From NCBI GenBank assembly GCA_963664435.2, contig CAXXKM010000001.1:1088001-1152000 (forward strand): a DNA stretch of 64,000 nt. Direction: 5' to 3'. How positions within the stretch are numbered: position 1 is the stretch's first letter; every line of letters starts with the position of its first letter. Positions 1 through 64,000 of the stretch are shown here, one piece after another. The position numbers and the translations under genes were made by a program. The stretch comes from Longimicrobiales bacterium. GTDB lineage: Bacteria > Gemmatimonadota > Gemmatimonadetes > Longimicrobiales > Gaopeijiaceae. The notes beneath the pieces are model-generated. The model saw only the letters and a list, made by a program, of their open reading frames with translations. It was not told where the DNA came from and did not search any database.

Positions 1-315
1 GCCGGAGACCGCCCAACTCCGCCGGTACCGGACCCTCGAGCCGATTGCCGTCCAGGGACAGCCCCCGCAGGTGCACGAGGCTCCCCAGCTCCGGCGGAAT
101 CGGACCCTCGAGCCGGTTGCCGTTGAGCCACAGCCCCTCCAGACCGGCGAGATTCCCCAGCTCTGGAGGGATCGGACCCGCCAGCGCGTTGCCGCTCAGG
201 CTCAGCGACGTCAGGCCCGCGAGATTCCCCAACTCCAGCGGAATCGTGCCCTCGAGCGTATTGCCGTCGAGCCACAGCTCCTCCAGATCGGCGAGATTCC
301 CCAGTTCCGGCGGAA
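1..315 (-). pseudogene. 3' (distal) portion of an interrupted LRR lipoprotein gene; runs off the left edge
   Basis: Minus strand reads PPELGNLADLEELWLDGNTLEGTIPLELGNLAGLTSLSLSGNALAGPIPPELG..., 24-aa/72-bp plant-type LRR units; joins in frame to 6646-7330 across the att repeat. Confidence 0.9.
304..315. repeat. att core, left copy GTTCCGGCGGAA
   Basis: Identical to 6646-6657; lies within the palindrome AGTTCCG-G-CGGAACT (303-317). Confidence 0.85.
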
Positions 316-496
316 CTAGATATCCGTTGTCCCATGTAGTCCAATGAGGTACATGAGTGCGTTCATAACACGTTATTGGACAACCGTTTCCGGTGGTACT
401 GTCTCGTTTCATCGTCCCTTGCCGTCCGTTGTGATCCCGTGTATTCTTCCCTGTAGAGTGATTTGGTATGTGATACACAACGGCAGGAAGGACCGC

Positions 497-1651
497 ATGA
501 CGAAGCGACCCAAGACGCTTACCGCCGCCTTCGTTCGGACGGTCAGCCGACCCGGAGTCTACGGCGACGGACGAGGAGGCCGCGGGCTGAGCCTCCGGGT
601 GTACCGGACGGCCAACGGTCGGATCACCAAAACGTGGCGTCAGCGCGTCCGGATCGACGGGCGACTCACCTCGATCGGTCTCGGTCCGTATCCCGAGGTC
701 ACGCTCGCCGACGCCCGGGAAAAAGCGCTGGACAACAGCCGGAGGGTTCGCCGGGGACAGGATCCGCGCGGGCGCGGCGTGCCGACCTTCGCCGAGGCGG
801 CCCGGCGGACCATCGAGCTTCACCGCGACTCGTGGAAGGCCGGGAGCCCCTTGCCTCAGCAGTGGGAATCCACGTTCCGGCTCCACGCCGCCCCGCTCCT
901 CGACAAGCCGGTGGACCGGATCACGAGCGCGGACGTGCTCGGGTGCCTTGGCCCGATCTGGAACTCGATGCCCACGGCCGCGCGGAAGGCCAAGCACCGG
1001 ATCGCCGCCGTGTTCCGGTGGAGCATCGGCCGCAATTACCGCCGGGACAACCCGGTCGACCGGGCGGTTGCGGCGTTGCCGAAGCCGAACGGGAACCCAG
1101 GAAGCCATCACCGCGCCCTGCCGCACGGGGAGATCGCTGCGGCGCTTCGTTCCATCCGCCGGGTGGGGGACGGGAGTCTGGCTGCGTTGTGCGCCGAACT
1201 GATTGTGCTCACGGCAGTCCGTCCCGGCGAGGCGCGTGGCGCGCGGTGGGACGAGATCGACATGGACGCGGCAAGGTGGACGATTCCGGTGGCGAGGATG
1301 AAGGCGGGACGCGAGTTCACGGTCCCGCTCAGCACGGGCGTGCTGGAGGTGCTGATTCAGGCGCGCAAGCTGTCGGACAAGTCGCCGCTGGTGTTCCCGT
1401 CGCGGACCGGCCGGACGCTTGCGCCGAAGACGGTGTCGCGGGTGCTCCAGATGGCCGGGGTGGACTCGACGCTGCACGGATTCCGGTCGAGCGCCCGGTC
1501 GTGGATGGCCGAGACCGGCGTCCCGGCGGAGGTCGCGGAAGCCTGCCTCGCCCACGTTCCCAAGAGCCGGGTCGTTCAGGCGTATCAGCGCTCCGACCTG
1601 CTGGAGAGACGCGCCGAAGTCATGCAGGCTTGGAGCGACTACCTCGGGTAG
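497..1651 (+). CDS. P4-like tyrosine integrase with N-terminal arm-binding domain
   Basis: GVYGDGRGGRGLSLRV arm domain; VRPGEARGARWDEID, HGFRSSARSW, LAH...AYQRSDL catalytic motifs; AGGAAGGA before ATG 497. Confidence 0.95.
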   Translation: MTKRPKTLTAAFVRTVSRPGVYGDGRGGRGLSLRVYRTANGRITKTWRQRVRIDGRLTSIGLGPYPEVTLADAREKALDNSRRVRRGQDPRGRGVPTFAEAARRTIELHRDSWKAGSPLPQQWESTFRLHAAPLLDKPVDRITSADVLGCLGPIWNSMPTAARKAKHRIAAVFRWSIGRNYRRDNPVDRAVAALPKPNGNPGSHHRALPHGEIAAALRSIRRVGDGSLAALCAELIVLTAVRPGEARGARWDEIDMDAARWTIPVARMKAGREFTVPLSTGVLEVLIQARKLSDKSPLVFPSRTGRTLAPKTVSRVLQMAGVDSTLHGFRSSARSWMAETGVPAEVAEACLAHVPKSRVVQAYQRSDLLERRAEVMQAWSDYLG

Positions 1652-1952
1652 CCACTTGCCTCCCCCAACGCCGATCAGCACCACCCTTCCACCTCCGTAG
1701 CGCGGTTCGGCGGTCGCCCGCGACCGCGTTGCCGGCATCCACGGCGTCAGCCGGGTCGAACCGGGCCTCGTCGGACCGGTTGTCACACCTTCGGACGATC
1801 ACTCCGCGGTTCGCCAGGGGGGGATCTTGCCACGCCGCTGGCAGCGACCGCAAACGGGTCGTAGACGGCGTTGGAACCCCATGGAAGGCTGTGGAAAGGT
1901 AGGGAATTTCCGACCGTTGACGCCGTCCCGAATGGTCCACCAGCGTTCAGGC

Positions 1953-2180
1953 ATGGAGACGCTGGAAGAGCTATTCAGATCGCGGGTTAGCGCGTTCCTC
2001 GGGCGTTCGAGCCTGAGCCCGACGGCGTTCGGCAAGAAGGCGCTGGGCGACCCGAACCTGATGCGCCAGATCGGTCGGGGACGCTCGCCGACGCTGAGGA
2101 CGGCGGACCGGATTCTCTCGTTCATCGCCGAGCAGGACGGAGCATCGGGCGGTGGACGCGATCCGCCTCGACGCCCGTGA
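1953..2180 (+). CDS. Small Cro-like HTH regulator
   Basis: SPTAFGKKALGDPNLMRQIGRGRSPTLRTADRI resembles phage/island small HTH proteins. Confidence 0.65.
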   Translation: METLEELFRSRVSAFLGRSSLSPTAFGKKALGDPNLMRQIGRGRSPTLRTADRILSFIAEQDGASGGGRDPPRRP

Positions 2181-2228
2181 GACCGGAGACCGACCAGCAA
2201 GCAGCGAACAAGGAGGAGGAGAAGGACG

Positions 2229-2525
2229 ATGACCGAGAACACGATGGAACGGAGGATGAACCCGCCGATCCGCTTCCTGCGGCTGCCCGAGGTGATGGCG
2301 CGCACCGGCCTGTCGCGGAGCACGATCTACGTGCGGCTGGCAGAGGGGCGCTTCCCCCGGCCGGTCGCCCTGGGCGGGCGGGCCGTGGGGTGGATCGAGG
2401 CCGAGGTGGACGAATGGGTCCGCGAGCGCATCGCCGAGAGCCGGTTCGACGGCGCGCGGGCCGGTGAGCGCGGCGAGGCCGCGCGGGGGATTCGCCGGGC
2501 GGCAGAGGCCGGCCCGGTTCGATGA
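2229..2525 (+). CDS. alpA: AlpA-family regulator / recombination directionality factor
   Basis: RFLRLPEVMARTGLSRSTIY...GRFPRPVALGGRAVGWIEAEVDEW. Confidence 0.9.
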   Translation: MTENTMERRMNPPIRFLRLPEVMARTGLSRSTIYVRLAEGRFPRPVALGGRAVGWIEAEVDEWVRERIAESRFDGARAGERGEAARGIRRAAEAGPVR

Positions 2526-2583
2526 GCCGGCGCGCTTCGCGGCGGTCGGGGAACAGCCCGTCGGACTCGTCTAAGGCCGGTGA

Positions 2584-2617
2584 GCCAGCACACGCGATGT
2601 TGAACATCGCGGCTGGC
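2584..2617. other. Candidate oriT hairpin
   Basis: GCCAGC-aca-CGCGATGTT-g-AACATCGCG-GCTGGC inverted repeat just upstream of mobC. Confidence 0.5.
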
Positions 2618-2719
2618 GAGGGGTTGCTGCGCCCCCTTCGAACCCCCGGCCTGCCGCGTCCCTGGCGGAGCAGCGGACGCGCGGGGGCGAGGCCCCCGAA
2701 ACCCGTCTCCGGTGCGACC

Positions 2720-3058
2720 GTGGCTGAGCATCGCACCGTGATGGTCGCCGCCCGGGTCACGCCCGCGGAACACGCCGCCTGGCGGGAGAAGGCGGCTGCG
2801 GCGGGCGTGTCGCCGTCCGCGCTGCTGCGCGAGGCGATGGCGCGGACCCAGACCTGGACCGCATCGGCACGGGCCGTCGAGCGCAAGCGCACCCGCCAGA
2901 TCGCGCGCATCGGAAACAACCTGAACCAGCTGGCGCGCTGGGCGAACACACACGCCTCGACGGCCGAGGCGGTCTCGGTGATCGCCCATTTGGTGTCGTT
3001 CGAGCGGTCGCTGCTCGCCGTGGCACGCATCGGCGAGGAGGCCCGCGATGCTCGTTAA
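2720..3058 (+). CDS. mobC: MobC/MbeC relaxosome accessory protein
   Basis: RHH-like N-terminus and RQIARIGNNLNQLARWAN motif; overlaps the relaxase start. Confidence 0.9.
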   Translation: MAEHRTVMVAARVTPAEHAAWREKAAAAGVSPSALLREAMARTQTWTASARAVERKRTRQIARIGNNLNQLARWANTHASTAEAVSVIAHLVSFERSLLAVARIGEEARDAR

Positions 3059-4571
3059 GTTCCTCTCCCATGGGAAGGGCTCGGCCCGGGCGGCGGTCGA
3101 GTATCTCGTCGGCGAGCGGGACGCGGCGGGACACGAGCGCGAAGGCGTCGAAGTCTTGCGCGGGAACCCGGAGATGGTGGCCGCCGTGGCCAACTCGCTC
3201 GACTTCGAGCGCAAGTACACGTCGGCCGTGATCGCATGGGCGCCGGAGGACCGGCCGACCGGCGAGCAGATCGGAGCCGTCCTCGACGAGTTCGAGAAGA
3301 CCGCCTGGGCGGGACTGGAGCCGGACCGCTACGCGTGGACGGCCGTCCTGCACCGCGAGCGCGGCGGTGGCGTCCACGCGCACATCCTCGCCGCGCAGTG
3401 CGACCTCCAGACCGGGCGGAGCCTGAACATCGCGCCTCCCGGCTGGCAGCAGACCTTCGCCCCGCTTCGCGACGCCTTCAACCACGAGCACGGCTGGAGC
3501 CGCCCGGACGACCCGGCGCGAGCCAGGGCGCAGCGGCCGGGCCACGTGGCCTACATCGAGGCGTCGAAGCTGCGGGCCGGACTCGAACACGAGGCGGACC
3601 CCCGCACGCTGATCCGCGACTATCTGGTGCAGCGCGTCGAGCACGGCGCGGTCAAGGGCCGCGCCGACGTGGTCTCCGCGCTGGAGGACGTGGGGCTTGA
3701 GGTGCCCCGCCAAGGCAAGGACTACATCACCGCCCGCGATCCGGAGAGCGGCAAGCGGTGGCGGCTGAAGGGAGAACTGTATGAGCGAGACTTCGAGCCC
3801 GAACGACTTGACCTCGCGGCTGAGGAGCAGGCTGGAGGCCGACCGGAAGGAGATCGAGGAGACGGCCACGCGCGAGCTCAGGCGGCTTGGCGAGAGCTTA
3901 GGCGCCGTCAGAAGCGACGCGCTGCGTTCCATCGAGGCCGATACGGTCGAGGCGACCGGGCGGATGCGCGAGTTGCTGATGAAGGCCTGGCTCCGGCCGC
4001 TGGTGGTCGGCATGAGCCTCTTCCTTGGTATCTGCGGCGGCAGCTGGGCGACGATGCACTGGTTGTCGAGGAGCATCGACTCCCGGATCGAGACCTTGGC
4101 GGAGGTCAAGCTCAGGATCGTGCGGGCGCGCGACACCTTGGCGGTGATGCACGAGACGACGTGGGGCATCGAGTTGCAGGAAATCAACGGGGATCGGTAC
4201 GTGTTGCTGCCCGCCGACACTCCGGGCCGTCCGGCATTCACCATGGACGGACGGCCCTACATGAAGCTCTCGAGAGAGTGAGGAGGGAGTTGCATGAACG
4301 ACTTGGAACGGCAGTTGACAACCGCCTTGGAGCGGTTGTCCGAGCAATACGAAACGGAACAGCGGCGGCACTGCGGACAGATCGAAACGTTGCGCGAGCA
4401 GGTCGAAGCCTTGCAGCGGCAAGTCGAGCGGCTGAGCGGGCGGGTGACGGAGTTGACCGGATACTCCGGGACCTACGGCGCAGGGCCAGGGCGCGGGTGG
4501 AGATGACGCGCCGACTGGTGGAAAAGATCAGGCGTCCCGGGCCGGATCGGGACTCGGGGCCGAGCCGGTGA
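3048..4571 (+). CDS. Relaxase, ColE1 MbeA-like (MOBP)
   Basis: MLVKFLSHGKG..AVEYL, VLRGNPE, KYTSAV, VLHRERGGGVHAHIL, DLQTGRSL. Confidence 0.9.
   Translation: MLVKFLSHGKGSARAAVEYLVGERDAAGHEREGVEVLRGNPEMVAAVANSLDFERKYTSAVIAWAPEDRPTGEQIGAVLDEFEKTAWAGLEPDRYAWTAVLHRERGGGVHAHILAAQCDLQTGRSLNIAPPGWQQTFAPLRDAFNHEHGWSRPDDPARARAQRPGHVAYIEASKLRAGLEHEADPRTLIRDYLVQRVEHGAVKGRADVVSALEDVGLEVPRQGKDYITARDPESGKRWRLKGELYERDFEPERLDLAAEEQAGGRPEGDRGDGHARAQAAWRELRRRQKRRAAFHRGRYGRGDRADARVADEGLAPAAGGRHEPLPWYLRRQLGDDALVVEEHRLPDRDLGGGQAQDRAGARHLGGDARDDVGHRVAGNQRGSVRVAARRHSGPSGIHHGRTALHEALERVRRELHERLGTAVDNRLGAVVRAIRNGTAAALRTDRNVARAGRSLAAASRAAERAGDGVDRILRDLRRRARARVEMTRRLVEKIRRPGPDRDSGPSR
3781..4281 (+). CDS. MbeB-like mobilization protein nested in the relaxase gene
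   Basis: Alternate-frame ORF with coiled N-terminus and a TM segment, in the position of ColE1 mbeB. Confidence 0.65.
   Translation: MSETSSPNDLTSRLRSRLEADRKEIEETATRELRRLGESLGAVRSDALRSIEADTVEATGRMRELLMKAWLRPLVVGMSLFLGICGGSWATMHWLSRSIDSRIETLAEVKLRIVRARDTLAVMHETTWGIELQEINGDRYVLLPADTPGRPAFTMDGRPYMKLSRE
4294..4506 (+). CDS. MbeD-like protein nested in the relaxase gene
   Basis: MNDLERQLTTALERLSEQY resembles the MbeD N-terminus; RBS GAGGAGGGAG. Confidence 0.75.
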   Translation: MNDLERQLTTALERLSEQYETEQRRHCGQIETLREQVEALQRQVERLSGRVTELTGYSGTYGAGPGRGWR

Positions 4572-4800
4572 TGATGCCCTTGCTGCTGGTCGGCCAAGTG
4601 GCGGCCTCAGTCCCAGAGCGACTCGAAGACCCCTGACATCAGCCGAGTCCTTCCCATTGCGGGGCTTGCCCGAACAGGCTTGCACGAAAGGCTTGATGGC
4701 TAACCACATTTGCGTTAGCATGCGGGCGTTCACGGGCCGTGTCTCCCCGACGGGTGGCGCGGCCAATCTTTGGCAAACCTCTTATGGGAGCCCAACACAG

Positions 4801-5007
4801 ATGTCATTCCTCACCCGTTCTTTCCGTGGCTTGGTCGGTTCGCTCTGCGTCGCCGCCGCGGTCGCTTTCCCTGGAACCGCTCAAGACGTCGGCGACTTGG
4901 ACCCATGCTTCGACACCTGTCACAGTGTCGCCATGCTCATCTATCTGGGCGGTGACGAGGACGGAGCGTCGGACTTCTTCGACGAGTGCATGGACACCTT
5001 TTGCTAG
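4801..5007 (+). CDS. Small secreted acidic Cys-containing peptide
   Basis: Signal-like N-terminus, then CFDTC and CMDTFC; 68 aa. Confidence 0.55.
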   Translation: MSFLTRSFRGLVGSLCVAAAVAFPGTAQDVGDLDPCFDTCHSVAMLIYLGGDEDGASDFFDECMDTFC

Positions 5008-6158
5008 TTGCCGGTCCTGACTCGGTGTTTCGCAGTTGTTGGGTGGTCGCGGCAATCTCAGCACTCGCCGCGACCGCCTGCCAGACCGAGCCCGCACATG
5101 TCGCTATACCTGAGTCGCTCGCGTTGTTTCCTGCGGCGGCGTCTCCGGCACCACTGAGCGTCAGCAGGAGCATCGCCCTCGCTGACGAAGAGACAGCCTG
5201 CGTCGTCGATTCGTTTGAATTTCGGGTGGTTTGTGGCAGGCGTGAAGGCGAAGAGGGCGTCGCATTTGGGCGGCAGGGCGATGGCCCAGGGGAGTTCCGT
5301 GGCCTCAGTTTGGTGGCCCGTGTTGGGCTTGGCCGCTTGGGCGTCGTGGACGGTAGGCTGAACCGGTTGACCATATTCAGCGCCACTGGTGACCGCGTAT
5401 CGGAGGTCACTTTGCCTCCGATGTACTTCGCCGATGGAATTCGACAGACGACCTTATTCGGGTCCGAGGTCGATCTAGCAGCGTATTCCCCGGGAGATTC
5501 GATCTTGACGCGGGTCTACTCCCAGGTGGACGTCAATTCGGGAGAGGTCACATGGACGCGCGGAGATATGAACGGGCTCGCCGATACTGAGTGCGGCGGA
5601 TTGGACAAGGGCGTGCCTCGACCGGCGGCAGGATACGTGTTCTGGGCATGTCGCAAAGAGTTGGTCTTTCTTGACTACAGTGACGCCGACGCCGCGACTG
5701 TAATCACGTCTCCAGCCTATCGGGAAGAACTCCCGAGCCAGCGTGATGTCGAGGCTTTTGCTGAGGGGCTGACGAGGCTTGGAGGTAGGATGGCCATGCC
5801 GAGGTCGGCGGCCAATCCCTACGTCGAGACATTCCGTGAAGCACCTAAGCGGTGGTTCAACGTGCCGGGCGCGCTGCTGTTTGATTCAAAGGACCGGTTG
5901 TGGGTGGCAACCACGCTCGACCGCGACACCTTCTCTTACTTCGAAATCTGGATTGGGACCGAATACGCTGGTTCCGTTCGGGTGCGGGATCGCGCGATGG
6001 GCTTCGACCTCTTCCGCAACACTCTGGCGGTATTGGTCGAACGGCAACCGGGACCCGACGGAATCGCACCTCGGGGTATCGACTGGTACGACATCCGTGA
6101 CCTCGATTGCCGAGCATCAGAGGCCGACCGAGGTTGCAGTCTAAGCCCTAGCAGCTAG
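4986..6158 (+). CDS. Beta-propeller (6-bladed/NHL-like) lipoprotein, element cargo; start uncertain
   Basis: Lipobox ATAC; FGRQGDGPGEFR motif. Confidence 0.75.
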   Translation: MHGHLLLVAGPDSVFRSCWVVAAISALAATACQTEPAHVAIPESLALFPAAASPAPLSVSRSIALADEETACVVDSFEFRVVCGRREGEEGVAFGRQGDGPGEFRGLSLVARVGLGRLGVVDGRLNRLTIFSATGDRVSEVTLPPMYFADGIRQTTLFGSEVDLAAYSPGDSILTRVYSQVDVNSGEVTWTRGDMNGLADTECGGLDKGVPRPAAGYVFWACRKELVFLDYSDADAATVITSPAYREELPSQRDVEAFAEGLTRLGGRMAMPRSAANPYVETFREAPKRWFNVPGALLFDSKDRLWVATTLDRDTFSYFEIWIGTEYAGSVRVRDRAMGFDLFRNTLAVLVERQPGPDGIAPRGIDWYDIRDLDCRASEADRGCSLSPSS

Positions 6159-6645
6159 TAGCCCCCTTCCATCTTTGGTTTGACGCTAGGCGCGCCGGCG
6201 ATAATCGGGTGCCCCGGTCCCGATGGAGGTGAAAGGGAGGATGCTTCGTCGGGCTGCCCGGTCGCGATCAAGGGCAAACGCCGCACGAGGTAGCGCCCAA
6301 GCCACGAATGAGGCGGCTGGCCCGCCGCCCGCGGATAGGCCAACCGAAGGGGCTCGCCAGCCGGCGATATCGTTTCGACACCACGGGTATCGTCTTCGCT
6401 CTCTACTCCGCGTCCCGATGGAGGTGGCAGCGGGGCGCTTCGTTGGTTGCTCGGTCCCCGCTGAGCCTCACCCCCACGATCCGCACAACCGGTCGCTCGC
6501 CACGGCCTGACCGAACGGTTACATCCAACGGCATCCGGTGCGGTCGCGTGGATTCCTGCTCATTTCTGTATATCTCAGGTGGTACATGAACGCCAAATGT
6601 CCGTGTAACCCGTTGTAATATAGTCGTTTAGCATCGTGTGCAATG

Positions 6646-6657
6646 GTTCCGGCGGAA
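6646..6657. repeat. att core, right copy GTTCCGGCGGAA
   Basis: Identical to 304-315; LRR homology stops exactly here. Confidence 0.85.
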
Positions 6658-7330
6658 TCGGACCCGCCAGCGCGTTGGCGCGCAGATTCAAGGACGTCAG
6701 GCCCGAGAGACGCCCCAGTTCCGACGGGATCGTCCCCCGCAGGCCGTGCGACACCCACTCCCCGGTCTCCCCGTCCTGGCGGCCGCCGAGGTCCAGGCGG
6801 ACGACCCGGCCGAAGGCGTCCGTCTCCACCCCGCGCCAATCCTCCAGCGGCCCGTCGGTCAGCCAGTTCTCGTCGTCGGCCCAGTTCGGCCCGTCCGTCG
6901 CCGCGTGGAGCGCGGCCAGCGGCGCCCGGTCCCCACTCTCCACCGCGACGGTCACCGTCGCCGTGCCCGCAACCGCACCGACCGTCGCCGCGACCGTGGT
7001 CGTCCCGTTGCCGGTCGCCGCCACCAAGCCCGACCCGCCGACCGTCGCGACCTCGGGGCGCACGCTCGTCCAGATCACCGCCACGCCGGACATCGCCCGC
7101 TCGTTGCCGTCGCGCACGTGCGCGCTGAGTTGCACGGTCGCGTCCGGCGCCGTGAGCGACGCGGCCGCAGGCGTGACCGTCACGCTGGCCACGCCAAGCG
7201 TCTCGGAGGGAGGGCGCGTTGCGTCGTCGCCGCACCCCGACGACGCACACGCCGCGACCGCGCAGATCGCCAACAACGGGACGCGAATCCGTGTGCGGAC
7301 GTTCGGGGCCCCATCGCTCTCTCGTTCCAT
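6646..7330 (-). pseudogene. 5' portion of the interrupted Ig (Big_2) + LRR lipoprotein gene
   Basis: Lipobox SSGC, Ig-like VTVTP...WTSVRPEVATV, LRR N-cap ALHAATDGPNW...WRGV, first LRRs; truncated at IPPE (read-through stop at 6575). Confidence 0.88.
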
Positions 7331-7426
7331 GCCCGCGGGATGATTCGGCCCCGGCTCCACGACGGGCTCGGAGTTCGTTCGGCGGACCGACCGGGACCGG
7401 GTTGTTGTCGTCATTGCTGAATAGGG

Positions 7427-7464
7427 AGCAACCCCCCGCCCGGCGAACCGGACGGGGGGTTGCT
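7427..7464 (-). terminator. Stem-loop downstream of the giant lipoprotein gene
   Basis: AGCAACCCCCCGTCCGG-TTCG-CCGGGCGGGGGGTTGCT on the minus strand; no clear U tract. Confidence 0.6.
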
Positions 7465-7501
7465 GCTGCCATCGGTCAGGCCGATGGGGTTGGAGGGTGG
7501 A

Positions 7502-10500
7502 TTAGCTGGGTGGAATGGCTGCCGGGGTGCCCTTCGCCCACGTGCCCCCGTTGTCCACCCTCGTATCGACGCGAAGCTGGCTCGCCTTCGTCAGGTTGGA
7601 CTGGCTGACTGTGTAGAGAAGGGCTGGAGCGTCATCGTCTACCCATCCGTCGGTTGCTGCGTTGGCAGGAAGGTTGAGGTCAAAGTCACTCGAGTTCCAC
7701 TTGCCCCAGTCGGATCCAGAGTCGGTTTCTGGGTCGGTGTCCCTCGATACGGTAGGCGCCGTGATGGTGCCAGCGACGACCCATTCCCATCTGTTCTCCG
7801 TGGTGGAGCCGGTCTCGACCTGGACATATAGCGCGATTCGGTGCTCCAACTGCGGGCTGCCCGCTCCAGACCAGGAAGCTGTGATCACGTCTGTCACATC
7901 GGCGCCTCCTACGCCGCCCCCGATGTCGCGGTCCACCGTGACGCCCGAGGCACCCGAGGCCACGCCGGCAAGCTCTGCAGCGGCACTGACGGCGGCCGCG
8001 GCGTCGCGCGCGGTTCCATCTGCATCTACCACTGCGTTGCCGATCTTGACGTTGATCTCCCGGTAGTCATCATCGTCGTCTTCAGGAATGATGTACGTGG
8101 TAATCCGATCGTGCTTTACGGTGGTACCGGCGCTCGCCGTCCCGCGGCCGGCGGTACCGGCGGTGTTCGCACTAGTCCTCGTCCCGCGGATGGCGGGGGC
8201 CACGGTGGTGACGCCGCCCGAGGGCGCAGCAAAGGTGCTGCCGGTCGCGGTTGTCAAGGCGACGGTCGCATCATCCGCGGCCGTGTACGGGTTCGTGTTG
8301 CCGGCGCCGTCGTCGCCGGGTGCATTTCTGGTCTCGTAGTGCCACGTCACCACGATCGTGTCCGTAGGTTCTCCCTGGACGAGGCTGAATCCACGGGTGG
8401 CCGCGTCCGGTGTAATGGCGCTGGCCGGAACGGCCTCGCCTTCATGGGCGGCCCTTATCGTCACCCGCCTGACGCTCGCGATTCGGGGCTGGACGCTGTT
8501 TCCGGTGAACGTGCCGAACTGCAAGGTCTGGCCGGGGATGACGGCGATCGTGCCGCCGGGTCTGGTTGCCGGCGGATCGAACCAGGTATACCTCTCCGCG
8601 TCCCTCAGATTCAGGAAGTTCGGATGGGTGGGATCATAGTCGTCCCGAGGCGCGGCGCTGAGGGTGACGGTGCCGCTCAGGGTGGGCACCTTGAGGCTGA
8701 ACGTCCCGGTCTCCGTGGTTGTCACTTTAGTGCTACCCGACGTGGGAGCAGTCCAGGACGCCGTGACCGTAACCTCGGCGTGGGGCATGCCGCCTCCCGG
8801 ACCGGTCACCAGGCCAACAATCTCGGTGGCCGCGTAGCCTGTGAAGTCGATGCTCTGGCTCCCCCCGGCGATGGCCGAGGCCTGGCGGCTGGCGGGTATG
8901 AAGTGATAGCCGGTCTTACTCGGAGTCACGTCAACGAGTGGGTCATTGTTCGGCTGGATTTCGACGACCGCCGTGTAGGTGCCATCATCATCCGTCGTGA
9001 CCTTCCCTGATCCCTGCCCTGATCCCGCGTTGAGCGGGGCCTTGCCGTCCACCTTGATCTCCACGCCCTTGATCGGTGCGTTGGTACCGGCTTCCGTGAC
9101 CGTGCCGGTGATCGCGACGGTGTTGTTCGCGCCACTGAGGGAGATGTCGTGCCTCTCCACCGTGTTGGCGGCGAACGCGGGGGGGTGGGTTCCGGAGCCG
9201 GGGTTGTTAGTGGAATCCGCCTTGGCCGCCGGATATCCCGCCCTCTCCGTATTCACGAAGAGCTGTCCCCGCACGGCGCTGATGCCGGACACGATGTAGC
9301 GGCCCAGGTCGTCGGTCGTGGCCGTCATGCCGTTCACGGTCACGGTCACGTTCTCAAGGCCGACGCCGAGCGCGTTCCGCACGAAGCCGTAAAGGGTGGA
9401 GGTGGACGGTGTGACGTCGATGTGGACGTTCGTACCGTGGCCTCCCTGCCCAAGCGGGCTGAGCGCGTCTTCCGCCTTCATGGCGCCGACCATGCCCCGC
9501 CATCCGTCGGGAAGGCCGAGCTCGTAGGCGCCGGCCGCCATGGTTTCGAAGTCGTGATCGGTGCGCTCGTCGATGTCTGTCGTCGGGTCGTTGCTCGACG
9601 CAGTGGTGAAGGACCGTCCGACACCCGCGAGATTCTTGCCTTCGGCCGGTGTCAGGCTGACCTCGACCCCCGATTGACGCTTATCCCTGGCGTCGGTCGT
9701 ACTGAATCCGGCGCCCGACTTCCTGACTCCGTTCTTCGACACGTTCGCGGTCACATCGTGCGTGGTGACGACGGCGAACGAACCGCACTTGCCGAAGTCC
9801 TGGCCGGTGGGCTCGGTCTCCGTCAGCGGACAGAGCGTCACCGTGTGCCCCCAGCCGCCCATCGCGCCGAACGCACCGCCCATCACGCCGTTCTCGGCCA
9901 TGTTGCGGTAGGTGTCAAGCCCGTGGAGGTCAAGCAGCATGTAGCCGTCCATGGCGGTCGCATGAACGACAATGTCCAGGTCCGCCGGCAGGTGGGCGAA
10001 GGTGTATGCGCCCCTGCTGCCGCTCGTGTTCGCCCTGGAGTCCCAATCATCGCTCGAGATCGGACTGGTGAACCTGCCGTCGTTCCCGCTCGCCTGCCGG
10101 ACCTCGAGATCGACCAGCCCGGCTGCCCTGACGTCGCCACCCAGGACGCTGCCCGTGTAGCCGCGGACCTGGTCGCGCTCGTGGTGCACGTAGACCTTCA
10201 GCGTCTGGGTCGTGTAGGTCACCACGATCGGAGTGGCGTCCATGTTGCCAGCCAACTTGAGTCCGTTGTGCTCGTACATGCCGCCGGACGCCTCGTACAT
10301 CTCGCCGCCGTCCAGCTCGTCGTCCTGGTCCTCGGCGGCCGCAAAGGTGAAGACTGCGGGCAGGGCGTCGGGGGCCACGACGGTCGTGAACGCCGCGTTG
10401 CCGTCGTCGTCCAGCATCGTCGGCGCACCTGGGACCGCGTCTGCGCCGGACATGACGCTGATCTCCCAGCCAGCGAGCGCTTCGCCGCCACCGTAGTCGG

Positions 10501-12388
10501 TCATGACCGTGGCGCCGCTGACGTTCACGTCAACGTTCAGGTTGACGATGTCGGCGTCGTTGAGAACCGCAGGCGGATCCGCGCCCGCCGCCGGATGCAC
10601 AAACGACTGTGGATCCCACGTCACGGCCTGCATCTCGGCCGTCGGATCCACGAAGTAGTCGTCCGCAGCAACCATCATGTGGACCGTGTTGTCGCTGGTG
10701 CCGGCACGCGCAACCTTGATCGACGCATAGACGCCGGCCTCGCTGGCCTTGGTCTCCCCGCTGCCGACCATGGCGTTGTTCGCCCCGTAGAACGTCACGC
10801 TGGCGCCGGGAATCGGATCGCCGCGATACTCGCCGCCCTTCAGCGTGACCGCGACGTTGATCGTCGTGTGTGTGATGTCGAACGGAACGGCCTGCATCTT
10901 TTGCTCACCGACGTCGAGGTCGAAGGCGTAACCCACCCCCGGTCCGCCGTACGCGACATCGTTTGCCGCGAGCGCGGCTGCAACCGTGGCGTCGATCGGC
11001 ACGACCAGCTGGTAGGAGCCGGCACGCAGACCCGGGAACATGAACGAGCCATCCGGCCCGGTCGCGCTCAGCCGCTGGTCATTGACGCCCGGGCCCACCA
11101 GCGCCACCGGAACACCAGGTGCCGGCAACGGGTGCTCGCCCGCGTCCATCATGTCGTTCTTGTCCAGTTCGTCGAGGAACAGCATCCCCGAGACGCTCGC
11201 CGTGGTGGCGTGCGCACCCTCGAAGTTCACGATCACCGACTCGTCGTCGCCGACCGTCACGCTCGAGCTCATCCCATCGAACACGTAGGCATCGCCCATG
11301 ACCGCGATCGTGACCGTGTAGTCGCCCGCTGCCAGGCCCGCGAAGGCGTACTGGCCGCTGACGTCGGTCATCGTGCTCGCGTCGGCCGCGCCTGATAGCG
11401 TGACCGCGATGTCTCCGAGTCCCATGCCCTCGACGCTCACCCGGCCGCTGATGCCCGAGGTGCGGAGCAGGACGCCCGTGAACGACACCGTGCCGGTCTC
11501 GTCGAGATCCACGCTCACGTCCTGCGACGTGGCCGCAAACTCGTAATCGCGCGGGTCGAAGTCCGCGATCTCGACCCTGTAGTCACCGGGGCGAAGTTCC
11601 TCGAACCGGAACATGCCATCGCCGTCCGTCATCATCGTGTAGCTCTCGTCGGACGGACCGCCGGTCAGCGTAACCGTAATGCCGGCAAGCCCCTCGCCTT
11701 CGATGATCACCTGACCCTCGACCGCGGAGGTGCGGATGAAGTGGCCCGTGAAGTCGGCCTGGCCGACATCGCCCACGTCAACCTCGATCTCGACGCTCAC
11801 CGTCTCGAAGGAGATGTCCTCGGGATAGTCCGAGATCGTGACCGTGTAGGTGCCCGCGCGGAGTCCGGTGAAGGCGAAGCCGCCGCTCATGTCGGTCTCC
11901 ATGGTCTCGCCCATGGCGTGCTCGCCGCCGAGGGTGACCGTCACGCCAGCCAGCGTCTCGGGCTGACCGTCGCCGCCGCTCATCATGGCGTCTGCCGCAA
12001 CCACGTTGCCGACCACCGCGGAGGAGCGGACGTACTCGCCGGCGAAGTTGAGTTGGACGTTCTGACCATCGGTCGCGATGGTCGCGGACTGCGTCACCTG
12101 GGCGAACGTCGCATCCTCGGGGAAGCCGCTGATGGTGACCGTGTAGGTCCCGGCTTCCACGCCCGAGAAGGCGAAGCTGCCACCCGACCCCGTCGTCGTG
12201 GTCGCACCCGACGACAAGGTGGCGGTGATGCCGCTGGCGGCCGTGCCTTCAATCGTCACCGTCCCCGAGATGGTTCCCACGGGAGTGGGCGGCGGGGGCG
12301 GCTCCACAGGCGGTGGAGTGCCCTCGTCGCAGGCGGTGAAGGCCAAGGCCATCAGCGTAGCTGTGGCGAAGAGTCTGAGTCGATTCAT
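7502..12388 (-). CDS. Giant surface lipoprotein with tandem carboxypeptidase-regulatory-like/prealbumin-fold repeats
   Basis: 1628 aa; lipobox FTAC, Pro linker, repeated G(T/D)Y(T/R)V(T/E)I and ISGxV units; RBS AGGAG. Confidence 0.85.
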   Translation of the reverse strand: MNRLRLFATATLMALAFTACDEGTPPPVEPPPPPTPVGTISGTVTIEGTAASGITATLSSGATTTTGSGGSFAFSGVEAGTYTVTISGFPEDATFAQVTQSATIATDGQNVQLNFAGEYVRSSAVVGNVVAADAMMSGGDGQPETLAGVTVTLGGEHAMGETMETDMSGGFAFTGLRAGTYTVTISDYPEDISFETVSVEIEVDVGDVGQADFTGHFIRTSAVEGQVIIEGEGLAGITVTLTGGPSDESYTMMTDGDGMFRFEELRPGDYRVEIADFDPRDYEFAATSQDVSVDLDETGTVSFTGVLLRTSGISGRVSVEGMGLGDIAVTLSGAADASTMTDVSGQYAFAGLAAGDYTVTIAVMGDAYVFDGMSSSVTVGDDESVIVNFEGAHATTASVSGMLFLDELDKNDMMDAGEHPLPAPGVPVALVGPGVNDQRLSATGPDGSFMFPGLRAGSYQLVVPIDATVAAALAANDVAYGGPGVGYAFDLDVGEQKMQAVPFDITHTTINVAVTLKGGEYRGDPIPGASVTFYGANNAMVGSGETKASEAGVYASIKVARAGTSDNTVHMMVAADDYFVDPTAEMQAVTWDPQSFVHPAAGADPPAVLNDADIVNLNVDVNVSGATVMTDYGGGEALAGWEISVMSGADAVPGAPTMLDDDGNAAFTTVVAPDALPAVFTFAAAEDQDDELDGGEMYEASGGMYEHNGLKLAGNMDATPIVVTYTTQTLKVYVHHERDQVRGYTGSVLGGDVRAAGLVDLEVRQASGNDGRFTSPISSDDWDSRANTSGSRGAYTFAHLPADLDIVVHATAMDGYMLLDLHGLDTYRNMAENGVMGGAFGAMGGWGHTVTLCPLTETEPTGQDFGKCGSFAVVTTHDVTANVSKNGVRKSGAGFSTTDARDKRQSGVEVSLTPAEGKNLAGVGRSFTTASSNDPTTDIDERTDHDFETMAAGAYELGLPDGWRGMVGAMKAEDALSPLGQGGHGTNVHIDVTPSTSTLYGFVRNALGVGLENVTVTVNGMTATTDDLGRYIVSGISAVRGQLFVNTERAGYPAAKADSTNNPGSGTHPPAFAANTVERHDISLSGANNTVAITGTVTEAGTNAPIKGVEIKVDGKAPLNAGSGQGSGKVTTDDDGTYTAVVEIQPNNDPLVDVTPSKTGYHFIPASRQASAIAGGSQSIDFTGYAATEIVGLVTGPGGGMPHAEVTVTASWTAPTSGSTKVTTTETGTFSLKVPTLSGTVTLSAAPRDDYDPTHPNFLNLRDAERYTWFDPPATRPGGTIAVIPGQTLQFGTFTGNSVQPRIASVRRVTIRAAHEGEAVPASAITPDAATRGFSLVQGEPTDTIVVTWHYETRNAPGDDGAGNTNPYTAADDATVALTTATGSTFAAPSGGVTTVAPAIRGTRTSANTAGTAGRGTASAGTTVKHDRITTYIIPEDDDDDYREINVKIGNAVVDADGTARDAAAAVSAAAELAGVASGASGVTVDRDIGGGVGGADVTDVITASWSGAGSPQLEHRIALYVQVETGSTTENRWEWVVAGTITAPTVSRDTDPETDSGSDWGKWNSSDFDLNLPANAATDGWVDDDAPALLYTVSQSNLTKASQLRVDTRVDNGGTWAKGTPAAIPPS

Positions 12389-12764
12389 GGAATCTCCTGA
12401 GTGATGGGAATGAATACCGGCCTGAAGCGGCTGGAGAGAGTCGCGTGCCCTCGGATAAGCAAAGGTGGTGCCAGTTTGGAAACCTTCATATTTCTCAAGC
12501 AGTTACGGACTATCCTTCTGCTCCACGGCACAGCCTCATCGGTGAAAATCCTCGGATAATCGAGGATCAACGCTGTTTTCTGAATATGACAAAAGCGATG
12601 GTTATACATCGGTATTGACCTACACTGTCCTCCCGCTTGTCGCATGCCGTGATCAGAAACCCGGCTCTCAAGATACCGGCTCACCTTCCGTCGTCATAGT
12701 GACAATAACGGGGATCGCAAAGGACACAAACGATGACGGCTACCCGGGCCGGACCCCTACTATA

Positions 12765-12791
12765 TGATAGGCGCCTATGATTTGATAGGCG
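12765..12791. promoter_or_regulatory. Candidate operator
   Basis: Perfect palindrome ATAGGCGCCTAT (12767-12778) and TGATAGGCG direct repeat (12765, 12783) in an AT-richer divergent intergenic region. Confidence 0.45.
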
Positions 12792-12898
12792 TGACAAAAT
12801 GGTGACTCTGCCCTACTGGTATTGTCGGGCTCACTAGTGGGCAAGGAAGTCGCCGCGATGGTCGCTCGCGCATCCTGCTCCCAGGGACGGCGTGGCGG

Positions 12899-13762
12899 AT
12901 GGAATCGGAACGAACTGTCTACTCGCTGTATTGCACGGACGACGATCTTGGAGACCGACTCGAGCGGGTGCTTCACGGTGTCGCCGTCCAGCGAGTGAGG
13001 TCGAGAAAGGCACTCGTGGCGGCGTCCGTGAGCACTCGGGCGGCGGTCGTCGGCATCACCGCGTGCTCCGATACCGAGATCGCATGGCTGCGGTCGGGCT
13101 TCGGGCTTCTGGGTCCGCCTTGCGTCGTGGTGGCGCGCCTCTCGGTGGGCTGCGTGCGACGATTGCAAGCGCTCCGTTCCGGCAGGGTGCGGGTCATCTG
13201 GGCGGACGAAGTGGAAAGCCGCCTCGTCGAGGTCCTGGAGGGCTTCGCGGGAACGCACCGGGGTCCGATGTGGCGGCTCGGCGTGAAGCTGCTCTCCGAT
13301 CACTCCTTCAGACCTTCACTCCGGGAGACCATCAGCCGGGTCTGCGGCCTGCACGACGATGTCGGGGACGCCCCGTTCATCCCGGCAAACTCGGTCGGCC
13401 GACTGGCGCGCCGCGTCGACCTGGCCCCTCCTACGCTGAGGCAATACTGGAGGGAGGACATGCCCCTCCGGTGCAGCCTGAAGGAATTCCTGGGCTGGGC
13501 GGTCATCCTCTGGGCCGTGCGCGCTCGCTCGCGGGACGGCTGGAACGCCATCGCCGACCGGGCGGGACTGCAGCGCCGCACCCTGCAGAGGAACTTCAAC
13601 CGGCTGGCTGGCTGTACGCTCGCGGCGGCGGCCGAGGATCCGGAGCAGGTCGTTCGGCGATTCAACGAATGGGTCGATTCGGTGTGGGAGCCCCACGCCG
13701 GCAACGGGCCCGGGAAATCCCATCCGGTTCCCGCGCGGGCAGCCGTCGAGCGGATATCGTGA
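12899..13762 (+). CDS. Putative transcription regulator (degenerate receiver-like + AraC-like HTH)
   Basis: Two HTH-like segments: SVGRLARRVDLAPPTLRQYW and WNAIADRAGLQRRTLQRNFNRLAG. Confidence 0.55.
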   Translation: MESERTVYSLYCTDDDLGDRLERVLHGVAVQRVRSRKALVAASVSTRAAVVGITACSDTEIAWLRSGFGLLGPPCVVVARLSVGCVRRLQALRSGRVRVIWADEVESRLVEVLEGFAGTHRGPMWRLGVKLLSDHSFRPSLRETISRVCGLHDDVGDAPFIPANSVGRLARRVDLAPPTLRQYWREDMPLRCSLKEFLGWAVILWAVRARSRDGWNAIADRAGLQRRTLQRNFNRLAGCTLAAAAEDPEQVVRRFNEWVDSVWEPHAGNGPGKSHPVPARAAVERIS

Positions 13763-14805
13763 CCGTGGCCGGATCGACTTACCGGCGTTACGTCGGCTGG
13801 CGCTGCAGGCTCTATCCGAGTCCCTCACAGGACGCGGCGCTGCACCGATGCAGGAACGGCCTGCGCGAGCTCTCCAATGAACTGCTCGTCGCCTCCCAAC
13901 TCAGGTACGGGGAATCCGGACGGCGGCTCTCCCTGACCGAGATGCGCGCCTTCGCGCGGGACTGGAAGCGGCAGCCGGAGCACAGGGGGTTCCCCGCCAG
14001 CGCCACCTACCGCGTCGCCGACGATCTCGACCGCGCCTTCCGCACCTGGTTCAGCAAGCCCGGCAGACGTGGGCGAAGCGGGTTCCCCCAGCTGAAGGCC
14101 ATCGGGGGAGAGCCCGGCATCTACTTCAGCAACCAGGGCATCCGCATCGAGGGCAGCCGGGTGTGGCTGCCCAAGTACGGCTCGGTGCGCTGGAAGGGCG
14201 GGAGGCTGCCCCCCGGGAGACTCGCGGGACCGTCCGGACGCAAGACCCTCGGTCTGCTCTCCGGACGAGTCTGGCTGGACGCGGGAAACCGGTGGATGCT
14301 CTCCTGCCTGTTCGAGTGCGAGCCGCTCACCCCTTCCAGGGCGAGAACGGACAAGGCCGCGGTCCGACAACACGGCCGCGAAATCATGGTGTCGGTCGAC
14401 GGGGAATCCGTCCACGTGATCCGCGAGAGCAGGGCGCTCCGCAACGCCAGACGCCGCCTGGCAAGGCTCGAGCGGCGGCTGGAGCGATGCGAATTCAAGT
14501 CCGAAGGCCGCAAGCGCACCCTGGCTCTCATGCGCAACCAGGCGCGCAAGGTCCGGAACCACCAGGCGGATCTGCAGCACAAGGCCACGACCGGCGTCGT
14601 GCATGAAGCCCGCGAGATCGAAGTCGAAGGCGCGAGCTCGGAACTGCTGCGCCAACTCGAATACAAGGCGGAGTGGCACGGCCGCCGACTGAAGGTACGG
14701 CGAGGCCCGCCGGAACCGGGGACCGGCAATCCCCGACGCGCGCGGAGACCGGGGAGCCGGTCGCTGAAACGCGAATCGCGGACGCGAAGGTCGAAAGCCC
14801 TGTAG
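13759..14805 (+). CDS. TnpB-derived protein, probably nuclease-dead
   Basis: WRCRLYPSPSQ, DLDRAFRTWF, GFPQLK, VWLPKYGSVR, LQHKATT, LRQLEYKAEWHG; RuvC-I Asp, Zn finger and RuvC-III not evident. Confidence 0.85.
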   Translation: MTVAGSTYRRYVGWRCRLYPSPSQDAALHRCRNGLRELSNELLVASQLRYGESGRRLSLTEMRAFARDWKRQPEHRGFPASATYRVADDLDRAFRTWFSKPGRRGRSGFPQLKAIGGEPGIYFSNQGIRIEGSRVWLPKYGSVRWKGGRLPPGRLAGPSGRKTLGLLSGRVWLDAGNRWMLSCLFECEPLTPSRARTDKAAVRQHGREIMVSVDGESVHVIRESRALRNARRRLARLERRLERCEFKSEGRKRTLALMRNQARKVRNHQADLQHKATTGVVHEAREIEVEGASSELLRQLEYKAEWHGRRLKVRRGPPEPGTGNPRRARRPGSRSLKRESRTRRSKAL

Positions 14806-14830
14806 CCGTCTGCGAAGGCCGGAACGAATC
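14715..14830 (+). ncRNA. Putative omegaRNA scaffold overlapping the tnpB 3' end; boundaries approximate
   Basis: ACGCGCGCGGAGA...GTCGCTGAAACGCGAA resembles tnpB 3' regions; hairpin TCGCGGACG/CGTCTGCGA (14776-14815) with a GAAA loop. Confidence 0.45.
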
Positions 14831-14903
14831 AGGGGGGCCAGGCGATAGCCGACGCGAGGCCCGGGCGGGAACGAAACCACAGAGCTCGGTGCTACACGTC
14901 CGG

Positions 14904-16106
14904 ATGGACACCGAGATGAAGCGGAGGACGACGACGGCGATCCTGGCCCTGGCCGCGATGGTTGCCGGTTGCGAAGCGCCCCCCGTCTCGACGAGCACGT
15001 CGCGCGACAGCCTCGGGGTCACGATCGTCGAATCGGTCGCGCCCTTGTGGGGTGCGGGTGACGCATGGCGGATCGAGGAGGAACCGATCCTCGACCTGGC
15101 CGGGACCGGCTCGGGCGAAATGCACACCTTCTTTCGCGTGAGGGACGTGCTGCGCGCGGGATCCGGGCATCTGGCCGTTGCCGACGGGGCGTCCCAGCAG
15201 GTCCGGGTCTACGATGCAACGGGGCGATTCGTCCGTGCATTCGGTGGGCCGGGCGAGGGACCGGGCGAGTTTCGCTCCCTCTGGACCATCGTGCTGAGGC
15301 CCGACGGGCGACTCGTGGCACTGGACCGCACGGCGGGGGGAAGCGGCGCGGAGTTCGACCTGGAATCGGGGCTGATCGCTTCGTTCCGGTTGCCGGAGGG
15401 CGTCTCGCCGGTTCGGCACCCGGTGCCCTCGGACGTGGTCTGGGGGCTGGATCCGGCGCCCGCCGCGGACGAGGAGAGGCGGCGCGCGGGTCTACGGCGT
15501 CCTCCGGTCACCATCGTTCGGTTGTCGGAGGACCGGATGTCGGGCGACTCGGTCACGAGCCTTCCCGGATACGAGAACTTCATCATTACCGAAGGGGACG
15601 ACATCCCGATCATGGGTCGGTTGCCCCATGCAGTGCCGGACGGCGCAGGACGAATCGCAATGGGCACGGCGGACGCGCTGGAGTACTCGATCGTCGATGG
15701 CCGGACCGGCGAGCTGCGCCTGATCGCGAGGATTCCCGGAGTTCAGCTGGCCGTGTCCCGCGCGGAAGTGGACCGTGAACGGGAGGAATGGCTGGGACCC
15801 GATCCCAGTCCCTTCATTCGCGACTTCATGGCCCGCTTGCCCGAGCCCGCGGAGAAACCGGGCTATCAGCGGATGATCGTGGACGCCGACGGAAATGTGT
15901 GGGCGGGAGAATACCTCGGACTCGCCCGGCGCAACGAACCGCAGGAGTGGTACGTGCTGGACTCGTCGGGGGCGTGGCTCGGAATCGTCGACACGCCGGC
16001 ACGCTTCGAGCTGATGCGGGTGGGCGCCGATGAGGTGTTCGGGGTGCGGCGTGACGCCAACGACGTCGAGCATCCGCAGGTTCTGCGGCTGGTTAAGCCC
16101 TTGTAG
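14904..16106 (+). CDS. Beta-propeller lipoprotein
   Basis: Lipobox VAGC; RDSLGVTIVES, FGGPGEGPGEFR, DADGNVW. Confidence 0.85.
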   Translation: MDTEMKRRTTTAILALAAMVAGCEAPPVSTSTSRDSLGVTIVESVAPLWGAGDAWRIEEEPILDLAGTGSGEMHTFFRVRDVLRAGSGHLAVADGASQQVRVYDATGRFVRAFGGPGEGPGEFRSLWTIVLRPDGRLVALDRTAGGSGAEFDLESGLIASFRLPEGVSPVRHPVPSDVVWGLDPAPAADEERRRAGLRRPPVTIVRLSEDRMSGDSVTSLPGYENFIITEGDDIPIMGRLPHAVPDGAGRIAMGTADALEYSIVDGRTGELRLIARIPGVQLAVSRAEVDREREEWLGPDPSPFIRDFMARLPEPAEKPGYQRMIVDADGNVWAGEYLGLARRNEPQEWYVLDSSGAWLGIVDTPARFELMRVGADEVFGVRRDANDVEHPQVLRLVKPL

Positions 16107-16146
16107 GCCTCGATGGGACGTTTCAGCTGAAACGCGAAGGGCGCGA
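16107..16146 (+). repeat. 40-bp copy of galK-internal 17301-17340
   Basis: 38/40 identical; contains palindrome CGTTTCAGCTGAAACG. Confidence 0.9.
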
Positions 16147-16198
16147 CACCGGCCCCGACGGCATCGGGTTGACTGGATCACGCCGGCAGGACACCGGG

Positions 16199-17578
16199 CT
16201 ACACGTGCTGGACCCCTGCCCCTCCGCTGGGTTGCGCGGAGAACATCATGTCGCGGGTGGGTGGCCTGCCCAGGCGCGGCTGGTAGAATCGGGCGGTTAA
16301 CGCCTCCATGACGGGCGCTACGGTCGCCTCGTCACACAGCGCGACGGCGCAACCACCGAAGCCGGCGCCTGTGAGGCGCGCGCCCGCCGCACCCGCGTCG
16401 AGGGCCACCGTGACGATCGCGTCCAGCGCGCCCGTGCTCACCTCGTAGTCGTCGCGGAGGCTCTCGTGGGACCGCACCATGAGGTGGCCGAAGCGGCGTA
16501 GATCGCCGTCGCGCATGGCCCGCTCGGCGAGCGCCACCCGGCGGCCCTCCGTGACCACGTGGCGGAAGCGGCGGAGCAGCACGGGGGAGAGGGCGCGGCG
16601 GGCGTGGCTTGGCAGGCCGTCGGGGTCGTCCAGCGCGACCAGGTCCCGGAAGGTTGGGGGGCGTCCACCGGAGCGCTCGCCGTCCCTCCGCGACGGACCA
16701 CGCTCGCCCACATCCGCGTGCTCCGCCGTCTGGCCGCCGTGATCCGTCGCCGTCCGCCGGCGCGACCCGTCGTGGCCGAACGCCGCTCGGGGCGCCCCAC
16801 CATGCTCGGCCCCGGCCGCCGCTCCGACCCGACTGCCCACCAGCCTGAGCGCCTCCCGGCACTGCCGCGCGCGTTCGTTATATGCCTCGCGCGCGCCCGC
16901 GGACTTCTCGGCCCGCACCAGCGACGACGCCACCACCCACCGCCACCCGTCGGGCACGGGCACCGGAGTCACCCGCAGCGGGTCGAACTCGATGCGGAGG
17001 GCGTGTCCGTCGACCCCGTGAAGACACGCGGCCTGGTCCATCCCGCCCCCTTCGAGCCCCACGAAGCGCTCGGCGCGCGCCATCAGGGCGGCGAGTTCGA
17101 GGCGGGGCAGGGTCACCCCGCTCGCCTTCAGCAGCGCCAGCGCCGAGGCCACCACCAGAGCCGACGAGGACGACAGCCCCGACGCGACGGGGACATCGCC
17201 GGTCACCGTCCCCTCGATGCCTCGCTCCAGCGGCATCCCGTGCTCGAGCAGTCCCCGAGCCGCGGCCCGCACATAGTTTGACCAATCTCCCTGGTCCGCT
17301 GCCTCGATGGGACGTTTCAGCTGAAACGTGAACGGCGCGAAGCGGGGCGAAGGGCTGTCCAGGCGCACCACCGGATCGTCCACGACGCAGAAGTCCACGC
17401 GGACATCCCGGTCGATCGCGATGGGAAAGACCGGCAGGCCGTTGTAGTCGGTGTGCTCGCCGATCAGGTTGACGCGGCCGGGCGCGATGGCTTGCCAGCG
17501 TCTGCCGGTTGGCCGCCCGCCCGAAACGCCTTCGAGCGTCGGTCCGGAGCGCCTGCCTCCTCCATCGTCACCGCTCAA
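16199..17578 (-). CDS. galK: Galactokinase
   Basis: APGRVNLIGEHTDYN, GLSSSSA, GGGMDQ, GARLTGAGFGGC; probable TTG start overlapping the SSS stop. Confidence 0.92.
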   Translation of the reverse strand: MSGDDGGGRRSGPTLEGVSGGRPTGRRWQAIAPGRVNLIGEHTDYNGLPVFPIAIDRDVRVDFCVVDDPVVRLDSPSPRFAPFTFQLKRPIEAADQGDWSNYVRAAARGLLEHGMPLERGIEGTVTGDVPVASGLSSSSALVVASALALLKASGVTLPRLELAALMARAERFVGLEGGGMDQAACLHGVDGHALRIEFDPLRVTPVPVPDGWRWVVASSLVRAEKSAGAREAYNERARQCREALRLVGSRVGAAAGAEHGGAPRAAFGHDGSRRRTATDHGGQTAEHADVGERGPSRRDGERSGGRPPTFRDLVALDDPDGLPSHARRALSPVLLRRFRHVVTEGRRVALAERAMRDGDLRRFGHLMVRSHESLRDDYEVSTGALDAIVTVALDAGAAGARLTGAGFGGCAVALCDEATVAPVMEALTARFYQPRLGRPPTRDMMFSAQPSGGAGVQHV

Positions 17579-19346
17579 TCCGAAAAGCCCAACTTCGGCA
17601 GCAGCCGGAAGAGCCAGACCCCGGCCGCGGCCGAGATCGCGAGCGCGACCACCGCCGCCACAGCCTGCCCGTACAGCAGATACCCCGTCCCGAAGAGCGC
17701 CGCGTAGACCAGCACGCAGCCGAGGAACCAGGCGAGGAAGGCCGCGGTGATGGACTCGGCGCCGCGCGGCCCGTCGCCCACGTCGACGACCCGCCGCCAT
17801 CCCCTGCCCATCGGCCGGATCCTGTCGTAGAAGCGCTGCAGCGTCGCCGAATCGGCGGGCGAAGTGAGGAAGGTCACCCCGAGCCAGCCGACCGTCGTGA
17901 CCGCCACCCCGATGACGAGCTGCGTCCATGCCGGGAGGGGCGCGAATCCCAGCCCCGTGTGCATCCACGCGAAATAGACCGCCACCAGGAACGAGATGGT
18001 CATGCCGGCCAGCTCGCTCCACACGTTCACGCGGTACCAGAACCAGCGCAGCAGGAAGATGAGCCCCGTCCCGGCGCCGATCTGGAGGAGGATCTGGAAC
18101 CCCTGCCCCGCAGTGTCGAGCTGAAGCGCGATCAAGGCGCCCAGCACCATCAGCCCTACGGTCGACAGCCGCCCCATCGTCACGAGCTGCCGATCGCTCG
18201 CGGCCGGGTTCACGAACCGCCGGTAGAAGTCGCTCACCACGTACGACGAGCCCCAGTTGAGCTGGGTGCTGATGGTCGACATGTACGCTGCAGCCAGGGA
18301 GGCGACCACCAGGCCGAGCAGTCCTGCGGGCAGGAACACCAGCATGGCCGGATAGGCCAGGTCATTGCCCACCAGCCGGGGTCGAGGTCCGGGAAGCGGG
18401 CCTGGATGTCCGACAGCTCCGGGTACACGAGCATCGAGCACAGCGCCACGATGATCCACGGCCAGGGCCGGAGCCCGTAGTGCGCGATGTTGAACCACAG
18501 CGTGGCCTTCATCGACTCCTTTTCGTTCTTCGCCGCGAGCATGCGCTGGGCCACGTAGCCACCGCCCCCCGGCTCGGCCCCGGGATACCACGCGCTCCAC
18601 CACTGCACCGCGATCGGGATGATGAAGATCCCCGCGGCGACGCTCCAGTCGGAGAAGTCCGGGAAGAAGTTCCTCGCCGACTGCAGATCAGGGTGCGAGA
18701 CGAGCCCCGCGAGCCCCCCGACCTCGGGCTGGCGCAGCGCGAACACGGCGGCCGCAACCGAACCGATCATCGCCACGACGAAGAGCACGAGGTCCGTGAC
18801 GACGACGCCCCACAGCCCCGATGTCGCGGAGTAGATCATGGTCACGGTTCCCGCGATCAGGACCGTGGTCAGCGGATCCAGCCCCAGGAGCACGCCGCCG
18901 ATCTTGGTCGCCGCGAGGGTCACCGTCGCGATGATCATCACGTTGTAGAAGACGCCCAGATAGATGGCCCGAAAGCCCCGCAGGAACGCCGCCGCGCGCC
19001 CCGAATAGCGCAGCTCGTAGAACTCGATGTCGGTCAGCGCGCCCGAGCGCCGCCACAGGCGCGCGTAGAAGAAGACCGTGCACATGCCGGTGATCAGGAA
19101 GGCCCACCACGACCAGTTCTGCGCGACCCCGCCGCCGCGCACGAAGTCGGCGATCAGGTTGGGCGTGTCGGTCGAGAAGGTCGTCGCGACCATCGACGTG
19201 CCCAGCAGCCACCACGGCAGCTTCCGCCCCGAAAGGAAGAACTCGTCGGCCCCGGACCCCGCGCGCCGGGCGAAGCGGAGGCCGATGGCGAGGGCAGTGA
19301 GCCCGTACAGCGCGATGACGATCCAGTCGAGCGTGGTGAGTTGCAT
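17575..19346 (-). pseudogene. Sodium:solute symporter split by a 1-bp frameshift near 18378-18381 (may be a sequencing error)
   Basis: ORFs 18234-19346 and 17575-18603 form the N and C halves; one extra C in the run joins them as DPRLVGNDLAYP. Confidence 0.8.
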
Positions 19347-19352
19347 TCGGCT

Positions 19353-20378
19353 TCACTCGCGGGAGAAAGGAGATGGCCGGGCGTCCCGGAGGGGTGACCG
19401 CGCCTCCCCGAGGGTCGGCCGGGCGTCGCCGAGGGTTGGCCGGGCGTCCCATAGGCGCATCGGATAGACCCCCGAGTCTACCAGCGCCCGCAGCGATCGG
19501 GCCACTCCCGCGTGATCGCCGGGGAACGTGACGCCGAGCCACGGCTCCCGGGTGGGCAGGACGGTGCAGCGCGCGCGGTCCGCCGCGATGAGGTCGTTCA
19601 CGGCCTCCGAGAGGTAGAACTCGCGGTCGAGCCCCGGTCCCGACGCGAGGAACGCGGCAAACAGTTCGCGCAGGGGCGCAAGGATGTCCGGCTGGAACCC
19701 CCAGAGGTTGGTGCAGACAGGGGCGTGCAGGGGCACCTCGAGCCGGCGGCCGGCCACGTCGCGGCCCGCGGCGCGGTCGCCTTCGCGGCGGAGTTCCAGC
19801 CCCTCGGTCAGCCGCTGGAGCGCGCCCGATTCGTCGACCTCGCAGAGGCCGCGGGAGACGCCCCCGCTCTCCGACAGGGTGCCCCCGAGGGGGTATCCGA
19901 TGGTGAAGGTCTGGATCGGTTTGGGCCGCGCACCGCGCACCGCCCACCCATCCGCCTGCTGGTCCACGGCGATGCCGAGCGTCGCGTACGCCCCCCGCCC
20001 ATAGAAGTCGTCCGCGTTGCACACCGCGAAGGGGCCGTCGACCAGTTCGCCCGCGGTCAGGACTGCAAAGCCCGTGCCCCAGGGGCGGGTTCGTCCGGGT
20101 GGGGGAGCATCCACGAGTCCTGGATGGGCCATCCCCTGGTACGCGTAGCGGATGTCGCGGTGGGCTGCCGCATCGCGCAGATGCGCGTCGAAGTCGGGGC
20201 GAAGCGGCTCCTGGATGACGAGCAGGAGGCGCTTGAACCCGGCGAGCGCGGCATCGTAGAGGGCGTAGTCGAGGAGGGCCTCCCCGCCCGGGCCGATGGG
20301 CGCGAGCTGCTTGAGGCGGCCGAACCGCGTGGAACGGCCGGCCGCGAGGATGACGAGGGTGAGGGCTGGGCAAGACAT
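19353..20378 (-). CDS. Sugar nucleotidyltransferase
   Basis: LVILAAGRSTRFGRLKQL, PWGTG, VCNADDFYG. Confidence 0.88.
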   Translation of the reverse strand: MSCPALTLVILAAGRSTRFGRLKQLAPIGPGGEALLDYALYDAALAGFKRLLLVIQEPLRPDFDAHLRDAAAHRDIRYAYQGMAHPGLVDAPPPGRTRPWGTGFAVLTAGELVDGPFAVCNADDFYGRGAYATLGIAVDQQADGWAVRGARPKPIQTFTIGYPLGGTLSESGGVSRGLCEVDESGALQRLTEGLELRREGDRAAGRDVAGRRLEVPLHAPVCTNLWGFQPDILAPLRELFAAFLASGPGLDREFYLSEAVNDLIAADRARCTVLPTREPWLGVTFPGDHAGVARSLRALVDSGVYPMRLWDARPTLGDARPTLGEARSPLRDARPSPFSRE

Positions 20379-20417
20379 GTTACCGTATACGACACCGAAG
20401 TCGACCACCGCGACAGG

Positions 20418-20447
20418 GGGAGTTCCGGACACGGGAGTTCCGGACAC
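20418..20447. repeat. 15-bp tandem repeat x2 in a divergent promoter region
   Basis: (GGGAGTTCCGGACAC)2. Confidence 0.8.
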
Positions 20448-20492
20448 GATGACTGTCCGGGAGCGCGCCTGCCAACACCGGAGTTTCCCGCA

Positions 20493-21455
20493 GTGAGCCA
20501 AAAGGTCCTGATCACCGGCGGCGCCGGCTTTGTCGGCGGCCACGTCGTCGACGCCCACATCGCGCGGGGCGACCGGGTGTGGGTCATCGACGACCTCTCA
20601 TCGGGACGGCCCGCAAACGTTCCCTCCGGCGCCGAACTCGTCGAGATGGACCTCGCCGATCCGCGCGCCAGGGAACTGATCCTCGACGTCGACTTCGACC
20701 TGATCAACCACCACGCGGCGCAGATCGACGTGCGCGGCTCGGTGGCCGACCCGATCGCCGACGCCCGGGTGAACATCGCGGGCCTCCTCAACATCCTCGA
20801 GGCGGCGCGCGACGCCGGGACCGGGCGGGTGGTGTTCGTGTCCAGTGGAGGCGTGGTCTACGGAGAGCCCGAGGTATATCCCACGCCCGAGGATGCCCCC
20901 AAGCGCCCGGTCTCCCCTTACGGGGTGTCGAAGCTCGCGGGCGAGTACTACCTCGACTACTACCGCGCGGTGCACGGACTCGACTACGTGACGCTCAGGT
21001 ACAGCAACGTCTACGGCCCCGGGCAGGATCCCCATGGAGAGGCGGGCGTCGTGGCCATCTTCTGCAATCGTTTGATCGACGGCGAACCTCTGGACATCTA
21101 CGGCGACGGCGGGCAGGCGAGAGACTACGTCTACGTGGAGGACGTGGCCGCGGCCAACCTCATCGCCGCCGACATGCCGCTCAAGAACGACGCCGGAATC
21201 GACGCGAGAGCCTTCAACGTGTGCACCGGAGAAGCGACGAGCGTGAACACGCTGGCGACCCTCCTGGAAGAGATCGCGGGCGCCCGGCCGGGCCGCGTCC
21301 ACAGAGACACCCGTGCCGGCGAGGTTCGCCAGAGCGTGCTCTCGACCGCGCGGATCCGCGCGATGGGCTGGTCACCGGCGCATACCCTGCGCGAGGGGCT
21401 GGCCCGCACGTTCAGGCACATCGCTTCCGAGAGGGCGGCGGGTCGTTCCGCGTGA
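20493..21455 (+). CDS. galE: NAD-dependent epimerase, UDP-glucose 4-epimerase-like
   Basis: TGGAGFVG, YGVSK, RYSNVYGP. Confidence 0.8.
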   Translation: MSQKVLITGGAGFVGGHVVDAHIARGDRVWVIDDLSSGRPANVPSGAELVEMDLADPRARELILDVDFDLINHHAAQIDVRGSVADPIADARVNIAGLLNILEAARDAGTGRVVFVSSGGVVYGEPEVYPTPEDAPKRPVSPYGVSKLAGEYYLDYYRAVHGLDYVTLRYSNVYGPGQDPHGEAGVVAIFCNRLIDGEPLDIYGDGGQARDYVYVEDVAAANLIAADMPLKNDAGIDARAFNVCTGEATSVNTLATLLEEIAGARPGRVHRDTRAGEVRQSVLSTARIRAMGWSPAHTLREGLARTFRHIASERAAGRSA

Positions 21456-21591
21456 TCATCGCGGGGTTCCGCCGCTACTCACAGCGTGCCGTCTGATCTC
21501 CCGAGGGTGCAAATGACCCACGAGGTGGGTGATTATCACCCATCAGGTGGTTGGCTCCGGTCCAGCGCGCGAGGCCGTCTCGTCTGCTCGA

Positions 21592-21621
21592 AACCCGAGC
21601 CTCCAGACCACCATCTGCGGG
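21592..21621. repeat. 30-bp direct repeat (copy 2 at 22289-22318) flanking hicAB
   Basis: AACCCGAGCCTCCAGACCACCATCTGCGGG identical at both sites. Confidence 0.9.
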
Positions 21622-21679
21622 CCAGTTCGGGTCGGTCTCTCCCCTTGACCTCGCTGCGGCGTGTGCATATATGTGCACC

Positions 21680-21874
21680 GTGGAGACACAAACCGGCAAG
21701 ATCAAGCGGCGGCTGGAAAAGGACGGGTGGTACCTCGTCCGGCATGGTTCCAGCCACGAAATTTACCGGCACCAGGATATCCGGGGGATCATTACGCTGC
21801 CCCGGCACAGGACGCTATCCCCCGGCGTGGCCCGGTCCATCGCCAGGAAAGCGCAGTGGCCAGATGACGAATAG
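21680..21874 (+). CDS. hicA: HicA toxin
   Basis: LEKDGWYLVRHGSSHEIYRH...LPRH. Confidence 0.85.
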   Translation: METQTGKIKRRLEKDGWYLVRHGSSHEIYRHQDIRGIITLPRHRTLSPGVARSIARKAQWPDDE

Positions 21875-21884
21875 GGAGAAGATC

Positions 21885-22271
21885 ATGCTTCGGTATCCAG
21901 CCCTGATCGATGGAGAAAACGGCGCTTACGGCGTCAGCTTCCCGGATCTTCCCGGTGTCGTGGCGATGGGAGAGACTGTGGATCAGGCTCTGGTCAACGC
22001 CGAGGACGCGCTGCGCGACTACGCCATCGAGACGGAGAAGGATGGTCAGGCCCGAATCGCCCCCAGCGCCCTCGAGGACGTGACGCCCCCGAGGGGGAGC
22101 ACGCTCGTGTCCGTTCCGCTGATCCATCTCTCCGGTCGCAGCATCCGCGCCAACATGATGCTTGACGAGGGCGTCATTGGCTTCATCGACAGCGAGGCGA
22201 GGCGGCGGGGGATGACGCGCACGTCCTACGTGGAGTGGATGACGCGCCGCATCGCCCAGGCGGGAGGGTGA
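21885..22271 (+). CDS. hicB: HicB antitoxin
   Basis: YPALIDG..YGVSFPDLPGVVAMGET; RHH C-terminus. Confidence 0.88.
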   Translation: MLRYPALIDGENGAYGVSFPDLPGVVAMGETVDQALVNAEDALRDYAIETEKDGQARIAPSALEDVTPPRGSTLVSVPLIHLSGRSIRANMMLDEGVIGFIDSEARRRGMTRTSYVEWMTRRIAQAGG

Positions 22272-22272
22272 C

Positions 22273-23439
22273 CTACCTCATCGCGTCGAACCCGAGCCTC
22301 CAGACCACCATCTGCGGGTAGTACTGCTCGTTCTCCACGGTCTCGATGACCAGCCCGTCACCGATGAAGGCCTCAAGCAGCGAATCGTGACGGCGGGTTG
22401 CGATGAACGAGCCGCTGGCGAGATCGATCAGGTCGATGCGCATCTGGAAGATCTCACGGAAGTCATCGTCGATTGGGGCATAAGCTACCCGGCCATTGGG
22501 CATGCGCCGCAGCTCCATGTGATCCTGCCAGTCGTCCTTGCGAGCAGAACTGATCACCCAGAGTCGCTGTTCGTCGTCGACCTGCATCGCGTACATCCGG
22601 TTCCGCGGAGGGTTGTCGGGAGACCAGGGTTCGCGTGACGCTTCCCTCTCGTTCAACCTCGGTCCGCTGAGCCCGAGGATCCTGCGGCCGCTCTCGCTCC
22701 ATACCTGAATGAGATAGTCGTCGGAGCGAGCGCTGTAGATCCGCCTCCGCCGGTCGACCGCCAATACCCGAGGTGCGAAGCCCGGTGCGTCAAGGCCCTC
22801 CATCCGGTCGAAGGAATGGAGCATGTCAGGTGCATCGACGATGTGGAGAGGCATGCCCACCAACCCGGCTCTCGTCGTGCCCATGTTCAGCAGGTACCTC
22901 CCATCTTCCCCGAGCGGGACTGCGAGATGGCTGTACCCCGGGTAGATGGACCTGTCCGAGTGGAATGAGAAGTCGGGATTCACAACGGTCTCTCGTCCGA
23001 TATCGAGGTCGACGATGTGTACCCGCCCCTCGCTGTCGGTGCGGACCGGAGCCGGCCGCTGGAACTCCATGGGTCCGTCCCCCCTTCGGCCGACCTGCCT
23101 CAGGAAACTCCCCTCAGCGTCCCAGACCTTCACCACGCTCTCCTGCTGCTGGCCGACCCAGTAGTTGCCAGCACCATCGAGCGTCGCGTACCTCGACCAG
23201 CTGATGTACCCCGGGCCCGCGGTGTCGCCCAGAGCTACGACGCGCTCTACGGTGATGCAGCTTGAGCACGTGGCCGAGTTCTCGAGGATGTCGACGGTGG
23301 CGGTGCTGTCCTGCAGCGTGTTGAGATCCCGCGGGGCGTCGGGCGCGCCGCAGGCGGATAGCCAACCGGTTAGAGCAGCAGCGATTGGCAGTGGAGCAAC
23401 AGCGAAGGGCAACGATGCCCTGGTGGACGTTCCGAACAC
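22273..23439 (-). CDS. Beta-propeller lipoprotein; start uncertain
   Basis: Lipobox LSAC; VGRRGDGPMEF; VDDEQRLWV. Confidence 0.75.
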   Translation of the reverse strand: MFGTSTRASLPFAVAPLPIAAALTGWLSACGAPDAPRDLNTLQDSTATVDILENSATCSSCITVERVVALGDTAGPGYISWSRYATLDGAGNYWVGQQQESVVKVWDAEGSFLRQVGRRGDGPMEFQRPAPVRTDSEGRVHIVDLDIGRETVVNPDFSFHSDRSIYPGYSHLAVPLGEDGRYLLNMGTTRAGLVGMPLHIVDAPDMLHSFDRMEGLDAPGFAPRVLAVDRRRRIYSARSDDYLIQVWSESGRRILGLSGPRLNEREASREPWSPDNPPRNRMYAMQVDDEQRLWVISSARKDDWQDHMELRRMPNGRVAYAPIDDDFREIFQMRIDLIDLASGSFIATRRHDSLLEAFIGDGLVIETVENEQYYPQMVVWRLGFDAMR

Positions 23440-23546
23440 TCGATCCACCCCCTGCGGCGGGCCGCCCGATCGAGCGGGCAGCGAGATACTTCCCCCTTCA
23501 GCTACCGGTCTTACCCTGTTTGGCGCAAAATGCTCTCTGGTGCGTC

Positions 23547-24128
23547 TCAGCCAGTCCCGTCCCGAGCATCGCCACTCGCCTTCTCCACGTTCTCCGCGTA
23601 CGTCAAGGACTTCTCCAGCGCGGGATTCTTGTTGTAGGCCTCGGACTGGCCCGGCGGAATGCTCAGATACTGCCAGTCCGCTCCGCGGAAGGACTTGGCC
23701 AGGTACACGATCTGTCCCACGTGGGAGGCGGCGTGGGCGAGGGAACGGAGCAGCGCTTCGTCTACACGATGAGGTACGCGGCGGATGGTCACTTCGGAGG
23801 TCAGATCGTCGTCGGTGAGTTCCCGGAGGGTGTCGAAGAGGATGCCCCAGCCACGATCCCACTTCGCTGTGACTTCCGAAGGCGACACGTCGCGGGCCTC
23901 GAACTCCGACTCCCGGTCGCGCCACGGCTTCTCTCCGTCCGTGGTCAGGAAGTCGGTGAAGCGCGACTCCAGGTTGCCGGCGACGTGCCAGACGATGGTC
24001 GCGATCGAGCTCGCGTGCTCAGAACCGGCCGTGAGTTGTTCGCCATCCAGCTGGCCGAACGCGCGTTCCCCGAGGATCTTGTAGCGTCGGTATTCGGCTT
24101 CGATCAGGGCCACGACTGTGCGGCTCAT
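23547..24128 (-). CDS. DinB/DUF1572-family protein
   Basis: HVAGNLESRFTDFLTTDGEKPWRDRESEF; HVGQIVY. Confidence 0.85.
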   Translation of the reverse strand: MSRTVVALIEAEYRRYKILGERAFGQLDGEQLTAGSEHASSIATIVWHVAGNLESRFTDFLTTDGEKPWRDRESEFEARDVSPSEVTAKWDRGWGILFDTLRELTDDDLTSEVTIRRVPHRVDEALLRSLAHAASHVGQIVYLAKSFRGADWQYLSIPPGQSEAYNKNPALEKSLTYAENVEKASGDARDGTG

Positions 24129-24194
24129 GCTGTCATTCCGTGTGTTAATGTTGCGATAATGCGATCAGCCCGAGCCGTCTGCGGATGATGCCCT

Positions 24195-25493
24195 TCAGCT
24201 CGCCTCCGGTGGCCTCCTCAGCACCCCCGCAAACAGGATCGCGCCCGACTCTCGCGCGCGGATCACGTAGGCGAACGGCCGGTTCGCGATCACTGATGGA
24301 GGAAGGCTCGTGACCCCGATCCCCACGGACGTTGTGGCGGCTCCCTCCGCCCCTTCTTCGGCCACCTCGATAAACGTCTTCTGCTTGACTTCGGAAATGT
24401 AGAGCGGAGGAGAAGACCCGGAGATGCCTGTGAAGTCGGCGATGTTCGGGGTGAAGGCGTCCGTCATGCCGAGCGACTGCAGAATCTCCTTCAGATTCCT
24501 CTCATACTCCACCCGGAACCGGGGAAGCACGACCCTCACCTTCCTCTCGTTCAGCGTGTCGAGCAGGCCCTGCCAGCGCTTCGCATCCATCGACGCGATC
24601 TCCGCATCGATGCTGGTGTTCGTGCCGGGAACCAGCACCATCATCGAGAAGGCTCCTTCCCCGAACGGCAGCTCGACGATCTGAAGGCCCTCGTCCCCGC
24701 CATGGGGGAACTCGGCGGTCTGGTCCATCATGGGCATCGACTGCGACTCGCCCTCGGCGATGTGGAAGGGAGCAACCTGGGTCTTTTCCGGATCGAATGC
24801 GTACGTCCAGGGGCCCTTGAAGTAGGTGGCGTTGATGAGAAAGAGCATCGTCAGAGCGTCGATGGGGGATTCGATGATCTCTTCGATGCGTCCGTTGGTC
24901 CCGTCAGAGACCCATTGATTGATGATATCGGCGGCGGCGGGACTCGAGAAGTCGAGCCCTGCGAACTCCGCGTCGAAGAAGGCCCGGAGCGTGTTCAGGA
25001 AGCCCTGGTCGACGGGGAATCCGTCGCGACGCCAGGCCGAGTTGGCGATCTGCATGCTCACGGAGGAATCCGCTGCCGGCAGCTGGGTCATCAGGCCGTG
25101 ATAGCCCAGGTTGATCGTGTCCAGCGGGGCATCCTCGAATCCGAGAGTGGCCTGGATCTGACTGTACGTCGCGCCCCGGGCTCCGTTGAGCGCCATGCCA
25201 AGCGCCATCGAGGCGCTGAGTGGCGAGACGAGGACATTCTCTTCCGGATCGGCCGCCATCATGGCGGGAAGCAGACTCCAGGCGAAGGCGTTGCTCTTCT
25301 CGAGGACTGCCGCCTCGGCGGAGGCCGAGCGCGGGGGGACGGCGATCGAGTCGGCCGGTGGCGGGTCCGGAGGTTCGGCAGGTTCCGGCACGATCGGCTC
25401 GGCGGGATCGCCCGAGCAGGCCAGCGCGGCAAGTACCGCCGGCATCCACAGAGCAGCAAGAACGCGGAGAGCCGGCGCGATCCGGACCGTCAC
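24195..25493 (-). CDS. Serpin lipoprotein; start uncertain
   Basis: NVLVSPLS, LINATYFKGPW, EEGAEGAATT hinge, ANRPF; lipobox ALAC. Confidence 0.92.
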   Translation of the reverse strand: MTVRIAPALRVLAALWMPAVLAALACSGDPAEPIVPEPAEPPDPPPADSIAVPPRSASAEAAVLEKSNAFAWSLLPAMMAADPEENVLVSPLSASMALGMALNGARGATYSQIQATLGFEDAPLDTINLGYHGLMTQLPAADSSVSMQIANSAWRRDGFPVDQGFLNTLRAFFDAEFAGLDFSSPAAADIINQWVSDGTNGRIEEIIESPIDALTMLFLINATYFKGPWTYAFDPEKTQVAPFHIAEGESQSMPMMDQTAEFPHGGDEGLQIVELPFGEGAFSMMVLVPGTNTSIDAEIASMDAKRWQGLLDTLNERKVRVVLPRFRVEYERNLKEILQSLGMTDAFTPNIADFTGISGSSPPLYISEVKQKTFIEVAEEGAEGAATTSVGIGVTSLPPSVIANRPFAYVIRARESGAILFAGVLRRPPEAS

Positions 25494-25739
25494 GATCCGA
25501 AGAACGCGTGGGCTGTGTCCGGCGTTGCCAGCTCTCATCAGCCGGCCCGAAGGGGAGGGACGCTTCAACATCAACTCGCTCATGGTGAAAAGTAGCACTG
25601 TCCTCGGGGAACCGGCGGCATCTCGGGGATCCGGGGAAAGCCCCGCAGCACTAGGCAGAACACCGACCGAACCCCAATATCTTTCCTGTCATCCTGCCTC
25701 CAGGCCTCAACGGCCTGACCCAACCCCTGCGGACTCCTC

Positions 25740-26132
25740 ATGCAACTCGGCGCATTCTCCATCAGCCTTTCCGTCCAGGACCTCGAAGCCTCGAAATCCT
25801 TCTACGAAAAGCTCGGCTTCAAGCAGACCGGCGGGGACGGCACGGGATACCTGATCATGGTCAACGACACCACGATCATCGGCCTCTTCCACGGGATGTT
25901 CGAGGGCAACATCCTCACCTTCAATCCCGGGCTCGCCCAGGACATGTCGCGGCCGGAGATCTTCACGGACGTGAGGGAAATCCGGGCGTCGCTGTTGGCG
26001 GACGGCGTGGAGATGTCGACCGATACGGACCCGGATGGCAACGGCCCCGCGCACATCGTGGTGGTGGATCCGGACGGGAACCCGGTGCTGATCGATCAGT
26101 TCTTCCCGAGACCGGGGAGCGAGGGCGCCTAG
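25740..26132 (+). CDS. VOC/glyoxalase-family protein
   Basis: [29 protein letters not shown]. Confidence 0.88.
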
Positions 26133-26228
26133 GCGACGCCTCCGTTGCCTCCCCGCCGGGGCGCCGTCTATCCTTCGGCCGCCGGAGTCCAGGCCCGGCC
26201 GCCCATTCCAACGCCCCGGAGCAGCACC

Positions 26229-26681
26229 TTGAGCCGAACCGAAGTGCAACGCACGATCGCCGCGCCCGCCGACAAGGTTTTCGCAGCGGTCGCAGACGTG
26301 AGACAGTTCTCGCGCGCCGTAGAGAACATCGAGCGCGTCGAGTTCGTGTCCGACACCCGCACCGGCCTGGGCACCCGCTTCCGCGAAACCCGCCTCATGC
26401 GTGGGCGCGAGGCCACGGTCGAACTCGAGATCACGGAGTTCGCACCGCCCGAGCGAGTCCGGTTTCTGTCGGAGGCGGGTGGTGTCCGGTGGGACACGGT
26501 CTTCACGGTCGCGGCAGCCCGGGGCGGGAACACGCGCCTCGCGATGGTCATGGAGGCGACGCCTCTCACCCTCCCCGCCCGACTCATGGTGCCGCTGATG
26601 AAAGGCATGGTCCGCAAGGCGATTGCCGCGGACATGGACGCGGTCAAGGCGTATTGCGAGAAGGCGGCTGGCGACGCCTAG
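26229..26681 (+). CDS. SRPBCC-family protein
   Basis: IAAPADKVF...GTRFRETR...D.DAVKAYCE. Confidence 0.8.
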   Translation: MSRTEVQRTIAAPADKVFAAVADVRQFSRAVENIERVEFVSDTRTGLGTRFRETRLMRGREATVELEITEFAPPERVRFLSEAGGVRWDTVFTVAAARGGNTRLAMVMEATPLTLPARLMVPLMKGMVRKAIAADMDAVKAYCEKAAGDA

Positions 26682-26914
26682 CGCGCCGGGTCGGGCCAGG
26701 CATGGCCGCAGCCGGCGATGCCCGCCAGTACCGGGAGCCAACTGACGAATGGTGCCCTGAATCGGGCTCGAATGAAGTCCGTCACCGGCATTCCCTGCCC
26801 CGGGGCCCCGACGCGCGGGCACCGGGGTTTGCATCGTCGTTCGAGCGCATCCAGCTTTGGGCGCTTAAGGTTCGGTAGCTGCACCCACCACGACACCCCC
26901 AGAGACGCACAAAC

Positions 26915-29185
<2,271 letters not shown>

Positions 29186-29215
29186 CAGCCCGAATCTCTT
29201 CCGAAGGAGCAAGAC

Positions 29216-30637
29216 ATGACATTCGATGCACGCGCGAGGCGCTCCGGCGGCAAGGCGCTCTTCCTGCTCGCGTTGGCCCCGGCGCTGCTTGCGCTGGCCC
29301 CGGCGCTCGCGGGCGATCTTGTGGCCCAGAAGCCGGCTTTCGTCCCGGAGGATGTCCCGGCCCGGGTCCATCCCCTGCCCTCCCTGCGCGAGCAGGCGGT
29401 GGAGCAGCAGGAGTGGCTGGAGCTGCGCATCGGGCGCATTCTGCCGGCGCTGATGGCGGAATACGACGTGCGCATGTGGGTCCTGTCGATGCGCGAGTAC
29501 GCGGAGGATCCGGTTTTCTGGTCGATCACCTCGCCCACCACCTTCGCCGCCCGCCGCCGCTCCATCTACGTCTTCACCCGCCAGGATGACGGCGCGGTCG
29601 AACGGCTGGCGCTGGGCGGGACCGACCAGGGCGGAGTCTTCCAGGCGTACCGCTCCACGCGGCCGGCGCCCACCCAGCCCACCGCGGAACTGGTCGGCAA
29701 CGAGCAGTGGCGGCTGCTGCGCGAGCTGGTGGAGGACCGCGACCCGGAGAACATCGTCCTCAACATCGACCCGGACTGGGCATTCTCCGACGGGCTGCAC
29801 GCCGGGGAGCGCGAGGAGCTGGAGGAGGCGCTGGGCCCGGAGCTGATGGGGCGCGTGAAGCGCGAGCCGCGCCTGGCCATGAACTACATCGCGCTGCGCC
29901 TGCCGGAGATGATGCCCCGCTACCGCAAGGTCGAGGAGACCGTGCACGCGGTCATCTCGGAGGCCTTCTCGAACGCGGTGATCACGCCCGGGGAGACCAC
30001 GGTCGAGGACGTGGAGTGGTGGATGCGCCAGCGGGTGCGCGACCTGGGCTACACGACCTGGTTCCAGGCCAACGTGGACGTGCAGCGCGCGGGCGAGGTG
30101 CCCTCGGACGGCCCCGCGGTGATCGAGCGCGGCGATCTGCTCTGGACCGACTTCGGGGTGGTGGCGCAGAACCTCCACACCGACACCCAGCACCTGGGCT
30201 ACGTTCTGCGCGAAGGCGAGACCGAGGCGCCGGCAGGGCTGCGGCAGTGCATCGCCAACTCGAACCGCCTGCAGGACATCCTGCTGGAGCACATGGAGCC
30301 GGGGCTGACCGGCAACGTGATCCTCGCCAACACGCTGGCGCAGATGCGGGAGGAGGGGATCAACGGGACGGTGTACACGCATCCCATCGGCGATCACGGC
30401 CACGGCGCGGGGCCGCTGATCGGGCGCTGGGACGGGCAGGAGGGGGTGCCGGTGCGCGGCGACGCGGTGCTGCTGCCCTCGACCTGGCACTCGATCGAGC
30501 TGCAGGCCACGACCCCGATCCCGGAGTGGGACGGCAAGCCGGCGAGCTGCCGCCAGGAGGAGGAGGCGTACCTGGACACCGACGGCGCGCGGCACTGGGT
30601 GTTCCGGCGGCAAAGCAGGTTTCACATCGTGTGGTAG
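29216..30637 (+). CDS. Secreted M24-family peptidase
   Basis: Signal peptide; DFG..HTDTQH, HPIGDHGHG, SIEL, QEEE. Confidence 0.8.
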   Translation: MTFDARARRSGGKALFLLALAPALLALAPALAGDLVAQKPAFVPEDVPARVHPLPSLREQAVEQQEWLELRIGRILPALMAEYDVRMWVLSMREYAEDPVFWSITSPTTFAARRRSIYVFTRQDDGAVERLALGGTDQGGVFQAYRSTRPAPTQPTAELVGNEQWRLLRELVEDRDPENIVLNIDPDWAFSDGLHAGEREELEEALGPELMGRVKREPRLAMNYIALRLPEMMPRYRKVEETVHAVISEAFSNAVITPGETTVEDVEWWMRQRVRDLGYTTWFQANVDVQRAGEVPSDGPAVIERGDLLWTDFGVVAQNLHTDTQHLGYVLREGETEAPAGLRQCIANSNRLQDILLEHMEPGLTGNVILANTLAQMREEGINGTVYTHPIGDHGHGAGPLIGRWDGQEGVPVRGDAVLLPSTWHSIELQATTPIPEWDGKPASCRQEEEAYLDTDGARHWVFRRQSRFHIVW

Positions 30638-30797
30638 AGTGCCCCGGGTCCCGCATCCAGCCACACCCGCCCGGAGAGCAGCTGCGGTCGGGAAGGCAAT
30701 CGGAGATAACAACAGTAGTTGTCAGTAAATAACAGTTGATGGAGAGGCAGCGGCTGGCCATGGCCGTCGGATGCGATTTTGGCGGAGACACCTGCAG

Positions 30798-32468
30798 ATG
30801 GGAAACGGAATGACCATGAAGGCGACACGGAATTCGATCCGGAGCACGGCCCACACGATTCGGCGCAGAGCTCATTCGATTCGGCGCACGGCCCTGGGGA
30901 TAGTGCTGGCCTCGGGCGGAGCGATGGCCGGGGCGGCCGAGCCGGCGGCAGCGCAGGGATTGGCCGTGCCGGATCCCGTCCTTGAGGGCATCTGGACCGA
31001 GGCGATGGACAACTCGCAGATCGAGCCCATGGGGCAGGTGCTGCTGGACGCCATCGGGCCCCGGCTCACCGGCACGCCGCACATGGAGCGTGCCCAGGAA
31101 TGGGCGGTCTCGATGCTGTCCCGCTGGGGCGTGGAGGCGCGCACCGAGGAGTACGGCACCTGGGAGGGATGGGACCGCGGGGTCAGCCACGTGGACCTGG
31201 TGGCGCCGCGGGTGCGCTCGCTGGAGGGGCGCATACTGGCGTGGAGCCCGGGCACCGGGGGCGAGCCGGTGGAGGGCGGAGTGGCCGTGCTTCCGGAGAT
31301 GCGCTCGCCGGCGGACTGGGAGGCCTTCCTGGGCACGGTGAGCGGGAAGTGGGTGATGTTTTCCTTCCCCCAGCCGACCTGCCGGGCGGACGAGCAGTGG
31401 GTCGAGTTCGCGCAGGAGGGCTCGTATGAAGCCATGGCCCAGGCGCGCACGGCGGCGAACCGGGCCTTCAACCAGGGCTTGGCCGCCACCGGCTCGCGCG
31501 ACCCGCGCCGCCGCGACCTGCACGCGCGGATCGAGGAGGCGGGCGCGCTGGGGATCGTGACCTCGCTCTGGCCGGGTTCGTACGGGACCACGCGCGTCTT
31601 CAACGCCTACAACCGCGAGACCCCCACCTTCGAGTTGGGGTGCGAGGACTACGGGCTCGTCCATCGTCTGGCCGCCAACGGACAGGAGCCGGTGCTGCGG
31701 CTGACCGCGGAAGCCGAGAACCTGGGCGAGGTGCCGGTGTCCAACGTCATCGGCACCATCCCGGGGACGGAGCTCCCGGACGAGTACGTCATGCTCTCGG
31801 CCCACTTCGACTCCTGGGAGGGCGGATCGGGCGCGACCGACAACGCCACCGGGTCGCTGCTCATGCTCGAGACCATGCGCATCCTGTCCGAGGTCTACCC
31901 GAACCCGAAGCGCACCATCCTCATCGGGCTCTGGAACGGAGAGGAACAGGGGCTCAACGGCTCGCGTGCCTTCAGCGAGGACCATCCCGAGGTGGTGGAG
32001 GGGCTGCAGGTGCTCTTCAACCAGGACAACGGCACCGGGCGGGTGGTGAACATCTCCGCGCAGGGGTTCACGGGGGTCGGCGCCTCGCTCGCGCAGTGGC
32101 TGACGCGGGTGCCGGTCGAGGTCTCGGGCCACGTCAGCCTGAGGCTTCCGGGCAACCCTGGAGGCGGCGGTTCGGACTACGCTTCGTTCGTCTGCCACGG
32201 CGCGCCCGGCATCAACCTGAGCGCGCTCTCATGGGACTACGGGTCGCACACCTGGCACACCCACCGCGACACCTTCGACAAGCTCGTCTTCGACGACCTC
32301 AGGAACAACGCGGTGCTGGCCGCCTCGTTGGTCTACCTGGCTTCGGAGGATGATCAGCGCGTGAGCCGCGAACGGCGCGAGCTGATCATGGGGCTCGGCG
32401 GAACCGGCGGGCGCTGGCCGGTATGCACGCCGGCGGTGCGGAGCTCGAGGGACAGCCAGAGGATGTAG
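30798..32468 (+). CDS. Secreted M28-family peptidase
   Basis: SAHFDSW, ATDNATG, GEEQGL, NQDNG, WHT. Confidence 0.9.
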   Translation: MGNGMTMKATRNSIRSTAHTIRRRAHSIRRTALGIVLASGGAMAGAAEPAAAQGLAVPDPVLEGIWTEAMDNSQIEPMGQVLLDAIGPRLTGTPHMERAQEWAVSMLSRWGVEARTEEYGTWEGWDRGVSHVDLVAPRVRSLEGRILAWSPGTGGEPVEGGVAVLPEMRSPADWEAFLGTVSGKWVMFSFPQPTCRADEQWVEFAQEGSYEAMAQARTAANRAFNQGLAATGSRDPRRRDLHARIEEAGALGIVTSLWPGSYGTTRVFNAYNRETPTFELGCEDYGLVHRLAANGQEPVLRLTAEAENLGEVPVSNVIGTIPGTELPDEYVMLSAHFDSWEGGSGATDNATGSLLMLETMRILSEVYPNPKRTILIGLWNGEEQGLNGSRAFSEDHPEVVEGLQVLFNQDNGTGRVVNISAQGFTGVGASLAQWLTRVPVEVSGHVSLRLPGNPGGGGSDYASFVCHGAPGINLSALSWDYGSHTWHTHRDTFDKLVFDDLRNNAVLAASLVYLASEDDQRVSRERRELIMGLGGTGGRWPVCTPAVRSSRDSQRM

Positions 32469-32551
32469 ATGGCCGGGGGCGCAGACGGCCGGGCCTGGGC
32501 TTTCGCCCGCAGGCGGCCAGCCGTCAGCGGGCCGTCAGCCTGCGCAAGCCC

Positions 32552-33796
32552 TCAGCCGTCCAGGGGCCGATAACCGTCCGCGGGCGGTTTGTCCCCTCCC
32601 CCGACCCATCGGTCCACCAGCACCGACGTGGTGATCTGGCCCCACAGGTTGGTGACCGTGCGGAACATGTCCGGGACGCGGTCGATGCCGAGCAGGATGC
32701 CCAGCCCGGCGAGCGGCACCCCCGCCACGTCGAGCGCGGGCGCCATGGTGAAGATGCTCGCCGACGGCACCGGCGCGATGGTGAGCGCGACCAGGAAGAC
32801 CGCCAGCACTGCCCCGCCGGCCGCGGCGAGCGGGAACGGCACCTCGAACAGGTGGGCCAGGAACACCACCGCGGCCCCCTGGAAGAGCGCGCTGCCGGGC
32901 CGGTAGAGCGACGCGCCCAGCGGCAGCACCAGGTCGGCGACGTTCTCCGACACCCCCAGCTTCCCGCTCGCCTCCTGGAGGGACGCCGGGAGGGCGGCCA
33001 CCGTACTGGTGCTCGCGAAGGCGATGGAGGTGGCGCCGAACACCCCGGTCACGAAGCGCCCCGGACTGATGCCGCCCACCCAGCGCAGCAACACCAGGAA
33101 CACCCCGCCGGTGAACAGGACGAGCCCCGTGAGCACGGCCGCGACGAACACCGCCAGGCTCTGCACCAGGTCCCACCCGAGCTGCGCGGTCACCGGGGCG
33201 GCCAGCCCGAATACCCCCACCGGCGCGCACCAGAGCACCCACCAGACCAGCTTGACCAGCGTCGCCGAGACCGCCTCGGCGAAGGCCATCAGCTGCGCCT
33301 TGTGCTTCCCGCCGAGCGCGGCTGCGGCCGCCCCGAAGAGCGCGGTGAACACGATCAGCGGGAGCAGGCTCCCCGCCGAGGCCGCCGCGAAGGGGTTGGG
33401 CGGCACCAGGGTCACCAGGAAGTCGACGATGCCGGGGATCTCGGGGGCGGCCTGCTCGCCGGCGACAGGCATGGCCACCTCCGGCGCAAAGCGCAGGAAG
33501 AATCCCATCGTCGCCATCCCGAGCACGATCGCCGGCGGGGTGGTGATCCAGTAGAAGCCGAGGGTGGTGCCGCCCAGCCGCCCCAGCTTCCGCAGATCGC
33601 CGAGGCGGGCCACCCCGATGAAGATCACCGCCATCACCAGCGGGATCACCACCATGCGGATGGCGTTCATGAAGACGGTGCCGATCGGCGCGGAGGCGAG
33701 CGCGACCGCCATGAGCGCGTCCGAACCGGTGGCCGCGGCGAGCAGCCCGACCGCGAAGCCCAGCACGAGCCCCACAGCGATGAGGATGTGCAGCAT
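32552..33796 (-). CDS. Dicarboxylate/amino acid:cation symporter
   Basis: PPNPFAA, FASTSTVAALP, VLPLGA, DMFRTVTN. Confidence 0.88.
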   Translation of the reverse strand: MLHILIAVGLVLGFAVGLLAAATGSDALMAVALASAPIGTVFMNAIRMVVIPLVMAVIFIGVARLGDLRKLGRLGGTTLGFYWITTPPAIVLGMATMGFFLRFAPEVAMPVAGEQAAPEIPGIVDFLVTLVPPNPFAAASAGSLLPLIVFTALFGAAAAALGGKHKAQLMAFAEAVSATLVKLVWWVLWCAPVGVFGLAAPVTAQLGWDLVQSLAVFVAAVLTGLVLFTGGVFLVLLRWVGGISPGRFVTGVFGATSIAFASTSTVAALPASLQEASGKLGVSENVADLVLPLGASLYRPGSALFQGAAVVFLAHLFEVPFPLAAAGGAVLAVFLVALTIAPVPSASIFTMAPALDVAGVPLAGLGILLGIDRVPDMFRTVTNLWGQITTSVLVDRWVGGGDKPPADGYRPLDG

Positions 33797-34002
33797 GGGA
33801 TTCCTCCGGGCTGGAGCTCGGGGCCGGCGGCTGGAATGCGCCGGCGGGGCTGCACCGATGCTACGCCGCCGCCTTCCCGCCCGGCAACCCTGTGCCCCAG
33901 CCAGGTGCCGCGTCATCCACTGCGGGCCCGCACGGCGCTGCCTCCCGTTTTCCCGCGCCGTAGCCGGTTTATCTTCCTCCACCCCCAACCCGGAGCCCGT
34001 CC

Positions 34003-34413
34003 GTGAACGACCCGTATTTCCTCGCGATCGCCGTCCTGGGCGGCCTTCTCGCCCTCGCCGCCCTCGTCCTCGCCATCGTGCTGCGGCGCTACACCCGACT
34101 GCGTCTGGAGCTGCCGGGCATGCTGCGGGAGGCCCGCCAGGACGCGGTGACGCGCAGCACGGCGGTCACGCGCGGCCAGGCGTTCGAGCACCTGGCGCCC
34201 TTCCTGGACGACTTCGGCTACCATCCCCGGGACGCCCGCTTTCTGGGGAGCCCCATCGATCTTGTCGTATTCGACGGCCTCGGCGAGACGGATGTGCGCG
34301 AGATCGTCTTTGTGGAGGTCAAGACAGGCCGGTCCCGCCTGAGCGCCCGTGAGCGGGCGGTGCGGCAAGCCGTGCTCGAACGGCGGGTGACGTGGCGGGA
34401 GCTGCGGGCCTGA
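34003..34413 (+). CDS. Membrane-anchored Holliday-junction-resolvase-like endonuclease
   Basis: N-terminal TM; EHLAPF, RFLGSPIDLVVFDGL, FVEVKTG. Confidence 0.8.
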   Translation: MNDPYFLAIAVLGGLLALAALVLAIVLRRYTRLRLELPGMLREARQDAVTRSTAVTRGQAFEHLAPFLDDFGYHPRDARFLGSPIDLVVFDGLGETDVREIVFVEVKTGRSRLSARERAVRQAVLERRVTWRELRA

Positions 34414-34576
34414 CCGCGTCGGCGCCGACGGAACAGCCCGTGCGTCAGGGTCTGGCACTCGGGCCTGTATCCCTGCTTCAGGGTGAAGCGCGATCCGCGC
34501 GATCCGCGCAGCCGGAACCGGCTCCAGGGATCGGGCTGGAGTGTGTCCGAGGGGCTGTCGGGGCTAAAATGGTCGC

Positions 34577-36355
34577 ATGACATACGAAATCGTGTTCGTG
34601 CTGCTGGTTGCGGGGGCGGCCCTGGTGCTCTTCGCAATGGACCGCATCCGGCTCGACCAGCTCTCCATGTCGGTTCCCGTGGTGCTGCTGCTGGGCGGCA
34701 TCATCGGTCCGCGCGAGGCGCTCTCCGGCCTCTCCAGCGAGGCGACGGTCACCGTGGCGGCGATGCTGGTGCTGGGGCTCGGGCTGCGCAAGACGGGCCT
34801 GGTGGCGGCGATCGGCATCTGGGCGCGCACGGCGCCGCTCGGCGGCAAGACCCTGCGCATGCTCATCCTCTGCCTGCTGGTGGCCTTTCTGTCGCCGTTC
34901 CTGAACAACACGGCGGTGGTGATCGTGTTCATCCCCGTGTTCGCGGCGCTTGCCGACCAGGCCGACGAGCCGGTCTCGCTGTACCTGATGCCGCTCTCGT
35001 TCGTGGCCATCATGGGCGGGACGGTAACCCTGATCGGGACCGCCACGAACCTGGTCGTGCACGGGGAGGCGGTCGCGCGCGGGTACGACGAGGTGACCAT
35101 GTTCTCCATCGCCCCGGTGGGGCTGATCTGCCTGGCGGTGGGCATGCTCTACCTCTTCACCATCGGCCGCCGCTTCATCCCTCGCCGGAAGCGCCCCCCG
35201 GACCTGTCCAGCCGCTACGGCGTGCGCCGGTTCACGACAGAGCTGAGGGTGGTGCAGGGCTCGCCCGCAGCCGGAAGATCGCTCGCCGATTTGCGCTGGG
35301 GAGAGCGTTTCGACGTCATGGTCGTGGGGATCGAGCGGGATGGACGAACCATCTCCCTCCCCGCCGGCGAGCGCGTCCTGGAGGCCGGGGACCGGCTCTA
35401 CGCGCAGGGCGCGGCGGACAACCTGCTGCGTCTCGCGCAGGCGCAGAAACTAGACACCCCCGAGGGCAAGGCGCCCCGGGAAGCGAGCGAGAAGGTCGTC
35501 GGGGGACGCATGGTGGAGGTCATCATGGGGCCTGGTTCGGCGCTGGTGGGGCGGACGCTCAAGGACCTCTCCTTCGCCCAGCGCTACGACGTAACCGTGC
35601 TCGGAGTCCAGAGCCACGGCGCTGCCGTCACCGACCGGATCGCGCAGATGGAGTTCTCCGTGGGCGACATCCTGCTGGTGCGCGGGGAGGCGAGCGCTCT
35701 GGACCGGCTGGCCGACGAGCCGGGCTTCATCCCGATGGCTGAGGTGGACCACCCGGTGGGCAGCAGGCCGCGCGCCGCCTTCGCGGCCGCCATCATGGCC
35801 GGGGTGGTGCTGGTCGCGAGCGTCGGCCTATTCCCCATCTCCACCGCGGCGATGGCGGGGGTGGCGTTCATGGTGTTCACCGGGTGCGTGCGCGTAAACG
35901 AGATCTACGCGGAACTCGACTGGCTGGTGGTGTTCGTGATGGCCGGGCTCATCCCGCTGGGACTGGCGATGGAGTCGACAGGCGCGGCCGGCTGGATCGC
36001 CTCGGGGGTGGTGGGCGCGACCTCCGGGCTCGGCGAGACGGGGATGATCGGGGCGTTCTACCTGCTGACTGCCGTCATGACCGCGGTGGTGGCCAACACC
36101 GCCACGGCCGTGATGCTCACCCCGGTGGCCATCCTCGTGGCCCAGGACGCCGGACTGAACCCCTACGCCCTGCTGGTGACGGTCATGTTCGGGGCGTCGG
36201 CCTCCTTCGTGACCCCGTTCGGCTACAAGACCAACGTGATGATCTACTCGCCGGGCGGATACCGCTTCATGGACTTCGTGAAGGTGGGCGGGCCGCTCAA
36301 CCTGCTCCTGGCCATCGTGGCCTCGATCTGCATCCCGTTTTTCTGGCCCAGTTGA
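34577..36355 (+). CDS. SLC13-family permease with two TrkA-C domains
   Basis: FLNNT, LIGTATNL, TPFGYKTN. Confidence 0.9.
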   Translation: MTYEIVFVLLVAGAALVLFAMDRIRLDQLSMSVPVVLLLGGIIGPREALSGLSSEATVTVAAMLVLGLGLRKTGLVAAIGIWARTAPLGGKTLRMLILCLLVAFLSPFLNNTAVVIVFIPVFAALADQADEPVSLYLMPLSFVAIMGGTVTLIGTATNLVVHGEAVARGYDEVTMFSIAPVGLICLAVGMLYLFTIGRRFIPRRKRPPDLSSRYGVRRFTTELRVVQGSPAAGRSLADLRWGERFDVMVVGIERDGRTISLPAGERVLEAGDRLYAQGAADNLLRLAQAQKLDTPEGKAPREASEKVVGGRMVEVIMGPGSALVGRTLKDLSFAQRYDVTVLGVQSHGAAVTDRIAQMEFSVGDILLVRGEASALDRLADEPGFIPMAEVDHPVGSRPRAAFAAAIMAGVVLVASVGLFPISTAAMAGVAFMVFTGCVRVNEIYAELDWLVVFVMAGLIPLGLAMESTGAAGWIASGVVGATSGLGETGMIGAFYLLTAVMTAVVANTATAVMLTPVAILVAQDAGLNPYALLVTVMFGASASFVTPFGYKTNVMIYSPGGYRFMDFVKVGGPLNLLLAIVASICIPFFWPS

Positions 36356-36561
36356 GTCGGGGCGGGATCACCGGCGCGGCACCCCGCACCCACCCGCAGG
36401 CAATCCAGATCGCCCATTCCGCGGCCGGCTGCGTGTAGCGATCCGGGCAACCTCCTCGCCACGGAGAGAATCACATCGCACAGAAGGCGTAAGGCGCTCG
36501 GTTCGGTTCCGGGCCTCGTGCGCGCATTGTTTTCGAGCACGAGCAAGACGAGGCGCTTCCA

Positions 36562-37446
36562 TTGACATCGGATCGCGCGGGCGTCGATATCCGGCGCAGG
36601 GACAGCCGCCGGGTGATCGTGGTCTCCATGGCCACGTCGATCGCGATCCATGCGTTCGTGTTTTCCCTGGGCATCGGCTCATCCGCCGCAACCAGCCCAC
36701 GTGCAGGGGCTACCCCCGACTTCGCGGGCTCCCGCACGTCACGAGGCGCCCCGTCGGGCATCCGGATCACCAGAATCGTCGGTCGCGAACCGGCCGTGCA
36801 GTCCGAATCGGAGACGGCCATACAGCTTGAATTGCCCGAAACTGCGACCGGGGCTGTGGCCGAGCTGATCGAACCCGAGTCGGAGGACATGCAAGCATCG
36901 GCGCCGGATGATCCGCCGCCCGCACCCGACCCCGCGCCGGAAGATCTGTCGCCCACACACCAACCCGGGGTGCCTGGAGTCGCCGGGAACAGACCAGCCG
37001 CTCGGCTGAGGCCACGCTTCACCAATCCGGCGCTCTGGCGGCGAATCCAGAATGTCGCTGATCCGGCGGTCAACAGCGGCGTACGCGTGCGCGACCGCGT
37101 CGACGACGGCGCATCGCGATACATGCCGTCCGACGCCTGGGCGTTCAATACGTGGACGAGACGCGACGCGACCGGACGGCTCTGGGGCGCCGCCCCGGGC
37201 GTGATCTACCTCAGCGGGTTCAGCATAAGCACCTGTGGTGGACGCTTCGACGCCTCGAACTGCGGGTTCGGCGTACCTGGCTGGCGGCGAAGAGAATACC
37301 AGCGCTTCCTTCAAGCCGTAACGGAGATCGAGGAACAACAACGATGGGGGCGTATCATGGAACGCGGCCGGGCAATCACTGAACGGCGGGGCGCGGAACG
37401 CCATCCGAAAACCGACTCTATCCCCGAAATGCTCGATGGGGATTGA
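36562..37446 (+). CDS. Hypothetical membrane-anchored Pro-rich protein
   Basis: TM segment SIAIHAFVF followed by a Pro/acidic linker. Confidence 0.45.
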   Translation: MTSDRAGVDIRRRDSRRVIVVSMATSIAIHAFVFSLGIGSSAATSPRAGATPDFAGSRTSRGAPSGIRITRIVGREPAVQSESETAIQLELPETATGAVAELIEPESEDMQASAPDDPPPAPDPAPEDLSPTHQPGVPGVAGNRPAARLRPRFTNPALWRRIQNVADPAVNSGVRVRDRVDDGASRYMPSDAWAFNTWTRRDATGRLWGAAPGVIYLSGFSISTCGGRFDASNCGFGVPGWRRREYQRFLQAVTEIEEQQRWGRIMERGRAITERRGAERHPKTDSIPEMLDGD

Positions 37447-37627
37447 AACGGGGTGCCCGGACTTCCACTTCGACTCGATTCCGTAGATCTGCGGGCCGGC
37501 GCCGTCCGCCACCTCCTCCTTGGCACGTTCGGAGCTGGCGGCCGAGCGATCGAGGCGTTGCGCGTGGAGCTGAACGAGGCGTTGGCGCAGGTGGAAGCGC
37601 CGGAACAGGGCCGGGGAACGAGGCTGG

Positions 37628-38878
37628 CTACGGCCCCAGCGCCCCGATCGGAATCACGCTCACGCCATCCTCCCGCGTGTAGCCGTAGCCGCCGCTCACG
37701 ATCACGCCGAGCGCCATCGGCTCTCCCATGCTCACCGGGTCCACCCGTTCCGCCAGTCGCAGCAGGTTGGTGGCGCCGGCGTCCGCCCGGCCCTCGCCAA
37801 GCTTGACCTCGAAGGCCGCCCAACGACCGTCGTTGGCCTGAACGATCGCGTCCACCTCCAGGCCTCCCTTCTCGCGGTAATGAAACACCTCGGCGTCGGC
37901 GGCCTGGGCATAGACCCTCAGATCCCGTACAACCATCGACTCGAAGAGAAACCCGAGGAAGTCGAGGTCGCGGAGCAGCCGCGCGGGCGTTGCGCGGACG
38001 GCGGCCACGGCGAGAGACGGATCTGCAAGGTGCCGGATCGGCTTGCTCCTCAGCACCGATCTCGATCTCAGATGCGTGGGCCATGCCGGCTGGTTCTCCA
38101 CGATCATGATGCGCTCCAGCGCCCGAAGATAGTCGGCCGCCGTGTGCTCCCTTATGGCGGATACGCCTTCGCCGGTGCCCGATGCGAGGGTCGCGGTCGC
38201 CACGTGCGTCGCGACGTTCCGCGCCAGGGACCGCAGGAGCATGCCCACCCGCACAGGGTCTCGCTTTCTGCCGTCGCCATTGGCGATGTCCAGGCGCCGG
38301 ATCTCGTCGAGGTGATCCCTGTTGGCGCGGAGCGCCGTTTGCGTGCTGCGCCCAAGGTTGACGGGCCACCCACCCACGCAGATCAGCTCCGCCAGGTCAT
38401 CGAGGAGGATCACCGATCTGCCTGCCCTGGCGGGCGTCCCCTCCAGGAGAGCGGCCAGCGAGACTTCGCCGGACGAATGACCCAGCTCGAACAGTGAGAG
38501 CGGGCGCATGCGGAGACGCGTCAGCCGTCCGGCGCCGGTATGTCGGGTGGCGTCGTCGGCCGGCACCGCCGACCCGGTAAGGATGAACTGACCCGGCTGG
38601 CGCCGATCGTCCACCGCCCTGCGCATGTGATTCCAGATCGCCGGCTCCAGCTGCCATTCGTCGATCAACCGCGGAACATTGCCGACCAGCACGCGGGCTG
38701 GTTCGAGGCTGGCCAGGCGTCGCGCCACATCGTCCACGTCGAGCCGCACTTCGCTGACGGCGATCTGCTGTGCCGTGGTGGTCTTGCCGCAAGCCCTCGG
38801 GCCCTCGATCACGACTGCGCCGGTGGCCTGCAGGCGCTCGGCCAGTTCGCGGTCGACGATTCTGGGCTGGTAGGTCAT
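37628..38878 (-). CDS. AAA ATPase with DUF4143/PD-(D/E)xK C-terminus
   Basis: GPRACGKTT, LIDEWQ, FILTGS, GFLFE, EVD...FEVK. Confidence 0.9.
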   Translation of the reverse strand: MTYQPRIVDRELAERLQATGAVVIEGPRACGKTTTAQQIAVSEVRLDVDDVARRLASLEPARVLVGNVPRLIDEWQLEPAIWNHMRRAVDDRRQPGQFILTGSAVPADDATRHTGAGRLTRLRMRPLSLFELGHSSGEVSLAALLEGTPARAGRSVILLDDLAELICVGGWPVNLGRSTQTALRANRDHLDEIRRLDIANGDGRKRDPVRVGMLLRSLARNVATHVATATLASGTGEGVSAIREHTAADYLRALERIMIVENQPAWPTHLRSRSVLRSKPIRHLADPSLAVAAVRATPARLLRDLDFLGFLFESMVVRDLRVYAQAADAEVFHYREKGGLEVDAIVQANDGRWAAFEVKLGEGRADAGATNLLRLAERVDPVSMGEPMALGVIVSGGYGYTREDGVSVIPIGALGP

Positions 38879-38953
38879 GTGGATACCGTCATGGGTCTGG
38901 TGGGGCGCAGCCGCAGGAGGATGGTAACCATCGGCAGGGCTTGGGGAAAGAGA

Positions 38954-39080
38954 TCAGCGTCAGATTCGGCAGCATATCAGCGTCAGATCTGGCACATTAT
39001 GAATGACAGAACCGGCGCTCCTTTACCGACAGCAATAATACATTTTCAGCGTCAGATTTAGCATTGTATCGGCGTCAGGA
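38954..39080. repeat. Degenerate 23-bp-period array with core TCAGCGTCAGAT
   Basis: Exact cores at 38954, 38977, 39046; variants at 39000, 39023, 39069. Confidence 0.8.
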
Positions 39081-39099
39081 ACGGCGCAGGCCGGGCACC

Positions 39100-39117
39100 G
39101 AGTTTCAGCTGAAACTC
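39100..39117. promoter_or_regulatory. Perfect palindrome, parS-like
   Basis: GAGTTTCAGCTGAAACTC; same 14-bp core at 16120 and 17314. Confidence 0.5.
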
Positions 39118-39148
39118 ACTTGGGCTCTTCGATCCCGGGGCCGTCCGG

Positions 39149-39763
39149 TCAGGAACGCTCTCTCGGCGCCAGGCTGAAGGGCTCGCGCGCGAACACCCGG
39201 CGCACCATCGGCTCGAAAAACTCCAGGGGCAGCGACTCGTAGTCCGGATCGAACGCGCACTGGTCCCAGCGGTGACAGAAGTCCACGGCGTCCTGATACC
39301 AGGGATGGTCGCGGTACTTGTCGCGCGCGTTGCGGTCGCCGCCGACGTGGTGGGCGTAGTAGTAGTACTGGAACAGGCCGTGGTGTTTGACCATCCAGTA
39401 CGTTCGCTCGGTCACGTAGGGGCGCAGCAGCAGCGCGGACAGCTCGCCGTGGCTGTGCGGGGCCAGCAGGTCGTCGATATCGTGCAGGAGCGCCGCCACC
39501 ACCATCTCCTCTTCCGCGCCGTCCCGATGGGCGCGGGTCGCGGTCTGCAGCGAATGCTCCAGCCGGTCGACCTGGTAGCCGGAGAGCGAACCCGACAGCT
39601 CGCGGAGATGCGCCAGCACGCGGTCGGCGGTGCCGGCGGCGAATTCTTCCTCGAGATGATCGAGCAGTTCGTAGTCTTCGCGGGTGCCGTCCGCCATGGC
39701 GGTGAAGCTCACCACGGGGCCGCCGGGCTTTGCCATATCGTTCCTGCTCGTGACGTCGTCCAT
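39149..39763 (-). CDS. HD-domain protein (PhnZ/TmpB-like oxygenase superfamily)
   Basis: LEHSLQTA, ALLHDI, H..KHH, WDQ. Confidence 0.75.
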   Translation of the reverse strand: MDDVTSRNDMAKPGGPVVSFTAMADGTREDYELLDHLEEEFAAGTADRVLAHLRELSGSLSGYQVDRLEHSLQTATRAHRDGAEEEMVVAALLHDIDDLLAPHSHGELSALLLRPYVTERTYWMVKHHGLFQYYYYAHHVGGDRNARDKYRDHPWYQDAVDFCHRWDQCAFDPDYESLPLEFFEPMVRRVFAREPFSLAPRERS

Positions 39764-40053
39764 GCCTGTCGCGCTCGCAAATGAGGGCTCCTCGCCCCGC
39801 CGCGGATTCGGGCGCCGGGCCGGACGCTCCGGGCGGGATCGGTGCTTGACTCGCGCAGCATCGGCGCACTCTGATACTCGGGAGTGTCCGCGTGCGCTTC
39901 GGCCCGACTTCACCGCTCGGGGGGTGATCGAGGCCACTTCCCGATAAGCTGGTTGTGGTTCAACCGCAAGGGGCGGAGCGGACTGCCGGCAGGCCCGGAG
40001 CCACCGCAACAGCGCATGCCCCGGGCCGGCTACGACGGATGGAGGAAGTCGAC

Positions 40054-41169
40054 ATGCATGACTCGATCAGCAGCCTCACGCAGAACGGCGATGCCCTGTC
40101 CGCAGTCTGGGCCGGTGGCGAACGGACCGATCTTCCCTACCTCTGGCTGCGCGACAATTGCGGGTGCGGCGAGTGCCGCGTCGTGCAGACGACCGAGAAG
40201 CGATTTCACCTCTTCCGGGTCGAGAAGGACCTGAAACCGCTGCAAGCCACCATCGAACGCGCCGGATCCCGCGACGAAGCGATCTCTCTCGACTGGCCTG
40301 ACGGGCACCGCACCCGCTACCGGTCGAGCGACCTCCGCGACCTCCTGGGCAGGCCCAGCCTTGACCTGCGCTACTGGGACGGCCGCTTCCAGCCGCGGAG
40401 GTTCGACTATCAGCGGTTTCTGGCGAGCGACCGTGCAGCCGCCGAGCTGATCGAGGAGTTCCTGCGGACCGGGGTGTGCGTGCTGGTCGACGCCCCCACC
40501 GAACCGGACTCGTCGGAGCAGCTCGCGACCCGCCTGGGCCCGGTCCGCGAGGTGCTGTTCGAGCGCATCCACAACGTCGTGCTCGACCCGAAGGGATACA
40601 ACATCGCGCACACCGGGCTGGCGGTCGCGCCGCACAACGACTTCACCAGCTACACCTGGCCGCCGAGCGTGCAGGCGCTGCACATGCTGGTGAACGAGTG
40701 CGAAGGCGGCGAGTCCATCGTCGTGGACGGCTTCGGCCTGCTGAACAAGCTACGCAGCGGTCAGCCCGACATGTTCGACGTGCTGTGCCAGGTGCCGGTG
40801 CCGTTCCGCATCTTCAGCGAGCAATACGAGGTCTACGCCGCCAACCCCATGGTCGAACTGGACAGCGCCGGCGAGGTCAGGCTGATGCGCTTCAACACCG
40901 CGCAGATGCAGGCCGTCCCGCTTTCGGAGCCTCGGCTGAGGGACTTCTACGCCGCCTATCACGAGCTGTCCAGCCGCGTCAATGACGCCAGCGCGCAGGT
41001 GACCTTCCGGTTGGAAGGCGGGCAGGTTCTGCTGTGCGCCGGGCATCGCGTGCTGCATGGTCGTACCGTATTGCGTTCGAAGGGGCAGCGGCACCTGCAG
41101 GACGCCTACTTCGAGCACGACAACGTGCGCACCCACCTCAGGTGGCTGCGCCTCAGCGGCCGGATCTGA
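40054..41169 (+). CDS. TauD/gamma-butyrobetaine-hydroxylase-like Fe/2OG dioxygenase
   Basis: WLRDNCGCGEC, WPDGH, HND, RVLHGR. Confidence 0.88.
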   Translation: MHDSISSLTQNGDALSAVWAGGERTDLPYLWLRDNCGCGECRVVQTTEKRFHLFRVEKDLKPLQATIERAGSRDEAISLDWPDGHRTRYRSSDLRDLLGRPSLDLRYWDGRFQPRRFDYQRFLASDRAAAELIEEFLRTGVCVLVDAPTEPDSSEQLATRLGPVREVLFERIHNVVLDPKGYNIAHTGLAVAPHNDFTSYTWPPSVQALHMLVNECEGGESIVVDGFGLLNKLRSGQPDMFDVLCQVPVPFRIFSEQYEVYAANPMVELDSAGEVRLMRFNTAQMQAVPLSEPRLRDFYAAYHELSSRVNDASAQVTFRLEGGQVLLCAGHRVLHGRTVLRSKGQRHLQDAYFEHDNVRTHLRWLRLSGRI

Positions 41170-41233
41170 ACCGCAAACCCGCGCCATCGGCCAGGCAGCC
41201 TGCCGGCGGCGGTCAACCAGCCGCAAGGGACGA

Positions 41234-42121
41234 ATGGCAGCTCCCTCAAAGACGCGGATCCAAGCCGCACTTCTCGACCTTGTCCTCGGCGCCTCGGTGG
41301 AGATCCTGCCGGGTCGGCTGCCGCAGCCGGAAGTCCTCGCCGGCCGCCTCCCGCGCGGGACCTCCGTCTATGTGCCGTTCCCGCCGAAGGGCCGGTGGCC
41401 GGAGACCATCGCCGCCTGCGAACAGGTGCTGGCGGCGGGCATGCAGCCGGTGCCGCACGTGGCGGCGCGCTCGGTGCGAAGCCCGGACGAGCTCGACGAG
41501 TGGTTGTGCGCGCTGGTGGAGGCAGGAGTGGACTCCCTGATGCTGGTGGCCGGAGACCGCGCCACGCCCGCCGGCCCGTACCGCGATACGCCGGCCCTGC
41601 TCGACTCGGGGTTGCTCGCCGAGCACGGTCTTCGGCGGTTCGGGGTCACCTCGTATCCGGAGGGGCACCCCCTGGTCGGCTCGGCTGATCTGGATGAGGC
41701 GCTCCGGCGCAAGACAGAGTATGCCCGGGCGACGGGTTCGGAGCTCTGGATCGTGACCCAGTTCGTGTTCTCGCCCTCCCCCGCGCTCGCCTGGCTGAAG
41801 CGGATGAGGGAGGCCGGCTGTATGCTCCCGGTTCGCATCGGATTGCCGGGTCCGGTCGCCCTGCGCACTCTGATCGGATACGCGGTCCGCTCCGGCGTCG
41901 TGGCGTCCGCACGGGCGTTGAGACGCAAGCCCGGCATCGCGCGGCTGGCAGGAAGATGGTCGCCGACCCCCATCGCACAGGCGCTGGCCCGGCACTTGGC
42001 CGACCACGAGAACGGGTCTGCCGTCGACCTTCATCTGTTTACATTCGGCGGCCTCACGGACGCCGCCGAATGGCTGTCGGAGCCCCACGACACGATGGTT
42101 TGTTCGCCAGAATCAAGCTGA
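41234..42121 (+). CDS. metF: Methylenetetrahydrofolate reductase-like protein
   Basis: PVPHVAAR, LVAGD, YPEGHP, IVTQF, HLFTFGG. Confidence 0.75.
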   Translation: MAAPSKTRIQAALLDLVLGASVEILPGRLPQPEVLAGRLPRGTSVYVPFPPKGRWPETIAACEQVLAAGMQPVPHVAARSVRSPDELDEWLCALVEAGVDSLMLVAGDRATPAGPYRDTPALLDSGLLAEHGLRRFGVTSYPEGHPLVGSADLDEALRRKTEYARATGSELWIVTQFVFSPSPALAWLKRMREAGCMLPVRIGLPGPVALRTLIGYAVRSGVVASARALRRKPGIARLAGRWSPTPIAQALARHLADHENGSAVDLHLFTFGGLTDAAEWLSEPHDTMVCSPESS

Positions 42122-42258
42122 TCCGGCAAACAAAAGAGGGCCGATTCAGGAGGTTATGCGATGCGGCGTCGATCAAACGCGCATGACCGGTAGGCCGGTA
42201 GCGGCATGAATGGCGCAGGTAGTTGCCGCCCCGCTGCCGCGACCATCATCTTTCCTCG

Positions 42259-43728
42259 ATGAAAGCGAGTGTCCCCCTGATCGGCGTGGCCCTGTCTGGC
42301 GCACTCGCGGGCTGCGCCCCCGCCAGCGATGCTCCCACCGCCGACGGCGGGATGGCCGCCCGCGTCGACGCCATTTTCGCCGACTATGCAAGCGCTTCAG
42401 GCCCCGGCTGCTCCCTGGGCGTGATCCGGGACGGCCGCCTGGTCCACGCCACGGGCTACGGCGCCGCCAACCTCGACCACGGCATCCCCAACGGGCCCGC
42501 GACCATCTTCCGCATCGGCTCGGTCTCCAAGCAGTTCACGGCCGGCGCGATCGCTCTGCTGGCCGTCCGGGGCGAGCTGGAGCTGGATGCTCCCGTGCAG
42601 CGCTACATCTCCGAGTTTCCGGACTACCCCGAGCCTCCCACCGTCCGACATCTGATTCATCATACCTCGGGGGTGCGCGACTACATCGTGCTCATGTCCC
42701 TGGCGGGCAACCGCAGCGAGGACTTCTACACCAACCAGGAGGTTCTCGACGCGATCACGCGGCAGCGCGAGCTCAACTTCACGCCGGGCGCGGAGTACCT
42801 GTACAGCAACGCGGGCTATTTCCTGCTGGGCGAGATCGTGGCCCGGGTCTCGGGGCAGAGCCTGCGCGAGTTCGCCGAAACCGAGTTCTTCGGCCCGCTG
42901 GGCATGACCCCCACGCACTTCCACGACGACCACAACGAGATCGTCCCCAACCGGGCCATCGGCTACGCCCCCAGCGACGATGGCTTCCGCATCAACGTGA
43001 CCACGCTCGACATGGTCGGGGACGGCGGCATCTTCACGTCGGTGGAGGAGTGGGTCGCGTGGGACCGAAACCTCACCGAGGGCACGGTCGGCGGGCCCGA
43101 ATGGGTGGCGCTCATCCACGAGCGCGGCGTGCTCAACTCGGGCGACACCATCCCCTACGCCTTCGGCATCTCCCACGGCGAGCACCGCGGGCTGGCAACG
43201 GTTGGGCACGGGGGCTCGTGGGTCGGGTACCGGGCGGCGATGTCGCGCTATCCCGAGGCCGGCCATTCGTTCGTGGCGCTCTGCAACCGTTCGGCCATCG
43301 ACCCCGGGACCCTCATCGCGAGCACGGCGGAGATCTACCTGGAAGACCGGATGGAGCCGCCGGAGGACGCCGCGGAGGGGGAAACAACCGACGAGGCTGC
43401 GGAACAGGCACCGGAGGAGGCCGCCGCAGACGACGCCTCGCAGGATGAACCCGACCTCGACATCCCGAACCGCGCGCGCTACGCCGGATCGTTCTACAGC
43501 CCCGAGCTGGACACCACCTATCGCATTGCAGTGGAAGGCGATGCCGGACTCACGTTGCACGTGGGCCGCCTGGACCCGGCCGCGCTGATGACCGTTTCGG
43601 ACGGCATGCTCACGAGCGAGCGAGGGTGGACGCTCCGGTTCTCGCAGCTGGCCGACGGTCGCCACCAGGCGATGATGGTCGATGCCGGGCGGGTCAAGAA
43701 CCTGCGGTTCGCACGGGCCGAGGGGTAG
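42259..43728 (+). CDS. Beta-lactamase-family serine hydrolase lipoprotein
   Basis: LAGC; SVSK, YSN, HGG. Confidence 0.9.
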   Translation: MKASVPLIGVALSGALAGCAPASDAPTADGGMAARVDAIFADYASASGPGCSLGVIRDGRLVHATGYGAANLDHGIPNGPATIFRIGSVSKQFTAGAIALLAVRGELELDAPVQRYISEFPDYPEPPTVRHLIHHTSGVRDYIVLMSLAGNRSEDFYTNQEVLDAITRQRELNFTPGAEYLYSNAGYFLLGEIVARVSGQSLREFAETEFFGPLGMTPTHFHDDHNEIVPNRAIGYAPSDDGFRINVTTLDMVGDGGIFTSVEEWVAWDRNLTEGTVGGPEWVALIHERGVLNSGDTIPYAFGISHGEHRGLATVGHGGSWVGYRAAMSRYPEAGHSFVALCNRSAIDPGTLIASTAEIYLEDRMEPPEDAAEGETTDEAAEQAPEEAAADDASQDEPDLDIPNRARYAGSFYSPELDTTYRIAVEGDAGLTLHVGRLDPAALMTVSDGMLTSERGWTLRFSQLADGRHQAMMVDAGRVKNLRFARAEG

Positions 43729-43740
43729 GGGCATCCGGCA

Positions 43741-44880
43741 ATGATTGAATGGCTTGGCATCGGCCATCTCTTCGAGCTCTCCCGGCCGGAAGCGGTTGCG
43801 GGCTTTCTCACCCCGCTGGTGATCTTCGCCGCGTTCTTCGTAGTGCAGCTCGTGCTGCCGGGACGGCGGGTGCCCGGCTACGTCGTCAACCCGGAGACCG
43901 GCAGACCCCGCAACTATCGGCTGAACGGCATTCTGGTGTTCGCCATCGCGCACATCGTGTGGGCGCTCGAGCTCACCGGGATGCCGCTCGACTGGTTCTA
44001 CCGGTCCTCGGTCTACGCGGTGGCCGGTGGAACGGTCCTGTGCCTCATCTTTGCGCTCCTGGCGGTGTTCGGAGGGTCGCACGACAAGGTGGACAAGCCG
44101 CTCGCCGCGCTGTGGGAGGGACGTGCCCGGGAGCTGGCGTTCTTCAACGAGCGCATCGACGTGAAGATGTACCTGTACGTCGTGGGCGGGACGATGTTGA
44201 CGCTCAACGCGATGTCCGGGGCTGCATACCACTATGGGTTATTCGGCGAAGATGCCAACCCGGGCGTCTTCCTGTACGCGGGGTTCCTGACGTTCTACGT
44301 CCTGGACTACTTCATCTTCGAGCGGGTCCAGCTGTACACCTATGACGTGATCCACGAGCGCATGGGCTTCAAGATGTTCTGGGGCGGCCTCATGGTGTAC
44401 GGATGGCTCTACATCCTGCCGCTGTGGGGCATGGCGGTGTACCCGGACCCCGGCTTGACGCCGCCGGGGAGGTACGTCTGGCTCATTGGGTCGGCCGCGC
44501 TCTTCCTGGTCGGGTGGGGCATCGCGCGCGGCGCCAACATGCAGAAGTACACCTTCAAGCGATGGCCGGAGCGCAGGTTCCTCGGGCTCATCGAGCCGGA
44601 GTACATCGAGGCCGGAGACCGCAAGATCCTGTGCAGCGGCCTTTGGGGCGTCGCCCGCCACTTCAACTACCTGGGCGAGGGGTTCTTCTCGCTGGCCATC
44701 GCCCTGGTGTTCGGCTACTTCGCCAACCCATGGGCCTGGACCTACTTCGTCTTCATCGTCGGGCTCTTCATCGCCCGTCAACGCGACGACGACAGGCTCT
44801 GCGCCGAGAAATACGGCGCCGGGAAGTGGGCGGAGTACCAGGCGCGGGTGAAGTACCGGATCATTCCCCGGATCTACTGA
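43741..44880 (+). CDS. ERG4/ERG24-family sterol reductase-like membrane protein
   Basis: YRLNG, TYDVIHERMGF, ANMQK, GLWGVARHFNYLGE, C..KYG..W.EY. Confidence 0.85.
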   Translation: MIEWLGIGHLFELSRPEAVAGFLTPLVIFAAFFVVQLVLPGRRVPGYVVNPETGRPRNYRLNGILVFAIAHIVWALELTGMPLDWFYRSSVYAVAGGTVLCLIFALLAVFGGSHDKVDKPLAALWEGRARELAFFNERIDVKMYLYVVGGTMLTLNAMSGAAYHYGLFGEDANPGVFLYAGFLTFYVLDYFIFERVQLYTYDVIHERMGFKMFWGGLMVYGWLYILPLWGMAVYPDPGLTPPGRYVWLIGSAALFLVGWGIARGANMQKYTFKRWPERRFLGLIEPEYIEAGDRKILCSGLWGVARHFNYLGEGFFSLAIALVFGYFANPWAWTYFVFIVGLFIARQRDDDRLCAEKYGAGKWAEYQARVKYRIIPRIY

Positions 44881-44900
44881 GCGCGCCGGACGTGGAAACG

Positions 44901-47237
44901 ATGCGCGCGCGATGCGCGACGGGAATGCTGCTCTCGCTGTCGCTCCTCGCCCTCACTGCACCCCTGCCCGCATCCGCCCAGACGGATCAGCTCAGCGGCC
45001 GGATCCGGTCGGATGACGGACGTCCTGTCGAAGGCGCGCTGGCGGAGGTTCATCCGGTATCGGACTCGACTCTGACGGCGTATACGCTGGCGAACGAGCT
45101 CGGCTTCTTCACCTTCCGCGATCTGGAGCCGGCCACGTACGTGCTCAGAGTGACCCGAATCGGCTTTCAGGAATTCCAGGAGCAGGTGAGTGTCGAGGGG
45201 GGCGTGACCGAGGTCGAGGTCGTGATGACGACGCAGGCGATCGTGTTTGCGGGCATCACGGTCGAGGCCGAGCGCAGCCGCGCCAAGACCCGCTTCGAGG
45301 AGTCGGCCGGCATCACCGTCCAGGAGATTGAGGCCGCCGCCCTCAAATCGCTCCCCATCATCGCCGAATCGGACCCGCTCCGGGCCATCGAGGTGCTTCC
45401 GGGGGTGACCACGACGTCGGATTTCTCCGCGGCCTTCAACGTGCGCGGCGGATCCGCCGATCAGAACCTCATCCTCCTCGACGAGGTGCCGATCTTCAAT
45501 CCATTCCACCTGGGAGGGATCTTCTCCGTCTTCAATGCCGACATGGTGGACCGGGTCGAACTGCAGTCCGGGGGCTTTGCGGCCGAGTACGGGGGCCGGG
45601 TGTCGTCGGTGTTGACCATCGAAAGCGATCCCGGCGACGGAGAATTCGGGGTCGACGCGGGCGTGAGCATTCTGGCATCCCGCGTGGCGGTGAACGGAGC
45701 GCTTCCCCGGGGCGCCACCGAGAAACTGGGGTTCCAGACCACGCGCTGGCGCATGTCCGCGCGGCGTTCCTATCTGGACGTGCTCTTCAAGCCGTGGATC
45801 GACTTTCCGTACCACCTCTCGGACCTGCAGGGGGTCTTCGAGGCCTGGACCGGGAGCAGCAGCCGGCTTCGTTTCGTCGGGTACAGCGGCCGCGATGTCG
45901 TGGACCTCTCGGGCTCCGAAGACACCCCGCTCCCGATCAGCTGGTCGTGGGGGAACGACGCGTTCGGGGGTTCGTGGACGCAGTCCATGAGCGGGGGCGC
46001 TTCGATGGCGGTCCGCGCCTCGCTGTCGCGCTTCAAGTCCGATCTGGCGTTCCCGGAGGCCGATGTCGAGTTCCGGACCGGGGTCGAACAGGCTTCCGCC
46101 GGTGCCGATCTCGAGCTCTTGCCCTCGTGGGCCACGCGCTGGAAGTCGGGCGTAAGCGCGAGACGGGTCTCGTACGACAACGGGCTGTTGGGGGGCGGCT
46201 CGACCTTCCTCGACCAGGAGGGCAGCGGCGTCGAAATCGCGGCATACAGCCAGGTACACTGGGACCCCAGTCCGAGCTGGCTGGTGGAAGGCGGGGTGCG
46301 TGCGGACTACTGGCGGCCGAACGCGGGGGAGACGGCAGCGACACTCTCGCCCCGCTTCGCCGTGAGGCGCTTCCTGCGGGACAGGAATTCGGCAGTGCGC
46401 CTGTCCGCAGGCCGGTACAGCCAGTTCATCCACTCCACCCGGGACGAGGAGTTTCCCTTCGGGATCGACACCTGGGTGCTGGCGGGCGCGGAGGCTCCGC
46501 GCATCATCTCGGACCAGGTGCAGGTGGGGGCTGAGAGCTTTTTCGGCGACGACGATGCCTGGTTCGCGTCGCTCGAGGGCTACTATCGCACCTTCGACGG
46601 GGTGGCCGCGGTCAACGCGGTCGACGATCCGAACGACGACTCGGATGCACTGGTCGCGGGTGACGGCGATGCGTACGGCGTGGACCTCTACATCAAGCGG
46701 GACCGCGGTGCCACCACCGGCTGGATCTCCGTCTCGTTCCTGAAGACCCTGCGGTCCTTCCCGGACACCCGCTCCGGCATGGACCCGCTGCCGCTCATCA
46801 CCTATCCGCCGGTCTTCGACCGCCGCTTCGAGGTCGACCTCGCCCTGCGCCGGCCCCTCGACTGGTGGGAGCTCGAGATCGGCGTCAGAGCCAATTTCGG
46901 AACCGGCCTGCCGTACACCCGGCCGCTCGGCATATACCACGTCTACCGCACGCAACTGGTCGGAGGCGTCGCGAGCCTCGAGGACGACGACGCGGTGCTG
47001 CTCGGACCCCGCAACGGCGCGCGCTTTCCCGCCCGGCACCGGCTGGATCTGTCGTTCCGCAAGACCATCACGAAGGGGTGGGGCACGATGACCCCGTATC
47101 TGAGCGTGATCAACGTCTACAACCGAAAGAACGCGTTCTTCTACGTCTACAACTACGGCGCCACGCCCCCGACCCGGGAGGGTGTGTCGATGATCCCCCT
47201 GCTTCCCACGCTGGGCCTCGAGGCCTCGTTCCGATGA
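44901..47237 (+). CDS. TonB-dependent receptor
   Basis: Signal peptide, carboxypeptidase-regulatory-like domain, plug VRGGSADQNL, YGGRVSSV. Confidence 0.9.
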   Translation: MRARCATGMLLSLSLLALTAPLPASAQTDQLSGRIRSDDGRPVEGALAEVHPVSDSTLTAYTLANELGFFTFRDLEPATYVLRVTRIGFQEFQEQVSVEGGVTEVEVVMTTQAIVFAGITVEAERSRAKTRFEESAGITVQEIEAAALKSLPIIAESDPLRAIEVLPGVTTTSDFSAAFNVRGGSADQNLILLDEVPIFNPFHLGGIFSVFNADMVDRVELQSGGFAAEYGGRVSSVLTIESDPGDGEFGVDAGVSILASRVAVNGALPRGATEKLGFQTTRWRMSARRSYLDVLFKPWIDFPYHLSDLQGVFEAWTGSSSRLRFVGYSGRDVVDLSGSEDTPLPISWSWGNDAFGGSWTQSMSGGASMAVRASLSRFKSDLAFPEADVEFRTGVEQASAGADLELLPSWATRWKSGVSARRVSYDNGLLGGGSTFLDQEGSGVEIAAYSQVHWDPSPSWLVEGGVRADYWRPNAGETAATLSPRFAVRRFLRDRNSAVRLSAGRYSQFIHSTRDEEFPFGIDTWVLAGAEAPRIISDQVQVGAESFFGDDDAWFASLEGYYRTFDGVAAVNAVDDPNDDSDALVAGDGDAYGVDLYIKRDRGATTGWISVSFLKTLRSFPDTRSGMDPLPLITYPPVFDRRFEVDLALRRPLDWWELEIGVRANFGTGLPYTRPLGIYHVYRTQLVGGVASLEDDDAVLLGPRNGARFPARHRLDLSFRKTITKGWGTMTPYLSVINVYNRKNAFFYVYNYGATPPTREGVSMIPLLPTLGLEASFR

Positions 47238-48334
47238 TGGGCGACGGAACAGCGGGCCACAGCCGGGCGGGGAAAACGGCTTGCCGCCGCCGTGAAGGCC
47301 CAGGCGCCGGTCGCTTGGGGATTCCGTCGCCACTCGGGCCATCGCGGCGGCCCCGCGGGTCGGATCTGTGTGCGGCCCTGAGCGCTGTGACGGTCGCCAC
47401 CGTCCTGCTCGGCGGTTGCGAGCTCACCGAGGTAACGCTCGCGGAGTCGGAAGACGTGGTCGTCGCCGAGACGCGGCTGATCCTGAATTACGACGGCGAG
47501 GATGCTGCACCGTGGCTGAATGTGTACGCCTACCTGCACCGGACGCTCAGCGCCGCGCGCGCGGACGAGGTGGAGGGCGCGACCGTGCGCCTGTCGGGGG
47601 CGTCGGGGGCGGTCGTTCATCTTGCACCGGCGGCGAGCGGCGACGACTGCCTCAGTTCCGACCCGGAGAACCCCAACGAGGATGTCGGTTCCTGCTACCG
47701 GGCGACCGCCTCCCCATCACCCTTCGCCCCGAGGGAGGTCGTCGACCTCGAGGTGATTCTGGCCGACGGCAGCACCCTCACGGCATCCAGCCGGATCCCC
47801 GGCGCCTTCGAGTTCGTGGGACTCACGCAGGAAAACGGGCACTGCCGCCTTGAGCCGGACACCAACTACCGGTTCAGCTGGACGGAGGCGGCGGGCACCT
47901 GGTCGTATCTCTCCGATACCTGGATCAGGGGATTGCCGGAGGCTCTGGCCGGGGAGGATATCGAGGTGCCGGACTCGCTGTACCTGACCGGGTTCGGAAT
48001 CGGCCAGGAGGACACGGACGTCCTCTTCCCCGGGGAATACGGCCTTTTCGACATAGCCGACGAAGCCAACGCCGATCTGCTGCGCATTCTCGACGACGGC
48101 CTGCCCGGCGGCACCTGGGGGAAGGTCGCTTTCGCCGCGACCGACCGAAACTGGGTGAACTGGGTCCGGGGCGGAAACTTCAACCCCTCGGGCATCATCC
48201 GGATTCCCTCCGTCTTCGGAGACGGCACCGGTTTCTTCGGCACGGCCACGCAGCGTGTGCTCCACGTCCGCGCGGGCCCGGACGGCGACGGAATGCCGCC
48301 GCTGTGCGGACCTGCCGCTCCTCCGGACGCCTAG
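47234..48334 (+). CDS. DUF4249-like lipoprotein partner of the receptor
   Basis: LLGGC lipobox; C-terminal GTGFFG; ATGA overlap. Confidence 0.7.
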   Translation: MMGDGTAGHSRAGKTACRRREGPGAGRLGIPSPLGPSRRPRGSDLCAALSAVTVATVLLGGCELTEVTLAESEDVVVAETRLILNYDGEDAAPWLNVYAYLHRTLSAARADEVEGATVRLSGASGAVVHLAPAASGDDCLSSDPENPNEDVGSCYRATASPSPFAPREVVDLEVILADGSTLTASSRIPGAFEFVGLTQENGHCRLEPDTNYRFSWTEAAGTWSYLSDTWIRGLPEALAGEDIEVPDSLYLTGFGIGQEDTDVLFPGEYGLFDIADEANADLLRILDDGLPGGTWGKVAFAATDRNWVNWVRGGNFNPSGIIRIPSVFGDGTGFFGTATQRVLHVRAGPDGDGMPPLCGPAAPPDA

Positions 48335-48438
48335 GCAAGGGCCGGGCCGAGTACGCGCGCGCACCAGAGCCTCGGGTCAATCGACTGCGCGGGACCCCTC
48401 TTTTGCCTGCCATTTTTCGGCTTTTGTGGCGGACTAAC

Positions 48439-50592
48439 TCATCTCGCCAGCGGATCCGGCCGCAGCTGGAACTGGAGAACCTTGCTGGGCGTGCCCTTGC
48501 CGCCTTCCATGTGGAACGGCGCGCGCGTGCTCACGGTCGCCCACAGCCCCCTGCCCTTCCAGCCGCCATCCGGGTCGTCGATGCGGCCGTCCAGCCACTT
48601 GGTGTAGAAGCCGAGCGGATACGGGACGCGCAGGACGATCCAATCCCCATCCACCAGGGCCAGCAGCCCTTCGGAGGCGTTGCCGGTGTTGATGGGCACG
48701 TTCTCGCCGAGCCCGAAGACGTTGAACTGATCGACCCAGGTGTAGTAGCTCGCCTCGGCGCTGCCGGGCGCGCTCACGCCCCGGATCTGCGGCAGCGGCT
48801 CGCGATGGAAGGTCCAGCCCTCGGGGCAGTGCTGGCCCGTTGCCTCGGGGCCGTTGAGCGGGCCCGTGCACTTCGTGCGGTCGAAGCTGGCCATGTGCCC
48901 GCTGGCGAGCGCGACCCACATCACACCGTTCCGGTCAATGTCCCCACCGCGCGGCGAGAACCCTTCGATGGGCGCGCCCGACGCGTCGAGGGGCAGCTCG
49001 TACAGCTCGGCGAGCGCCGTCGCCGGGGGGTTCGCGCCCGGATCCAGCCGGACCACCGCCCCCGGATAGCCGAGCGTCGTCGCCCATACCGAACCATCGG
49101 GGGCGGGCGCCACCGAGTAGAAGCCGGCGACGACCCGCTTGTCCATCGTGGGGTCGACCGGCTCGCTGGGCTCGACATAGTCGTCGCGCCGGCCGTTGCC
49201 GTTGGTATCGAGGATGAGCGCGGTCCAGCCCTGGGAAGCCTCCTCGTCGCCGGTCTCCTCGAACATCCTCGTGTTCAGCCAGCCCACGACCTGCCCGCCG
49301 CCGCTCGTCCAGAGCGTGTTGTCCTCGTCCTCCGCGAACATGAGGTGGTGCGTGCTGAAACAGGTGCGGATGTGCGTGAGCTCCTGCGTCTCCGGATCCC
49401 ACAACTGCAGGTGGCGCCGGGCGCTGTTCGTCGGGAAGACCCGGGCCGACGGGTGGTCCGATCCCTCGCGGCAGAAGTCCGGATTCGCCGGCGGAGCCAC
49501 CGTGGAGGTGAGCCAGAGCCGCCCCCGCTCGTCCAGCATCGGGTTGTGGACGTTGTTCCTGCTGGTCCAGATGGCCTCGTCCCCCCAATAGGGCGACGGC
49601 TCGGGCATTCCCGGACCCGATGCGGGCTGCGTGCTCGGATCGCGGACGGTCAGCGGAATCTGGCTCGACGCGTTGCCCACCGGATCAAGCACCGGTACGT
49701 AGTCCGCGCTGGCCTCCAGCGCCCCGTAGATGGGCCCGTATGCGTTGACCGTGGGATCGCGACGGTCGGTGGAAACCTCGTCGTGCAGGTAGGCCTTCGG
49801 ATCCGCCCAGTCCCACAGCGTGACGACGACATTGCGCTCGATGCCCTCGGGCCGCGGAGGCGCCTCCGCCGGCACCTCGCCCGCCGCGATGCGGTCGGTC
49901 CAGTCCGCGAACATCTCGAGCATCCGCTGCCGGCCCATGCGGTCGAAGCCGCCGCTCATCCCGCCACCGGCCTGCCCCGACTTGATGCGCCGGTCCCACG
50001 CGTCCACGGACGACGCGAACTCGCCCAGTTCCGCCGGAATGTTGCGGGTGCCGAGGCCGCCCATCTGATGGCATGCCGTGCAGTTGCCCGATTTCAGGAG
50101 CCGCATGAGCTGCGCCTGGTGCTCGAGGTTCGGCGAGATCCCGTTGCCCGCATCGCCAGTCCCCGGAAACTCGTGATCCTCCGGCACCTGGAGCAGCGAC
50201 AGCCAGTAGCCCGCCGGATAGTACTCCGCCGCTGCCCGGGCGTCGGGAGCCGGCACCGCCGTCAGGTCCAGATCGGTGCCGGGCGAAGCGCTAAGCTTGT
50301 CGGAATCGACCAGGCCGTAGCCGCGCACCCATACGTCGTAGCTCGCTCCGGGGAGGTCAGGGAGCAGATATCGGCCGTCGTCGTCGGTGACGACGATCCG
50401 GGCGAAGCGCGTGGGAAGATCCGTCGTTTCCGCGATCACCCAGACGCCGGCCTCGGGTCCGTTTGCTCCGGTCACGACACCGCCGATGTCGTCTGTGAGG
50501 ACGTCGGATGACTCGCGGGCGGGCTCACATGCGGTTAGTGCGGCCAAGACCGCGAGGGCGCCGACGCGCTGGGGTATCGTCCAATTCCGCAT
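48439..50592 (-). CDS. Lipoprotein with carboxypeptidase-regulatory-like domain, CxxCH heme motif and propeller-like C-terminus
   Basis: LTAC; VWVRGYGLVDS; CTACH. Confidence 0.8.
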   Translation of the reverse strand: MRNWTIPQRVGALAVLAALTACEPARESSDVLTDDIGGVVTGANGPEAGVWVIAETTDLPTRFARIVVTDDDGRYLLPDLPGASYDVWVRGYGLVDSDKLSASPGTDLDLTAVPAPDARAAAEYYPAGYWLSLLQVPEDHEFPGTGDAGNGISPNLEHQAQLMRLLKSGNCTACHQMGGLGTRNIPAELGEFASSVDAWDRRIKSGQAGGGMSGGFDRMGRQRMLEMFADWTDRIAAGEVPAEAPPRPEGIERNVVVTLWDWADPKAYLHDEVSTDRRDPTVNAYGPIYGALEASADYVPVLDPVGNASSQIPLTVRDPSTQPASGPGMPEPSPYWGDEAIWTSRNNVHNPMLDERGRLWLTSTVAPPANPDFCREGSDHPSARVFPTNSARRHLQLWDPETQELTHIRTCFSTHHLMFAEDEDNTLWTSGGGQVVGWLNTRMFEETGDEEASQGWTALILDTNGNGRRDDYVEPSEPVDPTMDKRVVAGFYSVAPAPDGSVWATTLGYPGAVVRLDPGANPPATALAELYELPLDASGAPIEGFSPRGGDIDRNGVMWVALASGHMASFDRTKCTGPLNGPEATGQHCPEGWTFHREPLPQIRGVSAPGSAEASYYTWVDQFNVFGLGENVPINTGNASEGLLALVDGDWIVLRVPYPLGFYTKWLDGRIDDPDGGWKGRGLWATVSTRAPFHMEGGKGTPSKVLQFQLRPDPLAR

Positions 50593-50697
50593 TTCACTCC
50601 TCCCGCTCAGGCTCCCGAAGACAGGTAACTCGGGTACTCTGACTGATAGGCTGGAGCGTGCTGACGGGCCAGCGACGAGGATTCGGGCTTTGTACCC

Positions 50698-51201
50698 TTA
50701 GTCGCCGCCTCCCGCGCGACGTGGGGTCTTCCCCGACGGACCAGCTCGATAGGAACCACTGGGCTCCGGCCTGTCGGTCAGGATTCCCGACACCGATCCC
50801 TCCGACTGCCGCTGCACGTAACTGAGCGCTGCCCGAGCCAGCAACCCGGAACGCGACTGTCGTTCTCGAACGGCCGCCTGATCCACGATGGCCAACACGC
50901 GTTCCGGCAACGTGATGTTGATGCGCCTGCTCTTGCTGGAGAGTCTTGAGATATCCACGGTGACGATGGCCCACACGCCACCCCGGTAATCGTCGTTTGC
51001 CTGGTGTTCTTCGAGCGACAAACGGGGCGGCACGGGCTCGCCGTCCATCAGCAGCCCTTCGATATGGCATGCGATCGCTTCGCGGGCGGATTCGATCGCC
51101 TCGTCAAGCGTGTCACCGGCCGAGAAACAGCCGGGAAGATCCGGCACCGTGACGCCGTACCCGCTGCATGCGTCCTTGTGAATCACGATCGGAAAGCGCA
51201 T
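50698..51201 (-). CDS. hicB: HicB antitoxin
   Basis: YGVTVPDLPGCFSAGDT; RINITLP; SRSGLLA. Confidence 0.9.
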   Translation of the reverse strand: MRFPIVIHKDACSGYGVTVPDLPGCFSAGDTLDEAIESAREAIACHIEGLLMDGEPVPPRLSLEEHQANDDYRGGVWAIVTVDISRLSSKSRRINITLPERVLAIVDQAAVRERQSRSGLLARAALSYVQRQSEGSVSGILTDRPEPSGSYRAGPSGKTPRRAGGGD

Positions 51202-51395
51202 CAGCGGCCCTCCCTTTTCCAGTTGGCCTGGCTATAGATGCTGCGGAGCGTCCCCACGGGGACATCCTTGCTGGGGTGCTTCACCGTTACTCGGCCGGGC
51301 TTGTCAGGATGAATGAATTGGTGGTGGCTTCCACGGGTGTTTCGAAGCATCCAGCCATCCGCCACCAATTTTCGGATGATTTCCCGGCTCGACAT
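51201..51395 (-). CDS. hicA: HicA toxin
   Basis: DGW...GSHHQFIHP...VTVKHP.KD. Confidence 0.9.
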   Translation of the reverse strand: MSSREIIRKLVADGWMLRNTRGSHHQFIHPDKPGRVTVKHPSKDVPVGTLRSIYSQANWKREGR

Positions 51396-51397
51396 GG

Positions 51398-51431
51398 TGT
51401 GTATTATACACATCACCGCTGGCCGTCTCAA
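51398..51431 (-). promoter_or_regulatory. Sigma70-type promoter and operator of hicAB (leaderless)
   Basis: TTGAGA-17-TATAAT, 7 nt before ATG; palindrome TGTGTAT-T-ATACACA overlaps the -10. Confidence 0.75.
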
Positions 51432-51505
51432 GGAAGTGACGAGAGCCGGAATGACCAGGTGGTGGTAGATTTCCCAGGGTCCAACTGATTAAGGAGAAGC
51501 TGGTC

Positions 51506-51793
51506 ATGGCCATGGCTAACCCGCCACACCCGGGTGGCATCGTCAAGCGGCAGTGTCTCGAACCCCTGGGGCTGACCGTGACCCGCGCCGCGAAGGGTCT
51601 GGGCGTTACCCGGCAGGCGCTTTCGGAACTGGTGAACGAACGAACGGGGGTTTCGGTGGAGATGGCCATAAGATTGTCGAAGGCCTTCGGCTCTACGCCG
51701 GAAACCTGGCTGGGAATGCAGACGGCCTACGATCTCTGGCAGTCCCGCGACCGCGGCCGGGAAATCGCCGTAGAACGTTTCGTTGCGGCGTGA
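51506..51793 (+). CDS. higA: HigA-family antitoxin (orphan)
   Basis: PPHPG..LEPLGL..AAKGLGVTRQALS..MAIRLSKAFG..W..MQ..YDL. Confidence 0.9.
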   Translation: MAMANPPHPGGIVKRQCLEPLGLTVTRAAKGLGVTRQALSELVNERTGVSVEMAIRLSKAFGSTPETWLGMQTAYDLWQSRDRGREIAVERFVAA

Positions 51794-52197
51794 AACCCAA
51801 ACTCCTCTCAGGCGGGAACCCCCAGATTCCCAAGGGCGATGGCAATGCACCCGTGCAGGCCTACCTTGCGGCCATGCCCGGCTGGAAACGCGACGTCGGC
51901 CGCTACCTCGACACGCTGATCGAGCGCAACGTGCCAGGTGTCCGCAAGGCCGTCCGATGGAACACGCCCTTCTACGGCATCGAAGGCCAAGGCTGGTTCC
52001 TCGCCTACCACTGCTTCACGAAGTACGTCAAGGTGACCTTCCTCAACGGCGCCTCGCTGCGTCCCGTTCCGCCGGTCATTTCAAGGCATGAGGACGTGCG
52101 CTACTTCCACATCCACGAGGAAGACGAGCCCGACGAGGAGCTCCTGGTGAACTGGGTCAAGCAGGCGTCCGCGCTGCCCGGGGACGACGTCTTCTAG
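51790..52197 (+). CDS. DUF1801/YdhG-like protein
   Basis: VQAYLAAMPGWK, KAVRWNTPFYG. Confidence 0.8.
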   Translation: MKPKLLSGGNPQIPKGDGNAPVQAYLAAMPGWKRDVGRYLDTLIERNVPGVRKAVRWNTPFYGIEGQGWFLAYHCFTKYVKVTFLNGASLRPVPPVISRHEDVRYFHIHEEDEPDEELLVNWVKQASALPGDDVF

Positions 52198-53333
52198 TCG
52201 CGTCCGGGCGCGACATTCGCGAAGAGTCCGTTCGGCGCGCCTGAGTTCGCGGTCACGATGTCCGGGAACCCGTCGCCGTTCAGATCGCCCACCCCCAGCC
52301 CGTAGGTCGCGCAGTCCGCGCACCCGAAACGGAGTTCGTCGAACGCCGGGGGCTCGCCGCCCCGGTTGAAGTAGACGGCGTTCGGAGCGCCCACGTTCGC
52401 AACGACGATGTCCGGGTCCCCGTCGAGGTCCAGGTCCGCGAGCTGGACCGCGTAACTCTGGTCGTCGTCCCGTCCGAAAGGCAGGCTGCGCTCGAACCCG
52501 CCCGACCCGTCGCCGAAGTACACCGCGTTCGCCTCGCCGATGTTCGCCGTCACGATGTCCTGGACGCCGTCGCCGTCCACGTCGCCCACCGCCGCTCCGC
52601 GCGTCTCGTCGCTCCCGGTGCCGTACCCGCTCACCCGATCGAAGCTGCCGCCATCGTTCCAGTGGATGGTGTTCGCTCCACCGTCCCGGTTGGCGAGCAC
52701 GAGGTCCGAGTCCCCGTCCCCGTCGAGGTCCGCGGCAACGACATCGATGGTCGAGTCGTCCCCGGCCCCGAACGGTGCCCCCTCGCCGAAGGCCCCCGAG
52801 CCGTCTCCATGGAAGATGAAGTTCTGGCGGCCCCGGTTGACCACCAGGATGTCCATGTGTCCATCGCTGTCCAGATCGGCCAGCGTCAGGCTTCGCGTCG
52901 AGCTTGGCGTGCCGAACGTGGCTCCGGCTTCGAAATGGCCCTTCCCGTCGTTCATGAAGAGGAGGCTCCGCGTGCGGTCGTTTCCCACCGCGACATCCAG
53001 GTCTCCGTCGCCATCGAAATCGGCGAGCGGAACGGCATAGCTGCCGGCCTCCTCCTCACCCAGCCGCCGCGCCAGGGTGAAGGCGGCTCCCCCGTCGTTG
53101 AAGTAGACCCGATTCTGCTCGGCCCAGTGGCGGCCGTTGGCGACGACGACGTCCAGCGTGCCGTCACCGTTCACGTCGCCGAGGCTCACCGAGGCCGTCA
53201 GTTCGCTGCCGCCGCCGAGCGACCTGAGGGGGCGGAAGGTGCGCTCCTGGCCGGCGAGGGAGGCCACGGCAACCGGATGTGCGAGGAGGGTCAGCAGCAG
53301 GCCGGCGACCTGCAATCTGGTCCGATTCCTCAT
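52194..53333 (-). CDS. Secreted FG-GAP/VCBS repeat protein
   Basis: Seven DxD/NGDGxxD(I/V/L)VxxN repeats. Confidence 0.88.
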   Translation of the reverse strand: MRNRTRLQVAGLLLTLLAHPVAVASLAGQERTFRPLRSLGGGSELTASVSLGDVNGDGTLDVVVANGRHWAEQNRVYFNDGGAAFTLARRLGEEEAGSYAVPLADFDGDGDLDVAVGNDRTRSLLFMNDGKGHFEAGATFGTPSSTRSLTLADLDSDGHMDILVVNRGRQNFIFHGDGSGAFGEGAPFGAGDDSTIDVVAADLDGDGDSDLVLANRDGGANTIHWNDGGSFDRVSGYGTGSDETRGAAVGDVDGDGVQDIVTANIGEANAVYFGDGSGGFERSLPFGRDDDQSYAVQLADLDLDGDPDIVVANVGAPNAVYFNRGGEPPAFDELRFGCADCATYGLGVGDLNGDGFPDIVTANSGAPNGLFANVAPGRD

Positions 53334-53546
53334 GTGTCCTCTCCTGCCAAGGCGGTTCGACGCTTGGAACTCCAGTGCCCGAATTGATAGAGCAGGGCAC
53401 GATGCAAGGCCAGTGACCGCGAAGTCCCACTCCGCCATTCTCCCGCCCGCCCATGGAACCCATCGTCCTTCCGAGATCACCGAAGGACGCGGAGGCCTGA
53501 CCCGAGACCGACTCGTCGTCCTTCCCGGCCACGAAAACCGCGGACC

Positions 53547-54530
53547 ATGGCCCGGACGCGAAACCGGCGCAGGAAACGGAAGCACGATGCTTCCTACAAG
53601 AAGATCTTCGCCCACAGGCGCACCATCGGGGACCTCCTCCGCGGATTCGCCGGCAAGCTCGCCCGGCACCTCGACTTCTCGACGCTGGAACGGCTCCCGG
53701 CCAGCTTCGTCACCGAGCACCTGGGCCAGCGACACGCCGACATGTTGTGGAAGATCCAGACCGCCAATGGAGGTTGGCTCTACCTGCTCATCTGGCTGGA
53801 GTTTCAGTCCACGATCGACTATGACATGGCCCTGCGGATGCTCGACTACACGGTTCGCGTGCTGCAGGGTCTCGGCAGCGACGAACGGGGCCCCGGTGGC
53901 AAGTATCCGCCCCTCCTGCCTGTCGTCATCTACAACGGCGAGGGGCGCTGGACAGCTGCGGCAGACACCGGTGAACTGTTCGCCTCGATGCCTGACGAGC
54001 TGCTTGGGTACCGCCCCCGACATCAGTATCTTCTGCTGGACCTCAGGGCGCTTGATCCCACTGTGTTGCCACCGGAGAATGTCGTCTCGCTGATCGCGAT
54101 GCTCGAGCAGGCTCGGTCACAGGGACAGCTTGAGAAGTTGGGGGCTTCGCTGGCGGACTGGCTTCTGCGAGTCGGAGAGACGAGGCTGCTCGACAGTTTC
54201 GTGGCATGGATCACACAGGTGCTGGCGCGAACCGACGCGGCGGGCAGGACGCTCGAATTGCGGACCAGGAGCGAGGAGGAAAGAACGATGTCGACGTTGG
54301 CCGAGCGGGTCAGGAAGTGGGGCGACGAGCTCAATCAGCAGTGGCTGGAGAAGGGGGAGCGGCAGATGGTCTCCCGGCTGGCTGCCCGCAGATTCGGTCC
54401 TGGCATCGCCGAGCAGCTCTCCCCGTTGCTCGATAAGCTGTCGGACCCGGATAGCATCGCCGCGGTCGCCACCATGGTGTTTGAATGCGAGAACGGCGCG
54501 GACTTCATCGCGCGGGCACGTGAGGTGTAG
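53547..54530 (+). CDS. Rpn-family recombination-promoting nuclease (YhgA-like)
   Basis: HDASYK, ADMLW, LEFQS, MALRM, LPVVIYNG..W. Confidence 0.88.
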   Translation: MARTRNRRRKRKHDASYKKIFAHRRTIGDLLRGFAGKLARHLDFSTLERLPASFVTEHLGQRHADMLWKIQTANGGWLYLLIWLEFQSTIDYDMALRMLDYTVRVLQGLGSDERGPGGKYPPLLPVVIYNGEGRWTAAADTGELFASMPDELLGYRPRHQYLLLDLRALDPTVLPPENVVSLIAMLEQARSQGQLEKLGASLADWLLRVGETRLLDSFVAWITQVLARTDAAGRTLELRTRSEEERTMSTLAERVRKWGDELNQQWLEKGERQMVSRLAARRFGPGIAEQLSPLLDKLSDPDSIAAVATMVFECENGADFIARAREV

Positions 54531-54556
54531 GGTTCGGCACCAGTCGCTCCCGCCCC

Positions 54557-55831
54557 TCAGTACCCCAACACCCCCGGCAGCCACAACACCACCCCCGGCA
54601 CCACCGCGACCACGACCGTAAGCCCCAACATCAGCGCCAGATACGGCCATAGCGGCCGCGCCACCTCCGCCGGCTCGACGCCTCCAACCGAGCAGGCCAC
54701 CAGCAGACTCACGCCCACGGGCGGCAGGAACACGGAGATCCCCTGGGTCGCCACGATGACGGCGCCGTAGTGGACCGGGTCGATCCCCAGCTGCGTCGCC
54801 AGGGGCAGCAGGATCGGCGTCAGCAGAACCACCGCGGGCACACCCTCGAGGATCGCGCCCAGCGGGAGGAAGACGAGAATCGTGAGGATCATGAAGCCGG
54901 CCTGCCCACCTCCCATCCCCGCGACCGATGCCGCCAGCGCCTGCGGCACCTGGGTGACGGCAAGCACCCAGCCCAGCAGGCGCGCGGCGCCCACCACGAA
55001 CAGCACCATCCCGGACACCATCGCGGTCTGGACGACCTTGGCCCACAGGTCGCGGGCCGAGAGGGACCGGTACACCAGCCCGGCCAACAGCAGCGCGTAG
55101 GCGACGGCAACCGCGGCGGCCTCCGTGGGCGTGAAGAGCCCGAAGCGGATGCCGCCCAGGATGACCACGATCATGAAGAGGGGGAGCAGGGCGTCGATCG
55201 CCGCGCGCCGCACTTCCGCGAAGGATGCGCGCTCCCCGGCCGGCCATCCCTGCCTCCGCGCCTGCCATCCGATCTGAATCATCAGGCCCACGGCGATGAG
55301 GAGCGCGGGTACGATCGAGGCGACGAACAGGGCGCCGATGGAGACGTTGCCGATGACGCCGTAGACGACCATCACGATGGCCGGCGGAATGAGGATTCCC
55401 ATCCCGCACGCGGCAGAGACGATGGCGGTGGCGCGCGCGCGGCCGTACCCGTTCGCGGTCAGCTGGGGCACCATGATGCCACCGATGGCGGCCGCGTCCG
55501 CGGACGTGGAGCCCGACACCCCCGAGAAGAATATCTCGGCCATGATCACCACCTGCCCGAGTCCTCCGGGGAGGTTTCCGACGAGCGCCCGCGCCAACGT
55601 CACCAGGCGGCGGCTGATCCCCCCGACGTCCATCAGGAAGCCGGCCAGGATGAAAAGGGGCACGGCGAGCATGGGGAAGGAGTCCATCCCCGCGACGATC
55701 TGCTGCGGGATGATGACGAGCGGGAGGTCCGCCACCACGATGGCGACAACGGCCGCGATCGCGAGCGCAAAGCCGATGGGCACGGCGGCCAGCACCAGCA
55801 GGCCGAAGATGCCAAGGAGGAACGCGCCCAT
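54557..55831 (-). CDS. dctM: TRAP large permease
   Basis: AVPLFILAG, SGSTSADAAA, IPPAI, TPTEAA. Confidence 0.92.
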   Translation of the reverse strand: MGAFLLGIFGLLVLAAVPIGFALAIAAVVAIVVADLPLVIIPQQIVAGMDSFPMLAVPLFILAGFLMDVGGISRRLVTLARALVGNLPGGLGQVVIMAEIFFSGVSGSTSADAAAIGGIMVPQLTANGYGRARATAIVSAACGMGILIPPAIVMVVYGVIGNVSIGALFVASIVPALLIAVGLMIQIGWQARRQGWPAGERASFAEVRRAAIDALLPLFMIVVILGGIRFGLFTPTEAAAVAVAYALLLAGLVYRSLSARDLWAKVVQTAMVSGMVLFVVGAARLLGWVLAVTQVPQALAASVAGMGGGQAGFMILTILVFLPLGAILEGVPAVVLLTPILLPLATQLGIDPVHYGAVIVATQGISVFLPPVGVSLLVACSVGGVEPAEVARPLWPYLALMLGLTVVVAVVPGVVLWLPGVLGY

Positions 55832-56304
55832 CAGCCGGAGTCCTCCCTGACCCATCCCGCCACCATGTGCACCACCATCAGCACCCCGGACACCGGCGCG
55901 GCCGCGTAGACCAACGCGACGGGCAGGTTCAGCGCCGGAGACCGCTCTCCCATGGTGAGGTCCATGAGGGCGATCCCGGTGCCGATGAGCAGGAGCGAGA
56001 ACAGCAGCACAGCCGCCCGCGCGAACGTCTCCACGACCCGCTTCGCGCGCGGAGCCAACGCCTTCGTGACCTGATCGAACCCGAAATGCGCCCGATGCTC
56101 CACCGCCAGCGACGCCCCCAGCAGCGACACCCAGATGAAGCAGAAGCGCGAGACCTCCTCGCTCCACGGATTCGGGTACGCGAAGAGGTAGCGCATGAGG
56201 ACCTGGAGGAGAACCACGGCAGCGACCGTGATCACGAGCCCGCCGGCGGCAAAGGTCTCGAATCGAACCAGAGCCCTGTTGAGGGCGCGGAGACGTCGCG
56301 TCAT
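55831..56304 (-). CDS. dctQ: TRAP small permease
   Basis: QVLMRY..WSEEVSR; 4 TM segments. Confidence 0.9.
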   Translation of the reverse strand: MTRRLRALNRALVRFETFAAGGLVITVAAVVLLQVLMRYLFAYPNPWSEEVSRFCFIWVSLLGASLAVEHRAHFGFDQVTKALAPRAKRVVETFARAAVLLFSLLLIGTGIALMDLTMGERSPALNLPVALVYAAAPVSGVLMVVHMVAGWVREDSG

Positions 56305-56403
56305 GCGCTCATCGCCCAGGCTCGCGGAATCGGCACTCCGCCTCGGTCCGCGTCATCTGCTTGCTACCTCGGGTCCGTCCTCTTTCTCTCCGCTTACATC
56401 CTG

Positions 56404-56430
56404 TTTTACGCATTTTACGCATTTTACGCA
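56404..56430. repeat. (TTTTACGCA)3 tandem repeat
   Basis: Direct reading. Confidence 0.85.
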
Positions 56431-56538
56431 TTCCGACCGGTTACCTGGGCTGAACGCTCGAAGCCATCGCGTCATTCGCTCGCGGTTTCGGCCCCCGTCA
56501 GCTTGTGGAAACAGAGGCAGGCCCCTGGGCTGGGGGGG

Positions 56539-56761
56539 TCACTCAAACAGTTCGGCGTGAGTACCGGCTCGGGCAAAATAGATGGACCCGCCTGGCCCGT
56601 CTGTGTCGTCGACACGATAGATCAGCAGGAAATCACCGCCGACGTGACATTCCCGGTAGCGGGCCCATGACCCTTTGAGCGCGTGATCTCTTGAGGAATT
56701 GGCGGGCGTAGTCAACCCGCCGCGGCAGCCGAGCCCTCTTACTCGCGGGAGGCTTCTTCAA
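56539..56761 (-). pseudogene. yafQ: YafQ toxin with internal deletion and frameshift
   Basis: KKPPASKRARLPRRVDYARQFLK joined out of frame to DHALKGSWARYRECHVGGDFLLIYR...RAGTHAELFE*. Confidence 0.85.
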
Positions 56762-57020
56762 GCTCCGCAAACATCTCGTCGGCACTCATGAGTCGCGCAG
56801 CCCGCGTCTTCACCATCTCGTCGACCTCGGCCATGGCCTGCCGGGTTTGCGCGTTCGGTACCTTGAGTTCGAGCGGGAAGGCCTGATCTACGGCAATTCG
56901 GTGGAAGAGCAGCCGTACAGCCTGCGACGCGGTCATCCCCATCGCCGCCAGCGCCGTCGTCGCCTTCCGCTTCATTTCGGTGTCCATCCGAACGTGTAGC
57001 ATCGAACTGTGTGCCTTCAT
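56739..57020 (-). CDS. dinJ: DinJ/RelB antitoxin
   Basis: LHVRMDTEMK..A..L..MG.T.S.AVR; FPLELKVPNAQT; upstream inverted repeat TCTCA-TT-TGAGA. Confidence 0.9.
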   Translation of the reverse strand: MKAHSSMLHVRMDTEMKRKATTALAAMGMTASQAVRLLFHRIAVDQAFPLELKVPNAQTRQAMAEVDEMVKTRAARLMSADEMFAELEEASRE

Positions 57021-57096
57021 CTCGGCCTCCTGTATCTCATTTGAGACAAAATGCCTTTCCATGGCGACCGACGTCAACCCGAGGCCGCGCTCAGGT

Positions 57097-58266
57097 CTAG
57101 GAACCCGCACCCCCCGCCTCCTCCACCAGCCGTGCGATCAGTGCCTCGCCGTCCGGGAGCCTGGCCCCCAATTCGTCCCAAATGCGCGGCCGCACCGCCG
57201 GCGCAAACGGCGCCAGGTCCGGGCGCGAAATCTCCACGCCTGCCGCGCGCATCTGCTCGATGGCCTCCGCCTCCATCCGGCGGGCCTCTTCGCTCTGGTA
57301 GGCAAGCGCGTCAGCCGCCGAGCGGTCGACCGTCTCCCTGATGTCCGGGGGCAGCCCCGCGTAGAACTGCTCGTTCACCAGGAGCGTGATCGGGTTGTAG
57401 GTGATGGACGTGAAGCTGTAGAAGCGGGCCACCTCGTAGAGCCGGCTGCTCACGAATCCGATCGCGTTCGCCTCTCCGCCGTCGATCACGCCCTGCTGGA
57501 GCGCGGAGTAGACCTCGCCGTAGTTCATCGGGGTCGCCTGGACGCCGAGCGCCGAATAGGCCGCCAGGTACGTCGCGTTCTGAAGGACCCGGAGCTTCAG
57601 TCCGGCGAGATCCCCGGGCGCCTCTACGGGCCGGCGCCGGTTGTACACGTGGCGGAATCCGTAGTCGAGGAAGCCCAGCGACCGGACGCCGGTGCGCTCC
57701 AGCAGGAGCTCGCGCCACCAGTCACCGACAGCCCCGTTCATCACTCTGAGCCCGTGATCCCGGTTCTCGAAGAGGAGCGGGAGGTCGAACATCTGCCCCT
57801 CGGGCACCCAGCCCGAGAGCACCGGCGTGCCCGTGATGGCCATGTGCACCGCGCCGACCTGGATCTGCTCGAAGGCCACGCGCTCGCCCCCGAGCTGCCC
57901 CGATGGATAGATGACGACCCGGAAGCGGCCGCCGGTGCGCTCGAGCATGAGGTCCCGGAAGCGCTCCGCCAGGAGATGGAACTCCGAGTTGGTCGAGAGC
58001 ACGTGGGAGAAGCGGACCTCCCAGGCGGGTGCCTCGCCCCGGGGCGTGCCGTCGGAGTCTGCGGACTCGGGGCCGCGGCAGGACGCCAGCAGAAGCGCTG
58101 CCCCCAGCGCCAGCAGTCTTCCACACGCTGCAACGCCGAAGCCACGCCGAACGCCCGCAGATCCGAGGCCACGCCGAACGCCCGCAGATCCGAGGCCACG
58201 CCGAAACCGCGCTGACCGTGCCGCCACGCCGAAACCGCGCCGGACCTGCGCAGCCCGCACGTTCAC
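57097..58266 (-). CDS. dctP: TRAP substrate-binding lipoprotein; start uncertain
   Basis: YPSGQLG, GFR, LAGLKLRV, EVYSALQQGVIDG. Confidence 0.9.
   Translation of the reverse strand: MNVRAAQVRRGFGVAARSARFRRGLGSAGVRRGLGSAGVRRGFGVAACGRLLALGAALLLASCRGPESADSDGTPRGEAPAWEVRFSHVLSTNSEFHLLAERFRDLMLERTGGRFRVVIYPSGQLGGERVAFEQIQVGAVHMAITGTPVLSGWVPEGQMFDLPLLFENRDHGLRVMNGAVGDWWRELLLERTGVRSLGFLDYGFRHVYNRRRPVEAPGDLAGLKLRVLQNATYLAAYSALGVQATPMNYGEVYSALQQGVIDGGEANAIGFVSSRLYEVARFYSFTSITYNPITLLVNEQFYAGLPPDIRETVDRSAADALAYQSEEARRMEAEAIEQMRAAGVEISRPDLAPFAPAVRPRIWDELGARLPDGEALIARLVEEAGGAGS
58141..58205. repeat. 27-bp tandem repeat in the dctP N-terminal region
   Basis: (GCCACGCCGAACGCCCGCAGATCCGAG)2 plus a partial copy. 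Confidence 0.85.
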
Positions 58267-58333
58267 GAACGAGCCCCGGGTTGGGATGTCATCCTCGCCC
58301 CCACTTCCGGCGCGGCGCACTTCCCCCCCACCT

Positions 58334-58819
58334 TCACTCCCGGGGAAGTCGCACACCTTCTACGATGTGCCGCTGAATCGCCTCGGCCCAATGGGCCATG
58401 TAGTCGTCGAAGGCCTCGCCGAACGCTCGCACGACATCGTCCGCTTCGGATGACAGCGAGGTCATGCGATACCTCACGGACGCCCGGCTTTGGCTTTCGC
58501 CAGCGGGGGTCACGCGGACGTCGACCAGGGCAGTGTGGTGATCCGGAATCACGTACACGAACGACGCGACGCCCGTGGCGGGCTCATATCGCGTCTGGAC
58601 CCAGGTCGCAGTGCCGACGCCCTCCTTGAGGGTCTGGAACACCAAGCCCTCTGCCGCACGGCCCTCGGTCGGATGGACGTAGCGCGGGTCCCAACCTGCC
58701 ACCCACCGCCGCTCGCCTTCCGCGCTGAACAGCGGAAACGCCTCCGCAAACGGCAGGGCCATCGCCACGACGCCCGTCCTCTCTACGTGAACGCGCTCTC
58801 CCGCGTCGTCATTCGCCAT
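58334..58819 (-). CDS. SRPBCC-like hypothetical protein
   Basis: FPLFSAEGERRWVAGWDP. Confidence 0.7.
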   Translation of the reverse strand: MANDDAGERVHVERTGVVAMALPFAEAFPLFSAEGERRWVAGWDPRYVHPTEGRAAEGLVFQTLKEGVGTATWVQTRYEPATGVASFVYVIPDHHTALVDVRVTPAGESQSRASVRYRMTSLSSEADDVVRAFGEAFDDYMAHWAEAIQRHIVEGVRLPRE

Positions 58820-58905
58820 GTTCGCTCCCGGTCCTCGATGTGCCGGCGAAATCGCGGGGCGGCGAAAAGGCCGGCCACCAGCGCAAGAATTCCCACCGTG
58901 CCCCC

Positions 58906-59670
58906 CTACGCACCCCAGATCGTCTGGCCGGCGTCGATGAACAGGCTGGCGCCGGTCACGAGGCGCGCCTCGTCGTTGGACGCGAGGTACACCACCGCCC
59001 CCACCAGGTCGTCCGGGTTGCCGATCAGCCCGAGCGGGATGCGCGCAAGGCGGCGCTCGCGGAACTCCTCCTGCGCGATGTCGGCCCGGTTGAGGTCGGT
59101 CTCGATGAGGCCCGGCGCGATGGCGTTCACCCGGATCCCGTGCGGCGCGAGCTCGAGCGCCATCTGCTTCGTGAGCATCCCGATCCCGGCCTTCGACACG
59201 CAGTAGTGGGCGAGGTTCGGGGCGGCCACCGCCTGCCCGGCGGACGACACGTTGACGATCGCGCCCGGCGTTCCATCCTCGACCATGCGGCGCGCCGCCG
59301 CCTGCCCGACCAGGAAGTACCCCTTCAGGTTGACGTCCAGGATGGCGTCCCACTCCTCCTCTTCGATCTCGAGGAGGGGCGTGCGCATCAGGATGCCGGC
59401 GTTGTTGACCAGGATGTCGATGCCGCCCAGGCAGTCGTGCGCCTCGGCAACGAAGCGTTCGACATCCGACGCCGAGTCCGTGGAGCCCTGCACGGCCACC
59501 GCGCGCCGCCCCATCTCCTCGATCTCGCGGACGGCGCTCTCGGCATCCTCACGACTCCGCCGATAGTTGACCGCTACATCCGCGCCCTCGTGCGCCAGCC
59601 CCAGCGCGATCGCCCGGCCGATGCTCCGCGAGCCGCCGGTGACCAGAGCACGCTTGCCCTCAAGACGCAA
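58906..59670 (-). CDS. Short-chain dehydrogenase/reductase
   Basis: TGGSRSIG, NNAG, YCVSK. Confidence 0.92.
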   Translation of the reverse strand: MRLEGKRALVTGGSRSIGRAIALGLAHEGADVAVNYRRSREDAESAVREIEEMGRRAVAVQGSTDSASDVERFVAEAHDCLGGIDILVNNAGILMRTPLLEIEEEEWDAILDVNLKGYFLVGQAAARRMVEDGTPGAIVNVSSAGQAVAAPNLAHYCVSKAGIGMLTKQMALELAPHGIRVNAIAPGLIETDLNRADIAQEEFRERRLARIPLGLIGNPDDLVGAVVYLASNDEARLVTGASLFIDAGQTIWGA

Positions 59671-59672
59671 TG

Positions 59673-63626
<3,954 letters not shown>

Positions 63627-63678
63627 GCATCGCACACGCCCGCCTCGGCGCGCGACGAGCCCGGAGAAGGGCCTACGC

Positions 63679-63798
63679 GGCCCGGATCAGTTCTCGAGCC
63701 ATTTCCTCCGGCCCGGATCAGTCCCGAGCCATTTCCTCCGGCCCGGATCAGTCCCGAGCCGCTTCCCCCGGCCGGGTCAGTCGCGAGCCATGTCCTCC
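63679..63798. repeat. ~30-bp tandem repeat x4 including the 3' end of the VOC gene
   Basis: Consensus GGCCCGGATCAGTCCCGAGCCATTTCCTCC. Confidence 0.85.
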
Positions 63799-64000
63799 GG
63801 CTTGGAGTGAACCGCGAAGGCGGCACCCTGCGCATCCATGCACACAGCGATGAACTCGCCTCCCGGCACCTCCATGGGCCCGTTGAGCACCTTCCCGCCC
63901 AGCTCGGTGGCCTTCTTCGCCGCCGCGAAGGCATCCGGCACCCGGACGTAGCTCAGCCACGCGGATACGGGCATCTCGGGAGGCCGGTTGTAGAGGCCGC
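63777..64000 (-). CDS. VOC-family protein, C-terminal part; runs off the right edge
   Basis: AWLSYVRV..LGGKVLNGPMEVPGG..DAQGAAF. Confidence 0.8.
   Translation of the reverse strand, partial: GLYNRPPEMPVSAWLSYVRVPDAFAAAKKATELGGKVLNGPMEVPGGEFIAVCMDAQGAAFAVHSKPEDMARD

Follow-up and report, generated by a model that had tools for sequence, protein, structure and literature searches.

The locus at the left end of the window (the whole stretch of DNA analysed here, 64,000 nucleotides) raises the question of why the coding sequence of an LRR gene stops at one copy of a short repeat and resumes at another, and whether the DNA in between is a mobile element, a switch that turns the gene on, or neither.

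An LRR gene is split in frame at a 12-bp core

An earlier note on this DNA had proposed that a 12-bp repeat brackets a 6,342-bp element. Both copies of GTTCCGGCGGAA are exact (304-315 and 6646-6657; 6,342 bp from start to start), and the core repeat is exactly 12 bp long because the adjoining bases differ between the copies (5′ a/g; 3′ c/t). The core is also nearly palindromic, as the note had stated, reading AGTTCCG-G-CGGAACT with its flanks at attL. On the minus strand, the ORF that opens at 7414 (the ATG at 7330 being the alternative start) ends ...LRANALAGPIPPE, followed by 23 unrelated codons and a stop within the element, while the target reading frame picks up again at 316/315, on the same strand, as (V)PPELGNLADLEELWLDGN... 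and extends over 985 aa, past the left window end, to G000:C1:1085362 (G000 being this genome). The split falls in frame at ...GPIPPE|LGN..., and the frame is preserved if the 6,342 bp are taken out, ORF continuity and codon bookkeeping at both junctions agreeing with the note on this point. GC content falls at the element ends (0.59 at 201-600 and 0.59-0.64 at 5200-6600, with flanks at 0.70-0.76). The features of the locus are as follows.

1..303, minus strand: distal part of the target gene, LRR units (ORF continuity; LRR_1/4/8 matches)
304..315: attL, 12-bp core GTTCCGGCGGAA, codons E-P-P-I in minus-strand reading
316..496, plus strand: integrase-proximal arm, attP-derived, starting CTAGATATCC...GTAGTCCA, a block at the junction that relatives share in conserved form
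497..1651, plus strand: P4-type tyrosine integrase; 384 aa when counted from its conserved start (Pfam domains, catalytic residues)
1827..2180, plus strand: orf117, conserved small ORF upstream of alpA (genome copies and related elements)
2229..2525, plus strand: AlpA-family DNA-binding protein (Phage_AlpA, E 2e-23)
2522..3058, plus strand: relaxosome accessory protein, NikA-like / MobC (NikA-like 3.8e-14; MobC 5.2e-11)
3048..4571, plus strand: MbeA-like relaxase, 507 aa (Relaxase PF03432)
3781..4281, plus strand: nested 166-aa ORF in another frame within the relaxase gene (ORF list, genome copies)
4294..4506, plus strand: MbeD/MobD-like ORF, 70 aa, nested in the relaxase gene (MbeD_MobD, E 1.6e-6)
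4986..6158, plus strand: cargo gene, 390 aa, probable lipoprotein signal (ORF list)
6380..6645, plus strand: distal arm, attP-derived, conserved among relatives
6646..6657: attR, 12-bp core copy, exact repeat of the attL core
6658..7414, minus strand: proximal part of the target gene, with signal/lipobox, Big_2 (4.2e-8) and first LRR units; it starts at 7414, or at 7330 as in the earlier note

The target gene is a 72-bp tandem LRR array in which core-like words recur, e.g. GCTCCGGCGGAA at 88-99. Allowing at most one mismatch, GTTCCGGCGGAA has 7 matches in the window against 0.76 expected (0 of 100 shuffles reach 7), and the genome holds 10 exact copies of the core against about 0.5 expected, mostly within LRR paralogues. 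Given this recurrence, the 12-bp repeat alone is weak evidence, and the case for an element rests on comparative data. The same recurrence, a core word sitting in a 72-bp tandem repeat with 10 copies in the genome, favours a reading without site-specific integration, in which the repeat is a recurring LRR motif and the arrangement arose by homologous or illegitimate recombination between LRR units, or in which the LRR flanks belong to the element itself; we weigh it below against the junctions of related elements.

The earlier note had taken the target for a small Ig-LRR lipoprotein. Unsplit, it would span ~1,240 aa and combine a lipoprotein signal and Big_2 with 24-residue LRRs and an M66-like metalloprotease; the distal part runs through further LRR blocks to HExxHxxGxxH in a Peptidase_M66-like domain (33.5 bits; cut-off 20.6). 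It is probably a surface protein, and one of a family: its C-terminal domain is matched 15 times in G000, and 19/19 genus genomes have 4-26 matches each. Sites fitting AT[TC]CC[GC]CC[GC]GAACT number 25 in G000.

The element carries integration and mobilization modules

The integrase ORF is open from 344, and homologues align from residue 1 of the start at 497. It matches the Pfam domains Arm-DNA-bind_3 (3.4e-14), Phage_int_M (2.7e-14) and Phage_integrase (5.2e-19), and its central SAM-like domain matches the solved chain 2khv_A, ‘Phage integrase’. The catalytic set of tyrosine recombinases is R-K-H-R-H/W-Y, and residues R242, K269, H327, R330, H353 and Y363 are invariant among 98 aligned homologues of 40-100% identity. 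The AlpA ORF also matches phrog_66 and phrog_2790 in PHROGs (‘excisionase and transcriptional regulator’), and these matches make it a likely excisionase/regulator. Domain matches for both proteins agree with the earlier assignment of a P4-type integrase and AlpA. Upstream of alpA, orf117 has no family match in Pfam, NCBIfam or PHROGs; it has four further copies in the genome, each with an alpA copy beside it, and relatives of 70-76% identity in related elements, its homologues aligning only from about residue 29-47 on.

The relaxase matches NF047848 (relax_MbeA_E1) over residues 1-489 of 507 (E 3.1e-34), and its score of 119 bits, where the curated cut-off is 500, marks it as a relative and not an equivalog. 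In ColE1-type mob regions, mbeB and mbeD lie within the relaxase gene in a different reading frame. This feature of ColE1-type MbeABCD, small genes nested within the relaxase gene, is present here at 3048-4571, and both nested ORFs (3781-4281 and 4294-4506) are conserved in nine further genome copies. The second matches MbeD_MobD at 28.5 bits (cut-off 21.6). The first, whose nine further genome copies have 53-60% identity, occupies what we take to be the mbeB position and has no family match in Pfam, NCBIfam or PHROGs. The cargo gene has no match in Pfam, NCBIfam or PHROG either, and its product is similar to clusters of DUF5128/NHL six-bladed beta-propellers (ESM Atlas feature scores of 0.94-0.96), which gives no more than a lead. 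Homology to the right arm is found in nine related elements, and the short words GGTACATGA and TCCGTTGT, common to both arms, are only candidate arm-type sites that may have arisen by chance.

Scanning nine element ORFs gave no match to T4SS or T4CP families. With an integration/excision module, att sites that share a core, and a relaxase plus NikA/MobC without mating-pore or coupling-protein genes, the element belongs with the integrative mobilizable elements (IMEs).

Homologues and a related strain carry the empty site

The N- and C-terminal pieces of the target are contiguous in 5/5 intact close homologues (two in G172, one each in G204, G198 and G113), whose ORFs span 1,224-1,238 aa, and the G113 homologue carries the exact predicted empty-site 19-mer. 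The closest homologue, G172:C29 of a genus relative (N-piece 89%, C-piece 81% identity), is uninterrupted at this site; another of its LRR units is cut, by a different subfamily member. Furthermore, one contig of run X8 joins 303 to 6646, skipping 6,342 bp, with 12 letters that fit both sides; as that strain is only ~95% identical, the joint shows absence of the insertion and not excision. Empty sites, which the earlier note proposed to look for, were found, then, in both the five homologues and X8. Both occupied junctions (1-336 and from 6626 on) occur without differing letters in contigs of three other runs from three studies, which rules out an assembly artefact.

Related integrases choose LRR codons in many genes

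We took a census of 108 distinct integrase copies with a visible flank, binned by identity. The results show LRR IPPE(L) codons as the location of 28/29 copies at ≥85% identity and 35/44 at 80-85%, so that 63 of the 73 copies at ≥80% identity in related genomes adjoin these codons; none of the 20 copies at 70-80% identity and none of the 15 below 70% has this location. The earlier claim, which placed the att site at IPPEL codons in an LRR gene, therefore holds well beyond this locus, and the contrary outcome named with it, close homologues at unrelated sites and no empty site, was not what we saw, 28 of 29 close copies lying in LRR genes and empty sites having been found. The related elements are hosted by sponge-associated Gemmatimonadota, where dozens lie at the same codons of other repeats. 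Many census loci come from metagenome bins, some labelled as other phyla, so that binning errors are possible.

The 63 LRR junctions have 62 different flanks (36 antisense, 27 sense), and the conserved element end comes directly after GAACT, the arms being conserved while the flanks vary. Where both ends could be located, in eight elements, the direct repeats measure 9-13 bp. On a 90-row integrase tree (FastTree, without bootstraps) orientation changes at least 11 times, and near-identical integrases differ in orientation. The window contains no tRNA or tmRNA gene; the junctions lie within LRR codons instead. A sister clade of integrases has a different junction of its own that is just as precise. 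Together with the intact homologues, colinear across the site without the element, the 63 junctions at the same codons, their shared end and the 62 distinct flanks make it highly improbable that the arrangement arose without site-specific integration.

Switch, remnant or mobile element

The earlier note went further and proposed that integrase plus AlpA could switch the lipoprotein on by excision. In a dedicated switch of this kind, the host would keep the interruption, and regulated excision would turn the LRR-protease lipoprotein on in particular conditions, much like skin in sigK or the comK prophage. Excision at the 12-bp core would indeed restore the frame exactly, integrase and AlpA are intact with conserved catalytic residues, and on/off variation of a probable surface protein could plausibly matter. 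The insertion is also stably carried, since both junctions lack differing letters in runs from three studies, dated 2023-2025. However, the position is not conserved, being empty in 5/5 close homologues and in the closest G172 copy, and relatives occupy 62 different LRR units in both orientations. Unlike domesticated switch elements, this one retains its whole relaxase module along with a cargo gene, and with 15 target paralogues in the genome it is unlikely that a master control point would lie in just one of them. Nor was an excision product of the same strain seen: the circle junction that the earlier note suggested seeking is absent from contigs of four runs, and a 19-mer scan of metagenome contigs gave two matches, both to unrelated sequence. 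We consequently regard a dedicated switch as quite unlikely, and this part of the earlier note is not supported.

The element might otherwise be a decayed remnant, integrated once by the same mechanism and now fixed and immobile, with the LRR gene a pseudogene. Three runs with the strain at 100% identity contain occupied junctions only, as this reading expects, although contigs drop rare variants, so that this is compatible with excision too. A helper T4SS did not turn up either: searches of G000 for conjugation machinery gave nothing with PF03135, PF12846 or PF02534, and weak partial matches only with PF10412. Decay does occur in the family, since a relative with 96% integrase identity (L048) has lost its integrase-proximal arm. 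Against this, all ORFs of the present element are open, its two arms and two core copies are all intact, and few internal stops occur among the matches listed in the family search. In X1, X2 and X6, a 100%-identical cargo contig stands at ~5-9x the depth of the flank contigs, a ratio that counts as weak evidence, since the depth of a contig adds up over organisms, and in X8, where the site is empty, cargo-region contigs with few differences are present (13 over 769 bases; 6 over 532). We consider a decayed remnant unlikely. The distal arm is very abundant in sponge-derived runs, the bin at 6423-6669 reaching summed depths of 4521 and 7455 against 117-167 for the cargo contig.

Proposed mechanism

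We consider it likely that the locus holds an IME that uses IPPEL-coding DNA as a many-copy attachment site and has cut the LRR gene in frame. The integrase would take a near-palindromic stretch of ~13-15 bp (ATT/C CCG CCG/C GAA CT), which encodes the conserved I-P-P-E-L of 24-residue LRR units, as its chromosomal attachment site. Strand exchange is placed tentatively within the P-P-E codons, which would leave the integrated copy flanked by a 9-13-bp identity segment and the gene cut in frame; the exact crossover positions are approximate, because the motif recurs from one LRR unit to the next and the segments of identity are short. As the site almost equals its own reverse complement, insertion could occur in either orientation, and since every LRR-rich genome of the group holds dozens of such sites, the target would be present in many copies.

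Integration would inactivate the gene, leaving an N-terminal 256 aa with a 23-aa foreign tail and a stop, and a C-terminal 985 aa without start and signal peptide. In principle, integrase and the AlpA-type factor could excise the element and restore the gene exactly, and the MbeA-type relaxase module might then mobilize the circle via a helper conjugation system. We read the element as a mobile parasite with a multi-copy target in a redundant gene family, and the number of paralogues suggests that gene disruption is a tolerated by-product and not a regulated switch. A protein repeat motif would thereby serve as a many-copy landing site for a mobile element.

Comparison with known systems

The integrase and AlpA modules of P4 / CP4-57-type genomic islands and satellite prophages share the integrase domain architecture and catalytic residues described here, as well as a small AlpA-family protein nearby and a short identity segment flanking the integration. 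Those elements typically integrate at tRNA or tmRNA 3′ ends or into one housekeeping gene, whereas the present site lies within a coding repeat, recurs dozens of times in a genome and takes insertions in either orientation. In phage regulatory switches (skin in sigK, the comK prophage of Listeria, SPbeta in spsM, the nifD element), an ORF is likewise interrupted and could be restored precisely by a site-specific recombinase. Such switches sit at a single conserved position of a single gene, together with which they are inherited, and several of them have lost transfer functions; in contrast, the family studied here occupies 62 LRR units, is absent from the same site in relatives and has kept mobilization genes. 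Insertion sequences of the IS1397 / ISKpn1 type target repetitive extragenic palindromes and, as here, exploit a short palindromic sequence with many copies per genome, but they use transposases at non-coding repeats, whereas we find the tyrosine integrase of an IME, a coding repeat and a predicted reversible, conservative recombination.

IMEs (see the review PMC5704250 and the PIME preprint 10.64898/2026.01.12.698999) include NBU1, SGI1 and streptococcal IMEs. Like this element, they are small and encode an integrase, an excision factor, a relaxase and an accessory protein; they carry little cargo and lack mating-pore genes. What differs here is that a protein repeat motif takes the place of a single conserved gene end as target, that mobilization relies on a ColE1 MbeA-type module in which small ORFs are nested, and that the hosts are sponge-associated Gemmatimonadota. 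The dusA-specific integrases (PMC4482086) are a lineage of tyrosine integrases whose site also lies within conserved codons of a protein-coding gene; dusA, however, is a single-copy gene with one site, whereas the repeat codons described here offer many near-palindromic sites per gene and per genome.

Gene Content of the Inserted Element

We compared the ORFs of the inserted segment with Pfam, NCBIfam and PHROGs. The segment between the two repeats is a compact integrative mobilizable element (IME), and the features of the locus, in window coordinates, are as follows.

From 303 leftward, minus strand: C-piece of the split LRR-protease gene
304-315: attL, left copy of the core
497-1651: integrase, with Arm-DNA-bind_3, Phage_int_M and Phage_integrase domains
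1827-2180: orf117, a conserved small ORF
2229-2525: AlpA (Phage_AlpA, 2e-23; PHROG "excisionase and transcriptional regulator")
2522-3058: NikA/MobC accessory protein
3048-4571: relaxase, 507 aa (NCBIfam relax_MbeA_E1 over nearly the whole length, E 3e-34, below the equivalog cut-off)
3781-4281: 166-aa ORF nested within the relaxase gene in a different frame
4294-4506: MbeD/MobD-like ORF nested within the relaxase gene in a different frame
4986-6158: cargo gene, 390 aa, resembling DUF5128/NHL six-bladed propeller clusters by ESM Atlas features (a lead only)
6646-6657: attR, right copy of the core
6658-7414, minus strand: N-piece of the split gene
7427-7464: inverted repeat with 17-nt arms, 94% complementary, and a 4-nt loop
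7502-12388, minus strand: 1,628-aa ORF

By its domains and the catalytic residues tested, the integrase is a P4-type tyrosine integrase, with R242, K269, H327, R330, H353 and Y363 invariant among 98 homologues. Neither orf117 nor the cargo gene matched a family in Pfam, NCBIfam or PHROGs. Small ORFs nested in another frame of the relaxase gene are a feature of ColE1 mob regions. Mating-pore genes are absent from the element, which fits the definition of an IME, demonstrated transfer apart. The two arms share only words of 7-9 nt, within chance expectation, and arm-type sites are candidates only; the window contains no tRNA genes.

The source genome (G000) carries about ten mob modules related to that of the element and is unusually rich in mobilizable modules. 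Nine mobC-relaxase modules with nested ORFs lie outside the window, 47-74% identical to the window's (C1:1162946-1164944; C2:465436-467143, 835881-837589, 844575-846630, 913860-915763 and 1098135-1099806; C3:42461-44354, 566940-569055 and 1148911-1150908), and none adjoins a close copy of the window integrase. The only paralogues of the window integrase in this genome are two distant ones, at 52% and 42% identity; neither adjoins LRR sequence, and they are therefore uninformative on the clade of the window integrase. A search of the same genome for helper conjugation genes gave no match to PF03135, PF02534 or PF12846, and 11 weak partial matches to PF10412 in ORFs of ~800 aa, a family that also matches in 7 of 14 control genomes.

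The Element Splits an LRR-Protease Gene in Frame

The core, GTTCCGGCGGAA, is present in exact copies at both ends, and the bases adjoining the copies differ on both sides, which fixes the length of the repeat at exactly 12 bp and that of the unit at 6,342 bp, as the earlier note had proposed. At attL, the core and its flanks read AGTTCCG-G-CGGAACT, a near-perfect 15-bp palindrome, in agreement with the nearly palindromic core described there. In the minus-strand ORF that starts at 7414 (or 7330), the LRR-coding part stops at ...ALAGPIPPE and is followed by 23 element codons; the frame of the N-piece resumes at 316/315 with (V)PPELGNLADLEELWLDGN, and the C-piece is open for 985 aa, to G000:C1:1085362, when the DNA left of the window is added. 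LRR coding thus stops at one copy of the core and resumes, in the same frame, at the other, as had been claimed.

The split gene is itself a 72-bp tandem array. With one mismatch allowed, the core has 7 matches in the window vs 0.76 in shuffled sequence, and the 4.5-Mb genome has 10 occurrences of the core word, mostly in LRR paralogues, vs ~0.5 expected. Given this recurrence in the array and its paralogues, the repeat alone is no proof of an att site.

The 1,628-aa ORF directly upstream of the split gene has a lipoprotein-like N terminus and many repeated segments of ~90-100 aa, of the ...GTYTVTISGFPED... type. The inverted repeat lies between the stop of this gene (7502) and the start of the LRR gene; if it is the terminator of the 1,628-aa gene, 7330 is a likelier start for the LRR gene than 7414.

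Close Relatives of the Integrase Insert at the Same Codons

We searched 201 genomes of the family with the integrase and found matches at E <= 1e-40 in 33, G000 included; a scan of genome_contigs gave 72 more loci, by record title from Gemmatimonadota, Longimicrobiales and "Candidatus Palauibacter" metagenome bins. After removal of duplicates, 108 copies had a readable upstream flank, and 1 match was too near a contig end. The junction always lay ~190 bp upstream of the integrase start, immediately before a conserved element end.

LRR IPPE(L) codons were the insertion site of 28 of 29 copies with at least 85% integrase identity, of 35 of 44 at 80-85%, and of none of the 20 copies at 70-80% or the 15 below 70%. 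The sole exception at 85% or above (L048) has lost the conserved arm. In the 80-85% band the script had scored 36 of 44, a count that included L087; the site of L087, AGTTCCGGTAGAACT, is in a gene without LRRs, and this copy was taken out. L088 occupies another non-LRR look-alike site, and the other exceptions form a class with the junction ...GGTTGAACTC. Each of the 20 copies at 70-80% has the flank GCAGATCGTGCAGTCC.... Among the 63 LRR junctions, a number that includes the junction in the window, 62 distinct flanking peptides were counted; the junctions read PPEL (30), IPPE (25) or similar peptides (PAEL, PPEM, IPAE, LPPE and PPEF among them). The earlier note had placed the att site in the IPPEL codons and suggested looking for LRR genes beside integrase homologues; the assignment is borne out and extends across the family.

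LRR-type flanks of the same kind were also found in bins labelled Gammaproteobacteria (L057, L059, L060, L067, L073, L081, L103, L106 and L107), Acidobacteria (L065 and L069) and Binatia (L077). Either high-copy contigs were binned wrongly or the elements have spread beyond Gemmatimonadota.

Exchange Region and Orientation

Both ends were sought by motif and right-arm searches, a direct-repeat search of the junction zone against downstream sequence being confounded by the LRR repeats. Right arms were found in 10 of the 63 LRR-class copies, and were missing mostly where contigs end. For 8 elements the two ends could be paired, and the identity segments measure 9-13 bp (window, 12; L030, L056, L071 and L080, 13; L031 and L049, 11; L032, 9). 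In gene orientation, all 8 segments contain GCCGGAA or the variant GCCCGAA, which places the probable exchange within the P-P-E codons.

The LRR gene is antisense to the integrase at 36 junctions (flank ...AGTTC[C/G]GGCGGAACT|) and sense to it at 27 (...GAT[T/C]CCGCC[G/C]GAACT|), and all that distinguishes the two readings of the core is the central base and two or three bases at its outer edges. Insertion is possible both ways because the site is nearly palindromic, and mixed orientation is what such a core would predict. In a FastTree phylogeny of 90 integrases, the GCAGATCGTGCAGTCC/GGTTGAACT class separates two groups of LRR-targeting copies, and the orientation label changes at least 11 times; near-identical integrases differ in orientation (L080, two copies).

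Several loci are more complex. L074 (OZ242312.1, ~9556-10001) and L080 (~9123-10001) each hold a head-to-head pair of related elements; in L074 both junction flanks share one LRR unit (PPELGSLTRLETLDFERNELAGPIPPE), indicating that neighboring IPPEL sites of one gene are both occupied. In L086 (CBDBPR010000004.1), both flanks are distal parts of LRR genes, but the gene on the left lies on the minus strand and the one past the nearest right arm on the plus strand; a simple insertion does not fit this copy, one of the 10 with a right arm, and the locus may represent two elements or a rearrangement between elements. In the related element of L031 (G113:C1:140000-159000; 15.8 kb, integrase 87%), a 7.4-kb insertion (oriented coordinates ~6834-14281) that carries an LRR gene and a 41%-identical integrase breaks the relaxase gene past residue ~330, so that one element is nested in another.

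A sister group of integrases, 74-84% identical, does not use LRR codons (L013, L016, L019-L022, L034-L045, L047, L091, L097, L099, L100, L115, L116 and L118). Its flank is a conserved ...GCAGATCGTGCAGTCC, followed by (T/C)(G/A)GTTGAACT or ATCA(T/C)(C/G)AACTGCC, with direct repeats of 15-16 bp in three loci (L036, L039 and L044). One genome (G185) holds at least 7 copies, so this target is multi-copy as well. No tRNA gene was found in four loci (L034, L036, L039 and L044) and no Rfam match in two; the reconstructed site is spanned by one very short ORF only (...KELSKFNQDCTICRSCRW...*).

Empty Sites and Occupied Junctions in Public Data

Five intact close homologues of the target (two in G172, one each in G204, G198 and G113), with C-piece identity of 83-87%, have the N- and C-pieces contiguous in an open frame of 1,224-1,238 aa and read ...RANAL(A/S/D)GPIPP(E/Q)LGNL... 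at the site. The empty-site 19-mer predicted in the earlier note matches the G113 copy exactly. The closest homologue, G172:C29 (N-piece 89%, C-piece 81%), is uninterrupted at this site; ~380 aa further on, a related element in the opposite orientation (integrase 81% identity) cuts it at a different unit, ...GAIPPELG.

Twenty public runs from 7 studies contain part of the stretch, all as Logan contigs and none listed as an RNA run, and we examined four (X1, X2, X6 and X8). Contigs of X1, X2 and X6, from three studies, cover both occupied junctions (1-336 and from 6626 onward) without differing letters, showing that the insertion is real and recurrent in independent data. In X8, one contig joins 303 to 6646, skipping the 6,342 bp, with 12 letters that fit either side, the shorter side being 66 letters long; 11 of its 211 aligned letters differ from the window, which marks it as coming from a related strain that lacks the insertion, not from excision. 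No same-strain empty site was seen in the contigs of X1, X2 and X6, where a rare variant would be lost, and no circle junction in those of all four runs. Of the two products that the earlier note proposed to look for, the empty site was thus met in a related strain and in G113, and the circle junction was not found. In the search for the circle junction, the 19-mer of the earlier note had two matches in metagenome_contigs, both in unrelated sequence without similarity to the element, one of them reading like a ...MVPAELG... stretch of a housekeeping gene. Other joints (107 to 6816, 246 to 6855, 315 to 6879, 6872 to 84 and the like) had short sides of 22-36 letters running from LRR to LRR, and were set aside as repeat cross-matches.

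Contigs identical to the cargo gene were ~5-9 times deeper than flank contigs (167 vs 34-36, 24 vs 4-5 and 117 vs 13 in X1, X2 and X6); contig depths sum over organisms, and these values mean no more than that this insertion is less abundant than the element with its relatives. In X8 the site is empty, yet cargo-region contigs with few differences occur in the same run. Together with the cargo depth excess, this hints that the element family is active, and it is unlikely that the window's copy, an intact IME, is a now-immobile remnant.

The summed contig depth of bin 6423-6669 was 4,521, 355, 7,455 and 542 in X1, X2, X6 and X8, compared with cargo-region depths of 24-167 in the first three runs and 38-109 in X8. 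This distal arm is common to a very abundant set of related elements in the sponge-derived runs.

A Multicopy Target

The N-piece holds a Big_2 domain, the first LRRs and, read by eye, a probable lipoprotein signal; the C-piece holds three more LRR blocks and a C-terminal region with HELGHNLGLHH, with a weak Peptidase_M66 match (33.5 bits vs a cut-off of 20.6). The last 500 aa of the target have matches in 19 of 19 genus genomes; G000 has 15 and the other genomes 4-26 each, and many of the matches are in frames open over ~1,250-1,330 aa. From these domains and matches, the target, of ~1,240 aa, is one of a large set of paralogous LRR-metalloprotease surface proteins, a description that replaces the Ig-LRR lipoprotein of the earlier note. 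G000 has 25 matches to AT[TC]CC[GC]CC[GC]GAACT, all potential sites. At G000:C3:620267-623297, a target paralogue (55% identity over C-piece residues 148-985) is directly followed by a mobC fragment, which may be left over from a different element that sat at the end of this LRR-protease gene.

The intact IME, the in-frame split, the empty homologous sites, the specificity for IPPEL codons in both orientations and the many potential sites make it very probable that this is an IME that targets IPPEL codons; it is probably a parasite with a multicopy target. In the mechanism we propose, the integrase would catalyze exchange inside the P-P-E codons, AlpA would assist an excision that restores the gene, and the relaxase would allow mobilization via a helper. 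Since excision would restore the gene, reversibility is built in, and the earlier note had suggested a switch operated by excision. The position of insertion is not conserved, however, the element has kept its transfer module, G000 has 14 further target matches, and no excision product was seen in contigs, all of which make a dedicated gene switch quite improbable.

More speculatively, and in our view still rather doubtful, IPPEL-targeting elements could act as a system that varies, at the population level, the set of eukaryote-like LRR proteins on the surface of sponge symbionts. Individual LRR-protease genes would be switched off and on as elements reversibly enter and leave any of dozens of LRR units, in one orientation or the other, and recombination by the integrase between copies in different LRR genes would yield chimeric genes and reshuffled LRR arrays. 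The head-to-head pair in L074 with one LRR unit between its elements, the mismatched flanks of L086 and the G172 homologue cut elsewhere are hints in this direction.

Relation to Known Systems

Site-specific integrases are usually seen as using one safe site per genome, typically the end of a tRNA gene. Unlike these, the IPPEL-targeting lineage recognizes DNA that encodes a conserved repeat motif of proteins, which offers dozens of landing sites per genome, and its insertions fall inside eukaryote-like LRR proteins, long suspected of a role in symbiont-host contact in sponges. For mobile-element and sponge-symbiont research, this offers a concrete and testable connection between two traits of sponge symbionts, their large mobilome and their expanded repeat-protein families. 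Annotation likewise calls for caution, as many "truncated" LRR genes in these genomes are probably split by elements. Closely related integrases differ in their sites, some using LRR codons and others the GGTTGAACT or the GCAGATCGTGCAGTCC class, and form a natural series in which shifts in target specificity can be studied.

In the openly available full texts searched, we found no report of an integrase aimed at LRR or other protein-repeat codons; the Palauibacterales paper (PMC10469786) has the word "integrase" 0 times. The mobilization genes are alike to those of the ColE1 MbeA system, below the equivalog threshold. Gene-interrupting excisable elements are alike only trivially, in that excision would repair the gene; they are defined by a conserved position, and the element has none. 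One close concept is that of insertion sequences aimed at extragenic palindromic repeats. The other is that of the dusA-specific integrases (PMC4482086), whose site reportedly lies in conserved codons of a single gene.

Follow-up and report, generated by a model that had tools for sequence, protein, structure and literature searches.

An integrative mobilisable element of sponge-associated Gemmatimonadota whose integrase clade targets leucine-rich repeat codons, with likely occasional capture of repeat units

The element and the LRR gene that it interrupts

The window (the whole 64,000-nucleotide stretch that was analysed) opens inside a minus-strand gene encoding Big_2, LRR and M66-like domains, which is split at the residues I-P-P-E|L by an element measuring 6342 bp (about 6.3 kb) between 12-bp repeats (Table 1). 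The 3' half of this gene continues for 984 codons past the window start, through a second LRR block and into the M66-like peptidase domain. An assignment of the gene as a Xop effector was rejected, as the NCBIfam scores are far below the cut-off and the matches cover only the LRRs. Since the two halves are contiguous in intact homologs, in which the first block has 7 units, the same number as the two halves combined here, the insertion is precise, with no LRR unit lost at this locus. Members of this gene family have been hit at the first, second (twice) and third unit boundaries, and also in the second block. Directly upstream of the LRR gene lies a gene (7502-12388) for a 1628-aa protein with many Ig-like/carboxypeptidase-regulatory domains, a paralog of which adjoins, on contig C3 of the same genome, an integrase 52% identical to that of the element. 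An IS605 OrfB/TnpB-like ORF is found at 13825-14805, with a weak Pfam match below the cut-off.

Table 1. Features of the element, its attachment sites and the surrounding LRR gene, in window coordinates
Feature	Position	Strand	Remarks
Host gene, 3' half	1..313	-	24-aa LRR units
Unit boundary	16..27	-	V-P-A-E, GAG codon; weak pseudo-site
Unit boundary	88..99	-	I-P-P-E, overlap as in the element, but GAG; weak pseudo-site
Unit boundary	160..171	-	two overlap mismatches, GAG codon
Unit boundary	232..243	-	I-P-L-E, one overlap mismatch, GAG codon
attL	303..317	+	host arm 303-306, putative 7-bp overlap 307-313, element arm from 314
Tyrosine integrase	497..1651	+	Arm-DNA-bind_3, Phage_int_M and Phage_integrase domains
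75-aa ORF	1953..2180	+	without family match; conserved in other elements of the same genome
AlpA-type regulator	2229..2525	+	family match
MobC/NikA relaxosome protein	2720..3058	+	family match
Relaxase	3048..4571	+	PF03432; MbeA-like below the NCBIfam cut-off
ORF overlapping the relaxase	3781-4281	+	without family match
MbeD/MobD-like ORF overlapping the relaxase	4294-4503	+	family match
Cargo ORF, 390 aa	4986..6158	+	no family assigned
Element right-end arm	6560..6648	+	conserved in five other elements
attR	6645..6658	+	12-bp repeat 6646-6657; putative overlap 6649-6655 identical to that of attL
Host gene, 5' half	6656..7414	-	Big_2 domain, cap and first LRR unit, ending in I-P-P-E
Unit boundary	6718..6729	-	I-P-S-E, GAA codon, one overlap mismatch

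The left attachment site is an interrupted palindrome, and the exact 12-mer at 304-315 recurs at the right end. The integrase, whose closest phage counterparts are about 33% identical, retains intact catalytic motifs (R, K, H-x-x-R, H and Y are all present), and its N-terminus gives a match above cut-off to PF13356 (Arm-DNA-bind_3), which we take to be the former DUF4102 arm-binding domain. The AlpA-type regulator is presumably an excision factor. A family scan of the 8 ORFs within the 6.3 kb recovered the relaxase, MobC and the MbeD-like protein among its matches and no mating-pair system. With an integrase and a relaxase of its own, bounding attL and attR sites and a target that is intact in relatives, the gene content and ends identify the window element as an integrative mobilisable element. 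The cargo ORF is matched at the DNA level at 85-88% in G011, G061 and G063, and G194 has a copy that is 100% identical. Ten more MobC-relaxase modules, about 60-75% identical, occur elsewhere in the genome with no close integrase copy beside them. Sponge metagenomes are among the sequencing runs that contain the stretch, and the records of relatives are labelled Gemmatimonadota, Longimicrobiales and Ca. Palauibacter. Neither a circle or empty-site joint nor a unit-skipping joint was seen among the 15 of 34 joints listed from assembled contigs of these runs; in 4 of 4 runs sequencing depth over the cargo contigs was about 5-9 times that over the host-flank contigs, which is a hint only and not a copy number.

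The target site in the genome and across the integrase clade

A sequence-only reading of the window had noted that the 12-mer at 304-315 recurs at the 72-bp LRR period, and both the spacing and the matches at 88-99 (11/12), 232-243 (9/12) and 6718-6729 (10/12) were confirmed, with two further unit boundaries, at 16-27 and 160-171, each scoring 8/12. Among the 209 LRR units found in the genome by one pattern, 4 score 12/12, 28 score 11/12, 33 score 10/12 and 45 score 9/12, and because 110 of the 209 (53%) thus match at 9/12 or better, the recurrence of the 12-mer alone reflects the LRR codon consensus and nothing more. The exact 12-mer occurs 10 times genome-wide, in the two element ends, 5 LRR units and 3 non-LRR places. 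The proposed count against codon expectation gave a divided answer: 4 of the 53 IPPEL units carry it, in excess of the 1.3 expected from the non-LRR context (p=0.04, with units that are not independent), whereas the codon frequencies of the site itself predict 4.0.

The comparison of insertions gives a fuller picture of the site than the 12-mer does. At every junction a host arm is followed by seven bases of the form C-N5-G and then by AAC; in terms of the gene this reads ATT/ATC, CCN CCN G, AA CTN GG, and since this string is near-palindromic, both orientations are used. The seven bases were identical at the left and right ends in 20 of 22 complete elements and differed by one base in the other 2, which suggests a 7-bp overlap. 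This is the identity across the overlap that is typical of lambda-type recombination, with cut positions taken here from sequence comparison, and not the unlike coupling sequences at the two ends that mark CTnDOT/Tn916-type elements. The site data fit a 7-bp strand-exchange region with enforced identity, as described in the available part of one study (PMC10111431), better than an IntDOT-like tolerance. We observed 13 overlaps, all linked by single-base steps, and their distribution tracks lineage: all 10 copies of one left-end family share CCGCCGG (7 inserted at I-P-P-E in one orientation, 3 at P-A-E in the other), and in another family 12 of 16 have CCGCCCG and the rest one-base variants. 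An exchange of flanks was rejected as the source of mismatched overlaps: L217 and L192 are colinear, and L235 lacks a matching outer site. The host arm is ATT or ATC in 44 of 47 cases, and GAA is present in 46 of the 49 host arms that are visible, compared with 83 of 145 units in the genome.

These features point away from the 12-mer as the real target of the integrase, as ATC is used as often as ATT, the overlap must usually match and GAA is nearly required. By the same token, the three neighbouring positions that had been named as potential targets turn out to be weak sites, two with GAG and two with an overlap mismatch. Within this genome, 19 of the 209 LRR units have both the matching overlap and GAA for this element, and sites of the form ATY-CCGCCGG-AAY number 15, of which 12 are in LRRs. 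Only one LRR unit is occupied within this genome: a search for further LRR insertions or scars in it found none, LRR frames being broken by the two ends of this element only, and the integrase next in similarity (52%) is outside LRR genes.

The relatives of the integrase give a different result. From 61 related genomes, two collection scans and further regions we gathered 233 matches of at least 70% identity; 15 that had no N-terminus were dropped, and the remaining 218 yielded 126 distinct left ends, whose sources are assemblies, some of them bins, and which are not independent events. LRR P-x-E codons hold 96 of these left ends (91 assigned by script, 5 by eye); a further 24 (21, and 3 by eye) are at ends of another element family, and 6 are elsewhere or unplaced. 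The 96 LRR left ends fall into 92 host-flank clusters at 80%, with 47 in the same and 49 in the opposite orientation, and in several genes neighbouring units are both occupied, by elements 1, 2, 3, 3 and 4 units apart. The integrase clade therefore inserts not at one conserved locus such as a tRNA gene, guaA or prfC, as expected of IntSXT relatives, and instead uses an LRR codon string in many genes and units, as the sequence-only reading had proposed. The further copies in LRR genes that it had asked for were found, and the possibility that the element is confined to the one unit, which would have spoken against that reading, fails. Among them is a 99.9% identical element in a different LRR gene of G194, another genus of the same family, with the same overlap as the window element, other arms and a 1.5-kb nested insertion; this degree of identity implies recent transfer. 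On these comparisons, the targeting of LRR codons by the clade is well supported. Transfer across phyla is not claimed, as the records labelled Acidobacteria and Binatia are short contigs that may be misbinned; one double insertion is identical in two differently labelled bins.

Several observations concern the margins of the clade. Of the 24 left ends at the other element family, 20 form a clade with support of 1.0 nested among the LRR-targeting integrases, in a tree whose rooting was not tested. Their target is a 15-bp motif with 71 copies in the genome, many just upstream of another tyrosine-integrase gene (L048, L051, L049, L055, L057 and others; L396:244-1401). We interpret this sister subclade as a target switch, LRR codons having been exchanged for the ends of a different element family; this replaces an initial assignment of its target to IS ends. 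Two insertions outside LRR genes (L185 and L186) keep the arm and the C-N5-G pattern and are likely to be at secondary sites. At L039:11630-11984 an LRR gene is present as cargo inside an element of this family, together with a second integrase. The I-P-A-E site of one gene is a hot spot, being occupied in three assemblies (L218, L388 and L211) by at least two occupants with different right ends.

Likely capture of repeat units by individual elements

The sequence-only reading had further suggested that excision through a neighbouring pseudo-site could carry off whole LRR units, and for this we found one apparent natural product and a likely second. The first, L218, lies on a 4.84-Mb contig of G061, where the order is host 3' half, attL, element, right end, two LRR units and then the host 5' half, joined tail to tail. 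Read in the orientation of the element, each of the three overlaps is CCGCCGG, and the inner end aligns with the right ends of other elements. Among 14 homologs of the host gene, 12 run directly from the 5' half to the 3' half, one has another element there and one is cut short; the two units are absent from all 12 intact homologs, and their best other match in G061 is 74%. A donor gene for them was not found (best matches 74% in DNA and 75% in protein). The second case, L223, is a mirror image at the left end, where the single homolog (78%) has different units.

L218 is likely to be the expected product of excision at a neighbouring pseudo-site. By the simplest path, which requires no mismatch, the element would have been resident in another LRR gene and have left it by way of a matched site two units past attR, and its circular form would then have integrated in the opposite orientation at the I-P-A-E site; the donor gene would thereby have lost two units in frame. 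Judged from these junctions, capture of whole LRR units at a neighbouring site is likely to be real but rare. Captured units are visible in the absence of homologs only if they landed inverted, those in the same orientation being in frame and hidden.

In-frame change of a host gene is a different matter. The halves are colinear with intact homologs in the window, at L348, at L038 and in the pair L217/L192; L225 is one unit shorter than its single, distant homolog (69%). Homologs close enough to test in-frame gains were found neither for L041, L032, L224 and L226 nor for 16 other complete elements. At L041 (10158; 18493-18709) LRR 5' halves lie at both ends and a second element is three units away, possibly by flank exchange, capture or misassembly. 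In the family of the window gene, with 47 intact members of which 2 were unparsed, the first block has 7 units in 40 of 45, 8 in 4 and 6 in 1, and one further intact homolog has 4; the variant units resemble copies made within the gene, and their breakpoints cannot be assigned to the motif. The suggested in-frame deletion or swap of LRR units could thus be tied to an element in no case. As a mechanism of LRR diversification, the proposal is supported for the route by off-site excision (L218) and is not supported for in-frame change of the host gene by an element or for a role in the service of the host.

Interpretation and relation to known systems

Based on these observations we propose, with a probability of about 0.8, that the window element is integrative and mobilisable, that its integrase clade occupies the quasi-palindromic Ile-Pro-x-Glu-Leu codons of the 24-residue LRR units of sponge-associated Gemmatimonadota, and that the element probably excises at times through the same motif one or more units away, taking whole LRR units with it. 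The integrase would bind inverted arms, ATY on one side and AACT on the other, and exchange strands across the 7-bp overlap CCN CCN G. The element's own overlap would pick both the unit and the orientation, CCGCCGG fitting I-P-P-E one way and I-P-A-E the other, and rare one-base mismatches would allow overlaps to drift. If excision is precise, the gene would be restored; if it takes place at a neighbouring unit, the donor gene would lose n x 72 bp in frame, and the excised units might be left in frame in the next. The element's purpose is most likely selfish, with LRRs as an abundant, lineage-specific and probably dispensable landing pad and repeat shuffling as a by-product. A more speculative extension, which we consider less likely than not, is a bacterial LRR-shuffling machine, in which off-site excision deletes repeats in frame, conjugative transfer carries them to another cell or genus, and a second excision, this time at the inner end, deposits them in frame within a new LRR gene, reshaping the eukaryote-like surface proteins of sponge symbionts enough to be of consequence for the host lineage.

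It is unlikely that the system serves the host, with hosts keeping integrase-compatible codons and using the elements to delete, gain or swap units in frame. The foreign units of L218 and L223 and the variation in unit number among intact homologs are in keeping with such a role, as is codon use: GAA occupies 68 of 120 positions at the site but 63 of the 169 other E-L pairs of these genes and 99 of the 282 P-x-E-L strings outside LRR genes, and among the matches listed at least 11 of the 24 genomes in which GAA makes up half or more of the site codons are carriers, compared with 0 of 10 below half. However, G014, G001, G090 and G097 are equally GAA-rich with no LRR-type integrase among the matches listed, and the GAA-poor G006 and G008 are GC-richer. 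Host selection for targets was set aside as the cause of this pattern, GC content and genome size being confounders; G014, G001, G010 and G009 (66-67% GC) use GAA at the LRR site well above background, whereas in G006 and G008 (70.5% GC) its use does not exceed background. Unit number is, moreover, mostly stable, in contrast to what is seen in programmed diversification of the shufflon or VLR type, with the same number in 40 of 45 homologs and no element-linked variant, and the variant units look copied from within the same gene. An inserted element breaks the gene, about half of the insertions have the opposite orientation, in which any captured units would end up inverted, and the genome has a single LRR insertion, in a gene with the modal 7 units.

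Marginally less probable still is the view that LRR targeting is real and excision always precise, with L218 and L223 as assembly artefacts or rare rearrangements of some other cause. Both loci come from one assembly, G061; a pattern search of 49 genomes found no other head-to-head or tail-to-tail LRR junctions, the tail-to-tail pattern being otherwise at background level, and the four tested elements are colinear with intact homologs. Against this, the 157-bp segment of L218 is single-copy in G061 and so cannot stem from a collapsed repeat; each of its ends coincides exactly with the motif and has the overlap of the element itself; and a local inversion is ruled out by the homologs, which are without the two units. 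A one-off insertion at a chance secondary site, with the true target elsewhere and the recurrence due to codon consensus only, would agree with the 9/12 matches in 53% of units and the single LRR insertion in this genome, and is refuted by the 96 LRR insertions among 126 left ends, outside the other-target subclade only a handful being elsewhere than in LRR codons, and by the G194 copy, which leave it hardly any credibility.

The capture that we propose has a counterpart in specialised transduction of the lambda dgal type, in which aberrant excision of a prophage at a secondary att site captures flanking host DNA; it would differ in that the secondary sites recur every 72 bp in frame and each capture comprises an integral number of protein repeats. 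A known clade of AlpA-bearing elements in phage late genes also inserts within the coding sequences of one gene class, typically with 7-bp identity at the point of strand exchange; as far as the available part of its description goes, its targets are not tandem protein repeats, and neither a periodic target nor capture of repeat units is involved. In its make-up the window element resembles the IntSXT-subgroup (P4/SXT-type) elements, which share the arm-binding tyrosine integrase, AlpA, relaxase, MobC and a short direct repeat at the ends (PMC8138268), and its integrase has the domain set of that subgroup, with the N-terminal DUF4102 represented by the PF13356 match. Unlike the IntSXT clusters, which in the portion of that study available insert at single conserved loci (tRNA genes, guaA and prfC), its target is a codon string with many copies per gene and dozens per genome, used in both orientations (PMC8138268). 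CTnDOT likewise has several targets, with an overlap that dictates orientation and, when symmetric, allows both; in the text available, IntDOT recombines mismatched overlaps, whereas the 20 of 22 matching overlaps seen here are closer to the lambda rule (PMC2817482). Movement of whole repeats between genes has been proposed for the 90-bp LRR exons of Tetrahymena, where REP retrotransposons lie beside LRR units (PMC6564038), and for the shuffling of 72-bp LRR exons in brown algae (PMC11378527). To judge by the accessible sections of both papers, those cases are eukaryotic and intron-based, with transduction proposed and not shown, in contrast to a site-specific integrase at the repeat boundary here (PMC6564038, PMC11378527); the brown-algal paper, in the same sections, states that no site-specific recombinase is reported (PMC11378527). 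In the full text of open papers, supplements aside, we found no description of an integrase targeting LRR codons, and att-site tables in supplements could hold such sites unnamed. The element type itself is known; what appears to be new is a family of integrative mobilisable elements that uses the codon consensus of a protein repeat as its attachment site.

With LRR codons as its attachment site, the element can land in register at dozens of places per genome, and its insertions would explain why LRR genes are often split in the assemblies of these symbionts. Because the sites recur in frame, off-site excision would be a ready route to delete or move whole LRR units. As a natural series, the integrase family would also allow the drift and switching of integrase targets to be studied. 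Sponge symbionts are enriched in eukaryote-like proteins, LRR proteins included, according to the available part of a recent account (PMC11706023), and with one enzyme and a defined site of 13-15 bp the diversification of sponge-symbiont repeat proteins becomes testable.

Follow-up and report, generated by a model that had tools for sequence, protein, structure and literature searches.

A nuclease-dead TnpB with a conserved guide, linked to a regulator and to surface-protein genes in a Longimicrobiales bacterium, is a probable TldR-like repressor

We analyzed a 64,000-nucleotide stretch of the genome of a Longimicrobiales bacterium (hereafter, the window) that encodes a nuclease-dead TnpB between a transcription regulator and an overlapping RNA, close to a large surface-protein gene (Table 1). 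We conclude that the dead TnpB and its guide probably form a TldR-like repressor that silences a resident surface operon, so that the copy carried by the cassette prevails. The basis for this conclusion comes from sequence and computation: a dead active site, purifying selection, an RNA fold, a match between guide and target site, cassette copies that are free of the site, and start-codon sites for a sister subtype. A preliminary description of the locus had proposed a dead TnpB as a candidate RNA-guided regulator, and in this respect it is well supported; it had missed the omega-RNA with guide CGAATCAG and the target in the leader of the resident gene.

Table 1. Features of the cassette and its target. 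Positions are those of the window except in the last line; the feature runs beyond 12899..14830, with the guide extending to 14834 and the surface gene at 7502-12388.
Feature	Position	Strand	Basis
Cassette surface-protein gene, 1,628-aa predicted lipoprotein	7502..12388	-	ORF, Pfam, lipobox read from sequence
Cassette surface-gene leader, without guide target (self-escape)	12389..12446	-	best match 9/14 nt
Putative sigma-54-type -24/-12 promoter motif TGGCAC-N5-TTGC of surface gene	12459..12473	-	sequence
Palindromic repeats CCTAT-N6-ATAGG-like next to -35-like GTGACA, 5' of regulator; candidate operator	12760..12796	+	intergenic alignment, 12 cassettes
Regulator, 287 aa: receiver fold (~5-120) and C-terminal double helix-turn-helix, weakly AraC-like	12899..13762	+	ORF, structure comparison, Pfam
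TnpB of subtype A, 348 aa, nuclease-dead and truncated at its C-terminus	13759..14805	+	ORF, NCBIfam, fold, alignment
Predicted omega-RNA scaffold, ~130 nt, over last 36 codons	14695..14824	+	dS drop, paired structure, covariance model
Pseudoknot arms of predicted omega-RNA	14704-14707 and 14817-14820	+	alignment of copies
Predicted guide CGAATCAGGG	14825..14834	+	conservation in 26 loci
Guide target in 5' UTRs of resident surface-gene pair, TTGAA before it	G000:C2:12976 and C2:54996, outside window	- and +, respectively	guide match

As the preliminary description had stated, the stop codon of the regulator ORF and the start codon of the TnpB ORF share a GTGA, and the 348-aa frame contains no stop. 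NCBIfam TnpB models matched the protein below their cut-off (E 6e-20), and the closest PDB structure to its predicted fold was that of ISDra2 TnpB (8h1j; E 3e-21). The AlphaFold model had a pLDDT of 82, with a low-confidence tail at residues 317-348 (pLDDT<50) that is encoded by the gene end overlapping the omega-RNA. Alignment with ISDra2 TnpB and 23 nearby full-length TnpBs confirmed the degeneration of the RuvC domain that had been read from the letters: R/Q aligns with the RuvC-I Asp, which is replaced by Arg (or Ser), ~19 aa of the lid are missing after the RuvC-II Glu, and the alignment contained neither a zinc finger (TNB) nor RuvC-III in the subtype A protein. The RuvC-II Glu itself is retained, as E290 in 21/25 loci. 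The subtype A triad is hence R/E/-, and not the D-E-D of active IS200/IS605 TnpBs. The earlier observation that no tnpA lies nearby extends to the whole 96%-complete genome, which had no match to Y1 TnpA (PF01797), with a control that was positive in 6/14.

We next consider selection on the protein. The median pairwise dN/dS of TnpB was 0.29 (codons 1-312, 300 pairs from 25 subtype A loci), there were no internal stops in any of the 25 full-length genes, and the dead RuvC was conserved. Most of the 66 homologues returned were 346-348 aa long, with 75-88% identity. A few copies, such as L022 and L024, were broken or duplicated. Such copies, together with the loss of the catalytic site, might be expected of a functionless, decaying transposon remnant; however, a dN/dS of 0.29, 25/25 full-length loci with no internal stop, and a length of 346-348 aa maintained in dozens of homologues argue against neutral decay and largely refute this explanation, to which we attach almost no probability.

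The 3' end of the gene is predicted to encode a structured RNA. In the last 36 TnpB codons dS was 0.06, as compared to 0.41 before them, and a covariance model matched positions 14689-14838. In 35 aligned copies, 99.6% of the 700 cells of a 20-pair structure were paired, whereas sliding the structure out of register reduced pairing to 22-35%. Two-sided changes were seen in 12 cells, versus 1.7 in shuffles; these represent few events because they were inherited by one group. The pseudoknot was paired in 35/35 copies, with GGCC/GGCC replaced by GGCA/TGCC in four and with a G-U in five. A single-sequence fold had no extra stability relative to shuffles (z -0.22), and no Rfam family matched the omega-RNA. 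Protein and RNA co-occurred in the same 16 of the 19 genus genomes, and the genome studied here has six copies of the RNA element, which twice forms a tandem orphan pair 5' of a B-class surface gene. Sequencing runs that matched comprised one RNA-library run (share 0.05), labelled as a sponge metagenome, and five others; given this label, the host is likely a sponge symbiont. RNA-library contigs of relatives spanned the regulator, TnpB and the RNA region, and carry no information on RNA ends, strand or level.

In all subtypes, the scaffold ended in G(C/T)CGGAA and was followed by a subtype-specific sequence. In subtype A, guide positions 1-8 (CGAATCAG) were invariant in 26/26 loci, positions 9-12 were conserved in 18-24 of these loci, and sequence beyond was random. 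Placing the guide start after TCA/TCAA, as at a classical IS end, gave no meaningful genomic match at offsets 0-9. The 13-mer GAACGAATCAGGG, which joins the scaffold end to the guide, occurs four times in the 4.5-Mb genome, at two RNA loci and in two resident leaders, where it is antisense and 22 nt 5' of the ATG. These two leaders were also the best non-self matches to the guide among 3,061 gene-start windows, in a ranking that assumed no TAM (13 nt; the next matches were 12 and 11 nt). The 13-mer was present in 16/19 genus genomes and a reversed control in none, and 12 of the 13 non-RNA matches in the 30 loci that we read were positioned 22-23 nt 5' of a surface-gene ATG.

By leader, the surface-gene paralogues formed one resident class and three cassette classes (A, B and D). 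TGAA followed by the 8-nt core was present in 14/14 resident leaders and in 0/35 non-resident leaders, including 0/23 distinct cassette-type (A-class) leaders; the leader-based rule that defines residents shares one base with the site, and a protein search that was independent of the pattern also recovered 13/14 resident genes. The site was the most conserved stretch of the resident UTR, being invariant in 13/14 columns versus 40/78 in the remainder of the 14 leaders. The resident site might be conserved for reasons of its own. Two complete genomes with neither TnpB nor RNA (G005 and G132) lacked the leader site. In two draft genomes (G248 and G374) the guide was present and we did not find a matching site, and the resident gene was not found in G126 or G130. 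All three guide classes have TGAA 5' of their best site, suggesting that TGAA is the TAM; the placement of the guide start is likewise based on these three classes. GAA is common to the scaffold end and the target site. Two early best matches were judged to be due to chance: one at C2:120884/120931, which is a hairpin resembling a terminator, and one within an ORF at C3:1188125.

Guide and site also changed together. In G135, position 2 of the guide is A instead of C, and the resident gene has the same change. In G252, which belongs to another genus, the C>A change at position 2 is likewise shared by guide and targets: AGACTCAAG occupies positions 2-10 of the guide and is found in three surface genes, with a mismatch at position 1. 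In G113, position 10 is changed in both guide and site, but this covariation is weakened by the fact that 6/26 subtype A guides are altered at position 9 alone, with an unchanged target, leaving 8-nt matches. These observations bear on a reading in which CGAATCAG is an old transposon right end or relic insertion flank in the surface-gene leader, with a match that is historical and a protein and RNA that were kept for another job. TCAG and TCAA do resemble IS200/IS605 right-end tetranucleotides, and the sequence becomes variable directly afterwards. Moreover, guides of IS-derived elements are reported to stem from the insertion flank (10.1101/2023.11.30.569447). However, the same GCCGGAA end is followed by 8-10 nt that are subtype-specific and match different sites and strands of one gene family, the 8 nt are unchanged in 26 loci despite a synonymous divergence of ~0.4, and the seed covaries in G135. 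We therefore consider a purely historical match improbable.

The predicted surface lipoprotein contains carboxypeptidase-regulatory/SdrD-B-like beta-sandwich repeats (PF13620 x8) and has a weak match to an S-layer glycoprotein (E 9e-5). Its paralogue family is represented in 19/19 genus genomes, with five close paralogues in the same genome. Genes of this family are usually followed by one for a 1,400-aa fibronectin-III protein and have a sigma-54-type motif in front of them. The surface gene is divergent from the regulator in 13/20 loci, and three others are cut by contig ends. This putative promoter motif, which resembles the sigma-54 -24/-12 consensus, was found in 22/23 cassette-type leaders, and a scan for sigma-70 promoters returned 0 sites. 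A CGA>TGA stop recurs at codon 3 of targeted genes.

In the mechanism that we propose, the cassette would make the dead TnpB together with the overlapping RNA and its fixed 8-10-nt guide. The complex, if it binds RNA and DNA as predicted and uses TGAA as its TAM, would occupy the site that follows TGAA in the resident paralogue's leader and block RNA polymerase ~50-65 nt past the sigma-54-type start. The resident operon would thereby be repressed, and the surface-gene copy of the cassette, which has no site, would stay expressed. The regulator may act on the intergenic promoters of the cassette, probably its own, and so time the production of repressor and guide. As a result, the bacterium would replace or switch the surface protein that it displays, much as fliC-linked TldRs do with flagellin, and the cassette would be part of a network of cassettes that target one another. 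The position of the target downstream of a sigma-54-type promoter fits repression and not activation of the dCas12f-sigma kind.

The main weakness of the repressor reading is the orientation of the subtype A site: its protospacer lies on the antisense strand and its TAM points away from the promoter, an arrangement reported to make a weak TldR roadblock. In one study, the TldRs that were tested needed a TAM facing the promoter to repress efficiently inside a 5' UTR, and native sites of oppF-TldR were on either strand (10.1101/2023.11.30.569447). The orientation would be explained if the subtype A guide acted on mRNA, pairing with the resident leader ~10 nt 5' of the ribosome-binding site to block translation or trigger decay. 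The 13-nt complementarity, which includes the scaffold GAA, and the duplex energy of guide and leader (-24.2 kcal/mol, an uncontrolled value) are consistent with such pairing. By contrast, the guides of subtype C and of the orphan RNAs have the same sense as the mRNA, which precludes pairing; these sense-oriented guides have the same TGAA flank, which points to one DNA-targeting rule. Action on mRNA is thus quite unlikely in our estimation, and we favor DNA-level repression, for which the subtype C site is well oriented.

Subtype C is 52% identical, has no regulator and is located directly behind a B-class operon. Its guide, CCGACTCAA, matches start codons at which ATGAA is followed by CCGACTCAA, a site that is intact in 8/14 resident and 11/23 A-class genes; the B-class gene of subtype C itself differs from the guide. 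The best of the 3,061 gene starts for this guide was another surface-gene start, matched over 12 nt, and the site is oriented favorably for repression, with the TAM toward the promoter. In a second genus, searched with the sequence of the first, the site was found in 2/53 genomes. Four genomes carry an orphan guide, TCGCTT(T/G), whose 6-nt seed matches D-class starts (ATGAA then TCGCTTC); in the genome studied here, this guide matches the start of a TonB-dependent receptor gene over 9 nt. Subtype F (~400 aa, 39% identical), which is basal, retains the zinc finger, has an A-E-A or A-E-D triad, and adjoins a surface gene among duplicated RNAs, without a regulator. Its guides gave 26 matches in 15/19 genomes, with none at a surface gene and none consistent, and no TGAA site was found for guide E1; two of the five RNA types (E1 and the subtype F guides) thus have no convincing target.

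In a quick tree (53 rows, midpoint rooting, no TldR rows), subtypes A, C and F each fell on one side of a branch (99-100) and grouped jointly (98). The sister of the dead clade is a TnpB with an intact D-E-D triad (P0304; SH-aLRT 100), and D-E-D was found in 22/23 outgroup rows. From these sequences we infer the order active, point-dead, truncated, in which the link to surface genes predates the link to the regulator. The position of P0304 favors an origin of the dead clade that is separate from the described TldR clades. Independent domestication as an RNA-guided regulator, as originally proposed, is well supported by purifying selection, by the conserved RNA and target, and by the intact-triad sister. 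The subtype A protein was found in 16/19 genomes of the genus and 3/121 sampled from the family, and the dead-TnpB clade in 13/301 genomes sampled from the class; locus sets overlap and genomes are related, so that counts throughout are not independent. The 20 close loci are labelled as Longimicrobiales/Gemmatimonadetes MAGs, including Ca. Palauibacter, with five labelled Gammaproteobacteria. Of 242 matches to viral contigs, the best 80 contained no clade member, nor did three phage records; of 411 metagenome matches, the best 80 contained two.

The N-terminal part of the regulator resembles receiver domains (VIA Z 11-13, best 13.2; rmsd 2.7-3.0 over ~114 residues). In the strand assignment of the model, there is no Asp in or directly after the predicted strand 46-53, and no obvious counterpart of the phospho-acceptor that response regulators have after beta-3. 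The model also contains two HTH-like helix pairs. The AraC-like assignment of the preliminary description is borne out weakly by sequence, with an HTH_18 score of 16.3 bits (cut-off, 33.6). Its Atlas neighbors (0.91-0.93) include two clusters with HTH_18. None of 40 distant relatives scored above the HTH_18 cut-off, and three had weak AraC-type matches; the regulator itself had no PDB sequence match and no Foldseek match at E<=0.001. Its dN/dS was 0.42 (17 near-full-length loci).

The pairing of TnpB with a regulator, central to the preliminary description, holds in that the regulator is 5' of TnpB in 25/25 subtype A loci, but it does not define the clade, since in the loci examined subtypes C and F are without one and are linked to surface genes instead. 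The regulator might nonetheless be an effector that the dead TnpB recruits to the guide site, as in dCas12f-sigma systems, in order to activate or remodel transcription there, such as transcription antisense to the resident gene. The stop/start overlap, the 25/25 linkage, and the restriction of the unusual site orientation to the regulator-linked subtype are consistent with this possibility. Against it, no regulator accompanies subtypes C and F in the loci examined, stand-alone paralogues (38% identity) exist in the same genome, the regulator changes ~2x faster than TnpB (dN 0.23 vs 0.12), its N-terminal domain is unmatched in 6/25 loci in which TnpB is intact, the candidate operator sits in the cassette's own promoter, and the regulator is not a sigma factor. 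We regard an effector role as unlikely. Because sister subtypes without a regulator keep the link to surface genes, the core of the system would be a TldR-like repressor of competing surface operons, to which the regulator is likely a later addition that controls the cassette rather than an RNA-guided partner. In 12 cassettes, the palindrome sequence tracks the HTH class of the regulator, a relationship that is confounded by linked inheritance, and the repeats are compatible with an operator for autoregulation. Sigma-54 promoters require AAA+ activators. The regulator has no AAA+ domain, which suggests a role in controlling the repressor operon or in modulating the divergent promoter, and not one at the target in company with TnpB.

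A broader scheme is conceivable, although we think it rather doubtful: at least three dead-TnpB subtypes and orphan guide arrays would cross-silence giant surface operons, and the self-activating regulator of subtype A would create a bistable ON-self/OFF-rival switch. If true, such a circuit would allow a sponge symbiont to vary its antigens or phage receptors. Taken furthest, the idea is that the R-loop would also promote the codon-3 CGA>TGA stop in targeted genes, turning repression into heritable knockout. The repressor reading, if true, would add a further independent domestication of TnpB as a repressor, in a phylum for which we found none reported. That it is again aimed at the choice among paralogous surface proteins suggests a recurring TldR niche. 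Intermediates are preserved, from an intact triad through a point-mutated protein with a zinc finger to a truncated one, and with these, named guides, a predicted TAM and predicted targets available, the proposal is directly testable in E. coli. With ~315 folded residues, a 130-nt scaffold and an 8-10-nt guide, the system is a very compact CRISPRi-like candidate, and it suggests how uncultured sponge symbionts might vary their surface.

The system shares with TldRs a degenerate RuvC, the lack of tnpA, a stable non-transposon link and purifying selection and, in silico, a structured scaffold and a conserved guide matching a paralogue site with a putative TAM, with self-escape. It is not linked to fliC, oppF or csrA; the adjacent genes encode the regulator, the surface lipoprotein and an Fn3 protein. 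There is also no adjacent ECF sigma factor as in dCas12f-sigma-E systems, the neighbor having a receiver fold and HTH with no match to a sigma family. The literature available to us contained no description of the clade and no dead TnpB with AraC or sigma54, although data files and subscription papers outside it may list the clade, and one supplementary file of PMC10691335 and five of PMC10705468 had no Gemmatimonad, AraC or Carboxypep entries. Compared with ISDra2, an IS200/IS605 TnpB, the protein has the same REC/WED/RuvC fold, and its omega-RNA likewise runs over the end of the ORF and has a pseudoknot that precedes the guide; unlike ISDra2 TnpB, it has no D-E-D triad, TNB or TnpA, and its guide is fixed. 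As in dCas12f-sigma-E, a dead TnpB-family protein lies beside a transcription protein and omega-RNAs form arrays (PMC10691335; see also PMC13472631); unlike in those systems, the protein next to it is no sigma factor, there is no folded HTH in place of the zinc finger, the fold is closer to ISDra2 TnpB than to Cas12f, and the promoter lies upstream of the site.

Among described TldRs, the csrA-associated TldR of Clostridia also travels with a regulator gene, and four of its loci are predicted to cross-target paralogous surface genes at sites inside the ORF (PMC13418256). Several loci per genome, predicted cross-targeting of paralogous surface genes and sites within the ORF are common to both systems, whereas our partner is a receiver-fold/double-HTH DNA-binding protein rather than the RNA-binding CsrA, and there are three subtypes with different guides as well as orphan or tandem omega-RNAs. 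The guide of the oppF-associated Efa1TldR is 9 nt long, its TAM is TTTAA, and its RuvC has decayed in the same way as here (10.64898/2026.09.22.753285). It resembles the system described here in its ~9-nt guide, T-T-x-A-A-type TAM, site downstream of the start, replaced first catalytic Asp, truncated C-terminus and tuning of a paralogue repertoire; it differs in cargo and phylum, and in our system the lid segment has been lost altogether and the RNA extends into the ORF. The fliC_P-associated TldR of enterobacterial prophages likewise combines a dead TnpB, no tnpA and its own surface-gene copy with a fixed guide against the host paralogue, and escapes its own guide by TAM or seed mutation (10.1101/2023.11.30.569447, PMC13418256). 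Unlike that TldR, which has flagellin as cargo, the cassette described here carries a giant lipoprotein and fibronectin-III operon with a sigma-54-type promoter, resides in a Gemmatimonadota host and was absent from the best 80 of 242 viral contig matches, and uses an 8-10-nt guide directed at an antisense site in the leader.

Some of the surface genes whose start codons are matched by the guide of the subtype-C dead TnpB contain a stop codon almost immediately downstream: TGA replaces CGA at codon 3 in 5 of 14 resident starts and 2 of 23 A-class starts. These genes are otherwise intact, at 1,500–1,780 aa. On the displaced strand of the subtype-C protospacer, the changed C falls at position 2. 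The codon-3 TGA may represent an escape mutation, R-loop deamination, a CpG hotspot or read-through.

We observed tandem or orphan omega-RNAs with differing guides upstream of B-class surface genes. The extra copy at locus L135 derives from duplication of the TnpB 3' end together with its RNA. At four other loci (L018, L020, L021 and L154), the guide is followed directly by a partial second scaffold start. For the orphan guide E2, the start of a SusC-like TonB-dependent receptor gene (1,069 aa) matches the inferred TAM, TGAA, plus 9 nt; based on this sequence match, the receptor start is a possible second target.

Coordinates of features in the window, in its own genome (G000; contigs C1–C3) and at loci of related genomes (L handles)
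Feature	Location	Strand
Large near-identical inverted repeats with surface operons	G000:C3:1130k-1146k vs C3:1778k-1794k	
Large near-identical inverted repeats with surface operons	G000:C2 about 5k-13k vs 55k-63k	
SusC-like TonB-dependent receptor	G000:C1:893433	minus
Codon-3 TGA surface genes	G000:C2:13002 and C2:54970; L055, L058, L080, L102, L013, L019	
Tandem/orphan omega-RNAs before B-class surface genes	G000:C3:1146537-1146926; L135; L144; L147	
Element with integrase, AlpA-type excisionase and relaxase	window 344-4571	

The inverted repeats in G000 may reflect inversion-based variation or an assembly artefact. The C3 repeat copy is preceded by an integrase-like ORF and lacks the promoter and first 51 codons of the surface gene. 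On C2, the two copies have the promoter and N-terminus in common, with divergent downstream sequence. Within the window, the integrase/excisionase/relaxase element separates the surface gene from its usual fibronectin-III partner, which is located upstream of the window, beyond the insertion. At loci L014 and L007, the A-class surface gene lies downstream of the regulator-TnpB pair and convergent with it; this layout is a rearranged cassette.

A subtype-F locus is apparently identical in genomes of two families (L218/L247 in G194 and L136 in G129), which may indicate recent transfer or binning contamination. Dead TnpB and omega-RNA were not found in the complete genomes G005 and G132, which contain 20 and 7 surface-gene paralogues, respectively; surface variation in these genomes may arise by another route.
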